Shown: positions 1 through 64,000 of the stretch, in pieces | Position numbering within the stretch: position 1 is the stretch's first letter | Layout of the letters: every line of letters begins with the position of its first letter | DNA from: a virus | Lineage: Duplodnaviria; Caudoviricetes | DNA: 64,000 nt | Reading direction: 5' to 3' (one strand) | Virus record (IMG/VR): IMGVR_UViG_3300003316_000301 | Location: 64,001 to 128,000 of that record | The notes under the pieces: generated by a model | The model's database searches: none | Told to the model about the DNA's origin: nothing | Seen by the model: the letters and a program-made list of their open reading frames with translations, nothing else | Program-made: the position numbers and the translations under genes

Positions 1-218
1 GATGGCCGCCAGCGCTCCCACGCGGGCCAGCTCGGTGTGCTGGGAGGCGAGCTTGAAGGCCGTGTTCGGGCCGATGTGCTCGTCCTGCTTGGGCGTGGCC
101 CGCTCGATGTAGCGCATGGCCGCGTTCAGGTGGTGGTTCAGGAACTCGAACCCCGTGGTGAACGTGGGGGCCTGCGGCTGCTCGGGCTGCTGCTCGGTCA
201 CGTACTGCTCCTTGATCT

Positions 219-608
219 TCAGAGGGATGCGGAGACCATGTCGGCCGCCGTGTCGCCGTACTCCTCGCGGATGACGTCGACCCACAGCTCCTGCATGCGG
301 GGGATGTCCAGGTCCATGCAGGCGATCACGGCGTCCGGCCCGATCTCGGTGGTGTCGGTGCCGTTCAGGCCGTCCTCGAAGGAGGAGATCGCGTAGGGAC
401 GGATCGTGGACTTGCAGAGCATCTCCGAGGGGCTCAGCGTGTCGCCCTCGTCGGGCGTGACGCTCACCGTGTCCACGGAGGGCTCTGCCGGGGCGCTGAC
501 GGCCTCGTTGGTGACGTCGCGTCCCGTGGAGCCCTTGTCGCCCTCACAGGCGCTCAGAGAGCCGCTCAGGGCCACGACGAGGGCGAGGGTCAGAACGGTC
601 TTGCGCAT
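219..608 (-). CDS. Putative lipoprotein (129 aa)
   Basis: Start MRKTVLTLALVVALSGSLSAC gives a signal peptide with an LSAC lipobox; conserved leader/SD at 613-626. Confidence 0.75.
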   Translation of the reverse strand: MRKTVLTLALVVALSGSLSACEGDKGSTGRDVTNEAVSAPAEPSVDTVSVTPDEGDTLSPSEMLCKSTIRPYAISSFEDGLNGTDTTEIGPDAVIACMDLDIPRMQELWVDVIREEYGDTAADMVSASL

Positions 609-648
609 AGGGCCTCCCAGGGAGTCGGCGGGGTCTCTCACTGCCTCA

Positions 649-677
649 GGCCCCGCTCCCTGGTGGGAGACGGGGCC
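649..677 (-). terminator. GC hairpin, probable terminator
   Basis: ggccccg-ctccc...gggag-acggggcc inverted repeat just after the stop of 695..1357. Confidence 0.5.
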
Positions 678-694
678 GGGCGGGGAGGGGAGGA

Positions 695-1357
695 CTAGCG
701 CAGGTGGGCCTGGGCGTTGGCGATGGCGCGGCAGGTGACCAGGTCGAACTCCTCGTTGGTCAGCTCCAGCGCGTCCTTGAGGGCCTTCTCGTCGGCGGGG
801 AAGTCCGTGCGCTCCACGCGCTCCGTGTCGATCCAGCGGAGCTTGTCCTCGCCCGGGACCTGGATACCCGCGACGTGGCCGGGGCCGTAGGAGGACTTCA
901 TCACGCGCATCACGTAGCCGACGACGCCCTTGTTCTTGCCGCGCGTGGTGAGGGACTTGACCTCCACGCCGGTCTTCAGCTCCTTCAGGGCTTCGAGCTT
1001 CTCGGCCTGGAGCTGCTCCTCGTACAGGCCCAGAAGCCGGTCGGCCTCCCAGGCGACCGCCTTGGCGCGGATCTCCTCGCTCGCGTCCACCTTGGCGCCG
1101 TTGTGGTAGGTCCAGCCGCGCGTGGTGGCGTAGGTGACCTTCTTGACGCTCTGGGTCTCCTCGTCCCACACCATGGCGTAGAAGTCGCTGTCGTCGTACC
1201 AGTTGTGCTCACCGAGGCGGAGCACCATGCCCTCGTACGTCGTCTCGTGCGCCAGCTCGCAGTGGTGGGCGAAGCCCTCGGCGGTGCCGCCGAACTTGTT
1301 CGGGTCGTAGTTCTCGCCGATGCCAGCGTTCGGGTTCGAGCACTCGGTGATCGCCAT
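695..1357 (-). CDS. Hypothetical protein (220 aa)
   Basis: High-GC codon pattern, conserved leader and own promoter. Confidence 0.8.
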   Translation of the reverse strand: MAITECSNPNAGIGENYDPNKFGGTAEGFAHHCELAHETTYEGMVLRLGEHNWYDDSDFYAMVWDEETQSVKKVTYATTRGWTYHNGAKVDASEEIRAKAVAWEADRLLGLYEEQLQAEKLEALKELKTGVEVKSLTTRGKNKGVVGYVMRVMKSSYGPGHVAGIQVPGEDKLRWIDTERVERTDFPADEKALKDALELTNEEFDLVTCRAIANAQAHLR

Positions 1358-1397
1358 AAGGGCCTCCTGGGGAGTCGGTGTCCGGGGTGCTTCCCCC

Positions 1398-1437
1398 TGA
1401 CAACGTCAACACTACACCCAGGATTGTTGGAGCGCAA
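1398..1437 (-). promoter_or_regulatory. Repeated phage promoter (TTGCGC-N17-TAGTGT) with TGAC-N3-GTCA dyad
   Basis: Spacer matches the CTMCAAGGAWTCCTTGKAG-like dyad; TGACAACGTCA at 1398-1408. Confidence 0.8.
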
Positions 1438-1441
1438 CACG

Positions 1442-1475
1442 AAGCCCCCACCGTTTTTAAACTCGGTGAGGGCTT
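1442..1475 (-). terminator. Hairpin with the TTTTAAA motif in its loop
   Basis: aagccc-ccaccg-tttttaaact-cggtg-agggctt. Confidence 0.5.
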
Positions 1476-1506
1476 GACGTGCTCGCGAAGGGCCGGAGAC
1501 GGGAGG

Positions 1507-1704
1507 CTAGTCCGCTCCGCGCTCCTGCGCCAACAGGCGCAACATCTCGGCGGACTGCTCCACCAGCATCACCAGTGCGTGAGCGATGACGATACCGACC
1601 ATCTCTTCCTCGGTGGGGGCCATGAGCTTTTCAAGGGTCTGCTCCAGCAGCTCCTTCAGCTCCTGGGGAGACTCAGGAGTCTCTGGCACTTCCTCGCTGT
1701 TCAC
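1507..1704 (-). CDS. Hypothetical protein
   Basis: GTGA overlap with the upstream stop; NSEEVPETPESPQEL... Confidence 0.65.
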   Translation of the reverse strand: MNSEEVPETPESPQELKELLEQTLEKLMAPTEEEMVGIVIAHALVMLVEQSAEMLRLLAQERGAD

Positions 1705-2075
1705 CACAGTCCTCTCATGCGTCCGTACTCGTACGCCGCTGAGCGCCTCTCTGCGGGGCTCAGGGACTCGCAGGGCTCCACAGGGCCACGGAGGTCCTGC
1801 TGGGCGTCCATGGCCACCGCGCAGGCCCATATGCGGCGCTCCTCCTCGGGCCGCCCCATGTGCTCGATCACGATGGAGAAGCCCGCCCATCCCAGCAGAC
1901 CGCACACCGTGCAGATGATCGCCCACCGCATGATCGAGAGCTTGAGGCGCAGGTGCCTGATCTCCCGCACGGCGGTCACCGTGGGGCTCTCGGTCTTCCC
2001 CCGGGGCCGCACGCGGGACGAGGGCCACAGGTCGTCCTCGGTGGTCTTGGTGCGCCCTGTGGGTCCGAGGTGCAT
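1701..2075 (-). CDS. Membrane protein
   Basis: TGATG overlap; one TM segment WAIICTVCGLLGWAGFSIVI. Confidence 0.6.
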   Translation of the reverse strand: MHLGPTGRTKTTEDDLWPSSRVRPRGKTESPTVTAVREIRHLRLKLSIMRWAIICTVCGLLGWAGFSIVIEHMGRPEEERRIWACAVAMDAQQDLRGPVEPCESLSPAERRSAAYEYGRMRGLW

Positions 2076-2200
2076 CACGACCACCAGATGGAGATCAGGC
2101 CCAGCACGACTCCGGCCACGGCCGTGACGACCGCTCCCACCGTGAGGAACTTCTGGACGCCGGGCATGTAGTCCCAGGCCTCCTTGAACGCGCCTCTCAT
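2075..2200 (-). CDS. Small membrane peptide (41 aa)
   Basis: ATGA-coupled to the GT stop; FLTVGAVVTAVAGVVLGLISIWW. Confidence 0.6.
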   Translation of the reverse strand: MRGAFKEAWDYMPGVQKFLTVGAVVTAVAGVVLGLISIWWS

Positions 2201-3645
2201 GCGGGCACCGCATCCTTCGGCTCGATCTTCATGCCGACCTCCACGCCGCTGTCCCTCGTGCCCCACTTGCCGATCTTCCAGCACGTGAACAGGGCGTAGA
2301 AGTACATAGGCCGCAGGATCAGCAGACGCCAGATCGCGGTGACCGGCGAGGTGATGAACAGAGCCCAGCGGAACCACGCAGGCTCGTCACTGCGGTCGAT
2401 GGAGAAGAACCTCAGAGCGATCACGTAGTTCACCCCCAGGCCGACCCACATGGTGCTCCACACCAGATCCATCAGGTCTCCGGGGCGCGTCTGCTGCACC
2501 AGGGCCACAGGGATCACCAGGCTCAGGATGAGCTGGGTCAGCTCCATCACCGGCATCCAGAACGTGATGCTCGTGATCCGCATGTACTTGAACCACCAGA
2601 ACGTGCGGACGAACGTGCCCCGCATCCAGCGGAACTGCTGATTGAGGTAATGCTGGACCTTGTTGGGCACGAGGGTGAAGCACACGGACGAGGGCTGGTG
2701 CACGGCCTTGCCGTGGCCGTCCTCGGCCAGCAGGGCGTACATGGTCATGAGCGAGTCGTCGTTCATCTGCATGGGCTTGCCCCGGAAGCGCTCGTTCTCG
2801 TAGACCCCGAGGTACTTCAGCAGCGTGTCCGTGCGGTAGAAGGCCAGCGTGCCGCTGTTGACCATCACGCGCTTCAGGACGCTCTGAGCGCTCCGCAGAC
2901 CCCGGGTGAACGGCAGATACAGCATGCTCGTCATGAACGTCAGCACGTTGTCCCGGCTGTTGAGCACCACCACGTGCCCGGCGACACTGTGGACCCTGGG
3001 ATCGCTGAAGGGCTTCAGGCCCTCCTCCACCGCCTTGCGGTCCAGCACCGAGTCCGAGTCCAGGGTCATGAAGATCTCGCTGCGCCCTGAGCCCTTGAGC
3101 AGAGCCGCCTCCCGCCTCAGGGAGTTGGCCTGGGCGTGGCGCTTGCCCTGGTTCACCTGGCGGTCCCACACCCCGTGGATGCCCAGGCGCTTGGTCTCGG
3201 TGAGGAACCACCGGCGGATCTCGGCGTAGTCGATGACGCGGTCGGTCGCCTTGTCCTTCGACCCGTCGTCCACCACGTAGATGCGGTTGGGGCGCCGGGC
3301 CTGGTCGAACAGGCTCTGGATGCAGAGCCTCAGGGCGCTCTCGTCCTCGTTGTACGCCGGGATCTGCACGGCCACATAGAGCAGGTCCAACTGGGCCTGC
3401 TGGCGGGGTGTGGCCTTCACGGGCCTCTCCAGCCACGCCAGGGGCACCCACCACAGGAGCAGGAAGCTCAGGGCCCATGCGGTGGCCAGCCGGTTGCCGT
3501 GGCCGTCGAAGGCCTGCATGACCGCGAGGGCGTGCCATACGCCCCAGGCCACGAAGGCGATGAGAGGAAGCAGTCCCAGCAGAGCGATACGGGACATGCC
3601 CGCGAACTCGGAAGTGGGAATGCTGGACTGGCGGGATCTCGTCAT
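2197..3645 (-). CDS. Processive membrane GT2 glycosyltransferase (hyaluronan synthase/NodC/chitin synthase-like)
   Basis: IPAYNE, VDDGS, GKRHAQ, DSD, NSGTLAFYR, NDDSLMT, QQFRWMRG (D,DxD,D,QxxRW); N- and C-terminal TM helices. Confidence 0.9.
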   Translation of the reverse strand: MTRSRQSSIPTSEFAGMSRIALLGLLPLIAFVAWGVWHALAVMQAFDGHGNRLATAWALSFLLLWWVPLAWLERPVKATPRQQAQLDLLYVAVQIPAYNEDESALRLCIQSLFDQARRPNRIYVVDDGSKDKATDRVIDYAEIRRWFLTETKRLGIHGVWDRQVNQGKRHAQANSLRREAALLKGSGRSEIFMTLDSDSVLDRKAVEEGLKPFSDPRVHSVAGHVVVLNSRDNVLTFMTSMLYLPFTRGLRSAQSVLKRVMVNSGTLAFYRTDTLLKYLGVYENERFRGKPMQMNDDSLMTMYALLAEDGHGKAVHQPSSVCFTLVPNKVQHYLNQQFRWMRGTFVRTFWWFKYMRITSITFWMPVMELTQLILSLVIPVALVQQTRPGDLMDLVWSTMWVGLGVNYVIALRFFSIDRSDEPAWFRWALFITSPVTAIWRLLILRPMYFYALFTCWKIGKWGTRDSGVEVGMKIEPKDAVPA

Positions 3646-3647
3646 GC

Positions 3648-3809
3648 TCAGACCTCCTGCGGACTCTTGCCGCGCCGGAAGGCGAAGCGGATGACGAGGG
3701 CACCGGCGACGACGAGACCTGCGGCGATGCCGACGATCTGCATCTGGTCGAAAGCGATGCCGAAGATGCTGACGGTGGCTCCGGTGCTGGCCATGGATCC
3801 GTAACCCAT
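3648..3809 (-). CDS. 53-aa single-TM peptide with sortase-signal-like layout
   Basis: Not in ORF track; TAGGAGG SD; MGYGSMASTGATVSIFGIAFDQMQIVGIAAGLVVAGALVIRFAFRRGKSPQEV. Confidence 0.75.
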   Translation of the reverse strand: MGYGSMASTGATVSIFGIAFDQMQIVGIAAGLVVAGALVIRFAFRRGKSPQEV

Positions 3810-3871
3810 GAGAGACCTCCTAAGGGTCTGTGGCGGGATGAATGAACCGAACAGGGCATATGCCTTGCCGT

Positions 3872-3908
3872 TGACGCTGTCAGGGCCATGCTACAGGAAT
3901 TCCTGTAG
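3872..3908 (-). promoter_or_regulatory. Perfect 18-bp operator palindrome plus TGAC-N3-GTCA upstream of the GT operon
   Basis: CTACAGGAATTCCTGTAG at 3891-3908; TAGCAT -10 overlaps it; no clear -35. Confidence 0.7.
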
Positions 3909-4012
3909 TGATGGTAGTCCAGCTCTGGACTACCTGCGCCCGATGAGGAACTTCCACGTGTGGTAGCACCCCACCAGCGCCATGGAGTTCCACAGGACGT
4001 TGCCGACCGTGC

Positions 4013-4408
4013 TCACGAGCCGCCCTCCACCTGGCGCCTCAGGCGCTCCACCTCGGCCTCCAGGGCGGCGTTGACGAGCTTGGCCTCCTCGCCCTCGGGA
4101 CGGGGATCACGGGCCAGGCGGAACACGGGCACCGCGATGGGCCACGACAGCACCACGAACAGCGCGAGGACCAGCACCTCCCCCTGGCCGTTCTTGTCCT
4201 TCTCCCACCTCTTGCGCAGGACGGCGAGGGTGTCCTCGGCCGTCTCGGACCTGCGGGTCTTGGCGAGCCACTTGTAGCGCTCGCGGATCTTCTCGTCGAA
4301 CCACTTGCGGTGGCCCTCGATGTAGAACTCCCGGCCGTACTTGGCGCCCACGCCCAGGTAGGCCACCAGGGTTCCCAGGACCGCCATGACGATGAAGAAC
4401 CCGGTCAC
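4013..4408 (-). CDS. Membrane protein, 2 TM
   Basis: Two hydrophobic segments; GTGA overlap. Confidence 0.75.
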   Translation of the reverse strand: MTGFFIVMAVLGTLVAYLGVGAKYGREFYIEGHRKWFDEKIRERYKWLAKTRRSETAEDTLAVLRKRWEKDKNGQGEVLVLALFVVLSWPIAVPVFRLARDPRPEGEEAKLVNAALEAEVERLRRQVEGGS

Positions 4409-4866
4409 CGGCCCCTCCTGGTCTCACGGGCCTTCGGGGTCACACCCAGCAGGAGGGCGTGCAGGTCCTCGGGGATCTCCGTGCGCTCCATCAGATCGGT
4501 GACCGCGTCCCAGTCCGGCGTGGAGCCCGTCCCGCTGTTGGTGTAGAGGTCCTCCAGCTCCGCGTACTTGTCCGCGATGATCGCGGTCACCAGGCTCCAC
4601 GTCGCCCGCACGATCTCCTCGGTCTGGGTGTCGAAGACGTTGATGCCCACGGCCTTGCGGAAGCGGATCTGGAGCGCGATGAACGCGCTCTTGGCGTACT
4701 TGCCCGTCAGGGCCCACGGGACCGTGCTCTGCGGCTCGTCCTTGGGCTTCAGGGCGTCCACCATGTCCACGAGGACCGCGAACTCCTTGCCGCCCCCGTG
4801 CTCGCTCACCAGAGGCGCGAGGGCCTCAATGGCCTTGCGGCCCTTGCTGTAATCCGTCTCGCTCAT
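4405..4866 (-). CDS. Hypothetical protein
   Basis: Start MSETDYSK with GGAGG SD, ATGA overlap. Confidence 0.75.
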   Translation of the reverse strand: MSETDYSKGRKAIEALAPLVSEHGGGKEFAVLVDMVDALKPKDEPQSTVPWALTGKYAKSAFIALQIRFRKAVGINVFDTQTEEIVRATWSLVTAIIADKYAELEDLYTNSGTGSTPDWDAVTDLMERTEIPEDLHALLLGVTPKARETRRGR

Positions 4867-5207
4867 GCGTCCTCCTGGATCGTGGCGGGATCGTCGGTGT
4901 TCTTCTCGTGAACCAGCACCAGCAGGTCCATCAGGCTCGGCATTGGCCGGTCGTCCGGCCAGACGTGCCAGCCCTGCTTGCCCTTGGAACCCTCGGCCCT
5001 CTGGCCCTCGATGCGCACCAGGTACGCCGGGCCCACCACGTACACGCCGTGAGAGCCCGCGTAGGCCTTCTGTGCGGTCCTGTACGGGGCCACGAGGGCG
5101 TTGAGGGCATCCATGCACTCGGCGGCGTCCGCAGGGCTCGTGGAGGCCCTCAGGACGTACGCCAGATGGTCGTAGAGGTCCTGAAGGTCCTGAGGCAGGT
5201 CGGTCAC
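4863..5207 (-). CDS. Hypothetical protein
   Basis: GTG start overlapping upstream stop. Confidence 0.7.
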   Translation of the reverse strand: MTDLPQDLQDLYDHLAYVLRASTSPADAAECMDALNALVAPYRTAQKAYAGSHGVYVVGPAYLVRIEGQRAEGSKGKQGWHVWPDDRPMPSLMDLLVLVHEKNTDDPATIQEDA

Positions 5208-5536
5208 GGGTTCACTCCCAGCTTCTTGGCCATGAACATGCGCATGATCTGCATCTTCAGCTCGTCGGGGTACAGGTCCAGCGGAGTAGGACGCACAGCG
5301 GTGCAGCCCTCCTCGTAGCAGCGCTGCATGGGGGCGCTCAGAAAGCCGCCCTCCGGGCCCAGACGGTACGAGGTGACCCATTGGTGCTGAGCGTCCTCCA
5401 GGTCGCCCTGAGGCGCCTTGCGGAGCTGCTCGGGGGTGAGCGAGCGCACGTACTCCAGCTCGGGGTACTGGGCGATCCTGGCGTTACACAGAGGGCTCAT
5501 GCCGACGAAGAAGCCGTACTTGAAAACCCTTTTCAC
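5204..5536 (-). CDS. Hypothetical protein
   Basis: Coupled ORF, high-GC codon pattern. Confidence 0.7.
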   Translation of the reverse strand: MKRVFKYGFFVGMSPLCNARIAQYPELEYVRSLTPEQLRKAPQGDLEDAQHQWVTSYRLGPEGGFLSAPMQRCYEEGCTAVRPTPLDLYPDELKMQIMRMFMAKKLGVNP

Positions 5537-6009
5537 TTCGCCACCTGCTCGATGCCCTCAGTGCCCGTGACGAACTCCCAGGCGTAGTTGCGGCCCCAGG
5601 TCTCCAGGGCGTCCGGGTAGTGCGTCCACGCGGTCGCGCAGCTCTTGGGGAAGTACGCGAGGGAGAAGGCGTGGACGAAGTCCGCGTCGTCCTCCAGCTC
5701 GGGGTGCTCGGCGAAGAGCTTCTCCTTGAGCGCGAAGCCCTGGTCCTTGTTGAGGTTCTTGAAGACCGCGCGCCACATGAGCTGGATCTCGCGGCCGGTG
5801 AGGGCCACCGGGTGGCTGAACGCCCGCGCGTAGAGGCGCACGGAGGTCACCAGGGTGCGGGGGTGTGCGGTGGCGCACTCCTTGCCCTCGTCCTTGAGGC
5901 GTTCGATCACCTCGGCGATCAGCGCCCTGGTGATGACGACCTTGCGCTCACGGGCCTCCGCGACGATGTGGGACGCCGCGCGCTGGGCCTTCTCGGTGGG
6001 AGTGAGCAT
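5533..6009 (-). CDS. Hypothetical protein
   Basis: Start MLTPTEKAQ after conserved leader 6014-6027. Confidence 0.75.
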   Translation of the reverse strand: MLTPTEKAQRAASHIVAEARERKVVITRALIAEVIERLKDEGKECATAHPRTLVTSVRLYARAFSHPVALTGREIQLMWRAVFKNLNKDQGFALKEKLFAEHPELEDDADFVHAFSLAYFPKSCATAWTHYPDALETWGRNYAWEFVTGTEGIEQVAK

Positions 6010-6036
6010 GATGCCTCCCGAGGAGTCGAGTGGTCC

Positions 6037-6077
6037 TGACAGAGTCAAGGTTACTACAAGGATCCTTGGAGAATCAA
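6037..6077 (-). promoter_or_regulatory. Repeated promoter TTGATT-N18-TAACCT
   Basis: Spacer CTACAAGGATCCTTGGAG (+ strand); TGACAGAGTCA. Confidence 0.85.
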
Positions 6078-6388
6078 GCGAGAGAGTCGGGGACCACGAA
6101 GAACAGGTCCTTCGCCTCGTCGTACCGGCTCAGGGTGTAGCCCTTGCGGCGCAGGAGTTCCGCGATCCGGCGCAGCTCCTCGTGCAAGGGGCGGCCCTCC
6201 ACCATGTTGCTCGGCGTGCCGTCCGGCTCGGTGCCCGCGTACGCCCGGGAGATGAGCGCCACCGGCACCATGTCCCACAGAACCTCGGAGCACGTGAAGC
6301 CCCCGCGCCCCACGGTCATGTCCGCCGGGGTGAGCCGCAGCTCCTTGATGATCATGTCCTTGATGACCTTCGCGCTGACCTTGTCCAT
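6074..6388 (-). CDS. Hypothetical protein
   Basis: Start MDKVSAK after leader 6394-6407. Confidence 0.75.
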   Translation of the reverse strand: MDKVSAKVIKDMIIKELRLTPADMTVGRGGFTCSEVLWDMVPVALISRAYAGTEPDGTPSNMVEGRPLHEELRRIAELLRRKGYTLSRYDEAKDLFFVVPDSLA

Positions 6389-6423
6389 GAGGACCTCCTG
6401 AGGAGTCGTTCGAGTGGGCTGAG

Positions 6424-6537
6424 AACCCCCGGCAGGGATCGAACCTGCCCGGCTGTACATGGCCTGTACGGGGCCACCGTCTCCCCGAGCCGTCCGGCCG
6501 TGGAGCGGGGGTGTGAGGCGGGATCAGGGCTCCCGCC
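6424..6537 (-). ncRNA. tRNA-like RNA element A (non-canonical)
   Basis: GGCGGGA-GCCCUGA-UCCCGCC hairpin, then ACCCCC/GGGGGU acceptor-like stem stacked on GGCAGG-UUCGAUC-CCUGCC T-arm; no canonical D/anticodon arms. Confidence 0.6.
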
Positions 6538-6549
6538 AAGCCCTCGTGC

Positions 6550-7167
6550 TCAGGCGAGGCCGACGGCCTTCAGGGCCTCCAGGTAGAGCGGCAGAGCCGC
6601 CTTGACCTCCTCGGCCACGTCGTTCTGGTTGTTCATGTGCTCGGCCGGGTTCTTGCGGAAGGCCTTCACCCAGGAGTCGAACTTCTCGGGGGCGTAGTAG
6701 CCGTCGCTCATGGAGTGGCCGTAGCCGACGTAGCCGTGGTACGCGGCCTTCTCAAAGGCGCGGGGGTCGAAGTGCGCCCCCAGCTCCTTGCGCTCGCCCT
6801 CGCGGCTGATGAAGACGACCTTCTTGCCCCGGGCACCGGCGAACGCCCAGGCGCCCTCGCGGCTCATCTCGCCGAAGCCCATCCAGTTCATCCAGTGGGA
6901 GTTCTTCGGCGCGACCTCGGTGATCTCGACGAAGTCCTCCAGCTCCACGACCTTGAAGCAGCGGTACTCGACCTTGGTCAGGTAGCTCCAGGGGAGACCG
7001 ATCTTCACGATCTTCGGCAGGCCCAGGACCTCCACCTTGGCGACCGAGGGCGTGCTGCCCTCCAGGACGATGCCCTGCGTTTCCTGGGGCTCGTAGCCGG
7101 GGACCGCGTACTGGAAGGTCACGCGGGTGCCGGTGGCGATGGGGAGCTGGATGGTGGTGTTGGTCAT
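6550..7167 (-). CDS. Hypothetical protein (205 aa)
   Basis: Leader 7173-7186 and own promoter. Confidence 0.8.
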   Translation of the reverse strand: MTNTTIQLPIATGTRVTFQYAVPGYEPQETQGIVLEGSTPSVAKVEVLGLPKIVKIGLPWSYLTKVEYRCFKVVELEDFVEITEVAPKNSHWMNWMGFGEMSREGAWAFAGARGKKVVFISREGERKELGAHFDPRAFEKAAYHGYVGYGHSMSDGYYAPEKFDSWVKAFRKNPAEHMNNQNDVAEEVKAALPLYLEALKAVGLA

Positions 7168-7194
7168 GGCCGCCTCCTGAGGAGTCTTCGTCGT

Positions 7195-7237
7195 GCTGAC
7201 AAGAAGAACTCTACCCCCAGGAATTGTTGGAGCGCAA
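7195..7237 (-). promoter_or_regulatory. Repeated promoter TTGCGC-N18-TAGAGT
   Basis: 43 bp identical to 25831-25873. Confidence 0.85.
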
Positions 7238-7245
7238 CCCCTCCA

Positions 7246-7536
7246 CTAAGAATTGTTGGGGAGCCAGTGCCTCAGGATGTCCTGCACGGTGATGTGCCCC
7301 TGGGAGGCCCGGTTGTACCGATCCCGGAGCAGCTCCATCAGCTCGTCCACCAGGCCGTTGTTCTGGTTGCCCAGGAACAAGCCCGCCACGAGGATCACGG
7401 CCTCCTTGTCGGCGTACGAGCCCGGGAGCCACTCCCCCTTCCAGGAGAGGGTCCATCCGTCCATGGAGGTGCCCTCCACGGGCCCCCAGAACTTGAAGGG
7501 GCCGAACTCCTCGGGCTCGGGCTGCTGATGCGTCAT
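7246..7536 (-). CDS. Hypothetical protein
   Basis: AGGAGG SD. Confidence 0.75.
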   Translation of the reverse strand: MTHQQPEPEEFGPFKFWGPVEGTSMDGWTLSWKGEWLPGSYADKEAVILVAGLFLGNQNNGLVDELMELLRDRYNRASQGHITVQDILRHWLPNNS

Positions 7537-7577
7537 ACGTCCTCCTGAGGCCTCTGGCGGTTTTTAAATACGGGTTC

Positions 7578-7874
7578 TCAGCGCAGCCCCATCGAGGCCT
7601 CGATGAGGTCGCCCTCCTCGTCGATGTCCTGCTGGCACATCTCGCAGGGGTCGATCTCGCGGCACTCGGTGCCCCAGGGCTGGCCGTTGGGGCACACCTC
7701 GGACTCTTCCTCGATCACCGTGACGGAGGACCAGTTGTCCGTCAGGACCACGGAGCCGTCCTCCAGCTCCACGCGGACCTTGATGGACTTCACCTTGCCG
7801 CGCGCCTTGCCCTCGCCGAAGTCGACCTTCTGGCCGGTACGGAGCAGGGAGACGGTGGTCTCGATCTTCTTCAT
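7578..7874 (-). CDS. Hypothetical protein with Cys cluster
   Basis: Start MKKIETT after leader 7879-7892; C-x8-C-x5-CxxC. Confidence 0.75.
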   Translation of the reverse strand: MKKIETTVSLLRTGQKVDFGEGKARGKVKSIKVRVELEDGSVVLTDNWSSVTVIEEESEVCPNGQPWGTECREIDPCEMCQQDIDEEGDLIEASMGLR

Positions 7875-7892
7875 GGGTCCTCCTGGGGAGTC

Positions 7893-8199
7893 GCAGAGTT
7901 CGAAAGCGCTGGGGTGCCCGCCCAGCTCCCGGCATGTCGTCCATGGGGGCCTCGCCGTCGCGGTGTGCACCCCGTTCAGGTCCGTCCTAGTCCACATCCG
8001 GCCCATACGGGGATCGGTGCGGCTGTGCGGCCGTCCTGCCCGCGCCCTGGTGGTCACCGGAGACGTATCCGGGCCACCGAGGAAGAAAGTGCAGGGCCCG
8101 CTACTACGAGTCAGGGATCTTGCACCGGGGCCCATTGCCGTGAGCTTGCCGGAGTTGGCCTCCCTGCCGGAGGGTAAGGGTTCCTCCAGTCACCTGCCG
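7893..8199 (-). ncRNA. Candidate structured non-coding RNA
   Basis: No credible ORF; several hairpins and a possible H-type pseudoknot (GGGCCC/GGGCCC with GUGCA/UGCAC). Confidence 0.4.
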
Positions 8200-16960: not shown

Positions 16961-17528
16961 CAGTTTCGATCTCCTTCGCCGCCCGCAGGTATGCCCCGGG
17001 GAGGTAGTCCGAGGGCACGGCCCTCGTCGCCTCCACCCGCTGGAGCACATGCGACGCCAGGTTGTATGTGTGCAGCCCCACCTTGTGCAGGGCCATGCCG
17101 AAGGTGAGGTTCTCGTCCTTCTCACGGACGGCCTCCTGGGCGAGGGCCTCGTAGCGCTCTGCGGCGTCCCAGGCCGCGTACCGGCCCATCGGGCTCATGA
17201 GCCGGAGCTTGGCCCCCACGCTGGTCTGTGCGAGGTCGTAGAAGGGGTCCAGGAAGCTCACGCTGGAGTCCCTCAGGGAGTCGCCGACGCGCATCACGTG
17301 CTCATGTGCCGGACGGCCTCCGTACGTGCCGACGTAGTAGATCAGCACCACGGCCTCGTCGGGCGTGAACTTCTCCACGGCGCCAAGAGAGTCCTCCAGC
17401 ATGGCGTACCAGCGCTCCACGTCCCTCTTGGCCGTGGCGCCGGGGTACCGGCTCTTCTGGGGGTCCCTGGCGCGGATCTTCTCCAGCAGGTCGGGCTGAG
17501 CCCGGAAGCTGATGTTCTGAGAGGGCAC
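16953..17528 (-). CDS. Putative DNA-binding protein (ribbon-helix-helix-like N-terminus)
   Basis: NISFRAQPDLLEKIRAR..TAKRDVERWYAML. Confidence 0.55.
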   Translation of the reverse strand: MPSQNISFRAQPDLLEKIRARDPQKSRYPGATAKRDVERWYAMLEDSLGAVEKFTPDEAVVLIYYVGTYGGRPAHEHVMRVGDSLRDSSVSFLDPFYDLAQTSVGAKLRLMSPMGRYAAWDAAERYEALAQEAVREKDENLTFGMALHKVGLHTYNLASHVLQRVEATRAVPSDYLPGAYLRAAKEIETDE

Positions 17529-17530
17529 GA

Positions 17531-17806
17531 TCAGTCCTCCACCTTCACGCAGAAGCCGTCCCAGACCAGGACGTCGCCGACCTGGGCGAGGAAGAGGGGC
17601 TCGTTCCGACGCCCGTAGAGCACTCCGGGCTTGCCGACGACCTTCGTGCCCCCGAAGAACTGACCGTTGGCGCCGCCCGGGATGCTCAGGGGCTCGTACG
17701 AGGGGGAGACGATGGCGGTTCTGTACCCCCGTCCCTCCAGCCAGGCGAGGGTCTCCTCCATCATCACGGCAGGGGCGATGACATGTCGGTTGTCGACGGT
17801 GCTCAC
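17531..17806 (-). CDS. Hypothetical protein
   Basis: GAAAGGA SD, GTG start. Confidence 0.65.
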   Translation of the reverse strand: MSTVDNRHVIAPAVMMEETLAWLEGRGYRTAIVSPSYEPLSIPGGANGQFFGGTKVVGKPGVLYGRRNEPLFLAQVGDVLVWDGFCVKVED

Positions 17807-17883
17807 GGGGGTCCTTTCTGTGGAACGCCTGAAGGCCCACCTCCACATCGAGCGGAAGTGGACCATCGGGCCGGGCGGGAATC

Positions 17884-18165
17884 TCACCTCAGGACGCATC
17901 CTCGGTGAGGGCTGACGTGAACCCAGATGTCCGGGTACTCGGCCGACCGCTGGCACTTCTCCGTGCGCTCGGCGAGGCCCTCGGTCTCCTCCTGCACCAT
18001 CTTGCGGTGCTGCTCGTCCACCCAGGGCTTGAGCTTCGCGATGAAGTCCCACTCGCCCTTGGTCTCGTCGATGACCGTGATCAGCTCCATCAGGTCCTCG
18101 TACGACCAGTCAGCCAGTTCCCGGGCGAGCGAATCGAGGTCGTACTCCAGCGTGATCTTCGGCAT
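17884..18165 (-). CDS. Hypothetical protein
   Basis: Start MPKITLEY, TGATG overlap. Confidence 0.7.
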   Translation of the reverse strand: MPKITLEYDLDSLARELADWSYEDLMELITVIDETKGEWDFIAKLKPWVDEQHRKMVQEETEGLAERTEKCQRSAEYPDIWVHVSPHRGCVLR

Positions 18166-18473
18166 CAGGACTCCTTGCACTTCGGGCACTCGGGATGGGG
18201 CTCCAGGCGCACCTTGCGGTTGCGCCGGACGAAGAGCACTCCGCCCCTCAGGCGGATGCCGATCGTGTCGTTGCAGTACTCGTCTCCGCCACCGAGCCAG
18301 AGAATCTTCCTCTGGTACTCCTCGGTGATGGTCTCGGTCGGCCACCAGAAGAACCGGCGCAGCAGGGGCGGGATGGCGCGCTCCGCCTCCTTGTGCGCGT
18401 CCTTGGCCCCCTCCAGGTACGCGTCCTGCCACGCCTCCGGCTGGGCCGACCACTGCTCCAGGGTCCTGATCAC
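18165..18473 (-). CDS. Hypothetical protein
   Basis: GTGA overlap. Confidence 0.7.
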   Translation of the reverse strand: MIRTLEQWSAQPEAWQDAYLEGAKDAHKEAERAIPPLLRRFFWWPTETITEEYQRKILWLGGGDEYCNDTIGIRLRGGVLFVRRNRKVRLEPHPECPKCKES

Positions 18474-19003
18474 GCGCCCTCCCACAGCTCCGTGAGCTTC
18501 ACGCGGTCGTTGCCGTAGCGCTCGTAGAGCATCCCCGCGACCTTGATCAGAGCCTCCTCGTACGTCGGGGCGCCCGTGTCCAGCTCGGTGTCGTGGAGGC
18601 GGATGTCGCCCTTCCCGCGCGTCAGGGAGGCCGGGAAGACCTCTACCCAGATCTCGACCTCGCGGTTCTTCCAGGGGCCCTCAGTCCGCCGGGTCTTCTT
18701 GTTGACCATGGCGGGCTGAAGCTCCAGCCCCTCGTGGACCCCACGCGTCTCCGCCAGGGTGGAGATGTGCCGCCGCTCCTCGTGGCCGTGGTACCAGAAA
18801 ACCGGGTGGTAGGCCAGCCACATCCAGGCCCGGTAGAGGTCCTGCGGGTTCTCCTCGTAGGCGACGACGGTCTCCGTCCAGCGCCTCCGGGTGGACGCCC
18901 AGGAGTCGACATAGAGCGTCGGCCAGGACTCGGCCATCATGCTGCGGGGCTTCCCCGAGGTGTCCATCTCGGGAAAGACGATCTGCTTCTTCGGCTCAGC
19001 CAT
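18470..19003 (-). CDS. Hypothetical protein
   Basis: Coupled ORF. Confidence 0.75.
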   Translation of the reverse strand: MAEPKKQIVFPEMDTSGKPRSMMAESWPTLYVDSWASTRRRWTETVVAYEENPQDLYRAWMWLAYHPVFWYHGHEERRHISTLAETRGVHEGLELQPAMVNKKTRRTEGPWKNREVEIWVEVFPASLTRGKGDIRLHDTELDTGAPTYEEALIKVAGMLYERYGNDRVKLTELWEGA

Positions 19004-19301
19004 AGGTGCGGCCCTCGTCCAGGTCCCGCTGGCGCACCCAGCCCTCGGGCATCTCGGCGAAGCTGTCCTCGATCCGCTCGGCCAGCGCCCGGATCTTGTC
19101 CGGGGTGCAGCCGGGGTCCGGGGCGCGGCGGTCCATGGCCCGCAGCCGACGGCCGGAGGCCGATCCGGTGGTCAGGGTGTCGACTGCCAGCTTGGCCAGG
19201 TCGATCAGGTCCTGCTGGTCGATGGGGGCGCCCTCGGCCCGGCGGTGGTTGATGAACCGGGAGTAGACCCGGCGCTCCAGGTCAGTCAGTGCTTCCGCCA
19301 T
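18996..19301 (-). CDS. Hypothetical protein
   Basis: GAGGAGG SD. Confidence 0.7.
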   Translation of the reverse strand: MAEALTDLERRVYSRFINHRRAEGAPIDQQDLIDLAKLAVDTLTTGSASGRRLRAMDRRAPDPGCTPDKIRALAERIEDSFAEMPEGWVRQRDLDEGRTYG

Positions 19302-19515
19302 GGGAAGCCTCCTCGATCTTGGATCTCTGGCGGGTGATGATCATGATGGTCGGACACGGGGCGGGACGGCCGCAGCCGAGGCAGTACCCCGTCTCCTGGA
19401 CCCCTCCCTCGTCGGCGTCGTACACACGTTCCGTGTGCTCACGCTCGATCAGGTCCAGGGTGTCCTGAAGCGCGTCCAACTGGTCGTCGGTGACCAGGGA
19501 CGCGGTGATTCTCAA
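19282..19515 (-). CDS. Hypothetical protein with CxxC motifs
   Basis: CLGCGRPAPCPT; start uncertain. Confidence 0.55.
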   Translation of the reverse strand: MRITASLVTDDQLDALQDTLDLIEREHTERVYDADEGGVQETGYCLGCGRPAPCPTIMIITRQRSKIEEASHGGSTD

Positions 19516-19877
19516 TCGGAGCCCTTCACGGCTTCGGCCTCCCTCTTGCGCTTCTCCTGGAGGGCGATCATCCGGGCCAGCCGCCGGTCCCACCGGCGCT
19601 TCAGACTCTGCGCCTGTCTCTCGGCAATCGGGAGTGCGACCTCCAGCGGCATGCGGGACGCGTTTTTAAATTTCGTCGTCCGGCTGCTGGGGCTGCGCTC
19701 GAACACCCACCGGCGCCCCTTGGGCTGGTAGCAGTAGGGACTGTCGACGATGGCCCAGATGTCTTCCCCGGCCCGCCCCCGGCGCTCCACGGTGATGTAC
19801 CGGTACTCGTACTCCGTGTGGATGTAGGGGAACTCGAACCGGCTGATATTCCCCTCGTACGCGTGCAGGTCGATCAT
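19512..19877 (-). CDS. Hypothetical protein
   Basis: GGAG SD; carries an in-frame TTT AAA motif. Confidence 0.75.
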   Translation of the reverse strand: MIDLHAYEGNISRFEFPYIHTEYEYRYITVERRGRAGEDIWAIVDSPYCYQPKGRRWVFERSPSSRTTKFKNASRMPLEVALPIAERQAQSLKRRWDRRLARMIALQEKRKREAEAVKGSD

Positions 19878-19935
19878 GGGAACTCCGGAGTGGGCGGGAT
19901 CTCGATGGACTGTATCAGCCTGTAGTACAGGGCGC

Positions 19936-20247
19936 CTAGCCCTCGTCCGGCTCGACGAAGAGCGGCACGGGCATCTGCTGCGTCCGCTCCCCCTCGGCCT
20001 CCTGGGGCACCACCGGCGTGACGGCCTGGATCGGCATGGCGGACACCGGCACGATGCGCCCCAGGAGGCCCTGTGCGGGCCTGTGAGCGTCCTGCACGTC
20101 CTCGGGGACCTCCTGGGTCAGGACGACCTCCGGAAGCTCCTCCTCGCCCTCAGGAGTGCCGGGGAAGCGTCCGTCCCGCTCGGCCAGCATGCGGGCGAAG
20201 ATCGGCGTTTCTCTTCGGTATGCCTCGGGGTCAACTCGTCTCGGCAT
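19936..20247 (-). CDS. Hypothetical protein
   Basis: GGAGGAG SD. Confidence 0.6.
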   Translation of the reverse strand: MPRRVDPEAYRRETPIFARMLAERDGRFPGTPEGEEELPEVVLTQEVPEDVQDAHRPAQGLLGRIVPVSAMPIQAVTPVVPQEAEGERTQQMPVPLFVEPDEG

Positions 20248-20740
20248 CGGTGGGCTCCTCCCACAGCTTGAATGTCGGCTCGGTCTCCTCTTCAGACCCC
20301 TCGTAGCCCACGAGGACCTTCAGAGGTCCGGTGATCTTCGTCCCGTCAGGGATGTCTTCAAGGAAGTACTCCGGCTCGAAGTCGGAATTCGGCACAGCCA
20401 CCGTGGCGAACCAGCACTCCTCGGTGCGGTGCCAGCGGTGGCCGCCGTGGACCTCGTTCTCCCAGTGGTCCCGGGCGGCCTCGAACTTCTCCCAGTCCTC
20501 GCGGGAAGCCGGGGCCGCCTCGTGGTAGTCGCTCGGCGCCATGGGAAACAGCTCGCAGCCCCACTTGGCCACGTCCTTCTCCGTGCCGTTGCACTCCTCC
20601 ACGAGGCCGCACTCCCGGGGGCCCTCGTAGGGGCACTGCATCGTCCACTTGATCCCGGCATACCAGTGCGTGTCGATGACGGGGATCAGGAGGTGCGGAA
20701 GCCGGTTGGACCCCGTTCCCTGCTCGTCGTAGTGCTTCAC
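20231..20740 (-). CDS. Hypothetical protein, Cys-containing
   Basis: GTGA overlap; KHYDEQG start. Confidence 0.65.
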   Translation of the reverse strand: MKHYDEQGTGSNRLPHLLIPVIDTHWYAGIKWTMQCPYEGPRECGLVEECNGTEKDVAKWGCELFPMAPSDYHEAAPASREDWEKFEAARDHWENEVHGGHRWHRTEECWFATVAVPNSDFEPEYFLEDIPDGTKITGPLKVLVGYEGSEEETEPTFKLWEEPTDAETS

Positions 20741-21465
20741 TGGCCGATCTCCGGGGGCTTGAGGACCTCGTAGGTCCGGCGGTTCAGTTCGTAGCGGATC
20801 ATCTGCGTCGACAGCTCCGCGCCCCGGGAGTTGCTCACCCAGCGGTTCGGGCTGGCGTGCAGGTAGACCCAGGGCTCCCGCTCCTTGCGGTTGCGGGTGA
20901 CCACCACGGTGCCCAGCCCGAGGCGCTCCGGGACACGGGGCTCGGCCAGGTGCCAGGAGTTGCGCAGGATCCGTGCCCGGCCCTGCTTCAGCTCGACCAG
21001 GACCTCCGCGTCTCCCATGGGGAGCCAGGGAGCCGCCGTGGGCATCCAGGCCCGGGTGTGCCGGACCAGGACCGTGGAGTGCTGAGGCAGGTCGGCCATC
21101 AGCATGACGACATCCCCCACGGCGAGCGTCCAGTTGCGGCCCTGGTCCTTCTGGACGGGCTCCACCCGCACCCGCGTGGACCACGCCAGGGGGTCGAAGC
21201 GCATGCGGCGGACCTCACGGCTCACGACGTTCCGGACGGACATCAGGGAGCCACGGCAGGAGGACGCCTTGCGCACGATGCAGAAGGTGCCCTCGGGCGT
21301 GGAGATGACGTCTCCCTCCTGGAGGGACTCCATCCGCACCTTGATGTAGGAGCCGACCTGCCGGAAGGCGTTGATGGACTTCATGCGGGCCTGCTCAACG
21401 CGGTTGAGGCCCTTCACGGGGCGAGCCCCGGTGGTTACCGGGGCTCGATGTGCTGCTGTGCTCAC
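20737..21465 (-). CDS. Hypothetical protein
   Basis: GTGA overlap; STAAHRAP start. Confidence 0.65.
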   Translation of the reverse strand: MSTAAHRAPVTTGARPVKGLNRVEQARMKSINAFRQVGSYIKVRMESLQEGDVISTPEGTFCIVRKASSCRGSLMSVRNVVSREVRRMRFDPLAWSTRVRVEPVQKDQGRNWTLAVGDVVMLMADLPQHSTVLVRHTRAWMPTAAPWLPMGDAEVLVELKQGRARILRNSWHLAEPRVPERLGLGTVVVTRNRKEREPWVYLHASPNRWVSNSRGAELSTQMIRYELNRRTYEVLKPPEIGQ

Positions 21466-22229
21466 TGACCACTTCCCTTCTCGGCCAGCGCGAGGAGCTT
21501 CAGGAGCGTCTCCTCGCTGACCTCGTATGTGGTGCTGATGCCACTGGAGGTGTCCTTGCGGTGCAGGTCGTACCGCTCGCCCCGGCTGCTGAGACGCTCC
21601 TCGCCGAGGAGGTTCTGCACCCGGTTGCGGATCTCGGAGGCGACGAGGTTGTTCTGCGCCCGGCGCCTGCTCTCGGCCTCGTTGTGCAGGATCTCCTGCT
21701 CGGCCTGCTCCTTCTTGCGGGCGGCGTGGGAGTTCCAGCCGTCGATCAGGGCCTGCGGCCGGACGAACTCCAGCGTGACCTTGACGCTCCGGGTGGACCC
21801 GTCGCTCATGGGGACCTCCACCGTGGTGCGGGCGGAGATGTCGCCGGTGAAGCGGCCGTCGTGGCCCTCCTCCACGAGCTTGTGCGGGTTCATCTGGGCC
21901 CAGGCCTTGGCGAAGATCACAAAGGGCAGCTCCATGATCCGCGTCTTGGCCGAGACCCACATGTAGTCCATCTCGTCGATGATGAGGACCGGAACCCCGA
22001 CGGCCCAGCTCCTGGCGCTCCAGGAGTCGGACCGGCCCGCACGGTCGCCCTTCTGGGCCCGGGTGACGACGGTCTGCTTGGTGCGCTTCTCGGCTCCGTC
22101 CCAGTAGCCCCAGACCTCGTCTCGGCGCCACAGCTTCGGCTCGACGACCTTCGCGGGCCGTGCGACGTCCTCCGAGGTGCGGGGGCGGTACGCGTAGATG
22201 AGCTTGTCTTCGAGTTCGGCGAGCTTCAT
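21462..22229 (-). CDS. Hypothetical protein (255 aa)
   Basis: Start MKLAELED after leader 22234-22247. Confidence 0.8.
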   Translation of the reverse strand: MKLAELEDKLIYAYRPRTSEDVARPAKVVEPKLWRRDEVWGYWDGAEKRTKQTVVTRAQKGDRAGRSDSWSARSWAVGVPVLIIDEMDYMWVSAKTRIMELPFVIFAKAWAQMNPHKLVEEGHDGRFTGDISARTTVEVPMSDGSTRSVKVTLEFVRPQALIDGWNSHAARKKEQAEQEILHNEAESRRRAQNNLVASEIRNRVQNLLGEERLSSRGERYDLHRKDTSSGISTTYEVSEETLLKLLALAEKGSGQ

Positions 22230-22256
22230 GAGGCCTCCTGGGGAGTCGATTGGCCT

Positions 22257-22297
22257 TGACGTCGTCAAGGTTACTACAAGGATTCTTGGAGGGTCAA
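22257..22297 (-). promoter_or_regulatory. Repeated promoter TTGACC-N18-TAACCT
   Basis: CCTTGACGTCGTCAAGG dyad plus spacer CTACAAGGATTCTTGGAG. Confidence 0.85.
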
Positions 22298-22301
22298 CCC
22301 C

Positions 22302-22511
22302 TCATTCGAGGATCTTCGAGATGAACCACATAAACCCCCGGGGGATCGCCAGGGCGATGTCCACGATCAGCTCACCGAGGTCCTCGCCCCAGTCGCTGTC
22401 CCGGCGCCTGCGCGGGGCCCTGGAGACCGCTCCACGGCCGTGCAGGCGGTCGTAGGCCCTGCGGGCCTTGGCGGCCTTCTTCGCCTCTCTGCGGCGCTTC
22501 CAGGCGCTCAT
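22302..22511 (-). CDS. Small basic protein
   Basis: MSAWKRRREAKK; ATGA overlap. Confidence 0.65.
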   Translation of the reverse strand: MSAWKRRREAKKAAKARRAYDRLHGRGAVSRAPRRRRDSDWGEDLGELIVDIALAIPRGFMWFISKILE

Positions 22512-22876
22512 GCGGCGACCGGCACACTGGCTCGCTGGGACAGGTCGAGCAGCGTGGCCACCAGCTCCTCGGCCGACAGGGTGAACTCGAAGTCCTCGGG
22601 GAAGTCCTCGGCGTCCGTCTCGGCGTCGTAGTTGTTGTCCTCGGCGTACTCGGCCGCCAGCATGATGACCGCGTGCAGCTCGGCGCACTCGGCCGGGCTC
22701 AGCAGGTCGTAGTGGTGGTGGTGGACGCGGACCAGCTCCTCCCAGCGGGAGGCCAGGTCGCTGATCAGTACCCCGTTCAGGTCCCCGTCCTCGGGCTCCG
22801 CGATGTTCGCGGCGATCTGGACGCCGGTCTTGACGTGCTCGATCAGGTGGTCGGGAAGGCCGTACACAGCGCTCAT
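22508..22876 (-). CDS. Acidic hypothetical protein
   Basis: GGAGG SD, MSAVYGL. Confidence 0.75.
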   Translation of the reverse strand: MSAVYGLPDHLIEHVKTGVQIAANIAEPEDGDLNGVLISDLASRWEELVRVHHHHYDLLSPAECAELHAVIMLAAEYAEDNNYDAETDAEDFPEDFEFTLSAEELVATLLDLSQRASVPVAA

Positions 22877-22914
22877 GGCTACCTCCAGTGACTGTCTCTG
22901 GCGGGACGTCACTG

Positions 22915-22944
22915 AAACTACTCCAACGATTGTTGGGGCGTCAA
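22915..22944 (-). promoter_or_regulatory. Repeated promoter TTGACG-N18-TAGTTT
   Basis: Spacer CTCCAACGATTGTTGGGG. Confidence 0.8.
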
Positions 22945-23297
22945 GCCCCCGGTGCCCAACGGGCCTTGGCCTCGTCCTCCGTGATCGCCAGTCCCTCCTG
23001 GAGCACGCTGTAGCTGGCCATGCCGTCCAGCAGGTCCACGAGCTTGATCGAGAGGTTCGCGGCCTCCTGGTCGTCGACCAGCTTCTGGGCCGCCAGGGCA
23101 ATCCGGCGCAGGACCTCCGTCTCCGAGGCGTCGAAGACCAGGGCCGTCCAGACCTCCGGCTCGCCCTGCTCGGTCACGTAGTCGAGTTCGCCCTCCCCCG
23201 GCATCAGGGCGAACATGGCCGCCGTCTTGTTGGTCTTCACCTGCATGCCGAAGAGGTCGGCCACCAGGATGCCCTCTTCGTTCGTCCGTACCGTCAT
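22941..23297 (-). CDS. Hypothetical protein
   Basis: Start MTVRTNE. Confidence 0.7.
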   Translation of the reverse strand: MTVRTNEEGILVADLFGMQVKTNKTAAMFALMPGEGELDYVTEQGEPEVWTALVFDASETEVLRRIALAAQKLVDDQEAANLSIKLVDLLDGMASYSVLQEGLAITEDEAKARWAPGA

Positions 23298-23355
23298 GGC
23301 TTCTCCCACGCAAAAGCCCCGGCGGGATGCCGGGGCTTCGCACTGTAGTACCGAC

Positions 23356-23715
23356 CTACCGGGGCGTGTAGGAGATGAAGCCGTGATCCCCGTCGTGGTT
23401 CGCGGGGAGATTGCAGTACTCGGCCGGGCACCGGTTCGTCCCGGTGACCACACCGAGCCCCTGGAGAAGCCGGATCGCCACGTCGACCGGCGACTCCGGC
23501 CTCACGATGTTCGAGCGCGTCATCTCCTGCGGGAAGGACGTCATCAGGAACGTCTGGAGCCGGTTCAGCTCGGCCGCGTAGGGGTTGCGCAGGGCCTCCC
23601 CAGGATCGGAGATGGGCGCCCCGTGGATCTGGGAGGGCGTCTCGTCCGAGGTGTCCTGGACGAAGCCGCTGGTGACCTGTGAGGGCACCTGGGAGCCGTC
23701 GGCAGCACTGGTCAT
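23356..23715 (-). CDS. Hypothetical protein, C-terminal C-x3-C-x5-H-x3-H
   Basis: CPAEYCNLPANHDGDH. Confidence 0.7.
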   Translation of the reverse strand: MTSAADGSQVPSQVTSGFVQDTSDETPSQIHGAPISDPGEALRNPYAAELNRLQTFLMTSFPQEMTRSNIVRPESPVDVAIRLLQGLGVVTGTNRCPAEYCNLPANHDGDHGFISYTPR

Positions 23716-23924
23716 GGGGTCTGGGCCTCCTGGGCGCTCTGTGCCCCCTCAGGGGCCTTCTGCTGGTCCTCCCAGATCTCCCGGCGCTGTACCGAGTCCT
23801 GGACCGAGAGGGACACGCACGGGCCCTTGTGGAGATCGGGGAGTTCACAGGCGTAGGACTGGTACCGCCCCCACACCGGCTCGCGGCATGAGCGCTCCGG
23901 CCACTGCGCCTTCCGAATCTCCAT
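23712..23924 (-). CDS. Small Cys/His protein
   Basis: GAGGAGG SD; C..CELPDLHKGPC. Confidence 0.65.
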   Translation of the reverse strand: MEIRKAQWPERSCREPVWGRYQSYACELPDLHKGPCVSLSVQDSVQRREIWEDQQKAPEGAQSAQEAQTP

Positions 23925-23990
23925 GGTCCTCCTCAAACGACTACAGGCCCGTACCGCGAGGGTACGGGCCCTGATGCCGTCAGGGGAAGC

Positions 23991-24356
23991 TCAGTCGGCC
24001 TGGATATCGATCTTCAGACAGGTGGCCGGGTCCTCGGGGTCCCGGGACCACTCCCCCTCGGGGTTGGCCGCCTGATACGACCACTTGCCGTTCGGGTCGT
24101 CCGAGGTGGCATGGTGCAGGAAGCGGGGGACGTCGAAGTCAGGCTGTCCCGTCAGGACGAGCGCCAGGTCCTGAGCGAGCTGCTGTCGCCCGTGGACCAT
24201 CCCGCCGGTGAGAGAGTGGATCACGATCGTCTCCAGCCCCGGAGTGACCGGCAGGATCAGCACCGTGCGGAGCAGGGCCTTGAAGTCCTCCTCGGGGGAG
24301 TCGAACTTCCGGACATGCTCCGCCAGGTCGATCCAGGCGCGGCGGTAATCGGTCAT
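23991..24356 (-). CDS. Hypothetical protein
   Basis: GGAGG SD, MTDYRRAW. Confidence 0.7.
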   Translation of the reverse strand: MTDYRRAWIDLAEHVRKFDSPEEDFKALLRTVLILPVTPGLETIVIHSLTGGMVHGRQQLAQDLALVLTGQPDFDVPRFLHHATSDDPNGKWSYQAANPEGEWSRDPEDPATCLKIDIQAD

Positions 24357-24384
24357 AGGGCCTCCAGGGCACTCGTTTTTAAAA

Positions 24385-24606
24385 TCAGTCAGCGGTAGCG
24401 ATCTCCACGTGGTCGCCGCACTCGGGGCACTCCGCCTCAGCGGTCTCGAAGCCGTTCGCGGTGAACTCCATCTCACCCTCGAAGCCGCACTCGTCGTTGC
24501 CGCACTCGGCCTCGCGGGTGAAGTCGGCGGAGACGCCGAACTTGCGGGCGCTCAGCTCAGCGGCGACGGAGACGGTGATCGGGTCGGCGGAGAGGAAGTT
24601 CGACAT
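24385..24606 (-). CDS. Small acidic Zn-ribbon protein
   Basis: CGNDECG..CPECG; leader and promoter. Confidence 0.75.
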   Translation of the reverse strand: MSNFLSADPITVSVAAELSARKFGVSADFTREAECGNDECGFEGEMEFTANGFETAEAECPECGDHVEIATAD

Positions 24607-24632
24607 GAGGGCCTCCTGAGGAGTCGTGGTCC

Positions 24633-24673
24633 TGACTCCGTCAAGGTTACTACAAGGATCCTTGGAGAGTCAA
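24633..24673 (-). promoter_or_regulatory. Repeated promoter TTGACT-N18-TAACCT
   Basis: Spacer CTACAAGGATCCTTGGAG; TGACTCCGTCA. Confidence 0.85.
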
Positions 24674-24681
24674 GCTCAATC

Positions 24682-24810
24682 TCAGTGCGGTCCGACAACG
24701 GGCTCCCAGCCCCAGGAGCCCAGCAGCAGCCACCCCAGACGCGGGTGACGGACGAACAGACGACCCCCGAACACGACCTTCGAGGGTCCCTTCTCCAGCG
24801 AAACGGCCAT
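24682..24810 (-). CDS. Small protein (42 aa)
   Basis: Not in ORF track; GGAGGT SD; MAVSLEKGPSKVVFGGRLFVRHPRLGWLLLGSWGWEPVVGPH. Confidence 0.55.
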   Translation of the reverse strand: MAVSLEKGPSKVVFGGRLFVRHPRLGWLLLGSWGWEPVVGPH

Positions 24811-24861
24811 GGGCCACCTCCGGTGAATCGGGCCGGGGGCCGAAGCCCCCGGCGGATCGGA

Positions 24862-25803
24862 CTACTTGTTCCACTCGCGCTGGAGCTTGCGGAACTTCGC
24901 CTGAGCCTTCTTCTCGTGGGTCTCGAAGACCTCCTGGATGCTCAGGCCCTTCTTCGCCGCAATCGATCGGATCAGGAGACCGGCGTGGCGCAGGTTCTCG
25001 ATCTGGCGCTGCTCGCGGGGCATCCGGGCGTTGTAGTGCGCCCAGTCCTCCTGGCCCACGCGCCACTCGTCCAGCAGGTAGTCCAGCAGGGCGTCCGTAG
25101 CCGCGATCTCGGCGGTACGGAGGGTCTTGCAGACGGTCCAGGAGTCGTTGCTCTTGCCCTCGTAGAGCTTGTCGCCCTCCGGGGTGGTGATGCTCTTGTC
25201 GGCCGCCGCCTTGGCCTTGCGGGCCCGCTCGGCTTCGCGCTCGGCGCGGGCCTTGGCGGCCTCCTCCTCGTCCGGCGTGAACATCTTGGTGCCCTTGGCG
25301 TTGACCGGGGCGGAGGGGTAGCAGGTGGTGCAGGCGCGCTCACCGGCGTCGGCGACGATCTCCGCCTCCGACTTGCCGGAGTACTGGATCAGCCAGGCGA
25401 AGCCCGTGCGGTACTCGCCGTGGTGGCAGGTGGAGCACTCGGTGCCCTTGTGGGCGTGGCCGTTGCTGCTGGTGGCCAGGAAAACGCGGTTCCAGCCTCC
25501 CCGGCGGGTGTACTCGGCCTCGTAAGGGAGCGCCTCGGCCTCCAGGGCCATCAGCTTGTTGCCCTCGGCGACGATGAAGCGACCGAGCCGGGCCAGGTCC
25601 TCCATCAGCTCGATACCGTCCAGCACGGTGGCGAGCCCGGGGACTCGCAGGCCCTTCTTGATCTTCTCGATCTTCGCGTAGGTCTCGGACTCGACCTTCT
25701 TGTACCGCAGGATCTGGGCCTGGACGACCGCCTGGCGCTCCCAGATCGGAGCGAGGAGGGTGTCGATCTCGACGGGGGTGAGGTTCGCGAGGTTCTGGGT
25801 CAT
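24862..25803 (-). CDS. Hypothetical Zn-binding protein (313 aa)
   Basis: GGWNRVFL..GHAH..CSTCH..ACTTCYPSAPV. Confidence 0.8.
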   Translation of the reverse strand: MTQNLANLTPVEIDTLLAPIWERQAVVQAQILRYKKVESETYAKIEKIKKGLRVPGLATVLDGIELMEDLARLGRFIVAEGNKLMALEAEALPYEAEYTRRGGWNRVFLATSSNGHAHKGTECSTCHHGEYRTGFAWLIQYSGKSEAEIVADAGERACTTCYPSAPVNAKGTKMFTPDEEEAAKARAEREAERARKAKAAADKSITTPEGDKLYEGKSNDSWTVCKTLRTAEIAATDALLDYLLDEWRVGQEDWAHYNARMPREQRQIENLRHAGLLIRSIAAKKGLSIQEVFETHEKKAQAKFRKLQREWNK

Positions 25804-25830
25804 GTGCGCCTCCTGAGGAGTCCTTGTCCT

Positions 25831-25873
25831 GCTGACAAGAAGAACTCTACCCCCAGGAATTGTTGGAGCGCAA
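25831..25873 (-). promoter_or_regulatory. Repeated promoter TTGCGC-N18-TAGAGT
   Basis: Identical to 7195-7237. Confidence 0.85.
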
Positions 25874-25879
25874 GTACCT

Positions 25880-25966
25880 CTACAAGAAAAGTACGAGAGC
25901 TACGATGATCGGGGTCCAGAAGACCGCAAGGAGGATCAGTGCTGATCCCCATGCACGAGGGCTCAT
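25880..25966 (-). CDS. Small membrane peptide (28 aa)
   Basis: MSPRAWGSALILLAVFWTPIIVALVLFL; ATGA overlap. Confidence 0.5.
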   Translation of the reverse strand: MSPRAWGSALILLAVFWTPIIVALVLFL

Positions 25967-26322
25967 AGGTGCTCCTCCAGTTCCAGGATCCGCAGCACCT
26001 TGGCCGGGTCCAGCGTCCATGACGTGGGCGTAGGAGGCGAGCACTTCCCACTGCATTCGTCCGGGCAGTAGCACCAGTCGATGTACACGCCCACGCGGGC
26101 CGACTCGGCCAGAGCCTTGACGCTCAGCAGAGTCTGGCAGTCCTGGCACTCGACCTGGCGCCCCTCCCCCTCGGAGTCGTACCCGATGGACTCCAGCGGG
26201 TGCCCGCACGGCGGAACGTACTTCTCGCAGCCCTCCTTCTCCGTGTGGCCCCCGGCGTCCCAGCACGTCCGGCGGCAGCCCCAGTACTCCTCCGGGATCG
26301 GCCCGGGTCTACGTGCGGTCAC
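25963..26322 (-). CDS. Cys-rich hypothetical protein
   Basis: GAGGAG SD; multiple CxxC. Confidence 0.65.
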   Translation of the reverse strand: MTARRPGPIPEEYWGCRRTCWDAGGHTEKEGCEKYVPPCGHPLESIGYDSEGEGRQVECQDCQTLLSVKALAESARVGVYIDWCYCPDECSGKCSPPTPTSWTLDPAKVLRILELEEHL

Positions 26323-26563
26323 GAGATGTCTCCTCTCGCTTTTTAAAAACGATCTGAAGCCTCTCCCCGTCACCGAAGACGCGGATGTCGCTGTCGAACA
26401 GCTCTGCACCGGGCTTACGCCCCTCCATCAGTTCGTTGCGAGCGAGCCCGAAGAGCTTGCTCAGCTCGGCGAAGGGCGCCCCGTTGTCCATCGAGTAGGA
26501 CACCGTGGTCGTCACGGTCTCCTCGCGGTCGTAGCTCTGCATGAGGTCCTCCAGGTACGGCAC
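26309..26563 (-). CDS. Hypothetical protein
   Basis: Carries an in-frame TTT AAA motif. Confidence 0.65.
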   Translation of the reverse strand: MPYLEDLMQSYDREETVTTTVSYSMDNGAPFAELSKLFGLARNELMEGRKPGAELFDSDIRVFGDGERLQIVFKKREETSRDRT

Positions 26564-26614
26564 AGGGCCGGATCCCGTCGTGGGGACCGGCCCTGTGCGG
26601 CAGGCGTTCGAGCT

Positions 26615-27091
26615 TCAGGCGGAGGCGTCGGCCGCGTCGGCCTGGGTGTTGTCCACCAGGGTGACGCCGTCGGAGAGACGCTCCACCGAGTCGACCTTGT
26701 CCTCCGGGACGATGTACTCGGTGCGGGAGTCCGCGCCGCGCACGTTGGTGACCAGCGAGTAGCGGCCCGGCTTGTCGCCGGAGCCCGCCTGGAACAGGAC
26801 GTGGTCGGCCTTGACGTCCTTGGTGGTGCCGTCGGCCAGGTTGACCCGGTAGACGTGCTTGCCCTCGACCTTGACGTCCAGCTCGGGCTTCGGGACGACG
26901 CGGTACTCGTCGACCGAGTCGGCCTTGATGGACTTCACCACCGTGGTGCCGTTGTAGTCGTCGACACCCTCGACGTAGCCGTGGAAGGTCAGACGGCCGT
27001 CGGCCTCGGTGACGGTCTGGGCCTTGACGACCTCGTTGGGGCGGTCGTCGGCGTAGACGATCTCGAAGGCCTTGGTGTTGCGCTCGCTCAT
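26615..27091 (-). CDS. Beta-rich repeat protein (possible longer start at 27388)
   Basis: AGGAG SD at MSERNTK; repeats FEIVYAD..VKAQTV / YRVNLADG..VKADHV. Confidence 0.7.
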   Translation of the reverse strand: MSERNTKAFEIVYADDRPNEVVKAQTVTEADGRLTFHGYVEGVDDYNGTTVVKSIKADSVDEYRVVPKPELDVKVEGKHVYRVNLADGTTKDVKADHVLFQAGSGDKPGRYSLVTNVRGADSRTEYIVPEDKVDSVERLSDGVTLVDNTQADAADASA

Positions 27092-27413
27092 GGGTTTCTC
27101 CTGCTTCCCGGGCGCCTTGGTGGCGCCTGCTTCGGTTCGGATCGGACTGGCGGGCTGTTCGCTGACGAACATGCGATTGGTGCTCGAATCCAGGTAGATC
27201 TTGCCCGAAGGCACGAGATTCGACATCTGGATGATCGCGTCCGACAGTTGCGAACTGGTGATGGGCGAGTACGAGAGGTTCGTCGAGGTGACCCCCTCGT
27301 ACGTTCTGACCGCCCCCTGGTTCACGGCCCTGGCTGCAATGGCCTCGAACTCGGCGGCGTTGCTCCACTCTTCCAAGCTGGGCTCCAAGGACCTTCGGGT
27401 GAATGCGGATCAC

Positions 27414-27443
27414 ACCCTACTCGAAGGATCCTTGGTTGCTCAA
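27414..27443 (-). promoter_or_regulatory. Repeated promoter TTGAGC-N18-TAGGGT
   Basis: Spacer CTCGAAGGATCCTTGGTT. Confidence 0.7.
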
Positions 27444-27929
27444 CTAGACGAGGGAGACGATCTCCTCGTCGGCAAGGCCCTCGCCGTCCCATCGGACGAA
27501 GGTCTTGCCCTTGTAGACCTTGAAGGTCGACGTGTCGGCCCCCGGCTCGGTCCACACCTTGAGCCGCTTGGCCTGGGTGAAGTCCTCGTGGATGGCCGTG
27601 ATCTCGCCGTCCCAGTTGTGCCCCGGCAGGTTGTCCCGCAGCGGGTAGAAGGTCTCGAACAGGTCGTTGTGCATGGAGACCCGGTCGTGCGAGGGGACGA
27701 GGGCGATACCCCGGACGACGTGCAGCGTGCCCTCGTCCGTCTCCTTGTCGAACTCGTCCAGCATGATCTTCAGCGGGAAGTACTCCGAGAAGACGTTCTC
27801 CGGGGTGGCGTACCTCTCCTGGTAGGACTTCAGCCGCCTCATCATGACCTCGGCGGCCTTCTTCAGCTCCTTCGCGCTCAGCGCCGGGGTGATGTTGATC
27901 GTGCCGCTGATGTGCCATTCAGTGCCCAT
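27444..27929 (-). CDS. Hypothetical protein, probable paralog of 29747..30232
   Basis: MGTEWHISGTINITPALS; leader 27934-27947. Confidence 0.75.
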   Translation of the reverse strand: MGTEWHISGTINITPALSAKELKKAAEVMMRRLKSYQERYATPENVFSEYFPLKIMLDEFDKETDEGTLHVVRGIALVPSHDRVSMHNDLFETFYPLRDNLPGHNWDGEITAIHEDFTQAKRLKVWTEPGADTSTFKVYKGKTFVRWDGEGLADEEIVSLV

Positions 27930-27958
27930 GGGACCTCCTGGGGAGTCGGGATGGTGGA

Positions 27959-28342
27959 TCAGATGATGAGGGCGGCCCTGAGGGCGCCCAGGCCGTCCGT
28001 GGAGGACTCCCGGACGATGCGCCGGGCCTCGGCCTTGCGCTTGGCGGCCTGACGGGCCTTGACGAACTCGCGCTCGTACACGGAGCCGTAGACGCCCTCG
28101 GGAAGCTCCTCGCGGAAGATGTGCGCCATGTCCGAGGAGATCATGCAGGCCATCTTCCAGGTCAGGCCCTCGATGTCCTCGATCACCGGCTCCTCGCCCT
28201 GCTTGCCGTTGGCGTACCAGGAACGGAGATCCTCGATCGCGAGGAGCTGGGCCCGCGCGGCCTTCGTGTTCCCCATCGCTGCTTCCAGCATCTCCTTGAC
28301 GAAGTCGTGCCGGTCGCGCTCGCTGTGGGCGAAGTTCTTCAT
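27959..28342 (-). CDS. Hypothetical protein
   Basis: Leader and promoter. Confidence 0.8.
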   Translation of the reverse strand: MKNFAHSERDRHDFVKEMLEAAMGNTKAARAQLLAIEDLRSWYANGKQGEEPVIEDIEGLTWKMACMISSDMAHIFREELPEGVYGSVYEREFVKARQAAKRKAEARRIVRESSTDGLGALRAALII

Positions 28343-28379
28343 GCGGGCCTCCTGAGGAGTCGGTTCCGGGGCTTCCCCC

Positions 28380-28420
28380 TGACAACGTCAAGGTTACTAC
28401 GGGAATTCCTGGGGCGTCAA
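28380..28420 (-). promoter_or_regulatory. Repeated promoter TTGACG-N18-TAACCT
   Basis: Spacer CTACGGGAATTCCTGGGG; TGACAACGTCA. Confidence 0.85.
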
Positions 28421-28776
28421 GCCCTCTCTTCGAACTCCTCGTGGAGCTGGGAGAGCTTCTCCGTGGGGATCCAGCAGTTCGAGAACGGAGCCCGGCTCCA
28501 GTCGTCGGCGGCCAGGGTGCACAGGCCTTCAGCGGCCACACGGGCCTTCTCCACGGCGTTCGCACGCTTCTGGCTCAGACCCTCCAGGCCCGCGTCCGGA
28601 GTGCGCACGAGGACCTTGGGGTCGCCGTACCGCTGGTAGTGCAGTTCGGCCCGCAAGTAGCGGTTCTCCCTGCTGACGATGAAGAAGATCACCGGGCACT
28701 TCAGGTGCTCGGCCAGCCGTCGGCCGTTGGTGATCCCCTTGGCCTTCAGGGCCTCGCGCAGCTCCGCCCCGGTCAT
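28417..28776 (-). CDS. Hypothetical protein
   Basis: MTGAELRE; ATGA overlap. Confidence 0.7.
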   Translation of the reverse strand: MTGAELREALKAKGITNGRRLAEHLKCPVIFFIVSRENRYLRAELHYQRYGDPKVLVRTPDAGLEGLSQKRANAVEKARVAAEGLCTLAADDWSRAPFSNCWIPTEKLSQLHEEFEERA

Positions 28777-29261
28777 CGCTTGCTCCACTGGATGCCGATG
28801 TTCAGGGCGTTCTCCGTGACGAACTTCCACAGGGCGTGACCACGCATCCAGTGCGGCCCCTCCCACTCCGGCGTGGGAACGACGTGCGTCGCGCTGATCT
28901 TGCCCTCGCCTGAGCGGACGGTCAGCTCGAAGACGGCACCAACGCCCGGGAACATGGGGTCCCGGGTGAGCGGCGGCTCGGGGCTGTCCTCGCTCGGGAC
29001 CTCAGCCTCCCAGATGAGCTGGTCGGTGGTCTCGAAGTTCAGCCCTCGGTAGGGGTCGTCCGCCGGGTTGGCGGAGATGTCGGAGTGCGAGGAGCCGTAG
29101 AGGTACGTACGGGCGTACCAGCGCTCCTCGCCCTCATCGCCCCACCAGACGTCCGAGACGTCTCTGCGGTCGCGGAGGTGCTCCTCCAGGACCGCCTGAG
29201 CGCTCCTCCAGTCGGTCCGGAAGCCCGGCTTGCCGTTGACGGTGAACAGGTAGATCTTCAT
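28773..29261 (-). CDS. Hypothetical protein
   Basis: Leader and promoter. Confidence 0.8.
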   Translation of the reverse strand: MKIYLFTVNGKPGFRTDWRSAQAVLEEHLRDRRDVSDVWWGDEGEERWYARTYLYGSSHSDISANPADDPYRGLNFETTDQLIWEAEVPSEDSPEPPLTRDPMFPGVGAVFELTVRSGEGKISATHVVPTPEWEGPHWMRGHALWKFVTENALNIGIQWSKR

Positions 29262-29307
29262 GAGTCCTCCTGGGGAGTCGGTGCTGACGGCCTCCTGGGT
29301 AACGTCC

Positions 29308-29347
29308 TGACACCGTCAAGGTTACCCCAGGAATCCTTGTAGCGAAA
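29308..29347 (-). promoter_or_regulatory. Repeated promoter (TAACCT -10, weak -35)
   Basis: Spacer CCCCAGGAATCCTTGTAG; TGACACCGTCA. Confidence 0.75.
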
Positions 29348-29351
29348 CCCC

Positions 29352-29750
29352 CTAGCGGGGTCGGCCTCCGTGGAACCGCTGCTCATGGTCCATCATCGAC
29401 GCCACGGCGTTGAGCATGTTGGCCCCCACGGCCAGGGCCTCGTTGTCCGGCAGCTCCTCGCTGACGCTCGACGTCGCCACCAGCGTGCGGGGATCCACCA
29501 GACCGGCCTTGCCCTGGTAGCAGTCCTTGCAGGCCACGTACGCGTGGACCTTCCAGGGGCCGTCCTCGGACTCCAGACCGTGCTCCACGCCGAAGACGTA
29601 CCGGTCCAGCCGCAGGTTGATCAGAGCAAGCCGGAACAGCTCGTTCTTGCGTCGCTTCTCCCGGGCCGCCCTGGCCTCCTGGTGGCGCCGGAGGTTGAAC
29701 TCCGGCCAGCTCTCCCCCTCGCGGGGGCGGCTCTCGATGGCGGTGCTCAT
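29352..29750 (-). CDS. Hypothetical protein
   Basis: MSTAIESR; ATGA overlap. Confidence 0.7.
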   Translation of the reverse strand: MSTAIESRPREGESWPEFNLRRHQEARAAREKRRKNELFRLALINLRLDRYVFGVEHGLESEDGPWKVHAYVACKDCYQGKAGLVDPRTLVATSSVSEELPDNEALAVGANMLNAVASMMDHEQRFHGGRPR

Positions 29751-30232
29751 TCCGGCTCGCCGATCTTGACCGTGGTGACCTCGTTGTCCTGGACCTTGAT
29801 CTGCCAGGCCTCTCCCCCGCCCATGCCGGTCATGATGCCGTTGACCGTGTGGTCGAAGGTGAAGCCGTGCAGGAGGTCGTCCTCGGCGACGAGCTTGGCC
29901 TTCTCGGCGAAGATCCCGGCAGGCCTCAGGAAGTAGTCGATCACGTACCGGATCCAGGGCTCCAGGTCCCCGGCACCCTCCTGGCCGTCCCACTCCAGCA
30001 GGCCGGGCCCGTTCAGGCGCAGGCTGGCGTACAGGGTCGGCATGTCCTGGGCGGGCCGGTTCCAGTCGATCACGTCCGGGTGGGACGCGGTGAGGCTCTT
30101 GCGGATGTCCAGGGGTCCGTGCACGGTCGTCATGTGCCGGGCGTCCAGGAACAGGCGCAGGGCCTTGAACTCGGTCGGGTTCAGCGGCGGCTCGATGTGG
30201 AGCTGGCCCTTGTACTGTGCGTCGAATCCCAT
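29747..30232 (-). CDS. Hypothetical protein
   Basis: MGFDAQYKGQLHIEPPLN..WIRYVIDYFL..HTVNG. Confidence 0.8.
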   Translation of the reverse strand: MGFDAQYKGQLHIEPPLNPTEFKALRLFLDARHMTTVHGPLDIRKSLTASHPDVIDWNRPAQDMPTLYASLRLNGPGLLEWDGQEGAGDLEPWIRYVIDYFLRPAGIFAEKAKLVAEDDLLHGFTFDHTVNGIMTGMGGGEAWQIKVQDNEVTTVKIGEPE

Positions 30233-30234
30233 GG

Positions 30235-30585
30235 TCAGATGTCCTTCTGGGGGAACTGGTCGAGCAGGATCTTGAGGTCGTCCAGCAGGAGCTTCTTGCC
30301 CGGCGGCCCCGCGAGGGCCTGGATGTCCTGCTCCATGTTGTCCGCGACACGGGCCACACGGCTGGCGGGGTCGTAGCCCTCGGCCTCGCGCACCTTGGCG
30401 ATGTGCTCCACCTCGATGAGCACATCGGCCTCGTACGCCTTCACGAACGCGGTCACCCGGCGCCGGACGTCCTGGAGGATCTCTGTGCGGTCCATGGCCT
30501 TGGCCACGCGCTCGATGATCTCCTCCCCGTTCTCACGGGCCTTCTGGACGTCCGTCTGCTGGTAGTCGTCGTAGGTCTTCGCCAT
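30235..30585 (-). CDS. Hypothetical protein
   Basis: Leader 30590-30603. Confidence 0.75.
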   Translation of the reverse strand: MAKTYDDYQQTDVQKARENGEEIIERVAKAMDRTEILQDVRRRVTAFVKAYEADVLIEVEHIAKVREAEGYDPASRVARVADNMEQDIQALAGPPGKKLLLDDLKILLDQFPQKDI

Positions 30586-30669
30586 AGCTCCTCCTGGGGA
30601 GTCTCGGGGGTCTGAACGGCCGTACAGGGGGCGCCTGGGGTGAAGGCCCAGGAGCCCGCAGAGCGGCCG

Positions 30670-31347
30670 TCAGCGGGGCAGCAGGACGCCCTGGGTCTGG
30701 AGCACGGTCGCGGCCACGTCCACCGCGTCCTCGGTCCCGCTCACCACGGCCACGAGGGCGAGGTAGTAGAGGTGGCCCTCCATGCGGCGGGCGGCCTCCG
30801 GGTCGGTCTTCGCGGTCTCCCGGATCGTCCGCACGTGCTCGTCGGCGTCCTCCGGCGTCACCAGCGGCACGAAGGGGAACGCTCCGCGCTTCGGGTCGGT
30901 CTCGCCCGAGGGGGTCTCCACAGAGGCCTCCTCGGTCTCCTGCGGGGCCACCAGGTCCTCGCTCTCGGGAATGTCCGACCGGCGCGCGGGAGCCCCGGAG
31001 ACGGCCAGGAAGCTGTTGTCGGTCTTGCCGGTGTCCTCGTTCCAGCCCCACACGACGAAGTAGCCGACCGTCTTGAGGTCCTCCATCATGTCCGCCACGC
31101 GCTCCAGGCGGGCCTTCTCGCGCTCGGCCGCCTTGCGGGCCTGGACGCCCTTCAGCTCCCGGGAGACGCCCTCGTAGGAGACGCGGACGATCTTGCCGCC
31201 CTCGGTGTCGGACTGTCCCGGCCACTCGCGGACGATGTATCCCCCGTACCGGGTCTCGTGCGCGCCGTACGGGTTGTAGCCGAGTCGGCGGAGCTGTTTG
31301 GACACGGCGGATGCGTGGGTCCGCCCGGTGGTCTGGTGCTTGGCCAT
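30670..31347 (-). CDS. Hypothetical protein, repeat family related to 14887..15804
   Basis: ASAVSKQLRRLG..GYIV..IVRVSY..LKTVGY. Confidence 0.75.
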   Translation of the reverse strand: MAKHQTTGRTHASAVSKQLRRLGYNPYGAHETRYGGYIVREWPGQSDTEGGKIVRVSYEGVSRELKGVQARKAAEREKARLERVADMMEDLKTVGYFVVWGWNEDTGKTDNSFLAVSGAPARRSDIPESEDLVAPQETEEASVETPSGETDPKRGAFPFVPLVTPEDADEHVRTIRETAKTDPEAARRMEGHLYYLALVAVVSGTEDAVDVAATVLQTQGVLLPR

Positions 31348-31417
31348 ACGGCCCTCCTGCTGGTCTCTGGCGGGAAGCCGGGGCCCGTGAGGACCCCGGC
31401 GGGTAGGTACTGCTGGA

Positions 31418-32002
31418 TCACATGCCGATCGCGGCGCGGAGCAGGGAACGGAAGTCTCCCTGGGTCAGGCGTCCCGCCGTGTTGATGACCTCCAGCGTCC
31501 AGGAGAGGCCCTGGCGCTCGGCCTTCGCGATGCCCATGAAGTTGCCGGTGGCCAGCAGGGACGGCTGGATCATGGCGACCTTGTCAGAGCTGCCGCCGGT
31601 GGCGTCGTAGACCGAGACGCGCACGTTCTTGGCCTGGCCGAAGTCCGTGCCCTTCTTGAAGGCCACGAAGGCGAACAGGATCGAGGTGATGTTGTTCGGG
31701 ATCCGGGAGAAGTCGACGGTGATCACCTCGTCGTCACCGGCCTTCTTGCCCCGGTGCTCATCTCCCGAGTGCGTGATGGCGCCGGTCTCCGTCGGGTCCA
31801 GGTTGTCCAGACCCGCGTACATGACCGGGTCCTCGCCCTGCATCAGGACGGCGACGAGGTCCAGGTCCGTGCCGATGAAGTTCTTGATGGCTCCCAGGAC
31901 ACGACCGGAGCCGCCGGTGGACGTGTCCCAGGCCCCGCCGATCTGGAGCTTCTGGACACCGGTGAGGTCGTTGCGGCCGTCGTCCTTGGTGAGTACGTGC
32001 AT
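31418..32002 (-). CDS. terD: TerD-family stress protein
   Basis: GGAWD..TDLDL..ITHSGDEHRGKKAGDDEVITVDFSRIP..I. Confidence 0.85.
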   Translation of the reverse strand: MHVLTKDDGRNDLTGVQKLQIGGAWDTSTGGSGRVLGAIKNFIGTDLDLVAVLMQGEDPVMYAGLDNLDPTETGAITHSGDEHRGKKAGDDEVITVDFSRIPNNITSILFAFVAFKKGTDFGQAKNVRVSVYDATGGSSDKVAMIQPSLLATGNFMGIAKAERQGLSWTLEVINTAGRLTQGDFRSLLRAAIGM

Positions 32003-32070
32003 GAGTGCCTCCTGGGTGGTAAGTGTTCTCTGGCGGTGGCGGGGGCCGTGTGGCCCCCGCCGGGTGGGGA

Positions 32071-32973
32071 CTAGCCCCAGGGGAGTCCGTACTTCTCGGC
32101 GCAGATCGGACCGTAGCCCGCCGCCTCCGACTCCTCCTTGGTGAGCTGCTTGGTGCAGAAGACGCAGCGGTGGTACAGCTCGCCGAACTTCGCGGCCTGC
32201 TCCGCCGTGGCCTTCTTGTCCTCGGTCAGCTTCCGGAAGGGGCTCTGGCCGACGTAGACCCACTTCTCGGTCTCGTCGTCCCACTCACGGGCCGTGGTGT
32301 TGCCGGTCCGCTCGGAGACGATGACCTTGAAGTACGTCCCGTCGACCACGTAGACGCCCTCGGCCGGGATGTAGCGGGCCGGGGTCTCCGCCTTGCGCTG
32401 CTTGTCCTTGTACGGGGCCGCCTTGAGGTCCGTGATGTGCTTGGACGCGGTCTCGAAGGGGAGGTCGGCCAGATTGGCCAGGTCCAGGGTGAGGTCGTGC
32501 TCCCGCTCGGCCAGCAGCTTCTTCAGGAAGCCGAGCTGAGCCGGAGTGATCATCCGGGTGCTGGAGGTCCCCCTGGGGGCGACCGACAGGTCCAGCAGGG
32601 ACTTCATCGCGTCGATGGTCTCGGAGGCCTTCGACTTCTCGATCTCGTTCTGGGCCTGGGCCTGCTCGACGATCAGCCGGTGCTCCGGCGAGAGCAGGTG
32701 CAGCGGGATCCTGCGAGCGAGGGAGCAGACGTAGTTGGCCTGACGCGGACTGGCGGGGGTGAAGACCTCCTTGCCCTCCGCCCGGCCCTGCTTGCGGTCC
32801 GCGACGATGCGCTCGTGCTCGGCGACCTTGCGCTCGTAGGAGGCCGCGACCTGGCAGCAGAAGCCGGAGCCGTGCTCCTTCTTGCCGACAGCGGCGTGGT
32901 CCCGCAGGACGTCACGCATCATGGCGAGGGTGAAGGGGTCCAGCTTGCCGGTGCCGGGGAATTCGTAGGTCAC
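32071..32973 (-). CDS. DUF6011-domain protein
   Basis: C-terminal AAKFG..CVFCTKQLT.EES..AGYGPICAEK; PASPRQ / ITPAQ repeats. Confidence 0.75.
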   Translation of the reverse strand: MTYEFPGTGKLDPFTLAMMRDVLRDHAAVGKKEHGSGFCCQVAASYERKVAEHERIVADRKQGRAEGKEVFTPASPRQANYVCSLARRIPLHLLSPEHRLIVEQAQAQNEIEKSKASETIDAMKSLLDLSVAPRGTSSTRMITPAQLGFLKKLLAEREHDLTLDLANLADLPFETASKHITDLKAAPYKDKQRKAETPARYIPAEGVYVVDGTYFKVIVSERTGNTTAREWDDETEKWVYVGQSPFRKLTEDKKATAEQAAKFGELYHRCVFCTKQLTKEESEAAGYGPICAEKYGLPWG

Positions 32974-33002
32974 GGGGGCCTCCTGAGGAGTCGGTGTCGC
33001 CT

Positions 33003-33043
33003 TGACGCTGTCAAGGTTACTCCAAGGATCATTGGAGAGGCAA
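33003..33043 (-). promoter_or_regulatory. Repeated promoter TTGCCT-N18-TAACCT
   Basis: Spacer CTCCAAGGATCATTGGAG; TGACGCTGTCA. Confidence 0.85.
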
Positions 33044-33075
33044 GCCCCTCCCTGGCGGGATTTTTAAAAACGGGT

Positions 33076-33558
33076 CTAGCGGTTGCCGAACGCCACGTCC
33101 ATCAGCGCGGACAGGTCGTCCAGCGGCAGGGTGACGCTACGTCCGTCCTTGGACACGTCGTATCCGTCTCCCGGTGCCGGGGTGTAGCCGGGGTAGTTCC
33201 TCAGGTTCCGCCGGAGAAGGGTCAGCAGGCGCTGCGCGTGCAGCCGCTCCACCTCCTCCGAGGTCTCCTTGCGCTCGAAGTCGGCCCAGGGGCCGGAGAG
33301 CTTGCGGGGGTCCACGGCGACCCTCGTGAGGGACTCCTCGTCCTCCCCGGGACTGCTGACGATGTACGCCTTCAGGGACAGGTTCGCCCTGTAGCGCGTC
33401 TCGCCCTTGCCGGGCATGTGGCGCGTGCGGGTGGTGGTGTCCTCCACCCACTCGCCGGAGCCGTTGATGCGCCATCCAGGGGACAGGTCCACGATCTCGT
33501 AGCACCTGTCCCCAGGACCGACGTACCGTCCGCCGACTTCCAGGTCACTGCGCTTCAT
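33076..33558 (-). CDS. Hypothetical protein
   Basis: MKRSDLEVGGRY; GGAGG SD. Confidence 0.75.
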   Translation of the reverse strand: MKRSDLEVGGRYVGPGDRCYEIVDLSPGWRINGSGEWVEDTTTRTRHMPGKGETRYRANLSLKAYIVSSPGEDEESLTRVAVDPRKLSGPWADFERKETSEEVERLHAQRLLTLLRRNLRNYPGYTPAPGDGYDVSKDGRSVTLPLDDLSALMDVAFGNR

Positions 33559-33587
33559 GCACTTCCTCCCGCTCTCCACCGGTCTCC

Positions 33588-33617
33588 AGGTTACTCCTGG
33601 AATCCTTGGGGTCACAA
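33588..33617 (-). promoter_or_regulatory. Repeated promoter TTGTGA-N18-TAACCT
   Basis: Spacer CTCCTGGAATCCTTGGGG. Confidence 0.7.
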
Positions 33618-33654
33618 CGGGAGAGGGGCTTCCCTCTCCCGTTGCTCACAGCGG

Positions 33655-34743
33655 TCAGCCCATGTAGGGCTTGATCAGCTCGTCGATGATGCCGACGGCC
33701 TTCACGGGCGCCTGGGTGTTCAGGGCCTCCTGGACCTTGTTCAGGAGCATCCGGAAGGACTTCATGATCTGTTCGGTCTCGACCATGTGAACCGCGTCCT
33801 TGCCGGACAGCTCCTTGGACAGGTCGTGGATCTTCTTCTTCGCCGCCTCGCTGGCCTTGTCGAACGCGGCCTTGGCGTCGGTGTACTGCTTGTCCGACAG
33901 GGAGAGGTCCCGCTCCGCCTCCCTGCGGACTTGGGCGATCTGGTCCTCCAGTTCGGCAACCTGCTTCTTCAGGCCGTCGATCTCAGCCGTACCAGCCGAC
34001 CCGGCGAAGTTCTCCCCGAGAACCGAGACGAGCAGTTCCAGCGCGTCATTGACGTCAGAGGGGAGGGCGGGGCTGTGCACGGGGGAGGTCTCCTGGGTCT
34101 CGGGGGCGGAGAGGACGGTTTCCGGGTTGTAGACGCCATGGCGGAAGCCCCGGTGCATGGCGAGCCCCTGCGGGCGCTTGGAGGTGAACTTCTTGCCCTG
34201 CTCCCAGCACTCGATGCAGTAGTACGTCTCGACCCCGTGGAGGTTCACGAGGAAGAGGCTCGACTGCGTCTGGCCCAGGAGCGCCGGGTCGAAGACCGGG
34301 ATCTCGGTCGGCAGGACGCGGACCTCCTTCACGGGCTCGGGCTCCGGCTGAGCGTCCACGAGTCCGCCCTGGGTCGCCTCTTCGGCCTTCTTCTTGGCCC
34401 GGTCCGCTTCGGCCTTCTTCTTGGCCTGAGCGGCCTCGAAGGCCTTGCGCTGTGCGTTGGCCGCCTGCGCCTTCTTCTCGCCCTCCGCCTCCAGCTCAGC
34501 GAGAAGAGCCTCGGTCTCTTCAGGCGTACGGGCCGGGCCCTCGCCGATGAGGTTGTACTGGCGGGCGTTCGAGCGGAACACCTTCATCGACTCGTCGTTG
34601 GGGTTCAGACCGATCGTGATCGCAACGCCGTCGGGCGCGCTGATCACGATCTTCTGGTTCCGGATCGAGACGTCCCAGTCCGCAGCCTTCGCGAGATCGA
34701 TCGCGTTCTGCACCTCAGCGGGTACGCGCTTGTTACCAGCCAT
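33655..34743 (-). CDS. Protein with HicA-like N-terminus, C2H2-type Zn finger and coiled coil
   Basis: AKAADWDVSIRNQKIVISAPDG..ITIG..P.D; YYCIEC..GLAMHRGFRH. Confidence 0.6.
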   Translation of the reverse strand: MAGNKRVPAEVQNAIDLAKAADWDVSIRNQKIVISAPDGVAITIGLNPNDESMKVFRSNARQYNLIGEGPARTPEETEALLAELEAEGEKKAQAANAQRKAFEAAQAKKKAEADRAKKKAEEATQGGLVDAQPEPEPVKEVRVLPTEIPVFDPALLGQTQSSLFLVNLHGVETYYCIECWEQGKKFTSKRPQGLAMHRGFRHGVYNPETVLSAPETQETSPVHSPALPSDVNDALELLVSVLGENFAGSAGTAEIDGLKKQVAELEDQIAQVRREAERDLSLSDKQYTDAKAAFDKASEAAKKKIHDLSKELSGKDAVHMVETEQIMKSFRMLLNKVQEALNTQAPVKAVGIIDELIKPYMG

Positions 34744-34780
34744 GTGGCCTCCTCGGGTCGGTTCTCTCTGGCAGGACAAG

Positions 34781-34809
34781 AACCTACTACCAAGGATTCC
34801 TGGAGTCAA
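34781..34809 (-). promoter_or_regulatory. Repeated promoter TTGACT-N17-TAGGTT
   Basis: Spacer core CCAAGGATTCCTGG. Confidence 0.8.
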
Positions 34810-37800
34810 GCTCCCAGCTTCACCGGCTCCCAGCTACCTCCGATGCAGAGCATGATCTCCTTGACGTCCCAGGTCGCAGGCTCGACCTTGGGCAGGAACC
34901 GCACGTGGCTGTTGTGGTACTTCAGCGTGATGTGCGGAGTCCATCCATGATCATTGCGGACCTTGTACCCGTGCTCCACGAGGAGTTCGTTCAGGTCGTG
35001 CCGGATCGCCCCTCCCCCGGGGATGTCCACGGCGGCCCACAGGACATGGTTGCCCGGGTTGGTGAAGGTACCGGCTCCGCCGACGCTGGCCTTGAAGGGC
35101 TTCTGCGTACGGGCCCACGCACGCACGAGGGAGTCCAGCCCGGCCACCTGGTCCTTGGAGTGCTCCGTCTTGCTCCCGAGGTAGCACAGGGTCACGTGGA
35201 GGGCCTCCAGGGGCTCCCCGTCCTCCACCAGCAGTTTCCGGCCGATGCTCTTGGGCGGCACGATGGCGATCATGATGCCGTCGCCGTCTGTTCCCGAGGC
35301 CTGGGAGAACAGGCCGGACAAGGTCCTCCTCGCCGTCGTGGGGACCCAGGGGCTCGGTCCGGTGGGCGAGGAGTTCTTCCACTCCCGCAGGCGCTCCCAG
35401 GGCCGGTCAGGGTGCTGGTCGAGGTACTTCTCCACGACGTTCGAGAGATCGAAGAGCCCCTTGCCGTTACCAGTGAAGGCGTCCGAGCGGTGGGTGTGCA
35501 GCTCCTCCCAGAGGTTGGCCGCCATGCGCTGGCGCTCCTCCTCCGGCAGCCTGCCGATCGCCTCGATCTCGTGGAGCAGGGTCTCGGCATAGTCCCAGTA
35601 GGACTCCGGCAGGTGGGTGGCGCTCCAGTCCTTCGGGACCTCCAGGGGGTGCACGGCCCAGGTGTCGTCGGTGACGTCGTAAGCCGCGTACGGCTTGAGG
35701 TTCCTGATGTCCCAGGCCCGGGGGTTCACGAAGAACGTCCGGTCGAAGGGGCCCACCTTGCGGCCGTCGGCCAGCTCGAAAAAGTAATTGTCGACATTCG
35801 CCTTGGACCACAGGGCGTCCGTCATCTGCTGGGCGATCTCGGCATCGTCCAGCTCCTCGTGATCCGGATTCTGGTCGCGGAACTCGGTCCAGTCGATGCC
35901 GATCAGGACGTCGAAGTCCCCGTTGAAGGGCTGCCACTTGGCCGCCTCGGACCCGGCGAAGTACACCTTGGCCCAGGTCTCCCAGCCGTCGTACAGGTGC
36001 CCCAGGACGCGCCCTACGCGGTCCAGGATGTCCTGGCGGACCTCCGGGCGCAGGTGGTCGCCCTCGAAGATGCGCTGGTCGTTCTGGGCACTGTTGGGGC
36101 CCCAGTACCGGCCCTCGGGGAGCCAGGTGTGGGTGTGGGTGTAGACCGGGTGGTCCCCGATCGTGGTGTTGTCCTCGTGGCCGTGCGAGCCGTCGTCGTG
36201 AGCCCAGCCGTCCATGGTGGTCATCTGGACCCGGTGGCCCTCGTTGTCGGTCCCCATGGTTCCCGGCGGCGTGTAGGCGGCCGTCGTGGACGAGGAAGAC
36301 CCCGAGTCTCCCCCGGCGTCTCCCGAGTCGTCAGAGCCGCCCTGAAGGGCTTCCGGGACCCCTCCCATCCACCGGTTCTGGGTGTGCTTGCGCTTCTCCT
36401 CGTCGGCCTCCATGGCCCCTTGATGCTGGGCGGGTGCCTGGAAGTGCTCGTCGAACGTTCTCAGGGCGTTGTGGTGACCGTAGTGGCCCAGCAGCCCCCG
36501 GAACGTGTCAACGAAGTCCTGACCATGGCCGCCCGAGGTGAGCAGGTGGGCCATCTCGTGCAGTACAGCGTGGTTGTGGAAGTGGTTCGAACCCAGGTGG
36601 AGGCGAAGCTGCTCGTCCGGCTCCCCCAGCTCGTCCTCTCGCACGACGTAGCTGTGGTTCGGACGCAAGGTCGGCCTGACGGCCAGGTCGGCCGCCTGCG
36701 GATGCCCGTGGTCGTGCAGGATCTGCCGGGCGTGGTCCCCGGCCTCCTCCAGATCTCCGTAGCGCTGGAGATCGTGACCGCCCTCCGTCATGGCCTTCTG
36801 AGCCGCGTAGACGTTCGTGGTCCACGCATCCCTCGCCGCTGTCGAGCGCACCCCCTCCGGGTCGGAGAGATCCGGCCTGGTCAGACAGACGAACTGAGGG
36901 CTCTTCCGGGTGAACAGCCGCATCTGCCGGTGCGGGACCTCGGTCTCGGCCCGGTGGCGGACCTCCGGCCAGGACTCGGCGAAGCCGGGGTGCAGCTCGC
37001 CGGACTCGTGCATCTCGTCGATCTGGGGCGCGGTGAACCACCGGTGCCCGGCCGCCTCGTGGGAGTGCGAGCCGTCCTCGGAGGGTGTGAACTTCTCCGG
37101 GGTGTCGGCGATCACCGTGTGGTACGACCAGCCCCCGTGGTCGTTGGAGTGCGTGCCGATGTGGCCGAGCGGCGGCAGACCTCCCAGCTCCTCGTCACCC
37201 TCTCGGGTACCAGCCTCGAAAGGGGTCTCACCCCTCTCGATCGCTCCGCCGGGGATGGACCAGGTACCCGGGTGGTCGACGTGCCGCGAGCGCTGCTGGA
37301 GCAGGTAGTGGTGGGTCCCCTCCAGGTCCGTGTGGCGCACCAGGAGTCCAGCCGCTCCGCGCGCTCCCCAGTGGTCGTGTCCCTGGGCGCAGGTGACCTC
37401 GTCGGGGTCCTTCGCGGCGTGCACCCGGATGGGGTTGTCGAAGGTGTGGGTGACAGGCCCGCGTGCCGAGTGCCAGGTGATCCCCCGCACGTTCATGGGG
37501 GCGTTGCGCTTGAGGGGCACCTCCCGTTCGGGGTCCATGTCCCAGTCCCGTACGGCCCGGTCCTCCAGCACGTACGAGTTGTCCTCGATGTGGTGACGCT
37601 CGGGAGTGTCGGCGTGCAGGACCACGGCTGTCTGCCCGGGGCTGAGCCGGTCGCCGTTGAGGTGGTGGTAGCCGGGATCGTCGGTCCAGTGCACGCCGAC
37701 GTTGCCCTTGGTCAGGGTGTGCTGGAGGACGGCTCGGGCCCGCTCATCCACCGGGAGCTTCTCGTTGTGCGCCGGGTGGCTGCTGGGAAGGTCCAGGGCG

Positions 37801-39071
37801 AGGTGGCGGTACACCCGGGACTGGAGCTTGGGGTGCCACTGGTCCCACATACGCTTGTGGAAACCGTCGTCCTCCTCGTACTGGCTCTCCCCGACCTGCC
37901 GGGGCAGGCCAAAGCTCACTCCCGCCGTACGGGGCTCCAGGGGCTTGGCGGAGAAGCCGATCTCGCTCGGCTTGATCTCCGAGGGGATGTGCTCGCCGGT
38001 GGCCTCCGCCGGATGCCGGGCGGGCGCCGGAGCACCCTTCCCCGCGAGGCCGAACATGTTCCGGCTCACCCGCACGGGGACGTGATCCATCCCGAGGACC
38101 CTGGCCGCCCGCAGCCGGTGGTTGCCCTCACCGAGGTAGGCCTCCCCCGTCTTGGGGTGGTACTGGAGCATCAGGGGCTCCATGTAGCCCTTCTCGGCGA
38201 AGTGGGTCGCCACCTCCCGCGCGTGGTCCCCGTCGGTCTCCTGAGTGGCGTACGGAGCCAGCTCGTGTGTGGGCACCATCTCCACGTTCGGATGACCGGC
38301 GGTGTGCACCCGCACCCGGATGCCGTGCTGGTTCAGAAACCGGGAGGGGATGTCCCCTCCGTCGTACCTCGCTTCCAGGTCGGCCTGCTTGCGCACGGGG
38401 CTGGAGAAGTCGTACCGGTTGAAGGGCGTTCCGGTGTGGAACTTCATGCCCTCCTCGGAATACTTCTGCCCCGAGGACCAGTGGTCATTGCCCTCTCTCC
38501 ACGAGACCCCCGTGACCTTCATCGGGGCCCCGGGACGGACCGGCAGGCGCCAGGAGATCTCGGGGTCGTACTTCTCCCCGGGCCGCATGTTCTCGTGCCA
38601 GTGGTGCTTGTCCGGCGGGGTCTCGGCGTGCATGACGATGTGGGTCGTCGGGCATCCGCCGTGACCAGACTCCTCGTCGCCGCAGTTGTGTTTGCGCTCG
38701 TGGTCGTTGTACGTCCCCCAGCCGGTCTGGTTGGCGTACTCGGCGGCCTTGTGGGGGCTCGGGCTCCAGTAGTTGCCGAGGCCGCCGGTGGAGCCCTCCT
38801 CGCCCTCCGGGCCCTGGTTCTGGGCGTTCTGCTTGCGGACCTCGCTCAGCAGCAGGTGTGCCTTGGCCGCCGGGGGCTGGTTGGGGTCGTGGACGAACTT
38901 GTGGACCTCCGGCCGCAGGACCACGGACAGGCCACGGTGGACCCCCTGGTCCCGGGTGTAGCCGCTCTCGTCCGGCCGTCCCATGGGCTGCGCGTGGTAC
39001 TGGCTCTCCTCGGCGGGCGCCGCCGTCTTGTGGGCCGCCGTGGTGAACAGCTCGGTCAGGGTCTGGGACAT
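34806..39071 (-). CDS. Multi-enzyme (polyvalent) protein, ~1421 aa: ART-like x2, ParB/Srx, Nudix, HExxH peptidase, Pol-beta NTase, 2H phosphoesterase
   Basis: GGAGGT SD at MSQTLTELF; EGNHRLRAARVLG; Nudix box GGAIERGETPFEAGTREGDEELGG; HEMAH; FAGS..GDFDVL; HVTL/HITL. Confidence 0.85.
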   Translation of the reverse strand: MSQTLTELFTTAAHKTAAPAEESQYHAQPMGRPDESGYTRDQGVHRGLSVVLRPEVHKFVHDPNQPPAAKAHLLLSEVRKQNAQNQGPEGEEGSTGGLGNYWSPSPHKAAEYANQTGWGTYNDHERKHNCGDEESGHGGCPTTHIVMHAETPPDKHHWHENMRPGEKYDPEISWRLPVRPGAPMKVTGVSWREGNDHWSSGQKYSEEGMKFHTGTPFNRYDFSSPVRKQADLEARYDGGDIPSRFLNQHGIRVRVHTAGHPNVEMVPTHELAPYATQETDGDHAREVATHFAEKGYMEPLMLQYHPKTGEAYLGEGNHRLRAARVLGMDHVPVRVSRNMFGLAGKGAPAPARHPAEATGEHIPSEIKPSEIGFSAKPLEPRTAGVSFGLPRQVGESQYEEDDGFHKRMWDQWHPKLQSRVYRHLALDLPSSHPAHNEKLPVDERARAVLQHTLTKGNVGVHWTDDPGYHHLNGDRLSPGQTAVVLHADTPERHHIEDNSYVLEDRAVRDWDMDPEREVPLKRNAPMNVRGITWHSARGPVTHTFDNPIRVHAAKDPDEVTCAQGHDHWGARGAAGLLVRHTDLEGTHHYLLQQRSRHVDHPGTWSIPGGAIERGETPFEAGTREGDEELGGLPPLGHIGTHSNDHGGWSYHTVIADTPEKFTPSEDGSHSHEAAGHRWFTAPQIDEMHESGELHPGFAESWPEVRHRAETEVPHRQMRLFTRKSPQFVCLTRPDLSDPEGVRSTAARDAWTTNVYAAQKAMTEGGHDLQRYGDLEEAGDHARQILHDHGHPQAADLAVRPTLRPNHSYVVREDELGEPDEQLRLHLGSNHFHNHAVLHEMAHLLTSGGHGQDFVDTFRGLLGHYGHHNALRTFDEHFQAPAQHQGAMEADEEKRKHTQNRWMGGVPEALQGGSDDSGDAGGDSGSSSSTTAAYTPPGTMGTDNEGHRVQMTTMDGWAHDDGSHGHEDNTTIGDHPVYTHTHTWLPEGRYWGPNSAQNDQRIFEGDHLRPEVRQDILDRVGRVLGHLYDGWETWAKVYFAGSEAAKWQPFNGDFDVLIGIDWTEFRDQNPDHEELDDAEIAQQMTDALWSKANVDNYFFELADGRKVGPFDRTFFVNPRAWDIRNLKPYAAYDVTDDTWAVHPLEVPKDWSATHLPESYWDYAETLLHEIEAIGRLPEEERQRMAANLWEELHTHRSDAFTGNGKGLFDLSNVVEKYLDQHPDRPWERLREWKNSSPTGPSPWVPTTARRTLSGLFSQASGTDGDGIMIAIVPPKSIGRKLLVEDGEPLEALHVTLCYLGSKTEHSKDQVAGLDSLVRAWARTQKPFKASVGGAGTFTNPGNHVLWAAVDIPGGGAIRHDLNELLVEHGYKVRNDHGWTPHITLKYHNSHVRFLPKVEPATWDVKEIMLCIGGSWEPVKLGA

Positions 39072-39116
39072 GGCCACCTCCACCCCTTCGGGCTTGTACT
39101 GCACCCAGAGACAGCA

Positions 39117-39144
39117 GAAGGCCCCCGAGTGAACGGGGGCCTTC
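39117..39144 (-). terminator. Hairpin between terminase and polyvalent gene
   Basis: gaaggcccccg-agtgaa-cgggggccttc. Confidence 0.55.
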
Positions 39145-39286
39145 CAGCACAGTGAAGCGAGATCCCGCCAGAGATCCGACTCAGGAGGCCGCTCGCCGAG
39201 GAGCAGACCAATCACTGCGTACGTGGCCGGGTGAAACGGCCGATATCGAAAGCATGCCATGATCGCAAGCTCTTCGGCAAGGTCGC

Positions 39287-41356
39287 TCACATGCGATTAC
39301 GCCGACCACGGGAACGGGCGCTCTCGTGGAACATGTCCTGCCGGGCTCCCCGGGCCCGGCCGAATCCCCCGAGCTGACGGAAGACGTCCTGGTCAGTCCT
39401 GGGACCACCGGAGAACTCGTCTCCCCGGCTCATGCCCGGGAAGGGGTGGATACCGCTCTGCATGGCGCCCTGGGGCCGCATGGCGCCCAGCTCGGAACGC
39501 AGGGAGATGATCTGGTCCCCGATCAGGGCCATGACGCACTCCATCATCGCGTCGGCGACGTCCTTCGTCTGGACCGGCCCGGAGTCCGGGTGGTCCACCA
39601 CGCCGTTCTTCTCCTGGAGGAACCTCAGCTCCAGTTCGGCCTGCTCGTAGTAGGGCGCGTGGACCCAGCCCATGTTCACGGCGGTCTTGAAGATCTCCGC
39701 CCGGGTCCAGTTGTGCTGGCGGGTCGCGGTCTTCTCGTAGACCTGGGTGACCTTGGGCAGACCGGACTGCCGGGACCTCTTGGCCAGACGCTGGATGACC
39801 TGGGCCGAGTTGAACTGGTCGAAGGTCATCTCGGTCGGCATGAACGGCGAGAGGATGTTGCCCCAGATCCACTCCTCCACCTGGTCGTAGTCGACGATGT
39901 GATCCGTGAAGTCCTGCGGCCGGAAGTGGTGGATCCGGTCGAACACCACATGGAGCCGGTTGTCCGGGCCCGGCTCGGCGTGGGCGCAGGCCAGACCGAA
40001 GTTCGCGTTGGACTTCGAGGGGTCTCCGTGAGCCTTGTAATCCAGATCCATCCGGCCCCGGATCTGCATGCCCAGCTCCGGCTGGCCGTAGAACTCCTGA
40101 CGGGCGTGCCAGGGATGGAAGATCTCCTTGACCTTCTGCTCGTTGAGGTAGGCGTCCAGAGCCACGGCGAAGTGGCTGCGGCGCTCGACCTTGAAGGTGT
40201 CGGGGTTGGCCTGCTCCTCGCGGGCCATCTGGTCGTCGTACGCCTGAATGGCTCCCCGCAGGGGCTGGAAGTAGAGGGTCGGCTTGCCCTCGTACTCCCC
40301 GAGGTCGCCGGTGTAGCCCTCGGGGAACACCGGGATCGTGTGCGCGATCTCCCAGTCCTTGTAGATGTCCCAGCTCGCGAGCTGGATCATCAGCATCTCG
40401 GGGTAGACCGGCTCCCCGTTCTCGTCCTCCATGATCGAGTTCTGGTAGTTCACGTAGAACTGCCCGAGCATCTGCCAGGGGCTGGACGGCTCGATGATGA
40501 ACGCGTCCATGCCGAACTGGTCCAGGGACGGCTTGGCCGCCGCGTAGACCTCCTCGGCCGACCGGTTGGCGCCGGAGGCGACCACGTGGGCCATCTCGTC
40601 CCAGGCCTGGCAGAACGAGGTCGGACCTCGTCCGGCCATCAGCGTGGACTCCTTCGGGACCAGCTCGAAGGTGGCCATGTTGATGTCGTCAGGGTTCATG
40701 CCCTGCTCGGCCCGCTTCCTCATCCGCAGGAAGTCGTTCGGGGCGTAGATCGAGAGCTTCTCCGCCTGGAGGGGCGCACGGATGTACGGGGCGAAGCAGG
40801 CAGAGCCGGTGATGTAGTTCACCGCGTCCTGCCACACCGTGGCCTTGGCCTGGTCCCGCTTTCCGGCGAACACCATGGCCACGAGCTTCTTGTCCCGGTC
40901 CACGCCGTAGTAGCGCTGCGGGTCGCCCTTGGCCATGTAGTTCCACAGCACGTAGGCCATGGACAGGCCGGAGATGTGGCCCTTACCGGCACGGCGGCCC
41001 ATGACCAGGAGGGTCTCCCGGAACCACTTCCGGCCCTCCTTGCGGAGCTTGGCCATCCTGCGCCGGACACCGGGCACGACTCCGTTGTTGCCGGTCTGCC
41101 GGAAGCTCTCCTCCCACTCGTCGATGACCGCGTGGTCGTACTCCGTCAGCAGGTCGAGCCGCAGGAAGATGACCTTCAGCAGTGTGGCCTGGCGCGGGTA
41201 CATGTTCGGCCGGTCCAGGTAGTCCGCACTGAGCACGAAGGTGATCGGGTCGGGTACCGGAAGGCCGGTGAAGAGCTGGAAGAGCTTGTCCGGCCCGAAG
41301 GCGGGCGGCAGCGTGGAGACGCGCGGCTTGGACCGGACCACAGTCTGGGCGGCCAT
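39287..41356 (-). CDS. terL: Terminase large subunit
   Basis: YPRQ, Walker A MGRRAGKG, Walker B AWDEMAH, SSP, nuclease HGDPS..TFDQFNS..TKDVADA. Confidence 0.9.
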   Translation of the reverse strand: MAAQTVVRSKPRVSTLPPAFGPDKLFQLFTGLPVPDPITFVLSADYLDRPNMYPRQATLLKVIFLRLDLLTEYDHAVIDEWEESFRQTGNNGVVPGVRRRMAKLRKEGRKWFRETLLVMGRRAGKGHISGLSMAYVLWNYMAKGDPQRYYGVDRDKKLVAMVFAGKRDQAKATVWQDAVNYITGSACFAPYIRAPLQAEKLSIYAPNDFLRMRKRAEQGMNPDDINMATFELVPKESTLMAGRGPTSFCQAWDEMAHVVASGANRSAEEVYAAAKPSLDQFGMDAFIIEPSSPWQMLGQFYVNYQNSIMEDENGEPVYPEMLMIQLASWDIYKDWEIAHTIPVFPEGYTGDLGEYEGKPTLYFQPLRGAIQAYDDQMAREEQANPDTFKVERRSHFAVALDAYLNEQKVKEIFHPWHARQEFYGQPELGMQIRGRMDLDYKAHGDPSKSNANFGLACAHAEPGPDNRLHVVFDRIHHFRPQDFTDHIVDYDQVEEWIWGNILSPFMPTEMTFDQFNSAQVIQRLAKRSRQSGLPKVTQVYEKTATRQHNWTRAEIFKTAVNMGWVHAPYYEQAELELRFLQEKNGVVDHPDSGPVQTKDVADAMMECVMALIGDQIISLRSELGAMRPQGAMQSGIHPFPGMSRGDEFSGGPRTDQDVFRQLGGFGRARGARQDMFHESARSRGRRNRM

Positions 41357-41365
41357 GGTGTGCTC

Positions 41366-41833
41366 CTAGTGGCCCCAGGCGCAGTGGAGGAGGCCCTTCT
41401 CACGGTCGAGAATGGTCCACCCGCGCAGTTGGGCCAGATCGATGGTGCTGAGGCTCTCAGAGGCGTCCTGCGGCCTCCAGAAGACGGACTTGCATCCGTC
41501 GTGCGAGCACTCCACGTGGTCGGGGATCCGCTCCTCGGGCACAGGGCCCTCCTTCACTCGCTCGAACCGGAGACGGACCTCTCCGTCCACCTCCACCGTG
41601 TCGAAGAAGTTCTCGGCCGGGCGGGCCCAGACCTTGCCGTCTTCGCCCCGGTAGATGATCAGCGCCTCACCGGTCTCGGTGTGCTTAGCGCCGTGCAGAA
41701 CCTCGTAGAGGCTGCCCTTGTAGTGGCGCCACATGCCCTCAGGCTCTGCGATCTCGATCGTGATGCAGCAGATGGACGGCTGGTCCCCATGGACAGAGCA
41801 GCGGAAGACCGTCGGAAGACGGAAGTCCTCCAT
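41366..41833 (-). CDS. DUF1653-domain protein
   Basis: GMWRHYKGSLYEV..AKHTETGE..IIYR..VWARP..F..RF. Confidence 0.85.
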   Translation of the reverse strand: MEDFRLPTVFRCSVHGDQPSICCITIEIAEPEGMWRHYKGSLYEVLHGAKHTETGEALIIYRGEDGKVWARPAENFFDTVEVDGEVRLRFERVKEGPVPEERIPDHVECSHDGCKSVFWRPQDASESLSTIDLAQLRGWTILDREKGLLHCAWGH

Positions 41834-42285
41834 CAGTGACCGCATCCTTTGCCGTGCCGGTGGCCCTTCTGGACCTCCAGGATCTTGCGGGCGTCCTCGG
41901 CGGTGAGCTTGAGCTTGCCGCCGGTGCCGAGCTGGAGCAGGTCCGACTGGACCTCGTGGGACATCCGGTCGTGATCGAACACGAAGCTCTTGGCGTCCGT
42001 GCGGCCGGTGATGACGATCTCGGGGATCAGGGTCCCCTCCACCTCGGTCATGGTGCCGTCGGGGTTCGCCACCCCGGCGGAGTACCAGCGCACGGAGACC
42101 GTGAGGCCCGCCTCCAGGAAGCGGTTCTTGGCTTCGTCGGTGAAGGCCTCGTAGCTCATGCGGGCCGTACGGGTCCGGCGCTCGTTGAGCTTGTCCAGGA
42201 TCCCCTCGACCTTGATGATCTCGGAGTCGTAGAGGTTGATCGTGGAGCTGACGCCCCCGGCCTCTTCGGTCACTGCGGTGGTCAC
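41833..42285 (-). CDS. Hypothetical protein
   Basis: GTGA overlap. Confidence 0.75.
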   Translation of the reverse strand: MTTAVTEEAGGVSSTINLYDSEIIKVEGILDKLNERRTRTARMSYEAFTDEAKNRFLEAGLTVSVRWYSAGVANPDGTMTEVEGTLIPEIVITGRTDAKSFVFDHDRMSHEVQSDLLQLGTGGKLKLTAEDARKILEVQKGHRHGKGCGH

Positions 42286-42758
42286 GTCTGCTCCTCGGGG
42301 GTCTGCTCAGGGGCCTGGGCGGCCTCCTGGGGCTCTACTGCGGTCTCGATGGGCTCCGGGTCCGCCGGAGGCAGTGCGGGCGGCATGGTGCCGTCCTGGG
42401 CCCACTGAGGGGTCTCGGGATCGATGTCCCTCACTTCTTCCGGCGGGTACTGGGTGCCTCCGGACAGGTCCGGGGTCCCTCCGTAGAAGTATTCGTCGGC
42501 GACCATCCCGTACCCGGAGCCGTCGGTGTACGTGAACCAGACCCCCGCCGGTGCCGGGATGAACTGTCCGGCGGTGGTGAGGGCCTGGCCTGCCGAAGGG
42601 TTGCGGATCGCGTACATCGCGACCACGTTCTTCGGGAAGAACGTCTCGGGGTCGGGGAACCACACAGGCATTCCCCACTGGTCCAACGAAGGGACCGCTA
42701 CGCCCTCCGGGACCTGCATGGCCCAGGTGACGTAGCGGTCGTAGCTGTTGTCGGGCAC
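42282..42758 (-). CDS. Hypothetical protein
   Basis: AGGAGG SD. Confidence 0.7.
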   Translation of the reverse strand: MPDNSYDRYVTWAMQVPEGVAVPSLDQWGMPVWFPDPETFFPKNVVAMYAIRNPSAGQALTTAGQFIPAPAGVWFTYTDGSGYGMVADEYFYGGTPDLSGGTQYPPEEVRDIDPETPQWAQDGTMPPALPPADPEPIETAVEPQEAAQAPEQTPEEQT

Positions 42759-42773
42759 AGCCCTCCTGTCGTG

Positions 42774-43790
42774 CTACACGAGGCGGGAGTGGCACGTACC
42801 GCACCGCTCCGCGTGGTCGGTGACGACCCCGCCCCCGGCCCGCTGAAGGTTGCGGTGCGTGGAGCTGCGGACGTCGATCTCGGGGTTGTTCGCCTGGTTC
42901 GTCATCAGGTTCACCAGGTCGAACACCGTGGCCTGGGAGGGGTTGTCCCCGAGCGAGGGGATCAGGTCCTCCAGGTTGCCCACGGTGCGGTTCGGGAGAC
43001 CCTGCTCCAGAGCGAAGCGCCGGAGGGTTCCGGTCGGGTCCTCGCCGAGGGTCTCGTTGCGCAGGGCGTAGTAGTGCTGGATCTCCTCCTCCAGGGAGTC
43101 CACGGCCCGGCGGATCTCGGCGTTGAAGAGGGCGTAGATCTCCTCCTCGGTCGCGCCGTTGGAGGAGACGCGCAGGGACGGGTCGGCGATCTCCATGCCG
43201 TTGGTGCACACCAGGCGCCAGACGAGCTTCTCGATCTCCGGCGCGCGGTTGTTCTTGCGGTCCTGGACCACCCGGACACCGCCCCGGGAGATGTCGCCGA
43301 CGCCGGTGTCCCCCTGGGTGCCCAGCTCATGGTCCTCGGGGAAGATCACGTCGATGCGCAGCTCGTTCTGGTCGCTCCAGGAGTCGACGATCGGGGAATG
43401 CGCCGGGAAGACGGTCAGCAGGCCCTCCACGAGCTTGTGGGGACGCGTGCGAACCTCTCCGGCCCTGCGGATCTCCGAGACGCCCACGGTGTCGTTGAAG
43501 CTCACCGTGACCTCCTTGTCGGCCCGCTCGACCTGCGTGCGCAGGAGATACTGCTGCTGATCGCGCTCCAGGCGAGCGAAGAACTTCGGCGGGATGTCGA
43601 AGAACGTCGCCATGGACGCCAGGCCGTCCTTGCCCGCGAAGACCTCGTGCTCGCCGAAGCGGATGTGCGGGGTGTCGGCCTCCAGCATGGGAGTGATCTG
43701 CTGGGACACGCCGCCCCAGGTGATCAGGCGCTGGTCGAACTGGTCGCCGAGGTCTTCCAGGGTGGTGCCGGGAAGGGAACGAAGGTACAT
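42774..43790 (-). CDS. DUF932-family protein
   Basis: VGDISRGGV..LVWRLVCTNGM..TVFDLVNLMT. Confidence 0.75.
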   Translation of the reverse strand: MYLRSLPGTTLEDLGDQFDQRLITWGGVSQQITPMLEADTPHIRFGEHEVFAGKDGLASMATFFDIPPKFFARLERDQQQYLLRTQVERADKEVTVSFNDTVGVSEIRRAGEVRTRPHKLVEGLLTVFPAHSPIVDSWSDQNELRIDVIFPEDHELGTQGDTGVGDISRGGVRVVQDRKNNRAPEIEKLVWRLVCTNGMEIADPSLRVSSNGATEEEIYALFNAEIRRAVDSLEEEIQHYYALRNETLGEDPTGTLRRFALEQGLPNRTVGNLEDLIPSLGDNPSQATVFDLVNLMTNQANNPEIDVRSSTHRNLQRAGGGVVTDHAERCGTCHSRLV

Positions 43791-43817
43791 GGGGCCTCCA
43801 GGGCTCTCGTGGCGGGA

Positions 43818-43854
43818 ACGGTTTTTAAAAACCGTGTACCAAGAATCCTAGGTG
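43818..43854. promoter_or_regulatory. Perfect palindrome ACGGTTTTTAAAAACCGT next to operator-like TACCAAGAATCCTAGGTG
   Basis: Both repeated motifs adjacent, upstream of the DUF932 gene. Confidence 0.65.
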
Positions 43855-44510
43855 GGATCCTCTGCCGTTTCAAGTGCCTTGGGCTTTCCGCCTGACATCA
43901 GGGCCCGGAGCACCGGGTGCTGGGCCAGGGCCGCGCCGTACGCCTGGAGGTGCTCGATGGGGATGAACTGCTGAGCGACCTCCATATACGCCACGAGGGC
44001 CTGCTGCCAGGCCGCCGAGTCGAGACCCTCCTCCGTGGAGGACTCGATCGCGTGCTGCATCCGGATCGCGGTCAGCAGCTCGGACATGGACGGCTTCAGC
44101 TCGCCCCGGGCGAGGCGCTCCATGCCCCGCTGGACGATCAGCTCGTTCACCGTGGCGTAGTTGGCCAGCGAGGTCGCGTGGTTCTCGATGTCGCGACCGA
44201 TCTGCTTGGCCCGCTCCTCCACCAGCGCCCGTTCAGCCGTCGGGCCGATCGGCATGTGACCGTTGTTCACGTGGTCACGGATGGACTGGTACGAGGGGTT
44301 CGGCAGGCGCCCCGGCTCCCGGTCGGCCACCACGGCGGCGATCCGCGAGTACGAGTGCTGCTCCAGGATCGCCTGCTCGATCTCCATGCGGTACGGGCTC
44401 ATGCAGGTCCGGCACTGAGGCACCCGCTTCATCGGGTACTTCCGGCCGTTGACCTCCACCATGAGGACCGAGCCCGGACGGCCCTCCGGCAGCGCCCTAG
44501 CTTCCGTCAT
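43848..44510 (-). CDS. Zn-finger/HTH protein, candidate terminase small subunit
   Basis: CRTCMSPYRMEIEQAI..SYSRIA..SIRDH..H; lies upstream of terL. Confidence 0.5.
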   Translation of the reverse strand: MTEARALPEGRPGSVLMVEVNGRKYPMKRVPQCRTCMSPYRMEIEQAILEQHSYSRIAAVVADREPGRLPNPSYQSIRDHVNNGHMPIGPTAERALVEERAKQIGRDIENHATSLANYATVNELIVQRGMERLARGELKPSMSELLTAIRMQHAIESSTEEGLDSAAWQQALVAYMEVAQQFIPIEHLQAYGAALAQHPVLRALMSGGKPKALETAEDPT

Positions 44511-44994
44511 TGATCTTCACCACCTGGTAGTGGCCCTCGTCCGGGGCCTTGCTGAACACGGAACCACACCGGCAGGTGACCTCCAGAGGCCTGCTGCTCA
44601 TGTACTTCGAGCAGATGGGGCATTTGATGCGCATCTGACCGCCCCAGTAGATCCTCAGGTCGTAGACCTCTCCGGCCTCCACGAACTCATCATCGCGGTG
44701 AAAGCGCGGGTCGCCGCCAGTGCGGAGGTCGGCGGGTAGGGGCACCTTCCCGTCCACGCTGTTCAGGTGCGGGTGGGCTGAATTCCACGCCCGGTGGAAC
44801 ATGCCACGTCGCAACGCGCCATCCGGCACCCCCTCCGGCGTGTAGACCTCGCGGCGCTTGCGGTCCTGGTCTTTCCACGGCGTCAGGATGTCCGACTTCG
44901 CCGACATGGAGGTCACACCCTCCAGCGACTTCCGGATCATCTCCGTTGCTGCGTCGTCCAGTTGCTGATGAACGCCGGAATGTAGCTGCCCCAT
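44497..44994 (-). CDS. Hypothetical protein with C-terminal Zn ribbon
   Basis: CPIC..CRCG; start may be 44907. Confidence 0.65.
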   Translation of the reverse strand: MGQLHSGVHQQLDDAATEMIRKSLEGVTSMSAKSDILTPWKDQDRKRREVYTPEGVPDGALRRGMFHRAWNSAHPHLNSVDGKVPLPADLRTGGDPRFHRDDEFVEAGEVYDLRIYWGGQMRIKCPICSKYMSSRPLEVTCRCGSVFSKAPDEGHYQVVKINDGS

Positions 44995-45343
44995 GCTCGT
45001 CTTCGCTTTCCGTCCGATAGCGAGGCAGTTTTCCGCTCGCGATCATCTCCAGGATCTTTTCGAGGCCGTGCGTGGCGTACGACGCGACCGGGTTGGAGAC
45101 GGAGACACCCATGCGCCGGGCGACGTCCTTCTCCCTGATGTTCTGCACCAGGAACAGTTCGATGGCCTGCTGCTGCCGGGGGCTCAGATGCACCCGGGCT
45201 TCGTAGAGGTATTCGATGTCGTGAAGGGAGTACATGACTCCGTCGGGGGCCGTGATCGTGTCGATCCCGTCCGACTCGTACAGCGAACGAAAGGCCTCCA
45301 GGTTCTTCAGGAGAGACCGGAGCACGCTCACCGTCAGCGCCAA
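44690..45343 (-). CDS. Sigma70 region 4-like HTH protein
   Basis: LSPRQQQAIELFLVQNIREKDVARRMGVS; C-terminal ~100 aa overlap the next gene. Confidence 0.65.
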   Translation of the reverse strand: MALTVSVLRSLLKNLEAFRSLYESDGIDTITAPDGVMYSLHDIEYLYEARVHLSPRQQQAIELFLVQNIREKDVARRMGVSVSNPVASYATHGLEKILEMIASGKLPRYRTESEDEHGAATFRRSSATGRRSNGDDPEVAGGCDLHVGEVGHPDAVERPGPQAPRGLHAGGGAGWRVATWHVPPGVEFSPPAPEQRGREGAPTRRPPHWRRPALSPR

Positions 45344-45421
45344 TTCCCCACGCGTTCCTCTCCCCGACCTGAAGCAACAGCCCCTGTAGTCGGGGCCGAC
45401 GGAATATGCCGTCTACGACGC

Positions 45422-45450
45422 AGCGTAAGGGATCTACGCCTAACTGCCAA
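45422..45450 (-). promoter_or_regulatory. Promoter TTGGCA-N17-TACGCT lacking the spacer dyad
   Basis: Upstream of the sigma-like gene. Confidence 0.5.
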
Positions 45451-45480
45451 CAAACCCTGGGGCAGCACCCCAGGGTTTGT
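45450..45480 (-). terminator. Hairpin terminator
   Basis: acaaaccctgggg-cagca-ccccagggtttgt. Confidence 0.7.
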
Positions 45481-45520
45481 GGCTGATCTGCAATTATCCG
45501 CTACGCGGCGTGACTCTTGA

Positions 45521-46201
45521 TCACACGGACAGGACGTCCTTGAGGCGCTGAGAGAGCAGATTCATGGACTTCACGAGAGCATCAGCTCTCCAGCTCAACG
45601 TAGTCTGAAAGATGCCCGCGAAGCGGTCCTCCCGGGCGTGCCTCCGGGCCGCCTGGGTACGGTCCTCCACCGTGCGCCCTCCCGGCGCCGAGCGGGCGTC
45701 CTGGTACCCCTGTGAGAGCGCCTGCTCCCAGATGGCCTTGGCGTACATGGCGTCACCCCTGATGGAGGCAGCCTCCTGCTCCCAGGCGAACAGCCGGACC
45801 GTGATGCGGAAGAGGAAGTCCCGCACGTGCGCCGAGGTGAGCCGGGAGTAGTCCTCGATGTACCCGCCAGTGTCGGTGCGGGCCCACATGGTGAAACCGT
45901 GCTCGTCCTCCTGGATCTCCTGGGTCACCGGATCCACCAGGGGCTCACGGACGATCTCGTACAGATCGTTGATGATCACGTACGCATCGCCGAAGCGCTC
46001 CAGCATGATCCGGTCGGCGATCCCCCGCAGCCCGTCCACGGCGTCCTGGTCCTCCGGCCGCAGGTCGTGCCGCATGCGGCCCTCCCGGCGCGGGGTGAAC
46101 TCCTGGGTGCGGTCGTCATGAGGCTCCACGGACATGGGCCGGTCGGCCTCCGCCGACTCGTCGCGGATGATCTGGTCCTCGGTCCGGTCGTCCTCAGACA
46201 C
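45521..46201 (-). CDS. Hypothetical protein
   Basis: Coupled to ruvC. Confidence 0.75.
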   Translation of the reverse strand: MSEDDRTEDQIIRDESAEADRPMSVEPHDDRTQEFTPRREGRMRHDLRPEDQDAVDGLRGIADRIMLERFGDAYVIINDLYEIVREPLVDPVTQEIQEDEHGFTMWARTDTGGYIEDYSRLTSAHVRDFLFRITVRLFAWEQEAASIRGDAMYAKAIWEQALSQGYQDARSAPGGRTVEDRTQAARRHAREDRFAGIFQTTLSWRADALVKSMNLLSQRLKDVLSV

Positions 46202-46811
46202 GGTGGATCGCCTTCAGGCCGACGAAGACCGCGTCCCGCACGTGCTCCGTCCACGCACCGGTGCCCTTCTCGTGCCAGGTCACCAGGGATTCCACGACGT
46301 CGCTGGAGACCTTCTTCGTGGCCCCCTTGTCCCCACAGAGGGCCGCAGCGGCCGAGGTGCGGGAGACGAACGTGGGCCACGGCTTGCCGATCCGGTCCAG
46401 TTCGATACAGATCGTCACGGCGGCCACGAGAGAGGACTCCGTGCGGTACCCGGTGACCGACGGCAGTTCGATGACCACTTCGTCGTACGAGTACAGATGA
46501 TCTCCGAGCAGCGTCCTGAGCCGCCGGGCCAGAACCACGGCCTTGGTGAAGGTCCCCTCGAAGCCCTTGGTGTCCACCTGGGGCGGCCGGATCGTGCCGG
46601 AGTGGGCCACGTGGATCTGGTTGCGGGTGCCCAGCAGGGCCCAGCCGCAGTTGTTCAGGGCCTGGTCAAAGCACAGGACCTTGCGGTCCGGCTCGAAGTC
46701 GTCCGGCAACGGGGGGCGCCAGTCCTTGGCGGGCTGGACCTTCCGCGCTCTGGCGGCCTCTTCCTTGATCCGCCGGAGGATCTCCTCCGGCAGCATGCTC
46801 GTCACGCTCAT
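46194..46811 (-). CDS. ruvC: RuvC-like Holliday junction resolvase
   Basis: VLCFDQALNNCGWAL, VVIE, ATKK, HVRDA. Confidence 0.8.
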   Translation of the reverse strand: MSVTSMLPEEILRRIKEEAARARKVQPAKDWRPPLPDDFEPDRKVLCFDQALNNCGWALLGTRNQIHVAHSGTIRPPQVDTKGFEGTFTKAVVLARRLRTLLGDHLYSYDEVVIELPSVTGYRTESSLVAAVTICIELDRIGKPWPTFVSRTSAAAALCGDKGATKKVSSDVVESLVTWHEKGTGAWTEHVRDAVFVGLKAIHRV

Positions 46812-46828
46812 GGTCTCTCCTGGCGGGA

Positions 46829-47674
46829 TCAGATGGTTCGGATGGTGCAGCCCGTGGCGGCGCAGGAACCGGCCTCAGGGCTCCGTACGGCGCAGCAGGG
46901 CTCCGGCATGTAGCCGGTGTCGGCCCAGCTCCTCACGCGGCGGTACTTGGCCTCTAGGGCCAGCACGTACGCGGCGTCGTACTCGACGTGGATCTCCTTC
47001 ATGACCCAGGGGAAGCCCATGCCGATGAACAGCATGATCATCATCCGGAGGCCGGAGAGGGCCATGTACTCCTGCATCTGGCCGTAGTAGTACGGGTGCT
47101 TGGTCTTCAGCCACTCCAGCGCCTTCTCGCTGGTCGGCCCGTCCGGGATCTTGGCGGCCGAGAAGTGGTTGATGGTCTTGATGTCCAGGCCGGTCATGCC
47201 GAGGGACGGGGTGAGCACCACGCCGTCCATGTGGCCCCGGCGCTTCAGTTCGTGGTCGACGACCCCCGGCTCCCCGCACTGGCCCTCCTTGGGGCCGTAC
47301 GGGCGCGAACAGGCCGGGCAGGTCCCCTGGGGGATCTGCCAGATCCGGAGGTCCCTGAGGGCCATCTGGACGATCTCGTGCTCCAGGGTGCCCACGGTGA
47401 CCGACATGCGGCCCTCGTAGCTCCAGGGCTCCGGCTCCCACCGGTCCGGCTGGGTGAGGTACAGGTAGAGCTTGCGCTCCGGCATGGTCGGGTGGGTGGA
47501 GGGCCAGAACCAGTCGTTGGGCTCCCGGTCGGGATCCCCGCCCTCCAGCCGGATCATCGTGTTTCGGGGGAACCGGCCCTCGGCGATGTAGAGACGCACC
47601 AGCGGCGCGAGGACGTAGCCGCTTGCGGCGGCAGCCCCCTCGCGCCGCATAGCGGCTTCAGGATCGAAGCTCAT
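46829..47674 (-). CDS. Cas4-like PD-(D/E)XK exonuclease
   Basis: GT..H, GHMDG, DIKT, QMQEY, C-terminal Cys cluster. Confidence 0.8.
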   Translation of the reverse strand: MSFDPEAAMRREGAAAASGYVLAPLVRLYIAEGRFPRNTMIRLEGGDPDREPNDWFWPSTHPTMPERKLYLYLTQPDRWEPEPWSYEGRMSVTVGTLEHEIVQMALRDLRIWQIPQGTCPACSRPYGPKEGQCGEPGVVDHELKRRGHMDGVVLTPSLGMTGLDIKTINHFSAAKIPDGPTSEKALEWLKTKHPYYYGQMQEYMALSGLRMMIMLFIGMGFPWVMKEIHVEYDAAYVLALEAKYRRVRSWADTGYMPEPCCAVRSPEAGSCAATGCTIRTI

Positions 47675-48108
47675 CGGCAGCAGTCACAGCCCTGGGTCAT
47701 CGTCAGCTCGATCTTCTTGCTGGCGATCCTCTCGCTCAACTCCTGCTGGGCCTGCCACTTCCGGGCGTCCGCGAGGACCTCGGCAAAGAACCGGGAGTCC
47801 ACCACGGTCAGGTCGGTGTCGACCTTGCGGAGCGTCTCGTCCGCGTAGAAGCGCAGGTGCAGCGAGGGCTCCATGCCCTGGAAGGTCTGCTCCCTGGCCT
47901 TGGCCCACATGTCCCGGGTGATGCCGATGGACTTGCCCAGGGTGGACTTGCCGTCCCCGGCCATGGCGTACGGGACGGCCGGGTCGTTCACCACGTCCAT
48001 CTGGTTGTGCCACTGGTTGCCGGAACCCTTCTGGACGCGGCCCTTCAGCCACTCGGCGATGTCCGCCTCATGCGCGTCGCCCATCTGCTGGTTCAACGTC
48101 CTCGGCAT
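47671..48108 (-). CDS. PD-(D/E)XK endonuclease (resolvase-like)
   Basis: HEADIA..GSGNQW..MDV..DGKST. Confidence 0.65.
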   Translation of the reverse strand: MPRTLNQQMGDAHEADIAEWLKGRVQKGSGNQWHNQMDVVNDPAVPYAMAGDGKSTLGKSIGITRDMWAKAREQTFQGMEPSLHLRFYADETLRKVDTDLTVVDSRFFAEVLADARKWQAQQELSERIASKKIELTMTQGCDCCR

Positions 48109-48475
48109 CCTGATCCTCCCACAGCTTGTTCTTGACGGTCTCGCAGTAGACCGCGATGTGCAGCAGCCCGGCCGGACCTGCCTCGGGCCAGATCAGTACG
48201 CGCTCGCCGGGGTGGATGACCCGGCCGTGGCAGATGCAGCGCTTGGAGATCTCGGGGATCTCCGGGTCGTAGTCCCGCCACTCCGGCACGAGGCCCTCCC
48301 AGGCCCGCCGGGGGCGGTCCTTGCGCCAGTTATGACGCAGGACCTGTCGCCGGTAGAGCCTCCAGCCCCCGGCGACCACCAGCGCGGCCATCAGGCCGGT
48401 GAGGACGCCGAAGAGGAAGGAGGTGACCTGGAAGAACCAGGTCAGGAAGTCGAGGAACGCGAAGAAGTCATCCAT
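48068..48475 (-). CDS. Membrane protein
   Basis: N-terminal TM; CICHG. Confidence 0.65.
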   Translation of the reverse strand: MDDFFAFLDFLTWFFQVTSFLFGVLTGLMAALVVAGGWRLYRRQVLRHNWRKDRPRRAWEGLVPEWRDYDPEIPEISKRCICHGRVIHPGERVLIWPEAGPAGLLHIAVYCETVKNKLWEDQDAEDVEPADGRRA

Positions 48476-48514
48476 GGGGACCCCCGGGATTTGCTGTGGT
48501 GTGCATCACTCCTA

Positions 48515-49600
48515 TCACCCCCGCCGGAACTCGATGGAGGCCTCGGGGGTCAGCTCACCGGCGATCGACTCCAGGGACTTGGCCCGGACGGCCTCCAGGG
48601 CCTTGGGGTCGTCCCGCAGGCGCCTGATGGCTGCGGCCTTGCCGTTCTCCTTGGTGCCGTCGGGGAAGACCCAGTAGTGGCCGTTGCCCTTCACCAGAGC
48701 CTCGGTCTTCACGCCGACGTCGAAGGCCTCGGCGGCCACGTCGATGCCCGCCGGGTTGCCGTCGAACTCGACCTTGTTGAACCAGAACTTCGCGATCCCT
48801 CCGGCCGTACGGAGCTTGCTGCGCTCCACGCGGGCGGTGACCGTGTGGGCGACCTCGATCTCCTGGCCGTCGCTGTCCTTGATCTTGGTCGTGTCCTCGG
48901 CGCCGAAGCCTCGGCGCATGACCACGGAGTCCGTGGTGGTGTAGCCCATGATCATGGGACCGGCCGCCTTGTCCCCGCCCATGGCGAAGTCCGTGCGGTA
49001 CTGGTTCACCAGGATCGTGCCGGTGTTGGAGTCGTTGCCGATCACCGCAACCTGCTTGCACAGGCGGGAGATGACCTGGGCGTTCTTGCCCATGTCGCTC
49101 TCCTCGGCGCCCTTCTCGTACATGGCCTCCGCGCGCTCCATGGAGCCGATGGAGTCCACGCCGACGAGGGAGAACAGCTCCGAGCGGAGCATGTCCCGCA
49201 GGATGTCCGAGACCTCCTCGGAGGACTGCGGCTTGACGTACAGCAGGCGCTTCTTGCTGACATCGATCCCCATGGCCTGCGCCCGCTCCCAGGTCCAGGT
49301 GCGCTCCATGTCGATGTAGCCGACCTGGAGGTCCGGGTACTCCTTCTGGGCGTTGGCGAGGCCGATCATCACCATGGCCGTCTTGCAGCAGCCCGGCTTG
49401 CCGATGACCTGGTGCATGCGTCCACGGGCCCAGCCACCTCCCAGAGCGACGTCCAGCCCCGCGACGCCCGTCGGGACGTACAGGATCTCCTCGGCCGTCT
49501 CGTGGCGCTCCACGCGGTCTCCGTAGCGCTTCTCCATCTGGGCCCGGAAGGCATCCAGGGAGGACGGCGGAGAGTAGGCCTTCTTGGTCTTCGGGGGCAT
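48515..49600 (-). CDS. recA: RecA-like recombinase
   Basis: PTGVAGLDVALGGGWARGR, GKPGCCKT, YIDME, VDSI, LVNQYR. Confidence 0.9.
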   Translation of the reverse strand: MPPKTKKAYSPPSSLDAFRAQMEKRYGDRVERHETAEEILYVPTGVAGLDVALGGGWARGRMHQVIGKPGCCKTAMVMIGLANAQKEYPDLQVGYIDMERTWTWERAQAMGIDVSKKRLLYVKPQSSEEVSDILRDMLRSELFSLVGVDSIGSMERAEAMYEKGAEESDMGKNAQVISRLCKQVAVIGNDSNTGTILVNQYRTDFAMGGDKAAGPMIMGYTTTDSVVMRRGFGAEDTTKIKDSDGQEIEVAHTVTARVERSKLRTAGGIAKFWFNKVEFDGNPAGIDVAAEAFDVGVKTEALVKGNGHYWVFPDGTKENGKAAAIRRLRDDPKALEAVRAKSLESIAGELTPEASIEFRRG

Positions 49601-49608
49601 CGGATCTC

Positions 49609-49998
49609 CTACTGGTTCCGGGCGTTGCCGAGGGTCTGGCTGTTGCCGAACCTGGTGTCGTGACTGACCTGGGCCGGACCCCGGTACTCCAGGGCGCTGG
49701 CCGTCTGCGTGGTCCCGGTGGGCTCGGCGTCGCCCAGGAACACCTGGACGTACTCCTCCGGGCTGCTCGCGATGTTCCTGCGCTGGCCGTCGATCTCCAG
49801 CGAGGTGGCGGACTGGACCCACTGCCCCCGGAAGAGCCGGTAGGTGCAGGTCATGCGGACACGGTCGTTCTCGTGCTCCAGCACGAGGTGGATCCCCCGG
49901 CGGACCACCGTGGGCTCCACCGAGGTGTGCTCGGTCAGGAAGTCCCGGAGGATCCGGATGAAGGGCGGGACGTGCTCTGGTCGCACGGGTGAGGACAT
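49609..49998 (-). CDS. Hypothetical protein
   Basis: AAGGAG SD. Confidence 0.7.
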   Translation of the reverse strand: MSSPVRPEHVPPFIRILRDFLTEHTSVEPTVVRRGIHLVLEHENDRVRMTCTYRLFRGQWVQSATSLEIDGQRRNIASSPEEYVQVFLGDAEPTGTTQTASALEYRGPAQVSHDTRFGNSQTLGNARNQ

Positions 49999-50010
49999 GG
50001 CGGGATCTCC

Positions 50011-53000
50011 TTACACAGGGAGGTATTCCTGCACGATGTAGCCCTTGTCGTCGGCCTGCTTCTCCAGGACGACCAGACAGAGCTGACCCTCGTGCATACC
50101 GGTCTTGATCTCGGCCCACTTCCGGGGGAAGCAGACGGCCTCCACGGTGGACAGCTCGGTGTCCAGGTTCAGGAAGGCCATCTCGTCCCCGCTGGCGCGG
50201 GTCTTGGTCTTGCGGATGCCCATCAGGATCGCGGCGACCGTGTACATCCGACCCGCGTCCCCCTCAGGCATCTCCTCAGCGTCTCCCAGCAGGCGCTGCC
50301 GGTCGACCGGGTCGAGCCGGTCGAACGGGGTCGACGAGAGGAACACCCCGAGCAACTCGTGCTCGATCGCCCGGATCGTCTCGTCGTCGTACGGCTCCAC
50401 GGAGCCCAGGTCCAGCGGGGGCCGGGGCGTGTACTGGCGGCAGGCCTTGGTGCAGCGCTTCGGCGGGGGCTTCCTGGGGAGGACCTTGAGGGTCCTCGGG
50501 TTGACCGGCGGCTCCTCGGTGCTCCAGTCGAACCCGCAGCCCGCCGGTGCGCCCTCGTGGCAGGTGCCGGAGCCGAGGTGGACGCACTTCGCGTCCTCCT
50601 TGCTCTTGCGCATCTCCAGCAGGCGCACCAAGCCCGCGCGATGGGGCTCCAGCGAGTCCATGGCGCCGACCTTGGCCAGCAGCATCTGGATGCCCGCGTT
50701 GGCACCGGAGCCCTTCTGGGTCACGTACTCGTCGAAGGCCTCCCAGGAGGCGTACGGCTGCCCGGCGATCAGGTAGTCGACGGCGGCCTCGCCGATGCCG
50801 TTGATCGCGTCCAGCCCGTAGCGGACGGCCAGCGGCTCGGCCTGGAAGCCCTTGCGGGAGGCGTTGATGTCCGGCGGGAGCACGGTGTACCCGTTGCGGC
50901 GCACCTCCTTGATGAACTCCGGGATCCGCTTCTGGTCGATCGTGCTCAGGGCGGCCGTGAAGAACTCCACCGGGTAGTGGAACTTCAGCCAGGCCGTCCA
51001 GTACGCGAGGACTGCGTAGGCGTACGCGTGGGCCTTGCCGAACGAGTACTTGGCGAACTCGGCCATCTGGTCCCACAGATGCTGGGCGGCCTCGCGCTCC
51101 ATGCCGTTGGCCACGGCCCGGGTGACGAACTCCTGGCCTGCCGGACCGATCTTCTCGATCTTCTTCTTGCCGAGGATCTTGCGGACCTCGTCGGCCTCGT
51201 CGGAGGTGTAGCCGCCCAGGACGATGCAGGCGGACATGATCTGCTCCTGGTAGATCATGCAGCCCCAGGTGGGACCGAGGATCTCCTCCATGCGGGGGTC
51301 GGGGTAGCTCACCGGCTCCAGCCCGGCCCGCCGCTTCAGGTACAGCTCGGTCAGGCCGGAGCGCATGGGGCCCGGCCGCACCAGGGTGATCATGTCGCAC
51401 AGCTCGGCCAGCGTGAGCGGGCCCATGCGCTGGCACAGCCGGGTACCGGCGTGCGTCTCGATCTGGAAGATCCCGAGGGTCTTGGCCGCCGCGACCTCTT
51501 CCCAGACCTGCGGGTCCTGGTACTCCTCCTGCCAGTCGTAGACGTCCACCGAGACGTCCCGGATCTCCTTGACCAGGTCCACCGTCCATTGGACTGTGTC
51601 CAAAGTTCGAATGGTGAGGATGTCGAACTTCACCAGGCCCATGGACTCCAGCGCGTTCATGTCGAACTGGGTGACCATCCGGCCGTCCTCGCCGCCCATG
51701 AGCGGGAGCCAGCCGGTCAGGGCCCGGTCCGTGGAGATCACGACACCGGCCGCGTGCTTGCCGTAGCTCTTCAGGCGTCCCTGGAGCCGGTCCGCCATGG
51801 AGAACAGTTCGGGGTACTTCTCCCGGTAGGGCTGGAGGTCGTCACCGAACTGGGCCCACAGGTCCTCCCAGGCCATGCCGAGACCGGCCTTGTCCGACTC
51901 CGCCAGCTTCACAATGTCGGCGACCTTCGCCATGTCCTTGTGGACCTCTGCACGGCGCTCTGCGAGCCTCTCCCGGGCCCGGCCGATGGCGGAGTCCACC
52001 CCGGACTCCAGAGCCTCGTCCAGGGCCGCCTGCTCCTTGGCGACCATCACAGACATCATCGAGCGCGTGAGGTCCTTGACGATGCCCTTGGACTTCAGGC
52101 GCAGGTGCGTGCCGATCTGGACCACGAAGTCGGCCCCGTAGGTGTCGGCCAGGTACCCGAGGATCTTCTCCTTCATGGACGCCGGGAAGTCGACGTCGAA
52201 GTCCGGCAGGGAGGTCCGGCCCTCGGTCATGAAACGCTCGAAGGGAAGGTCTCCCTCCACCGGGTCGATCTCGGTGATCCCGCACAGGTACGCGACCAGG
52301 GAGCCGCCGCCGGAGCCGCGTCCCGGACCCACGAGGATGCCCTCCTCCTTGGCCCACCGGCAGTAGTCGGCGACCATCAGGAAGTACCCGCAGAAGTCCT
52401 TCTGCTTGAGCAGGGCGAACTCCCGCTCGAAGCGGGCCATGTAGTCCTCGGACCGGCCTTTGGTCTCTACCTTGGACCAGCTCGCCAGACAGACGTCCAG
52501 GAGACGTTCCGTGTCCCTCTTGTGGCCGCCCTTCTTAGAGAAGACCGGAGGTTCGGGTTTGCCCCCGATCCGCGCGTCCGTACGGGTGACAAGGTCGAGC
52601 GTGTTGCCGACCGCCTCTTCGACCGCTTCAGGACCGAGGTAGGCCAGCCCGCGCCGGACGTCCTCCTCTGTCTGCATGTAGAGATCAAGGTTGACTGCGA
52701 AGAGGTCTCCCTCGTCGGCGACGTCCTTGTCCGTCTGGACGGCGATCCAAGCCTGATGAGCATCATGGTCAGTCTGCTGGGGGTAGTGGGAGTCGACCGT
52801 GGCCATGAGGGGGACCCCGAACTCCTTCCCCAGACGGACCATCGCCTCATTGACCTTGCGCTGCTCTGCGAGCGCATTGGGCTGCACCTCCAGGTAGAAA
52901 CGGTCCCCGAAGATGTCCAGGAGCTTGGCCAGGTTCGTCCGGGCCAGCCCCTCGTCGTCGTTGAGGACCGGGACGGCCAGGGGGCCACGGAGGCAGCCGG

Positions 53001-53805
53001 AGGCCGCCATGATGCCCGTGGAGTGCCTCCGGAGGGTGTCCCAGTCCATCCGGGGCTTCTTGTCGTACATGCCGTCGCGGAAGGACTCCGTGGACATGGC
53101 CCAGAGGTTGTGGAGCCCCTCGTCGTCCATGGCCCACAGAATCAGGTGGTGGTACCCGTACCGGATCTCCCTGTTCTGCTCGGGGGTGTTGTCCGGCGAA
53201 GAGCGGGCGAAGCGGTCGTCCTGGAAGTACGCCTCGATGCCGAAGACCGGCTTGATCCCGGCCTTGTCGCACTCGGCCTGAAGCTCGGGGTGGCCGGAGA
53301 CTCGTCCGTGGTCGGTCAGGGCCAGGCCGGGCTGGCCGTCGGCCACCGCCTGGGCCACCAGTTCGGAGACGGTGCTCAGGCCGTCCAGGGAGGAGTACTC
53401 CGCGTGGGTGTGGCCGTGCACGAAGCCGGTACGGGCCAGGGTCTGCCGGGGGATCACCAGTCCCCCGCGCGGGGCCGCGTAGACCTCGGAGTAGTCGGGT
53501 ACGTGGTCGAACAGGGACCACGAGGACCGGGGGATGACGTAGTTGGGCCGACGCTCCTCGCGGTCCTCCGCGAAGCGCTCGGCCGTCATCGCACGGATTT
53601 TAAAATCGGAAGGGGAGATGATCCCCACGGCACCGGCGGCACTCGCGCGGGCCCACAGGGGTCCGTAGACCTCGTCGGCCGAGTGGTGCAGCAGCCAGCG
53701 CATGCCGTCCTCGGTGCTCTCCACGAGGCAGACGGCAGGGTACGTACGGCCCTCCAGGACGATCGTGTCCTGGCGATCGGCCATGTACGACTCGATCAGT
53801 TGCAC
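50011..53805 (-). CDS. dnaE: DNA polymerase III alpha subunit with N-terminal extension
   Basis: HTHAEYSSLDG, LTDHG, GPGRGSGGGSLV, LPDFDVDF, HAAGVV, GIFQ, YSFGKAHA; AGGAGG SD before GTG at 53805. Confidence 0.95.
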   Translation of the reverse strand: MQLIESYMADRQDTIVLEGRTYPAVCLVESTEDGMRWLLHHSADEVYGPLWARASAAGAVGIISPSDFKIRAMTAERFAEDREERRPNYVIPRSSWSLFDHVPDYSEVYAAPRGGLVIPRQTLARTGFVHGHTHAEYSSLDGLSTVSELVAQAVADGQPGLALTDHGRVSGHPELQAECDKAGIKPVFGIEAYFQDDRFARSSPDNTPEQNREIRYGYHHLILWAMDDEGLHNLWAMSTESFRDGMYDKKPRMDWDTLRRHSTGIMAASGCLRGPLAVPVLNDDEGLARTNLAKLLDIFGDRFYLEVQPNALAEQRKVNEAMVRLGKEFGVPLMATVDSHYPQQTDHDAHQAWIAVQTDKDVADEGDLFAVNLDLYMQTEEDVRRGLAYLGPEAVEEAVGNTLDLVTRTDARIGGKPEPPVFSKKGGHKRDTERLLDVCLASWSKVETKGRSEDYMARFEREFALLKQKDFCGYFLMVADYCRWAKEEGILVGPGRGSGGGSLVAYLCGITEIDPVEGDLPFERFMTEGRTSLPDFDVDFPASMKEKILGYLADTYGADFVVQIGTHLRLKSKGIVKDLTRSMMSVMVAKEQAALDEALESGVDSAIGRARERLAERRAEVHKDMAKVADIVKLAESDKAGLGMAWEDLWAQFGDDLQPYREKYPELFSMADRLQGRLKSYGKHAAGVVISTDRALTGWLPLMGGEDGRMVTQFDMNALESMGLVKFDILTIRTLDTVQWTVDLVKEIRDVSVDVYDWQEEYQDPQVWEEVAAAKTLGIFQIETHAGTRLCQRMGPLTLAELCDMITLVRPGPMRSGLTELYLKRRAGLEPVSYPDPRMEEILGPTWGCMIYQEQIMSACIVLGGYTSDEADEVRKILGKKKIEKIGPAGQEFVTRAVANGMEREAAQHLWDQMAEFAKYSFGKAHAYAYAVLAYWTAWLKFHYPVEFFTAALSTIDQKRIPEFIKEVRRNGYTVLPPDINASRKGFQAEPLAVRYGLDAINGIGEAAVDYLIAGQPYASWEAFDEYVTQKGSGANAGIQMLLAKVGAMDSLEPHRAGLVRLLEMRKSKEDAKCVHLGSGTCHEGAPAGCGFDWSTEEPPVNPRTLKVLPRKPPPKRCTKACRQYTPRPPLDLGSVEPYDDETIRAIEHELLGVFLSSTPFDRLDPVDRQRLLGDAEEMPEGDAGRMYTVAAILMGIRKTKTRASGDEMAFLNLDTELSTVEAVCFPRKWAEIKTGMHEGQLCLVVLEKQADDKGYIVQEYLPV

Positions 53806-53908
53806 AGGTCCTCCTGCTGGCGGGATCAAGACAGCCACCCGCGCCTCAACCGGGGCCCAAGGCAACCCGGCGCGGGTGGCTGTCGTTCAGTGGGTCGTGG
53901 TCAGAGAC

Positions 53909-54862
53909 CTACGACCGGGTGATCCGCGCCTTCATGGCGGCCAGGGCGTCCGCGTTGGGCGTCGCCGGGGCGCTGCCCGAGGGGGTGCCGCCGGAGCCGC
54001 CCGAGGACTTGCCCGAACCCTTCGCGGCCGGGACCAGCTCGCCGGTCTCGCGGCGGACGTCCACCGAGGCGAAGCCGTCCTCCTCCAGGAAGAACTTCTT
54101 GTAGTAGTCGTCGGTGGTCTTCGAGTAGATCATCGTCGCCAGCTTGATGCCGAACGCGTCCACCGCGAGCTGGTAGAACTCCCAGTGGTCGGTGCCCGGG
54201 AGGATGTCGGGGTCCTTGTCCAGCGGGAAGACCTGGTAGATCGTGCCGGTGCCCGAGGGGTTCTTGACGCGCTTGATGCGGTAGTCCCGGTCCATCAGCG
54301 TGTCGTACGACTCGCCGCAGGACTTCAGCGAGTTCATGAGCATGTACATCGTGTTCGAGACGATCACGATGGACGGGACGGAGACCTTCTCCTCGGTCGG
54401 CTTGCCGTCCTCGCCGAGGACCGGGATCTCGACCATCTTGTCCCGGTAGGCCTTGCGGCCGGTCGTCTCGTCCTTGTACGCCTCGCGCTCGACCGCCAGG
54501 GTGTAGCGCAGGTCGTCGCCCTTGTTCTCCTTGCCGTACTTGTTCTTGTACCCGGACTGGCACAGCGGGCAGCCCTCGGGGTACAGGTGCGCGAACGCGG
54601 GCTCCTGGCGGCAGGTGGCGGGCATCGCCGACGGCCACTTGCCCTCGTAGTCGGCGGGCTCGGCCTTGGTCGGGAAGAAGCGGTGGGTGCGGGCGCGGTA
54701 CCAGTCGGCGGACTCGCTCAGAAAGCGGAGGATCGCCTCCTCGCCCTCCTTGAGGTCCCAGTGCGGCTCCTTGCGGAAGCCGCCTCCGGCACCACGGTTC
54801 TCGTCCTCGTCGTCGCCACGGCGCAGTGCGGCCTCGGGGTCGAAGTCGGGCGCGATCGTCAT
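53909..54862 (-). CDS. gp32-like single-stranded DNA-binding protein
   Basis: LKEGEEAILRFL, H..C..CPLC, DRDYRIKR..GT.YQ; adjacent to dnaE. Confidence 0.65.
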   Translation of the reverse strand: MTIAPDFDPEAALRRGDDEDENRGAGGGFRKEPHWDLKEGEEAILRFLSESADWYRARTHRFFPTKAEPADYEGKWPSAMPATCRQEPAFAHLYPEGCPLCQSGYKNKYGKENKGDDLRYTLAVEREAYKDETTGRKAYRDKMVEIPVLGEDGKPTEEKVSVPSIVIVSNTMYMLMNSLKSCGESYDTLMDRDYRIKRVKNPSGTGTIYQVFPLDKDPDILPGTDHWEFYQLAVDAFGIKLATMIYSKTTDDYYKKFFLEEDGFASVDVRRETGELVPAAKGSGKSSGGSGGTPSGSAPATPNADALAAMKARITRS

Positions 54863-54889
54863 GTGGTCTCCTCGTGAGACAGGGAATGA

Positions 54890-55735
54890 TCAGGAACTGA
54901 GGGAACTGAGGAACTCGGTGAACGCCTGGCGGGCGATCTCCGAACTGGGCTCGATCTCCGTGGAGAAGAACAGCACCGGCCTCTCGCGGACGTAGTCCAT
55001 CATGAACGGCTGGTCTGACACCGACGTCACGCCGATGCCCATCTCCGGGTACGAGCCCTGTCGTGCGGCTTCGACCGCCAGGAGGCTCTGCCACTGCCGG
55101 AGGGTGTCCTCGTCCTGGACGAAGCTCTTGGTCCTCCAGGCGTAGTAGCTGTAGTCCCAGCTCTCTGCCTTTCGACGCCTCTGATCTTGCCGGAAGGCCT
55201 TGACGCTGTCAACCTCTTCTTCGTCGAGACTGACGTACCCCCAGTCTTCCAGCACATCGTCCGAGGTCACGGGCTGTCCGAGGCGCTGAGAGCGCTCGGC
55301 GGCCTCCCGGTGAGCCCGGCGCTTGAGGTCCTCCTCGGTGTAGTCGTCGAGGAAGACCTCACCCTTCTTGGTGCGGTCGTACGCCTCCCGGGTGACCGGG
55401 TCCAGGAGCTGCTTGAAGACGTACGTGAGCCGGGTGGAGGACTGGCCGTCCAGGGCCACATAGGCCTCCCGCAGCTCCTTCTTGGTGGCCCGCCAGTCCA
55501 CCCCCAGCTCCCGGTAGTAGCCGTTCACGTCGTGGCAGACGCGCTCGACCGGCACCAGGGACATGGAGGTAGACCAGCGGTCCGGACCCCAGCCCAGACG
55601 GGCGGGGCGCTCGTAGCAGAGCACCTCGCCCGCGTCCTGCCCCTTGCGCATGGCCTCCACGGTCTCGGCCGTCGGCAGCACCTCGGCGTACTGGCCGAGG
55701 ATGCCCGCCAGGTCCAGGTCGGGTCGGGCGCCCAT
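54890..55735 (-). CDS. J-domain-like protein lacking HPD
   Basis: NGYYRELGV..ATKKELREAY..L.DPVTREAYD. Confidence 0.65.
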   Translation of the reverse strand: MGARPDLDLAGILGQYAEVLPTAETVEAMRKGQDAGEVLCYERPARLGWGPDRWSTSMSLVPVERVCHDVNGYYRELGVDWRATKKELREAYVALDGQSSTRLTYVFKQLLDPVTREAYDRTKKGEVFLDDYTEEDLKRRAHREAAERSQRLGQPVTSDDVLEDWGYVSLDEEEVDSVKAFRQDQRRRKAESWDYSYYAWRTKSFVQDEDTLRQWQSLLAVEAARQGSYPEMGIGVTSVSDQPFMMDYVRERPVLFFSTEIEPSSEIARQAFTEFLSSLSS

Positions 55736-55875
55736 CAGTCCTCCGTGGGTTCCTCGCCCTCCCGCTCGATGTCCCGGACGTCCTGCCGGGTGAGCGGGGT
55801 GGCTGACGCGATCTTGCGGACGGTCTCGCCGTCCTCAGTGATGACCTGGCCGGTGCCGGTCTTCTGAAGGGCCAC
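55735..55875 (-). CDS. Small protein (46 aa)
   Basis: Not in ORF track; TAGGAGG SD; MALQKTGTGQVITEDGETVRKIAS...; TGATG overlap. Confidence 0.6.
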   Translation of the reverse strand: MALQKTGTGQVITEDGETVRKIASATPLTRQDVRDIEREGEEPTED

Positions 55876-55884
55876 AGGGGCCTC

Positions 55885-57048
55885 CTAGGGGTTGCAGGGG
55901 CCCTCATGGGCCCGGTTCTTGCACCGATAGCAGTACAGGGTCTCAGGGCGCCTCCAGATGCCCCAGGGGACCGCTGCGGCCTTCAGGGCCACCGCTTCCT
56001 CTGCGGGCAGCTCCTGAGCGTCCTGGGACCACGGTGAGTCCACGACGAGGACCTCGGTGTAGTGGGCGAGCTGCTCGGCCAGTCCCGGCTCCGCCTCACG
56101 GCCCTCAGGACGCTCCCTGGTCGGCCGCTCCTCGGGCCTGCCCTCCACGGCCTTCCATCCGGCGTCGTCGTTGTCCATCCACAGGATCACGCGCTCGTGC
56201 TTCACGAGACGGCGGACCTGCATCTCGGTGAACTTGGCCCCGAACAGGGCCTCCGAGTGGAAGTGTTCCTCGTGGGTGATCGCCGACAGCATGGCCTCCA
56301 TGACCACGGCCTCCGGGGCACGGGGGTCGTAGTTGAAGACCGTGGACTCCTTGGGGAAGTCCGCGCTGGAGAAGTACTTGGGCGACCTCGGGTTGCCGGA
56401 GTGGATGTCCACCGCCTCCTCCCCGTCCTTGCGGGGCGGCCGGGGAACCCACTCCTCGGAGCGCCACTCGGGCGGCAGCTTGCGGGACTGCCAGCCGACC
56501 AGGGTCCCCTGCCAGAAGTGCGGGATCACCACCCGGTCCCACATGGGATCCCAGCCGAGCTGGAAGCGGCGGTACAGCTCCGGGGAGATCCCCCGCTCCT
56601 CAATGAGGTACGGGTGGTCGAAGGCCCAGCTCTGGAGGATCCGCTCGGAGTACCGGGGGATCGGCTGGGTCTCCGCCTTGGCGTAGACGGCGTCCAGGAA
56701 GCGGAGCATGGCGTCCAGCTCCAGGACCTGGCCACCGAGCCCGGCGGTCTCCTCCAGCCACCCACGGGCCTCCTGGGAAGTCCCTCCCCGGCAGGTGGCG
56801 ATGAACCACAGCAGACCGCCGGATGACCCACAACCCAGGCAATTGTAGGTGAGCTTCTTGTAGTTGAGCGACGCGGTGGGGTTCTTCTGCTGGTCCCGGT
56901 GCAGGCCAGGAGAGACCAGACAGGCGTGGACCATCTCGCCGGTCTTGTCGTTCACCCGGACGGAGGACACCCCGAACTCGGAGAGCAGCTCCTCGCACAG
57001 GGCCTTCTTCGAGGGGTCCGGCAGCATGGCGGCTTCGAAGTAGCTCAT
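55885..57048 (-). CDS. DnaG-like DNA primase
   Basis: Zn finger C..H.D..P..S..YNCLGCG..GG; RVVIP; TOPRIM VME..WMDNDDAG. Confidence 0.85.
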   Translation of the reverse strand: MSYFEAAMLPDPSKKALCEELLSEFGVSSVRVNDKTGEMVHACLVSPGLHRDQQKNPTASLNYKKLTYNCLGCGSSGGLLWFIATCRGGTSQEARGWLEETAGLGGQVLELDAMLRFLDAVYAKAETQPIPRYSERILQSWAFDHPYLIEERGISPELYRRFQLGWDPMWDRVVIPHFWQGTLVGWQSRKLPPEWRSEEWVPRPPRKDGEEAVDIHSGNPRSPKYFSSADFPKESTVFNYDPRAPEAVVMEAMLSAITHEEHFHSEALFGAKFTEMQVRRLVKHERVILWMDNDDAGWKAVEGRPEERPTRERPEGREAEPGLAEQLAHYTEVLVVDSPWSQDAQELPAEEAVALKAAAVPWGIWRRPETLYCYRCKNRAHEGPCNP

Positions 57049-57464
57049 GCCGCGTCTGCCGTCTTCGTCGGGTAGCCGTAGCCGCAGCGCAAGCACCGCT
57101 GGCACAGGTGCTGGGTCGTGTGCTCGGAGAGGATCCCGGCCAGCACCCAGGCCCCGCAGGGGAAGTCCTGGCCCTCCCCCACGGTGATCACCACACGGGC
57201 GTGGTAGATCACCTGCATCTGGCTGAACCCGCACTTCGGGCAGGCCCGGTCCTCGTCGTGGAGGTCGTAGTCCCTCAGGCCCATGTCGGCCGGGGAGAGG
57301 ATCTCCCCCTCCTGGGGCTCACCGGCGCACTCCTGCTCGGCCCGCTCGTCGTCCGAAGGGACTTCACAGCGGACGCAGCGCAGGTGGTCCACCTGGCCCT
57401 CGGGGCCCTGGCGCTCCTCGTCGGCCTCCCACTGGTGGCCGTACTCGTCCTGGTTGCTGGTCAT
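57045..57464 (-). CDS. Zn-finger protein
   Basis: CVRC, CPKCG, CLRCGY. Confidence 0.7.
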   Translation of the reverse strand: MTSNQDEYGHQWEADEERQGPEGQVDHLRCVRCEVPSDDERAEQECAGEPQEGEILSPADMGLRDYDLHDEDRACPKCGFSQMQVIYHARVVITVGEGQDFPCGAWVLAGILSEHTTQHLCQRCLRCGYGYPTKTADAA

Positions 57465-58774
57465 CCGCGCGGCTCCGTGATCTCCTCCAGGGCGTCGATC
57501 TGGCCGAGGTAGGGCCTCCAGACACCGATGCGCCAGTTCTTGTTCTCCGACCCCCGGCGGGTGGCCATGGTCTGCCACTTCACCATCTGGGCCGCCCGCT
57601 CGTCGGGGCTCATGTACAGGCCGAAGGCCCAGTCACAGGTGCGCTCGACCTCGGAGCCCTCGGCGAGCATGTACATCTCCAGCCAGCCGTTCTTCTTGGC
57701 CTCGCGCATGCCCTCACGGTTGATCTGGTGAGCCAGCAGGCAGGGGATGGGGAGGTTCCCTCCGATGGCGTCCTTCAGGTCGTGCATGACGTCCTTGATC
57801 AGCTCCGGTCCCCGGAACCGCCGGTCGCTCGGCTCCATGAACGTGAGCTGATCGATCAGGAGAGACTCGGTCCCCACCGCGCGGGCGTGCCGGGTGATCC
57901 ACTGGACCGTGCGCTCCCCGCGCTGCGGCTGGACGACCCGGATGTACTCCTTCAAGTCGTCACCGAACTCGTCCAGGAACGCCCGGATGCGGGCCACCTC
58001 GTCCTCCATGCACTCGCCACGGCGGTAACGGTCGTGGTCGATGCCCAGGTGGATGCAGACGAGCCGGTCGTAGGTCATCTCGACCGAGTTCTCCAGGGTG
58101 TAGTACGTCGTGCGCCGACGCTTCCTCCACTCCTTGAGCAAGATGTACGCGAGCGTCACGGACTTGCCCGTCTTGGGCCCGGCCGCGAGGACGGCCAGCT
58201 CTCCCCCGTGAATGCCGTAGGTGTAGTCGTCGATCTCGGGGATCCCGAACGCCATGCCCTGGTGCTGCATGGCGGTCTCCGCGCGTCGCTCGTACAGGGC
58301 GAACGAGCGCTGGAAGCCCTCGATCCCCTCCACCTCCAGGGTCTTGTCCCGCAGGCCCAGGTACAGGGCGTTGATGGCCTGGATCTGCTCGCCCATGGTC
58401 ACGAGCTTCTCGGCCGAGGAGACGGCCGACATGGCGGAGGCGGCCTCCTTCTGCCAGGTCTGGAAGAGGTAGTCAGCCCGGCGGGCCTTGAGGACTCCGA
58501 TGGCCCAGGTGACGTCGTCCAGTTGGACGTCCGCCTCCTCGATCACCACCTCGGAGTCCTCGATCGTGTCGCGCCAGGTCTCCATCAGGGCGGCCCGCGA
58601 GGGCGCCTTGGTCATGCCGTTCTTGTCGAAGTAGTCGATGGCCCAGGCGACCACCTTGCGCATGGCCTGGGTGGGGATGCAGTCCTCCGGCAGGCCGACC
58701 CTGACGATCTGCTCCAGGGCCTCCGCGTCCGTGAGGGAGGAATAGACCACGTCCTCGGCGTGGGAGGTCGTCAT
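57461..58774 (-). CDS. dnaB: DnaB-like replicative helicase
   Basis: GELAVLAAGPKTGKS, TLEN, LIDQL, AHQINRE. Confidence 0.9.
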   Translation of the reverse strand: MTTSHAEDVVYSSLTDAEALEQIVRVGLPEDCIPTQAMRKVVAWAIDYFDKNGMTKAPSRAALMETWRDTIEDSEVVIEEADVQLDDVTWAIGVLKARRADYLFQTWQKEAASAMSAVSSAEKLVTMGEQIQAINALYLGLRDKTLEVEGIEGFQRSFALYERRAETAMQHQGMAFGIPEIDDYTYGIHGGELAVLAAGPKTGKSVTLAYILLKEWRKRRRTTYYTLENSVEMTYDRLVCIHLGIDHDRYRRGECMEDEVARIRAFLDEFGDDLKEYIRVVQPQRGERTVQWITRHARAVGTESLLIDQLTFMEPSDRRFRGPELIKDVMHDLKDAIGGNLPIPCLLAHQINREGMREAKKNGWLEMYMLAEGSEVERTCDWAFGLYMSPDERAAQMVKWQTMATRRGSENKNWRIGVWRPYLGQIDALEEITEPRG

Positions 58775-59619
58775 GCGATCACCAGGGGACGCATCAGCCG
58801 GTCGGCCATCTCCTGGTGCATGCGCTCCTGGGCCCGGGGGCGCCAGTCCACTCCGGAGGTCTCCACGAAGATCGCGGTCTCCGAGAGCAGGGACGCCACG
58901 TACTGGTTGTAGCCCCCGCGCACCTGGTCCGGCGTGAGGTTGGTGGTGATCAGGGTCGGCAGGCTCGCGGCCGTCCGGTGGCGGATAACGCGGTCCAGAA
59001 GCCGGTCGATGAAGTCGACGTGGTTCTGGCCGGTCTCCTTGCCGAGGTCGTCGATGCACAGCACGCCGCAGTTCATGATCCGGCGCTCGAAGTAGTCCTT
59101 CTCGGCCTTCTCCCGCCACCCGGAGGTGTACAGCTCCACGATCGTGTTCATCTGGGCCACGAAGACGTCGTGACCCAGCTTCAGGAGCTTCTTGGCGGCC
59201 AGCATGAGCATCAGGGTCTTGCCGGTACCGGCGTCCGGGGAGTGCAGGATCAGGTTGACCCCGCGCTCCACGTACAGGTCGGCCGCGTCCAGGTAGCGCA
59301 GGATCTCCATCTGGGTCGCCTCCGGCACGTCGGAGGCGTCGGCCCAGCCCAGGCGCTGGTAGTTCTTGCCGATCCCGTGGATCAGCAGGAAACGGTGCAG
59401 GATCCACTGGGCGGTGCAGTTGCACTCCCAGGTGATGATCTCGGTGCGGTCATTGTTCCACCAGCGGAAGGTCTTCTCGCCGGTCTTGTGGAAGAGGCAG
59501 GTGATGCAGGACTTCTGGGGCGTGGCCCACAGGTCGGGGTACTGGTGGCGGAGCCGGTCCGAATCCGGCTCCTCCAGCATCCAGGTCAGGGGCACGTGGG
59601 GCAATCGGGGCAAGGCCAC
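58771..59619 (-). CDS. DnaC/IstB-like helicase loader ATPase
   Basis: AGTGKT, LCIDDLGKE, PTLITTNL; start uncertain. Confidence 0.85.
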   Translation of the reverse strand: MALPRLPHVPLTWMLEEPDSDRLRHQYPDLWATPQKSCITCLFHKTGEKTFRWWNNDRTEIITWECNCTAQWILHRFLLIHGIGKNYQRLGWADASDVPEATQMEILRYLDAADLYVERGVNLILHSPDAGTGKTLMLMLAAKKLLKLGHDVFVAQMNTIVELYTSGWREKAEKDYFERRIMNCGVLCIDDLGKETGQNHVDFIDRLLDRVIRHRTAASLPTLITTNLTPDQVRGGYNQYVASLLSETAIFVETSGVDWRPRAQERMHQEMADRLMRPLVIA

Positions 59620-59660
59620 TCCTTGGGATCTCTTAGCGTCCGTGGCGGGTCGGACGGTGC

Positions 59661-60059
59661 TCAGGTGAGGCGGGCCTTGATCGGGTCGGCGAAGTAGGGG
59701 TCCGAGGCCTTGCAGAAGCGGTTCGCCGCGATGGGGGCCCGCTGCCACATGCCGCGCTGGACCTCGAAGGCGAACCGGGCGATCTTGATGGCGTCCTCGC
59801 CGTGGCGGGCCAGGAAGGCCTTGAAGATCGAGGACTCCTTCATGGCGTTGCGGACCTGGGGTCCGTGGTACTGCTCGATCTGCCCCATCACGTAGTCGCG
59901 CAGGTCCTCCCAGGTCCACTGGGAGTCCTCCTTCAGGAGGTATGAGGCCCCTGCGACGGCCGTGACGCTCACGCGCTCAGTGACCACGGGGACGGTCTCG
60001 GTCTGCGTGGTCTGGCGGGACAGAAGACGGCGGAAGGCCTCCTGCTGTGCGTTGCTCAT
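59661..60059 (-). CDS. Hypothetical protein (possible initiator-associated)
   Basis: WTWEDLRDYV..; directly upstream of the loader. Confidence 0.7.
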   Translation of the reverse strand: MSNAQQEAFRRLLSRQTTQTETVPVVTERVSVTAVAGASYLLKEDSQWTWEDLRDYVMGQIEQYHGPQVRNAMKESSIFKAFLARHGEDAIKIARFAFEVQRGMWQRAPIAANRFCKASDPYFADPIKARLT

Positions 60060-60415
60060 GCTCGCTTCACTGCTCCCTCTTTGGACGGTCCGTAGAAGGT
60101 CTTCCCGCACCACTCCCAGAAGGACGAGCCGATGTCGGTGACCGCAGTGCGGTCCTCCTCGGTCTCGCCGCTCAGGAGGTCGGAGGTGAAGACCACCACA
60201 GGACAGCTCTTGTGCACCAGGGCCGTATAGACCCCGTGAACCGGGTGGATGGAGGCCACGAACCAGTGGAAGTCGTCGGACCCGACGACGTACCCGGAAA
60301 GATCGAACACGCCGGTATGAAAAGCGATCTTGCGGCCGTCACACGCTGCCCGGCCGATCTGCTTGGTGGACATCGCAGCACCCTGACGGGTTGGCTGCTT
60401 CTTGGCGTCGTCCAC
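60056..60415 (-). CDS. Hypothetical protein
   Basis: GGAGG SD. Confidence 0.65.
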   Translation of the reverse strand: MDDAKKQPTRQGAAMSTKQIGRAACDGRKIAFHTGVFDLSGYVVGSDDFHWFVASIHPVHGVYTALVHKSCPVVVFTSDLLSGETEEDRTAVTDIGSSFWEWCGKTFYGPSKEGAVKRA

Positions 60416-60576
60416 TGGGCCCCTCCCGATTTTAAAATCCCGCCCCCGGCCTGCGGTCGGAGCAGACGGGGGCGGGTCGCATTATGCGCCGCTCGCCTTC
60501 TCGTCTGGCGGACCGAGGAGGGGGTGGGACAGTTCCTGATCGTATCAAGCGGTGGTCAAGTAAAACAGGGTCCGGC

Positions 60577-61443
60577 CTACTCCTGATCTTGCATCCACAG
60601 GGTGCCGGTGAGGGTCCTCGCCAGGAGCTGCTTCAGTTCGTAGCGCTCCAGGAACTCGATCAGCCCGTCGTAGGTGGAGCTGTCCCGGCTGGTCGGATGG
60701 AACCTCGGCGGGGGCGGTACCTCCAGTCCCGGCAGGGGGAGCCGGAGGTTCACCAGGACCCGGCTCAGACGGGCCTGAGGGAGGTTCTCCCGGACTTTCG
60801 GGTCCTCGATGGACTCCAGGTCCCCTCGGGCCTCCCGGACGAGCTGTGTGGCCTTCACAGGGCCGATGCCGGGGACGCCGGGGATGTTGTCCGACGTGTC
60901 GCCGACGAGGGCCATCCAGGTGGGCAGCCACTCCGGCGGGATCCCGTACTTGTCCTGGACGGTGAACCGGTTCCAGCGTTCGCCGGTGGAACGCAGGACC
61001 TCGCAGTCGTAGCCGTTGGGGTTCCACACGGCGAGCTGGAGGAAGTCCTTGTCCTCGGAGACGAGGACGATCTTCTCCTCGGCGTCGTGCCAGTACTTGG
61101 CGATCAGGTCGTCCGCCTCCACGCCGGGGCGCTCGGTGTGGAACACCCCGGCCAGCGAGAGGAACTCCTTCACGAGAAACCGCTCCCGGCTGGAGCGCAT
61201 GGAGGTGGCCGTCCGACGGTGGGCCTTGTAGGTCGGCAGGAGGTTCGAGCGGTAGTGCGACCCTCCCCCGTCCCAGCAGACCGCGACCCGGTCCGGCTGC
61301 TCCTCGCGGATGTGCCGCAGCAGGATGTTCGTGAAGACCACCAGGGCCGCCGTGGACTCCCCGTCGGCCGTCATCGCCTCGGTGCGGGTGGCGTGCCACG
61401 CCCTCGCGAAGAGGTTGTTGGCGTCCACGAGGAGCAGGGTCAC
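60577..61443 (-). CDS. 5'-3' exonuclease/flap endonuclease (PolI N-terminal domain-like)
   Basis: LLVDANNL..R, WD, YKAHR, GVEADDLI, SEDKDFLQL, GDTSDNIPGVPGIG. Confidence 0.92.
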   Translation of the reverse strand: MTLLLVDANNLFARAWHATRTEAMTADGESTAALVVFTNILLRHIREEQPDRVAVCWDGGGSHYRSNLLPTYKAHRRTATSMRSSRERFLVKEFLSLAGVFHTERPGVEADDLIAKYWHDAEEKIVLVSEDKDFLQLAVWNPNGYDCEVLRSTGERWNRFTVQDKYGIPPEWLPTWMALVGDTSDNIPGVPGIGPVKATQLVREARGDLESIEDPKVRENLPQARLSRVLVNLRLPLPGLEVPPPPRFHPTSRDSSTYDGLIEFLERYELKQLLARTLTGTLWMQDQE

Positions 61444-62489
61444 TCTCCGGCCTCCAGGGCGAAGTCCCGCTCGATCGCGTCCGAGTAGCCCGAGAAGGTC
61501 TTGCCGGACCAGGTGAGGGTGAAGCCCTTGCCGGAGTACTCCTTGCCGTCCAGCTCCATGTCGAGGTCCTTGCCGACCTCCAGGACCGCGATCGAGGCCG
61601 TCTTCATACCGGTGCCGCCGGAGTGCCGGGAGGCCTCCGGGTCGCAGTCGAGCGCCTTCACGTACGTGCCGTTGGGCAGGTACTGGTCGTAGGGCCAGTG
61701 GAGGTGGCCGTGGCACAGGAGCTTGGGCTTCTTGGCGTCCACCACCTCCTGGATCGCCTCCTGGTTCGGCCAGCAGTCCACGAGGTCCTTGCGGTTCCAG
61801 TCTGGCGAGGACAGGCGCGGCTTGTCGTGGGTGAGCAGGATGTCGACCTCGCCCTCCCGCAGCGCGTAGTCCAGCTCCTCCTGGGAGATCTCCTCCTGGG
61901 ACCACCACTGGAGCTGGCCGGTGTGCAGGATGTAGCGGTCGTTTCGGCTGAGCGTGCGGCCCGCATCCTGGCGCATCTGGGCCTTCATGAGCAGCGCGCG
62001 GTCCTGGTGGACCCTCGGCGCCTTGTCGACGCTGTACGCGCCTCCCAGGGACATGAACCGGACCCCGTTCCAGGTCCACCGGTGGCCCCTCGGGGAGTAG
62101 AACAGCCACGGCTTGACCTCGAAGAAGCCGTCGGCCGTACGGGGCTTCTCGGCCTCCCACTGGAACAGCAGGTCGTAGTTCTCGTGGTTGCCGGGCAGGA
62201 AGCACACCGGAACGTTCATGCGCTGGGCCCACTTCGAGACCCCGCTGGTGAAGGCGCCGTTGTCGAGGTGGTCCCAGACGCCGAAGTCGCCGAGGACGAA
62301 CACGGCGTCGCACCCGTTCTTCTTGGCGTGCTGGAGCAGCCACCGGACGTGGTTCTCGTCCCCATGCGTGTCACCGGAGAGCAAGATGCGCGAGGGCTCG
62401 AAGTCCTCGAAGAGCTTGTGCGCCTGGTCGGCGGCAGCGGCCTTGCGCGGGGGCTTGGCGTACTTCTGGATCCTGGCGGGATTCGTCAC
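61440..62489 (-). CDS. Calcineurin-like metallophosphoesterase
   Basis: GDTHG, LGDFG, PGNHE, GGAYSVD, LTHD, HGHLH. Confidence 0.9.
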   Translation of the reverse strand: MTNPARIQKYAKPPRKAAAADQAHKLFEDFEPSRILLSGDTHGDENHVRWLLQHAKKNGCDAVFVLGDFGVWDHLDNGAFTSGVSKWAQRMNVPVCFLPGNHENYDLLFQWEAEKPRTADGFFEVKPWLFYSPRGHRWTWNGVRFMSLGGAYSVDKAPRVHQDRALLMKAQMRQDAGRTLSRNDRYILHTGQLQWWSQEEISQEELDYALREGEVDILLTHDKPRLSSPDWNRKDLVDCWPNQEAIQEVVDAKKPKLLCHGHLHWPYDQYLPNGTYVKALDCDPEASRHSGGTGMKTASIAVLEVGKDLDMELDGKEYSGKGFTLTWSGKTFSGYSDAIERDFALEAGE

Positions 62490-62974
62490 GGAACGGGCTC
62501 CTCGATCACTCGGTGCAGGACAGCCTGGAGCAGGACGAGCTGGAGAACGATCGAGAACTTCGCCCCGTCGATCGCCCCGTTCTCCACGAGGGCGTGGGCC
62601 ATGCGCTCGATGTCGGCCAGCGTGTAGTAGCGGTTGCCGGTCTCCGTGCGCTTGGGCTCCAGGACCACGTCGTCCAGGACGAAGTAGCCCTGCGGGTAGT
62701 GGTTGGCCGGACGGTACCTCCAGCGGAGCCAGTCCGGCCCCTTGCCGAAGAACAGCTTGGCCGTCTCCTGGACGGTGTACGCGGGCAGCGGCTGGCCGCT
62801 GTCGTTGAGGGTGAACATGTGGTCCCACATGAAGAACTCCCGGTCGCTCTCGGGGTCCTTGCGGGCCTGGATGTCGTACTTCACGGTCAGCTCGGAGAAC
62901 GGCACCACGGCGAGGCCCTCAGCGGCCTCGTGGACGTCCTCCGAGCCGCCGTGCGGGTCCTGGGTCTCTGTCAT
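62486..62974 (-). CDS. MerR-like winged-HTH DNA-binding protein
   Basis: YTVQETAKLFFGKGPDWLRW..RTETGNRYYTLADIERM. Confidence 0.75.
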   Translation of the reverse strand: MTETQDPHGGSEDVHEAAEGLAVVPFSELTVKYDIQARKDPESDREFFMWDHMFTLNDSGQPLPAYTVQETAKLFFGKGPDWLRWRYRPANHYPQGYFVLDDVVLEPKRTETGNRYYTLADIERMAHALVENGAIDGAKFSIVLQLVLLQAVLHRVIEEPVP

Positions 62975-63039
62975 GGGTTTCCTCCTACAGCGGGGCCGGG
63001 GAAGCCCGTGGAGGGCGTCCCCGGCCGGGGGTGTCCGGG

Positions 63040-63780
63040 TCAGCGCTTCTTCTTCAGAGCGCGCAGGTACAGGGCGGAGCCGTCGCGGCCCTTCTTGACG
63101 GTGCGGCTGAGCAGCTCCACGCGGCCGGTCTTCAAGACGAAGGCTCGGATCTTCTCGGCGGTCGGCACCCGGCGGACCTCCGTCATCGCGTAGTACTCCT
63201 CCTTGGTCAGCTCACCGGCCTCGTACATCTCGGTGATCGCGCCGAGGTTCTCGGAAGTGCGGCCCGAGCTGAACTGGGTGGAGAAGCGGAGCGTGGTGCC
63301 GGGAATCTCGGTGTCCACCGGCTCGCCCTTGGCCGCCAGGATGTAGTGGCCGTCCTTGTCGCGCGGGGTCGCCGGGGTGACGACCTTGCCGCCACGGACG
63401 ACGTCCTTCGGGACCGCGAGTCCCTGCTCCTCGGCGTCCACGTCCTGGTGCGTCTTGACGTACTCCTTGAGGATCTCCTCGCGCTCGGACAGGAGCTTGC
63501 CGACGGCCTTGATCGCCTCCATCTCGACGCCGATCGAGCCGATCTCCTCCGGGCGCATGGTGCGCCGGTCGGTGACCGTGACCTTGTTGAAGGTCGAGGA
63601 CAGGACCTTGAGGGCCTGGCGGATCTCCGTGGTCGCAGTGAGCGGGGTCGGCAGGGTCGGGAAGTCCGAGCCCGCCTCCTCCTGCGGGATCTCCACGGAG
63701 AGTCCCTCGGCGATGTCCTTGAGGGACTTGTCCGCGAGCTGGAGCTTCTGAGCGCGGGAGATGGCAACGAGTTCGGTCAT
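63040..63780 (-). CDS. Hypothetical protein (246 aa)
   Basis: CAGGAGG SD at MTELVAIS. Confidence 0.8.
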   Translation of the reverse strand: MTELVAISRAQKLQLADKSLKDIAEGLSVEIPQEEAGSDFPTLPTPLTATTEIRQALKVLSSTFNKVTVTDRRTMRPEEIGSIGVEMEAIKAVGKLLSEREEILKEYVKTHQDVDAEEQGLAVPKDVVRGGKVVTPATPRDKDGHYILAAKGEPVDTEIPGTTLRFSTQFSSGRTSENLGAITEMYEAGELTKEEYYAMTEVRRVPTAEKIRAFVLKTGRVELLSRTVKKGRDGSALYLRALKKKR

Positions 63781-63822
63781 AGGGCGCCTCCTGGGGCGGT
63801 TGGTGTCTCTGGCGTTGGTCAA

Positions 63823-63843
63823 AGACTACAGGATTTCTTGGAG
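63823..63843 (-). promoter_or_regulatory. Operator-like dyad CTACAGGATTTCTTGGAG overlapping TAGTCT -10
   Basis: Same geometry as 3888-3908. Confidence 0.6.
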
Positions 63844-63849
63844 AAAGGG

Positions 63850-63886
63850 AAGAGGCCCCTCTGTCCGTGGCAGAGGGGCCTCTTCC
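63850..63886 (-). terminator. Hairpin terminator
   Basis: aagaggcccctctg-tccgtgg-cagaggggcctctt. Confidence 0.7.
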
Positions 63887-64000
63887 GCTCAGGGAGTGAT
63901 GGTCCAGCTCCAAGGCCTGGGAGGGTCCGGATCGGGCCGGTCGGCGTTGAGCTGCCGCACGTACTCGACCTCCTCGTGCAGCTCCTCGGCGCGGCGATTC

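Follow-up and report, generated by a model that had tools for sequence, protein, structure and literature searches.

The gene at positions 34806-39071 (- strand) of the window, which is the whole 64,000-nucleotide stretch of phage DNA analysed here, probably encodes a phage-type polyvalent protein, named Q in the following, in which effector enzymes are fused in one chain, whose locus just after the terminase gene is constant in place but hypervariable, and which would be loaded into the phage head by means of an N-terminal leader. The concept of polyvalent proteins has already been published (Iyer, Burroughs, Anand, de Souza, Aravind 2017, J Bacteriol 199:e00245-17, PMC5512222; Iyer et al. 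2022, PMC9503650), and the literature also describes such proteins, as well as ARTs packaged in the head, with genes close to the terminase. The Q-bearing genome is 155,979 bp long, complete (CheckV 100%) and myovirus-like, and it is identified as a phage by its genes for tail sheath, baseplate, portal and major head protein. Its relatives are replicons of about 150-158 kb in Streptomyces and a circular 154-kb plasmid form exists in the family; the element belongs to the myovirus-like phages or phage-plasmids of about 150-160 kb in Streptomyces-type actinobacteria.

Q is a single gene of 1421 amino acids plus stop (GC3 of 0.90) within a frame that is uninterrupted over 34806..39290 (- strand). 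As read from the sequence, the correct start is ATG 39071, and the gene-caller version P0002 (1484 aa), which reads through a hairpin region, is probably wrong. A GGAGG at 39077-39081 stands 5 nt 5' of this ATG and the N-terminal peptide, MSQTLTELFTTA, lines up with genuine N-termini of relatives, which confirms the start given in the preliminary description; its claim of one large gene beside the terminase is likewise borne out by the open frame and the terminase homologue upstream. The features around Q are as follows.

39287-41356, - strand: terminase large-subunit homologue of 689 aa, directly upstream of Q
39116-39145, - strand: GC-rich hairpin of 12 bp that resembles a terminator or attenuator lacking a U tract, situated between the stop codon of the terminase and the Q start codon
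34781-34809, - strand: predicted operator-type promoter TTGACT-N17-TAGGTT, which overlaps the Q stop codon and drives the next gene (ATG 34743)

Annotated terminases of Bixzunavirus phages and Rhodococcus phage E3 share 33-36% identity with the 689-aa neighbour across 85-92% of its length; the neighbour also matches phrog_2 (E 5.3e-7) and, as a tblastn query, matched 228 phage records. The hairpin is contained in a 61-nt fold with a dG of -33.6 kcal/mol (z -4.1). A promoter for Q was looked for and none was recognised; the promoter at the Q stop is one of 11 sites of its type, located 5' of downstream accessory genes.

From the N- to the C-terminus, Q is composed of the following parts.

39036-39071, - strand: N-terminal leader, residues 1-12, candidate capsid-targeting or processing signal (conserved motif M..TLxxLFxxA)
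38367-38969, - strand: module A, residues 35-235, ART-like without the catalytic Glu, a paralogue of module C (alignment; hhalign to C)
37947-38309, - strand: module B, residues 255-375, ParB/Srx-like N-terminal domain with GEGNHRL (sub-threshold matches)
37392-37919, - strand: module C, residues 385-560, ART-fold domain with R422, W462-T463 and E515-R-E517, i.e., R-(S/T)-ExE (model and invariant residues)
36945-37388, - strand: module D, residues 562-709, RenU-like Nudix hydrolase (PF00293; RenU 6uuf)
36372-36869, - strand: module E, residues 735-900, SprT-like zincin candidate with HExxH (HEMAH 838-842) and HGxxF (motif)
36192-36371, - strand: Gly/Ser/Asp-rich low-complexity linker, residues 901-960, ending ...SSSTTA|A (sequence reading)
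35331-36143, - strand: module F, residues 977-1247, Pol-beta NTase-like core and helical domain, the family-defining module (motif and model)
35298-35327, - strand: internal leader copy R-TLSGLFSQA, residues 1249-1258, directly 5' of the 2H module
34809-35288, - strand: module G, residues 1262-1421, LigT/ThpR-like 2H phosphoesterase with H1292-V-T and H1380-I-T (PF13563)

The motifs listed in the preliminary description all fall on the residues named: EGNHRL at 315-320, the Nudix box at 608-630, HEMAH at 838-842, GS at 1040-41, DFD at 1052-54, HVT at 1292-94 and HIT at 1380-82.

Two modules are assigned by significant Pfam matches. Module D matches PF00293 over the cut-off (E 4.3e-12) with an intact Nudix box (G608-x5-E614-x7-R622-E623-x2-E626-E627-x-G629), and its nearest solved relative is mycobacterial RenU (PDB 6uuf, E 2.7e-14 over almost the full length), with which it also has the C-terminal LHPGFA-SW motif in common. 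RenU cleaves ADP-ribose, FAD and NADH, not NAD+ (PMC4401782). RenU, however, is a cellular enzyme that stands alone and is controlled by PknG and L13, whereas module D is a phage-borne fused module whose substrate is predicted from likeness. Module G matches PF13563 over the cut-off (E 4.8e-12) with both HxT motifs, TIGR02258 under the cut-off (E 6e-10) and PDB 1iuh, a "2'-5' RNA ligase" (E 3.3e-7).

The ART-like and NTase-like modules are recognised by fold and motif. The predicted model of module C (pLDDT 88.4) gave weak Foldseek matches throughout, the top ones being pertussis toxin S1, PltA, CARDS, LT and TreTu, and in VIA-wide it matched 55 chains at Z>=2, with the ART fold making up most of the best 50 of 55 and 14 of the top 15. 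As modelled, module C would be an ART fold plus motif, with hardly any other fold matched and a fold match that is weak in absolute terms (best Scabin, Z 4.6). It shares with the R-S-E clade ARTs (Scabin, pertussis toxin S1, PltA, LT, pierisin, DarT) the fold and the Arg, aromatic-Ser/Thr and Glu-x-Glu in the expected order, but only at very low scores (Z <= 4.6, 10-15% identity) and with nothing matched in Pfam. Module A is recognised as its paralogue by hhalign (99.6% probability, E 5e-25) and found no match by sequence in Pfam and PDB; unlike the R-S-E clade, it has S173-W174-R175 at the E-x-E position. The Ala closing modules A and C is (near-)invariant. This ART-like family is small (356 representative clusters, nearly all within giant multi-domain proteins), and the ART-Nudix pairing is seen again in relatives of 3000-3700 aa. 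In module F, G1040, D1052 and D1054 are invariant and S1041 is present in at least 90% of the family alignment. Its model (pLDDT 82.8) matched AadA, CdnE, CdnD, Cid1 and TUT7 in Foldseek (best E 2.9e-3, TM ~0.25), minimal NTases in VIA (Z 5.6-6.0) and viral clusters in the Atlas (TM 0.71-0.75, some with PF01909); all top fold matches of the model are Pol-beta NTases at low scores, which do not assign a subclass.

The remaining two modules are candidates. Module B reaches 18.7 bits for Pfam ParB_N, below the cut-off of 26.3, with PHROG ParB-like at 6e-5 and PDB ParB 6t1f at E 0.0033, and PF02195 is precomputed on the homologues P0003, P0004, P0006 and P0014. In module E, H-E-x-x-H...G-H-G-x-x-F is invariant in five sequences, the YgjP-like match is weak (E 0.067) and SprT-like clusters are among the language-model neighbours; the module is missing from the closest homologues P0003-P0009. 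Among the seven modules first described, then, Nudix and 2H hold by Pfam, the NTase and both ARTs by fold or motif, and ParB/Srx and the zincin only below threshold. The fold check per segment that had been suggested recovered ART and Pol-beta NTase folds from the models of C and F, again at low scores (Z 4.6 and 6.0).

In the 71 homologues of Q, the NTase plus 2H core is common and the N-terminal modules differ (GNAT, ART-PolyVal, SprT, Arr, Nudix, ParB), which, together with the modules of Q itself, supports the earlier view of a fused multi-enzyme phage protein of polyvalent type. The terminase-adjacent position is conserved while the modules are shuffled: in a 158-kb relative, the gene before the polyvalent one encodes a protein of 688 aa, the size of a terminase, and a 679-aa protein upstream of it in a 156-kb relative is 51% identical to the terminase of the Q genome. 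BLAST break-points are clustered at residues 929-935, in the low-complexity linker, and [TQH]A lies within 5 residues of 7 of about 14 break-point clusters, where ~1.8 would be expected. Q resembles the polyvalent proteins of Iyer 2017 as a multi-effector polypeptide with an overlapping repertoire (ART, zincin peptidase, ParB, GNAT, 2H), extensive shuffling, a gene beside packaging genes and predicted capsid delivery. It differs from them in that no MuF, portal, N4-vRNAP or other known head-anchoring domain was found by domain search, the family keeps as its constant core a 2H together with a Pol-beta NTase-like module that is uncatalogued, the ART-like modules fall outside Pfam ART-PolyVal, and the hallmarks of the family are the short leader at the N-terminus and the x-(T/Q/H)-A junctions.

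Of the 50 closest family members, 42 carry the leader motif N-terminally, regardless of the module after it, and in the relative P0039 it is N-terminal directly ahead of a 2H-type start. In plasmid pRLB1-9.1 the polyvalent gene is split into two ORFs, each headed by the same leader variant (MTDISATSFFRQAG and MTEFNAVAHFRQAA). The pattern L[TS]xLF..A, with ~0.16 chance matches expected in the 45,200-residue proteome, is restricted there to Q, with two occurrences, and to P0073, the prohead-protease/DUF7178 protein, where it follows the protease domain as the close copy LLTDLFVTAA; this copy is kept at that position in the five closest homologues only. In addition, 11 sister phages have a Nudix 40-54% identical to module D inside the prohead-protease protein; in nine of them it is flanked by the protease and DUF7178, and in P0171 and P0183 it sits elsewhere; one further sister phage has an A-like module in this protein, and an ART-like module is also found in a 1262-aa protein within the structural gene block. 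The nearest 2H relatives outside the Q family are annotated as portal/MuF or capsid-maturation-protease fusions, such as gene 18 of Arthrobacter phages Laroye and Salgado and the "capsid maturation protease and MuF-like fusion protein" of Streptomyces phage Abt2graduatex2. These are head-region genes, 27-32% identical to module G over ~120-155 aa, and in P0066, P0069 and P0071 the 2H is joined to Phage_portal and/or Mu_F; in Q, by contrast, it is fused to the NTase and five more modules. The conserved leader suggests that Q is loaded into the phage head, and because the leader is common to the prohead-protease protein, modules are exchanged with protease fusions and 2H relatives occur in head-protein fusions, the virion delivery proposed earlier is plausible beyond adjacency. 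A precedent is T4 IPI-III and Alt, diverse anti-host cargo with only a short N-terminal peptide in common, which loads these proteins into the scaffolding core (PMC3012670). As in T4, a leader of ~12 aa is the sole constant N-terminal feature ahead of variable modules; however, the two leaders have no sequence similarity, targeting and cleavage of Q are putative, and its cargo is a fused polyprotein, unlike the small separate proteins of T4.

The preliminary description went further and took Q for a set of injected enzymes in which ART and NTase write, and Nudix and 2H erase, immune signalling nucleotides, so that CBASS, Thoeris or type III CRISPR would be disarmed before phage transcription; this is unlikely. 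The Nudix and 2H motifs are intact, and 2H enzymes are able to degrade cyclic oligonucleotides, a role that Iyer et al. [quoted passage not shown] Like the anti-CBASS phosphodiesterase Acb1, which has its own Pfam family (PF23474), module G is a phage-encoded member of the 2H superfamily (two HxT/S motifs), but its best matches are of the LigT/ThpR type and neither PF23474 (Pfam, E<=1) nor an Acb1 structure (PDB sequence search) was matched. CdnE and CdnD are among the top folds of the NTase model, yet AadA and the minimal NTases score at least as well as these CD-NTases, and every one of the matches is weak (E ~3e-3, TM ~0.25, Z 5-6). Moreover, the Nudix is nearest RenU with its substrates ADPR, NADH and FAD, and module A is without the catalytic Glu. 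Of that reading, the fused polyvalent-type multi-enzyme and plausible virion delivery are retained, and writers and erasers of immune signals are not specifically supported.

That Q is instead an unpackaged cytoplasmic multi-enzyme which, in an infected or plasmid-bearing cell, repairs RNA ends and serves the housekeeping of NAD/ADP-ribose, its leader being a folding, translation or processing element, is quite improbable. An NTase combined with a 2H is a classic pair for the healing of RNA ends, a further protein of the phage matches phrog_850 (PHROG "RNA-binding protein" family), relatives persist as circular plasmids, and Q is without a MuF or portal domain and far from the head genes; but an RNA ligase looked for beside Q was not seen, polyvalent 2H domains are never ligase-linked according to Iyer et al. 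2017 (PMC5512222), and the prohead-protease protein and the structural gene block share leader or modules with the Q family as described above. A partition or maintenance role in a phage-plasmid is very improbable: "ParB/RepB/Spo0J family partition protein" is the NCBI name for relatives of the prohead-protease protein and the family is known as a circular 154-kb plasmid, but the ParB-like module is sub-threshold and optional, only its N-terminal ParB/Srx part is present with no centromere-binding domain detected by domain search, ParA was looked for among the neighbours and not found, and six enzyme modules would be left without explanation.

Several observations also count against the polyvalent, head-loaded reading: Q has no known head anchor, more than 60 kb lie between it and the genes for portal, protease and capsid, a strong hairpin stands between the terminase and Q, for which no promoter was recognised, the leader copy in the prohead-protease protein is confined to the five closest homologues, the ART and NTase fold matches are weak, and ParB and zincin are sub-threshold.

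According to the polyvalent, head-loaded reading, the leader would act like the T4 capsid-targeting sequence and direct Q into the procapsid, the S78-like prohead protease of the phage, the zincin of Q or both may cleave the chain at the x-(T/Q/H)-A junctions that recur in it, and the pieces would enter the host along with the phage DNA. One arm would likely act on NAD+/ADP-ribose through the ART and the ADPR/NADH-type Nudix, a pair retained in much larger relatives, another likely on RNA ends or nucleotides through the NTase and the 2',3'-cyclic/2'-5' phosphodiesterase, and a ParB-type nuclease/NTPase arm likely on DNA.

Q is a protein of 1421 amino acids encoded at 34806..39071 (-), and it is regarded here as a polyvalent effector which its N-terminal leader probably directs into the procapsid and which would then, possibly after processing, enter the host together with the DNA. 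The polyvalent class has already been published (Iyer et al. [quoted passage not shown] Q has seven modules, which are shuffled in 71 homologues, and its gene occurs in a split form in pRLB1-9.1, a relative of the phage. The modules are as follows (residues of Q, N to C terminus).

35-235: module A, ART-like through homology to module C
255-375: module B, ParB/Srx-like, with a GEGNHRL motif
385-560: module C, ART-like (AlphaFold model, pLDDT 88.4)
562-709: module D, Nudix (PF00293, E 4.3e-12, 46.6 bits against a cut-off of 21.1)
735-900: module E, zincin candidate, with HEMAH and, downstream, GHGxxF
977-1247: module F, NTase-like, the constant core of the family (model pLDDT 82.8)
1262-1421: module G, 2H, with H1292-V-T and H1380-I-T

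All seven had been named in the preliminary description, whose motif coordinates all map onto the corresponding residues; Nudix and 2H lie above the Pfam cut-offs and the NTase and the ART-like module C are recognised from models, but ParB and the zincin stay below threshold.

Module D possesses an intact Nudix box, GX5EX7REUXEEXGU, at residues 608-630, and its closest solved protein is RenU (6uuf), which is matched over nearly the full length (E 2.7e-14). The substrates of RenU are ADP-ribose, FAD and NADH, not NAD+ (PMC4401782). For module B, Pfam ParB_N gives 18.7 bits against a cut-off of 26.3, the PHROG ParB-like family 6e-5 and a PDB ParB E 0.0033, and PF02195 is on record for four close homologues of Q. 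In module E, which is absent from the closest homologues, H838-E-x-x-H842 and G-H-G-x-x-F are invariant in all five sequences bearing the module; its matches are weak, YgjP-like in Pfam (E 0.067) and SprT-like on the relative P0027 (E 0.25), and its language-model neighbours include SprT-like clusters (score 0.91).

As for the two ART-like domains proposed earlier, modules A and C are clear homologues of each other (hhalign, 99.6%, E 5e-25), but only C retains the catalytic residues. R422, G459, W462 and E517 of module C are invariant, T463 and E515 are kept in at least 90% of the sequences, and these residues stand in R-(S/T)-ExE order, whereas module A has S173-W174-R175, within a near-invariant SWRLP, opposite the E-R-E of module C; because of this substitution, module A is probably not a canonical transferase. 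The best Foldseek matches of the module C model are pertussis toxin S1, PltA, CARDS, LT and TreTu (E 0.04-0.8). In an exhaustive VIA search, 55 of 48,161 chains reached a Z of at least 2, and the ART fold accounted for 14 of the top 15 and for most of the best 50 of these 55; Scabin (Z 4.6) and pertussis S1 (4.5) came first, both scores being low, and IcmQ, PltA, TreX, DarT, Tpt1, pierisin, PARPs, Arr and diphtheria toxin were also found. Therefore module C is assigned to the ART fold on its model, with a best Z of only 4.6, and module A would be included through its homology to C. Profile search of PDB sequences with module A gave nothing at E ≤ 10, and Pfam gave no family at E ≤ 1 for the isolated modules A, C and F. 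Pfam ART-PolyVal (PF18760) was considered for A and C and rejected: neither Q nor 35 module-A sequences match it at E ≤ 1, and the relatives P0026 and P0027 carry their true PF18760 in other segments, with which module C does not align (hhalign probability 0.7%).

The ART-like module was found in 356 proteins at E ≤ 1e-3, and in 107 at E ≤ 1e-30, by a profile search of 1.84 billion representatives; nearly all of the 356 are 700-3700 aa long, often with two to six copies. P0197 and P0198, from public metagenomes, are 3000-3714 aa long with up to six ART-like copies, a Nudix directly after one of them and almost nothing else recognised by Pfam. Fold matches of the module in BFVD include "ParB-like nuclease domain proteins" of the mycobacteriophages Bigswole, Stubby, Myrna and Tonenili. 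Since a Nudix follows an ART-like copy in two proteins of 3000-3700 aa and ParB-like proteins are matched in BFVD, ART-like plus ParB and ART-like plus Nudix look like recurring pairs.

Module F carries G1040 and D1052-F-D1054, with both aspartates, invariant in 42 sequences, and S1041 in at least 90% of them; in the model, strands 75-80 and 93-100 bear the NTase motif hG[GS]-x(9-13)-Dh[DE]h of the alpha-beta-alpha-beta core. The top Foldseek matches are all Pol-beta NTases (AadA best, E 2.9e-3; CdnE, CdnD, Cid1, TUT7), and VIA places minimal NTases first (1ylq, Z 6.0; HEPN-MNT, Z 5.7; HI0073, Z 5.6). In the ESM-Atlas, module F has hypothetical proteins of viruses as its neighbours at TM 0.71-0.75, and clusters further out have PF01909 in 19-30% of their members. 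Motif and modelled fold thus place module F in the Pol-beta nucleotidyltransferase superfamily, at modest scores. The folds anticipated for segments C and F, ART and Pol-beta NTase, were both recovered from the models with weak-to-modest scores. Stand-alone copies of module F occur in Streptomyces phage BRock and its relatives.

Module G has the two HxT/S motifs of the 2H superfamily together with a profile match to PF13563 (E 4.8e-12, 46.6 bits against a cut-off of 27). It is LigT/ThpR-like according to NCBIfam and PDB (1iuh, E 3.3e-7), although the MutT/ThpR-type matches in NCBIfam are below threshold only. Its nearest 2H relatives outside the family lie in proteins that annotation or profile matches identify as fusions with portal/MuF or with capsid-maturation protease. 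The preliminary description had compared this module with Acb1 and had proposed that Q writes (ART, NTase) and erases (Nudix, 2H) immune signalling nucleotides. Neither a match to PF23474 at E ≤ 1 nor an Acb1 chain among the PDB matches at E ≤ 1 was found for module G, which is LigT/ThpR-like instead, and CdnE and CdnD match module F as weakly as do AadA, minimal NTases and TUTases, with no match in Pfam. The immune-signal reading is without specific support and is unlikely.

Among the 71 homologues, modules F and G are common to all and the upstream modules differ; those that come and go are Nudix, ParB, GNAT, true ART-PolyVal, SprT-like, Arr-ms and zinc-ribbon. In the survey of Iyer et al. 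[quoted passage not shown] New here are a family with an NTase + 2H core, a conserved leader and a junction motif, and the exchange of cargo modules with a prohead-protease gene. Also new are two domain families that are absent from Pfam and the occurrence of a Pol-beta NTase within a polyvalent protein of the phage type.

The phage genome is a single contig of 155,979 bp with 67% GC, of which the window covers bases 64001-128000, and the virus record has a CheckV completeness of 100%. Tail sheath, baseplate wedge, portal, tape-measure-like protein, major head protein (genome 16799-17788) and endolysin are encoded, as well as a Pol III-alpha-type polymerase and helicases; the tail sheath, baseplate, portal, head protein and terminase identify the bearer of Q as a phage. 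Features around the Q gene are listed below.

31418-32284 (-): TerD-domain protein (E 2.5e-13)
32071-32973 (-): DUF6011 protein (E 2.2e-11)
33655-34743 (-): gene 3' of Q
34806-39290 (-): single open frame containing the Q gene, GC at third positions 0.90
39116-39145: 12-bp GC-rich hairpin between the terminase stop (39287) and ATG 39071
39287-41356 (-): 689-aa terminase neighbour
41366-41845 (-): DUF1653 protein (E 9.7e-21)
8602, 10808, 11514, 14447, 15844, 22268, 22915, 24644, 28391, 33014 and 34781 (-): promoter-like repeat

The start of Q at ATG 39071, as first proposed, is borne out by a GGAGG 5 nt upstream and by the N-terminus, MSQTLTELFTTA, which lines up with the true N-termini of relatives. 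A longer start (1484/1494 aa) was rejected; it would translate the hairpin, and the N-termini of the relatives match ATG 39071. In view of this supported start and of the hairpin in the gap (61-nt fold, dG -33.6 kcal/mol, z -4.1), the gene-caller product P0002 (1484 aa) looks over-extended. A sigma-70 consensus scan of the gap between terminase and Q gave no promoter and no canonical terminator was found there, and an operator-type promoter family has sites 3' of the Q gene and none 5' of it. This promoter-like repeat, TTGAC(N)-CCAAGGATCCTTG-like dyad-TAACCT, occurs at 11 sites in the window (8602-34809), about 40 nt upstream of accessory genes, and a twelfth lies outside the window at genome position 133167; the spacer dyad resembles an operator. 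At 34781 the repeat runs into the stop codon of the Q gene. The gene 3' of Q probably starts at ATG 34743, with GGAGG upstream, and not at TTG 34809, and the sole match of its product (362 aa) is a weak alanine-zipper/coiled-coil one. In relatives, too, a DUF6011 gene lies downstream of the polyvalent gene. Outside the window, a 572-aa protein at genome 46429-48147 (L003:8429-10147, +) matches the PHROG "RNA-binding protein" phrog_850 (E 8.9e-48).

A megablast of the Q gene against 50,697 phage records gave no match. The 689-aa neighbour shares 33-36% identity, across 85-92% of its length, with annotated terminases in 228 phage records, mostly Bixzunavirus mycobacteriophages plus the Rhodococcus phages E3 and Finch. 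The nearest annotated terminases, those of Bixzunavirus and Rhodococcus phage E3, have no polyvalent gene after them, and the polyvalent locus is therefore lineage-specific. Within the lineage, a 688-aa protein of terminase size precedes the polyvalent gene on a 158-kb contig; on a 156-kb contig that is more distant, the polyvalent gene is separated by one small gene from an upstream 679-aa protein 51% identical to the terminase neighbour of Q. The position near the terminase is thus conserved. Assemblies of Streptomyces and Kitasatospora contain homologues of the phage's proteins on contigs of 150-158 kb, and pRLB1-9.1, a complete circular "plasmid" of 154,158 bp from Streptomyces sp. RLB1-9, is a relative. 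Judging by these contigs and the circular pRLB1-9.1, and hence by record names, the lineage probably lives in Streptomyces-type hosts as a phage-plasmid or as a phage that persists. In the segment 55077-68924 of pRLB1-9.1 (NZ_CP041653.1), the polyvalent gene is split, its two ORFs (895 and 828 aa) overlapping by 4 nt. A tyrosine recombinase gene lies about 3 kb downstream of the split gene.

The leader of Q is a 12-aa N-terminal peptide (M..TLxxLFxxA), and what is described here is its conservation and distribution. Of the 50 closest relatives, 42 begin with M(x)0-4-(T)L(T/S)xLF-x2-3-A, irrespective of the module behind it, and a second copy, TLSGLFSQA, stands at residues 1250-1258 of Q just before module G; in the protein P0039 the leader directly precedes a 2H-type start. 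Both split ORFs of pRLB1-9.1 start with the same leader variant, MTDISATSFFRQAG and MTEFNAVAHFRQAA, a natural experiment which suggests that each separately made piece needs its own leader. Leaders of the T4 CTS-like class are short N-terminal peptides that are sufficient for encapsidation and are removed by the prohead protease. About 0.16 chance matches to L[TS]xLF..A are expected in the proteome of 45,200 residues, as estimated from residue frequencies, and three are seen: two in Q and one, LLTDLFVTAA, at residue 287 of P0073, the prohead-protease protein of the phage. P0073 and the further head-region protein P0194 are encoded outside the window.

genome 19527-22277 (L002:527-3277) (-): P0073, 916 aa, prohead protease, LLTDLFVTAA, DUF7178
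genome 26339-30127 (L002:7339-11127) (-): P0194, 1262 aa, inside the block of portal, tail-fibre and protease genes

The N-terminal domain of P0073 matches PHROG "head maturation protease" (2.7e-23), with the His/Ser and E-x-S-L-V-x-x-P-A features of HK97-type S78 proteases read from its sequence; no NCBIfam family was matched. DUF7178 is followed by a long Pro/Gln/Gly/Asp-rich region and then by Cys-pair zinc-ribbon motifs. Only the five closest homologues retain the leader motif between the protease and DUF7178, so it is not universal in this protein. Eleven of 120 P0073 homologues carry a Nudix 40-54% identical to module D, between the protease and DUF7178 in nine of them and elsewhere in P0171 and P0183, and one further homologue has an A-like module. 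Since its homologues in sister phages contain Nudix, GNAT or ParB modules, P0073 is itself a polyvalent-type head protein. Moreover, P0194 contains the Q-type ART-like module (E 1.4e-44) in two copies, one strong and the other weak. Its residues 808-902 match Arr-ms, of the rifampin-ART family, just above the cut-off (E 1.6e-5). A Cys/His cluster in P0194 resembles a SWIM-type zinc finger on reading the sequence. These proteins point indirectly to Q-type modules travelling with head-assembly proteins.

With respect to processing, the last residue of modules A and C is a (near-)invariant Ala after K/R/H/T-x, and module F ends in VPTTA. Q has 20 [TQH]A dipeptides; BLAST break-points fall into about 14 clusters, seven of which are no more than 5 residues from such a dipeptide (12, 230, 383, 552, 931, 1247, 1258), against about 1.8 expected (rough binomial P near 1e-3). 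Cleavage at the junctions is a hypothesis. It is tentatively proposed that the leader is a capsid-targeting signal, that the x-(T/Q/H)-A junctions are sites for the S78-like prohead protease, that six or seven free enzymes are injected, and that there are two cargo slots.

The main rival, in which Q is a non-packaged cytoplasmic multi-enzyme, has on its side that Q contains no MuF/portal domain; it is quite improbable. That Q is a partition protein, a reading which would look to module B, is highly improbable. In the polyvalent effector reading, the leader would take Q into the procapsid, Q might be processed into pieces, and Q or its pieces would enter the host with the DNA. Its chemistry would have three arms, namely NAD+/ADP-ribose (ART and RenU-like Nudix), RNA ends or nucleotides (NTase and LigT-like 2H) and DNA (ParB-type nuclease/NTPase).

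Polyvalent proteins are a predicted and almost experiment-free route for phage enzymes ahead of phage gene expression, and the Q family offers handles on it: a short conserved leader suited to reporter fusions, a naturally split form with a leader on each half, and a sister-phage prohead-protease protein with the same cargo modules. As relatives exist as circular plasmids of about 154 kb in cultured Streptomyces, they should be inducible and genetically tractable. Furthermore, two domain families outside Pfam are exposed, an ART-like one (356 representative clusters, nearly all giant proteins) and a phage-specific NTase-like one, and the recurring ART-Nudix pair points to NAD+/ADP-ribose chemistry at the start of infection. 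If the tentative proposal is true, Q would be loaded into the procapsid as a polyprotein and cut there, and the resulting six or seven free enzymes would be injected along with the DNA; the terminase-adjacent locus and the prohead-protease gene would be two interchangeable "cargo slots", with Nudix, ART-like, GNAT and ParB modules exchanged between phages.

Follow-up and report, generated by a model that had tools for sequence, protein, structure and literature searches.

The window analysed here is a 64,000-nucleotide stretch (positions 64,001 to 128,000) of IMG/VR record IMGVR_UViG_3300003316_000301. It belongs to an uncultured phage with a 156 kb genome of 67% GC, kin to Cluster C mycobacteriophages (Bixzunavirus). 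The gene of interest encodes a large multi-domain protein and adjoins the large terminase gene, with replication genes nearby and the portal and protease genes about 60 kb away (Table 1). The terminase matches those of Cluster C mycobacteriophages in tblastn (33% identity, 92% query coverage, E=6e-85). Translation of the polyprotein starts at ATG 39071 and not at GTG 39290: GGAGG lies 6 nt 5' of this ATG, homologue N-termini read M-x-x-TLxxLF, and GC3 is 0.73 in the upstream extension (GTG 39290 to ATG) versus 0.90 across the whole ORF. The 3' half of the hairpin between the two genes is read as 'GAFCC' in over-called N-termini of homologues.

Table 1. Features of the locus and of the protease fusion protein. 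Residues count from the Met at window position 39071; slashes follow the presumed P1 Ala.
Feature	Window position	Strand	Residues	Remark
Large terminase subunit	39287..41356	minus		directly upstream of the polyprotein gene
GC-rich hairpin, 12 bp	39116..39145	minus		between terminase and polyprotein genes
Polyvalent, putative cargo polyprotein gene	34806..39071	minus	1421 aa	ORF, stop codon included
N-terminal leader MSQTLTELF, then tandem seams TTAA-H-KTAA	39018..39071	minus	1-18	
First ADP-ribosyltransferase (ART)-like domain	38382..39017	minus	19-230	C-terminal end PVRKQA/D
ParB/sulfiredoxin-like domain	37935..38294	minus	260-379	
Seam PRTAG	37920..37934	minus	380-384	
Second ART-like domain	37416..37922	minus	384-552	C-terminal end PIRVHA/AK
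NUDIX hydrolase module	36849..37409	minus	555-741	ends QMRLFTRK...VRSTAA
Seam RSTAA	36834..36848	minus	742-746	
HExxH zincin module (HEMAH)	36291..36833	minus	747-927	followed by a Gly/Ser/Asp-rich tail
Seam STTAA	36276..36290	minus	928-932	
Nucleotidyltransferase-like domain	35343..36275	minus	933-1243	
Pre-2H seam PTTA/RR-TLSGLF-SQA/S	35295..35342	minus	1244-1259	internal leader copy
2H phosphoesterase (LigT-like) domain	34809..35294	minus	1260-1421	
Protease fusion protein	outside (genome 19527-22277)		916 aa	N-terminal domain assigned as head protease

Seven or eight unrelated enzymes make up the 1421-residue protein: after a leader come ART-like, ParB-like, second ART-like, NUDIX, HExxH zincin, nucleotidyltransferase-like and 2H phosphoesterase modules. 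The NUDIX module matches Pfam NUDIX (4.3e-12) and PHROG 1198 (1e-15), and a Nudix box, G-x5-E-x7-RE-x2-EE-x-G, is readable within GGAIERGETPFEAGTREGDEELG. The 2H domain matches Pfam 2_5_RNA_ligase2 (4.8e-12), LigT/TT0787 in Foldseek (1e-6) and, in VIA, both 5h7f (Z=17.0, rmsd 2.6 over 154 residues) and the phage anti-CBASS nuclease Acb1 (Z=8.8); it carries two H-x-T motifs, HVTL and HITL. ParB-like matches come from Pfam (ParB_N, E=0.075), PHROG ParB families (to 6e-5) and Foldseek (ParB/Srx, E=0.02-0.1). The first ART-like domain shows the pattern hRG..W[ST]..E on reading of the sequence, weakly matches pertussis S1 and Rhs ARTs in Foldseek, and is paralogous to the second by BLAST via homologues, two of which (P0026 and P0027) contain PF18760. 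The nucleotidyltransferase-like domain has a confident AlphaFold fold, an Atlas lead to PF01909 (score 0.92), a weak VIA match to 1ylq (Z=5.0) and a readable G-S..GDFD, with stand-alone homologues in BRock-group Streptomyces phages. The zincin module was recognized by reading its HExxH; SprT-like is a weak Atlas lead (score 0.89), and a Pfam search gave no match at E<=1.

A sequence-only reading had listed ten small-residue Ala peptides as junction motifs of a protease-processed polyprotein. All ten lie in the minus-strand ORF where they were claimed to be: FTTAA (residue 9), HKTAA (14), RKQAD (227), VHTAG (255), PRTAG (380), VHAAK (550), RSTAA (742), STTAA (928), PTTAR (1244) and FSQAS (1255). 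The proposed core, [KRHST][TQ]A[AGS], is enriched, with 7 occurrences versus 0.73 expected and 0 of 5000 composition-preserving shuffles reaching 7, and TA[AG] occurs 6 times versus 1.2 expected (P=0.0016). This motif was defined post hoc from the data, so the homologue comparisons are the stronger tests. Placement in linkers also holds, since sites lie in or at the edges of low-confidence AlphaFold segments (1-22, 227-236, 380-404, 554-588, 694-745 and 1236-1259), with pLDDT <50 over residues 1-22, 380-404 and 1237-1260 (model residues 497-520). They coincide with break-points of BLAST similarity to homologues, which fall at 742-757 for RSTAA, while match starts concentrate at 926-937 for STTAA.

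The seam consensus is (R)-[K/R/H/T]-[T/Q, sometimes A/H/K]-A-[A/G/S], with a near-invariant Ala at the presumed P1 and loose preferences at the putative P2 and P1'. Of the 15 aligned rows shown for the first ART-like seam, 14 have this Ala, and it is kept at the second seam, where P2 is H, Q or R. PRTAG becomes RTAG, RTAA, HTAA or KQAA in orthologues, and those lacking the zincin end the NUDIX module with QMRLFTRKTA/YAPPG. The claim that nearly every linker carries the motif stands for most of the listed sites; the exception is VHTAG, within the 29-aa connector N-terminal of the ParB-like domain. It reads DTEG, HTDG or IVGG in collinear orthologues and is probably no junction, given this lack of conservation and its position immediately before the ParB-like Pfam match, where model confidence is intermediate. 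The RKIAS of a 46-aa ORF, offered earlier as a similar case, adds nothing, being a single instance in which Ile replaces the motif Thr/Gln. A separate candidate linker, 'YFAG SQAA QW', was rejected because it is conserved sequence within the nucleotidyltransferase-like domain.

In about 70 homologues, whose domain sets are shuffled, the motif falls exactly at the seams. The form [KRH][TQ]A[AGS] occurs 148 times versus 25.5 expected in 71 homologues, a count inflated by shared ancestry; among reorderings of its positions, only the overlapping [KRH][TQ][AGS]A is comparably frequent and other orders are much rarer. The module 'PAEESQ..' has eight distinct left contexts and 'YxPPGTMGTD', which follows the STTAA seam, has six, with the motif at the junction each time; 'EDxDDPGLIHRG' and 'VQDGDDIPSRFL' have three each, again with a junction motif in all. 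Internal BLAST matches start within 10 residues of a site in 17.2% of cases versus 5.3% when randomized (maximum 7.3%, n=300). Codons at the sites differ synonymously, suggesting that selection acts on the protein.

The motif is not spread evenly over the source genome. Genes g1-g42, comprising the portal, the protease fusion and their neighbours, contain 18 sites versus 4.7 expected, and all other genes contain 8 versus 8.6; enrichment is limited to virion-module genes and the polyprotein gene. Mycobacteriophage Alice, whose portal is 40% identical to that of the source genome, shows the same pattern, with 17 sites versus 2.4 expected in gp75-gp92 and 2 versus 2.3 in the early genes gp1-gp74. 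The motif is missing from the major capsid and scaffold-like proteins, and a few sites occur in tail proteins; two in the basic tail of g16 are low-complexity AKKTAA repeats. Chance occurrence in Ala/Thr-rich linkers might have been favored by the high GC content, by a protein rich in Ala, Gly and Thr, and by the post hoc definition, but it is highly improbable and already contradicted by the controls: the shuffles fall short of the observed count, no excess is seen among the genome's non-virion proteins, other orders of the four residue classes are much rarer, and Alice replicates the result.

A further copy connects the motif to the head protease. Among 254 homologues of the protease fusion protein, 180 (71%) have x-[ATVQ]-A-[SAG] 6-28 residues past PADPTA, the conserved end of the protease domain, versus 15% for randomly chosen windows. 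Sites at this position follow the consensus K-[T/A]-A-[S/A]-K, are often in tandem and precede unrelated modules. The source-genome protein has RGLQTAAM after its protease domain plus a copy of the leader, KLLTDLFVTAAE, and Alice gp90 has KTAG at residue 219. The protease assignment draws on one PHROG family (E=2.7e-23), gene order and annotation by others; no significant match for this domain came from Pfam, a profile search of the PDB or hhalign against HK97 gp4.

The sites could instead be cut by another protease, either the HExxH zincin of the polyprotein or a host enzyme. Cutting could then take place in the cytoplasm or following injection, and not inside the prohead. Type I signal peptidases require small residues at positions -3 and -1, a rule that T-A-[AGS] fits, but no signal-peptide-like hydrophobic stretch precedes the sites. 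The zincin is part of the chain, and the 22 of 64 family members with HExxH have a higher site density (3.3 versus 1.8 per 1000 aa). However, HExxH is absent from the other 42 and from 249 of 258 protease-fusion proteins, which still carry 1.8-2.6 sites per 1000 aa, indicating that the polyprotein's own zincin is not needed. The best-conserved copy marks the end of a serine-type head-protease domain, and in two phages only head-module proteins show enrichment, making cleavage by another protease unlikely.

Leader duplication, also noted earlier, is borne out: the N-terminal TLTELFTTAA and the internal TLSGLFSQAS belong to one recurring element, TLxxLF, 0-4 residues and [KR]TA[AGS], found in homologues (n=31) at N-termini and ahead of four different modules. 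Before the 2H domain, VPTTARR and TLxxLF are kept in nearly all homologues, and in several TLxxLF persists where TA[AGS] has decayed, suggesting that some of the signal may serve a different purpose. TLxxLF may be a capsid-targeting leader or merely an extended recognition site. Homologues P0006 and P0008 hold a Zn-ribbon between the two N-terminal seams, and P0006 also a ParB-like module, so the TTAA-H-KTAA tandem resembles a scar left when modules were lost.

Both the persistence of TLxxLF without a recognizable TA[AGS] and the resemblance of the tandem to a recombination scar would also fit a motif that is never cut, a linker, seam element or docking peptide within one large multi-enzyme chain. 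Such a motif may aid shuffling, and TLxxLF may be a short helix binding capsid, scaffold or a partner. There is precedent in the polyvalent proteins N4 vRNAP, ArdC and TraC1, which are transferred uncut (PMC5512222). Four residues with varying codons are, however, too short for homologous recombination, and a passive linker is not expected to have a basic-flanked invariant Ala, to occur in unrelated head-module proteins of a phage as distant as Alice, or to recur directly at the C-terminal boundary of the protease domain. An uncut chain thus appears rather unlikely.

The same peptide at seams, at the protease-domain end and in other head-module proteins suggests that the polyprotein probably enters the capsid and is cleaved there. 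Processing with release of enzymes in the head, as proposed earlier, is thereby supported in part by several independent computational lines: seams regardless of neighbors, virion-module-only enrichment and the copy after the head-protease domain. From these comparisons, the motifs are probably capsid-maturation-protease sites in a packaged and injected cargo polyprotein. Points that count against this reading are the distance of the gene from the portal and protease genes, the motif-free major capsid and scaffold-like proteins, the sites in tail proteins, and the looseness of P2 and P1'. We infer the cutting, its enzyme and bond, the packaging and injection, and the roles of the enzymes as follows. 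The polyprotein would be made late, possibly co-transcribed with the upstream terminase gene, and taken up into the prohead, possibly through its M-x-x-TLxxLF leader. There it would be cut, most likely after the near-invariant Ala, by the phage's own capsid-maturation protease, assigned to the N-terminal domain of the 916-aa protein. The resulting seven or eight separate enzymes would be ejected along with the DNA and act on the host as infection begins. Removal of nucleotide signals used in defence may fall to 2H and NUDIX, and the predicted role of the ART-like, ParB-like and nucleotidyltransferase-like domains is to modify host targets.

T4 internal proteins IPI-III and Alt carry a capsid-targeting sequence and are cleaved by the gp21 prohead protease at [L/I]-x-E sites. 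The earlier comparison with them stands as analogy only: both systems have a short N-terminal leader before a cleavage-type motif and enzyme effectors including an ADP-ribosyltransferase, with packaging and injection predicted here, but [LIVM]-x-E, the T4 rule, shows no enrichment in this system, nor do three junction motifs from polyproteins of other phages, and T4 cargo consists of separate genes with one site each rather than a chain with seven or eight seams. In phiKZ-like giant phages, ejection or inner-body proteins such as SPN3US gp245 and phiKZ gp175 are reportedly processed by the prohead protease at multiple sites, with a motif said to end in Glu (A/S/G-x-E). These are likewise large head-packaged proteins with several internal sites and one short motif common to head proteins, although in another lineage and host, and they are not obviously chains of swappable enzymes.

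Ala at P1 has a precedent in the assemblin release (R) and maturation (M) sites of pUL26, the protease-scaffold precursor of herpesviruses, YLQA-T and VQA-S (PMC4498786). There, too, an N-terminal protease domain is immediately followed by a site with P1 Ala and P1' Ser/Thr, with further copies downstream; this likeness is one of site position and sequence, and the C-terminal partner is a scaffold in the herpesvirus and variable enzyme cargo in the phage. An architectural parallel is offered by the polyvalent proteins of phages and conjugative elements (Iyer, Burroughs, Anand, de Souza and Aravind 2017, PMC5512222), which combine many unrelated enzymatic domains per polypeptide in architectures highly variable among relatives, with a typical repertoire of ParB-like, NUDIX, 2H, zincin and ART domains to which the present homologues add GNAT and ART-PolyVal (PF18760). 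DNA-accompanied delivery and proteolytic release of domains are predicted for them, through autoprocessing by built-in metallopeptidase domains, a proposal that would favor the zincin; that paper names no junction motif and does not use the word 'linker' (PMC5512222). In contrast, the family described here has a defined seam peptide matching the end of the head-protease domain, and most relatives lack a peptidase module. A literature search found no paper naming such a motif and none on cleavage, packaging or ejection of the polyprotein or its relatives.

Since the same site bounds every module, seams allow the gain, loss or exchange of modules with processing undisturbed, which would explain the many architectures among relatives. 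The earlier proposal that the gene grew by fusion of separate internal-protein genes is only partly shown, although gain and loss of modules at seams is clear. Shorter polyprotein forms found in a search are mostly contig-end fragments, and stand-alone 2H and GNAT genes occur in Alice (PMC5512222). In keeping with a head association of the parts, P0066, P0069 and P0071 join a homologue of the 2H domain to a portal or MuF domain, and the annotation of 2H-containing genes in Arthrobacter phages varies, with some records naming a capsid maturation protease or MuF fusion.

The current view of polyvalent phage proteins is that they act as injected multi-tools against host defence. To our knowledge, their loading and cutting have so far been mostly a matter of conjecture. 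The sequence-only reading suggested that the protein encoded at window 34806..39071 (-), 1421 aa long, is a multi-enzyme chain cut at recurring alanine-containing seams between its modules. By domain content, the protein is a textbook polyvalent protein sensu Iyer et al. 2017 (PMC5512222), a class whose members combine between two and fifteen unrelated domains, effector or enzymatic, in a single phage or conjugative-element polypeptide; the same authors put forward autoprocessing by a built-in peptidase for polyvalent proteins in general. It carries many unrelated domains in one chain, and the architectures of its family are mosaic: 71 homologues of 800-2179 aa contain GNAT, ART-PolyVal (PF18760), SprT, ParB (some of them extra), NUDIX, 2H and Zn-ribbon domains in differing sets and orders. 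When shorter forms containing the 2H domain were sought, most of the sequences recovered were contig-end fragments with the upstream domain still in place.

Positions of the features discussed (residues numbered from the Met at window position 39071; genome coordinates refer to the whole record)
Feature	Residues	Position	Basis or remark
Leader with TTAA and KTAA	1-18		
D1, ART-like (tentative)	19-230	window 38382-39017 (-)	paralogue of D3; hRG..W[S/T]..E pattern; weak fold matches to pertussis S1 and Rhs ARTs
ParB/sulfiredoxin-like domain	260-379		weak ParB-like similarity
D3, ART-like (tentative)	384-552	window 37416-37922 (-)	paralogue of D1; same pattern and weak fold matches
NUDIX	555-741		Pfam PF00293, 4.3e-12, passes cut-off
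HExxH zincin module	747-927		weak SprT-like lead (Atlas)
Nucleotidyltransferase (NTase)-like domain	933-1243		confident fold; PF01909 lead (Atlas)
2H phosphoesterase	1260-1421		Pfam PF13563, 4.8e-12, passes cut-off
Target ORF with upstream extension		window 34806..39290 (-)	
Large terminase		window 39287..41356	directly upstream of target
Hairpin		window 39116-39145 (-)	between terminase stop and target start
Sequence just 5' of target ATG		window 39072-39090 (-)	14-18 nt; exact copies at genome 40476-40493, 22235-22249, 44469-44482
Gene after target		window 33655-34809 (-)	384 aa; overlap at 34806-34809
46-aa ORF		window 55735-55875 (-)	
Portal		genome 35972-38089	outside window
Protease fusion (g21)		genome 19527-22277	outside window; 916 aa
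g29		genome 26339-30127	outside window
g7		genome 5190-5993	outside window
Alice gp75, 'ParB-like protein'		Alice 27514-29223	
Alice gp81		Alice 29790-33500	1236 aa

The Nudix box G-x5-E-x7-R-E-U-x-E-E-x-G-U is present as GGAIERGETPFEAGTREGDEELG, with Gly at the first hydrophobic position. The last domain places the two H-x-[T/S] motifs of the LigT-like 2H superfamily (HVTL and HITL) on a 2H fold; VIA matches it to LigT-type enzymes (Z=17.0 over 154 residues to 5h7f) and also to viral 2',5'-PDEs and phage Acb1. The HExxH, NTase-like and both ART-like domains were assigned from sequence, fold or Atlas leads. Because the AlphaFold model of the N-terminal half is mediocre (mean pLDDT 56) and its Foldseek rows, ParB/Srx and ART, are weak, the ART assignment of D1 and D3 is tentative. 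Both of these domains end in P-[V/I]-R-x-x-A, and the protein as a whole is unusually His-rich (7.4%). Two virion-module proteins of the same genome, g29 and g7, match the Pfam Arr-ms (rifampin ADP-ribosyltransferase) family just above the cut-off (E=1.6e-5 and 7.8e-6, respectively). A short N-terminal leader of g7 ends in RTAA at residues 17-20, and g29 has a 'WVHHTFxEP..HTA' domain end in common with the target's family.

All ten seam peptides of the sequence-only reading lie where it placed them, and [KRHST][TQ]A[AGS] occurs seven times in the protein against 0.73 expected, a count that none of 5000 shuffles reached. The sites lie within or beside low-confidence AlphaFold segments (residues 1-22, 227-236, 380-404, 554-588, 694-745 and 1237-1260; two models, with the zincin module left out because it aligned poorly). 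Since the motif was chosen after inspection of the data, weight was placed on independent tests. The 71 homologues contain [KRH][TQ]A[AGS] 148 times against 25.5 expected, with counts that are not phylogenetically independent across homologues; among four-position reorderings of the motif, only the overlapping one is comparably common.

In a second test, sites were sorted according to their next 12 residues. The module beginning PAEESQ (ART-like D1) has eight unrelated left neighbours and the NTase-like module YxPPGTMGTD has six, with the motif exactly at the junction every time; the same placement holds for EDxDDPGLIHRG and VQDGDDIPSRFL (ParB module), with three left neighbours each. Internal BLAST matches start within 10 residues of a site in 17.2% of cases, versus 5.3% (maximum 7.3%) for randomly placed sites. 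In collinear orthologues, Ala is kept at the RKQA|D (14 of 15 aligned rows) and VHA|AK seams, the residue before it varying among Q, K, R, N, E and H; PRTAG and STTAA are mostly conserved, and VPTTA|RR nearly everywhere. The motif is a loose one at two of its positions. VHTAG is not conserved and is not counted as a site. The RKIAS peptide of the 46-aa ORF, reading ..ETVRKIASATPL.., drops out as well: Ile replaces Thr/Gln, and nothing else ties this ORF to the system. The tandem TTAA-H-KTAA at the N-terminus of the target corresponds to two seams that flank a Zn-ribbon in the homologues P0006 and P0008 (plus a ParB-like module in P0006), and looks like a remnant of lost Zn-ribbon/ParB-like modules.

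The duplicated leader noticed earlier, TLTELFTTAA at the N-terminus and TLSGLFSQAS internally, proved to be two copies of a recurring element, TLxxLF followed by 0-4 residues and [K/R]-T-A-[AGS]. It opens nearly all closer family members, its conserved N-terminal form M-x(1-6)-[TL]L[TS]xLF-x-[KT]xA[AGS] being there whichever module comes next, and in most of them the element also precedes the 2H domain; it stands before three other modules as well. Only one other protein of the genome carries it, C-terminal to the head-protease domain (KLLTDLFVTAAE). Alice gp81, encoded two genes before the portal of a Cluster C mycobacteriophage (NC_028986), likewise starts with a leader-type sequence, MSDFGLFEAAAD. 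Before the 2H domain, TLxxLF is retained also in cases in which TA[AGS] has degenerated to AKK or AAK, and a third 'LF..KTA' context is the NUDIX module end QMRLFTRKTA|YAPPG of zincin-less orthologues. The element may therefore serve as an address tag, or may just be a longer, stronger version of the site.

Enrichment among head proteins elsewhere in the genome, a check suggested with the original observation, gave 18 sites against 4.7 expected in genes g1-g42, a group that takes in the portal and the protease fusion with their large neighbours, as well as some tail genes. The remaining genes have 8 against 8.6, and the excess is confined to g1-g42 and the target. The pattern is repeated in the first 50 kb of Alice, where the early genes gp1-gp74 hold 2 sites against 2.3 expected and gp75-gp92 hold 17 against 2.4, located in gp75 (ParB-like), gp81, gp82, gp89 (1271 aa) and gp90 (1511 aa). 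Chance or composition is excluded as an explanation of the motif, since the shuffles, the genome's own non-virion genes and the Alice replicate all oppose it. A signal at the DNA level, such as a conserved nucleotide word or a recombination site, is unlikely because codons at the sites vary synonymously; a bias towards ACG for Thr before GCN is found at non-virion sites too.

In Alice gp75, an ART-like IYRGISV module comes after the seams LHTAAD and MQTAAV, and gp81 shares a 'YPH..G-RTAG' Zn-ribbon end with the target's family. On this basis, Cluster C mycobacteriophages have polyprotein counterparts next to the portal.

The presumed protease is itself the N-terminal domain of a variable polyprotein, the protease fusion in this genome and gp90 in Alice. 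This domain matches PHROG 18299, 'head maturation protease', at E=2.7e-23, and the homologue of the fusion in Gordonia phage Pupper is annotated as a capsid maturation protease. In Pfam the fusion has no protease-domain match, only DUF7178 further downstream; in the PDB neither phmmer nor a 22-sequence profile found anything for the protease domain, and hhalign against HK97 gp4 gave a probability of 0.18 with only TSMGC aligned to GMSVGF. All 22 homologues compared retain H68, H73 and S126 (the last in T-S-M-G), candidates for the catalytic His and Ser. The gene order protease, scaffold, major capsid is found in Alice as gp90, gp91 and gp92 (major head protein) and in the target's genome as g21, g20 and g18, the N-terminus of g18 resembling that of gp92. 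A search of 1.8 billion representatives returned 2609 relatives, the best 150 of which span 249-2422 aa. In 180 of 254 homologues of the fusion (71%), x-[A/T/V/Q]-A-[S/A/G] lies 6-28 residues past the conserved PADPTA end of the domain, versus 15% of random windows. The consensus there, K-[T/A]-A-[S/A]-K, frequently occurs in double form (RTAS-KTAA), and unrelated modules follow.

Together with the confinement of the motif to the head module in this genome and in Alice, this placement makes it reasonably probable that the seam motifs are sites of the capsid-maturation (head) protease. The original observation is confirmed, and its interpretation as maturation-protease sites is partly supported. 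Weighing against this reading are the ~60 kb between the target gene and the head genes (portal), the absence of the motif from the major capsid and scaffold-like proteins, and its looseness at two positions. As for the association with virion, packaging or transfer genes (MuF, portal) that characterises polyvalent proteins, the target lies directly downstream of the large terminase, and homologous 2H domains are fused to portal or MuF in relatives. Cleavage by the target's own zincin does not fit, as HExxH is missing but the motif retained in 42 of the 64 family members and in 249 of the 258 protease-fusion proteins; the seams may instead be cut by a trans-acting zincin or by an enzyme of the host. 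The seam could also be a docking peptide, or a linker that stays uncut. Some polyvalent proteins are delivered intact (PMC5512222), and TLxxLF, by persisting, hints at a role in binding, but this does not easily explain why an invariant Ala stands where the protease domain ends.

The herpesvirus protease precursor frees itself at an Ala-P1 release site, YLQA-T, and also cuts VQA-S (PMC4498786). The layout of the phage homologues is similar, with Ala at the presumed P1 and a small P1' residue right after the protease domain, repeated downstream. By analogy with that release site, cleavage by the head protease would fall after the near-invariant Ala; in the target, the new N-termini would then be residues 13 or 18, 231, 384, 553, 746, 932, 1248 and 1259. 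In T4 (L/I-x-E) and phiKZ-like phages, the prohead protease processes packaged proteins. In contrast to these systems, the seam motif has Ala rather than Glu at the presumed P1, it marks every seam in chains of swappable enzymes, and the protease itself is fused to cargo. The T4 gp21-type rule was tried for the seams and rejected, [LIVM]-x-E not being enriched in the family (1252 vs 1120 expected) or the proteome (672 vs 599). Three further candidate junction motifs, G[ML]RS, LSSG and an Arg-rich peptide with [AG]Q at its end, likewise show no enrichment. A literature search confined to papers available without subscription found no name for the motif, and neither a described cleavage specificity nor virion proteomics for the Cluster C/Bixzunavirus lineage.

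A broader joint reading, which we consider tentative and rather less probable than protease cleavage at the seams, is that one code (~K/R-T/Q-A|S/A) is used across an actinobacterial myovirus lineage, with the protease as first cargo module and swappable enzymes. The lineage would comprise Cluster C mycobacteriophages, their Gordonia and Rhodococcus relatives and many ~150-kb Streptomyces phages. The head protease would be the first module of a cargo polyprotein and would release itself at an Ala|Ser site of the herpesvirus kind. Whatever enzyme has the code on both sides would become plug-in capsid cargo, so that the code would serve as a general cassette system by which injected counter-defence enzymes are loaded and swapped, and Ala-at-P1 specificity would be common to phage and herpesvirus capsid proteases. 

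Read as head-protease sites, the seam motifs give a concrete sequence-level prediction of the bonds cut, the enzyme and the proteins, and this extends to cultured, widely distributed phages such as Alice, Bxz1 and other Cluster C mycobacteriophages. If the prediction holds, the packaged 'ejectome' of the lineage could be read straight from genomes, module exchange without breaking of processing would be explained, a short tag could be used for loading foreign proteins into capsids, and the specificity of phage head proteases would be linked to that of herpesvirus assemblin.

The virus record (155,979 bp, GC 67%), of which the window is bases 64001-128000, is complete according to CheckV, carries portal, terminase and tail genes, and has nearly all its genes on the minus strand. 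The large terminase is 33% identical to Cluster C mycobacteriophage terminases and the portal has 40.6% identity to Cluster C portals, indicating an uncultured relative of Bixzunavirus-type myoviruses. The host is probably a streptomycete, as homologues of the phage's proteins are found on ~150-kb contigs in Streptomyces and Kitasatospora assemblies. Close relatives of the protease fusion (P0100-P0152) sit on 150-158-kb contigs in assemblies of cultured strains of these two genera, one of them labelled a plasmid; their phages may persist in culture collections as extrachromosomal elements or carrier-state infections.

The true start of the target is most likely the ATG at 39071, given a GGAGG 6 nt upstream, homologues that start M-x-x-TLxxLF and a drop in GC3 within the upstream extension. 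A promoter/terminator scan found no canonical terminator between terminase and target. A perfect 12-bp GC-rich hairpin without a U-tail (GGAAGGCCCCCG..CGGGGGCCUUCU) lies there and could be an actinobacterial-type terminator or a regulatory structure. It is conserved, as its 3' half accounts for a conserved 'GAFCC' in over-called N-terminal extensions of several homologues. For the 384-aa gene that follows the target, the INPHARED set contains no phage homologue, and its only match is a weak one to DUF4230; its 4-nt overlap with the target stop suggests translational coupling. Exact copies of AAGGGGTGGAGGTGGC, the sequence just 5' of the target ATG, also stand upstream of g36, g21 (the protease fusion) and g39, all of them virion-module genes. 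From these copies, the region is read as a shared strong ribosome-binding region, and the four genes may belong to the same expression class.
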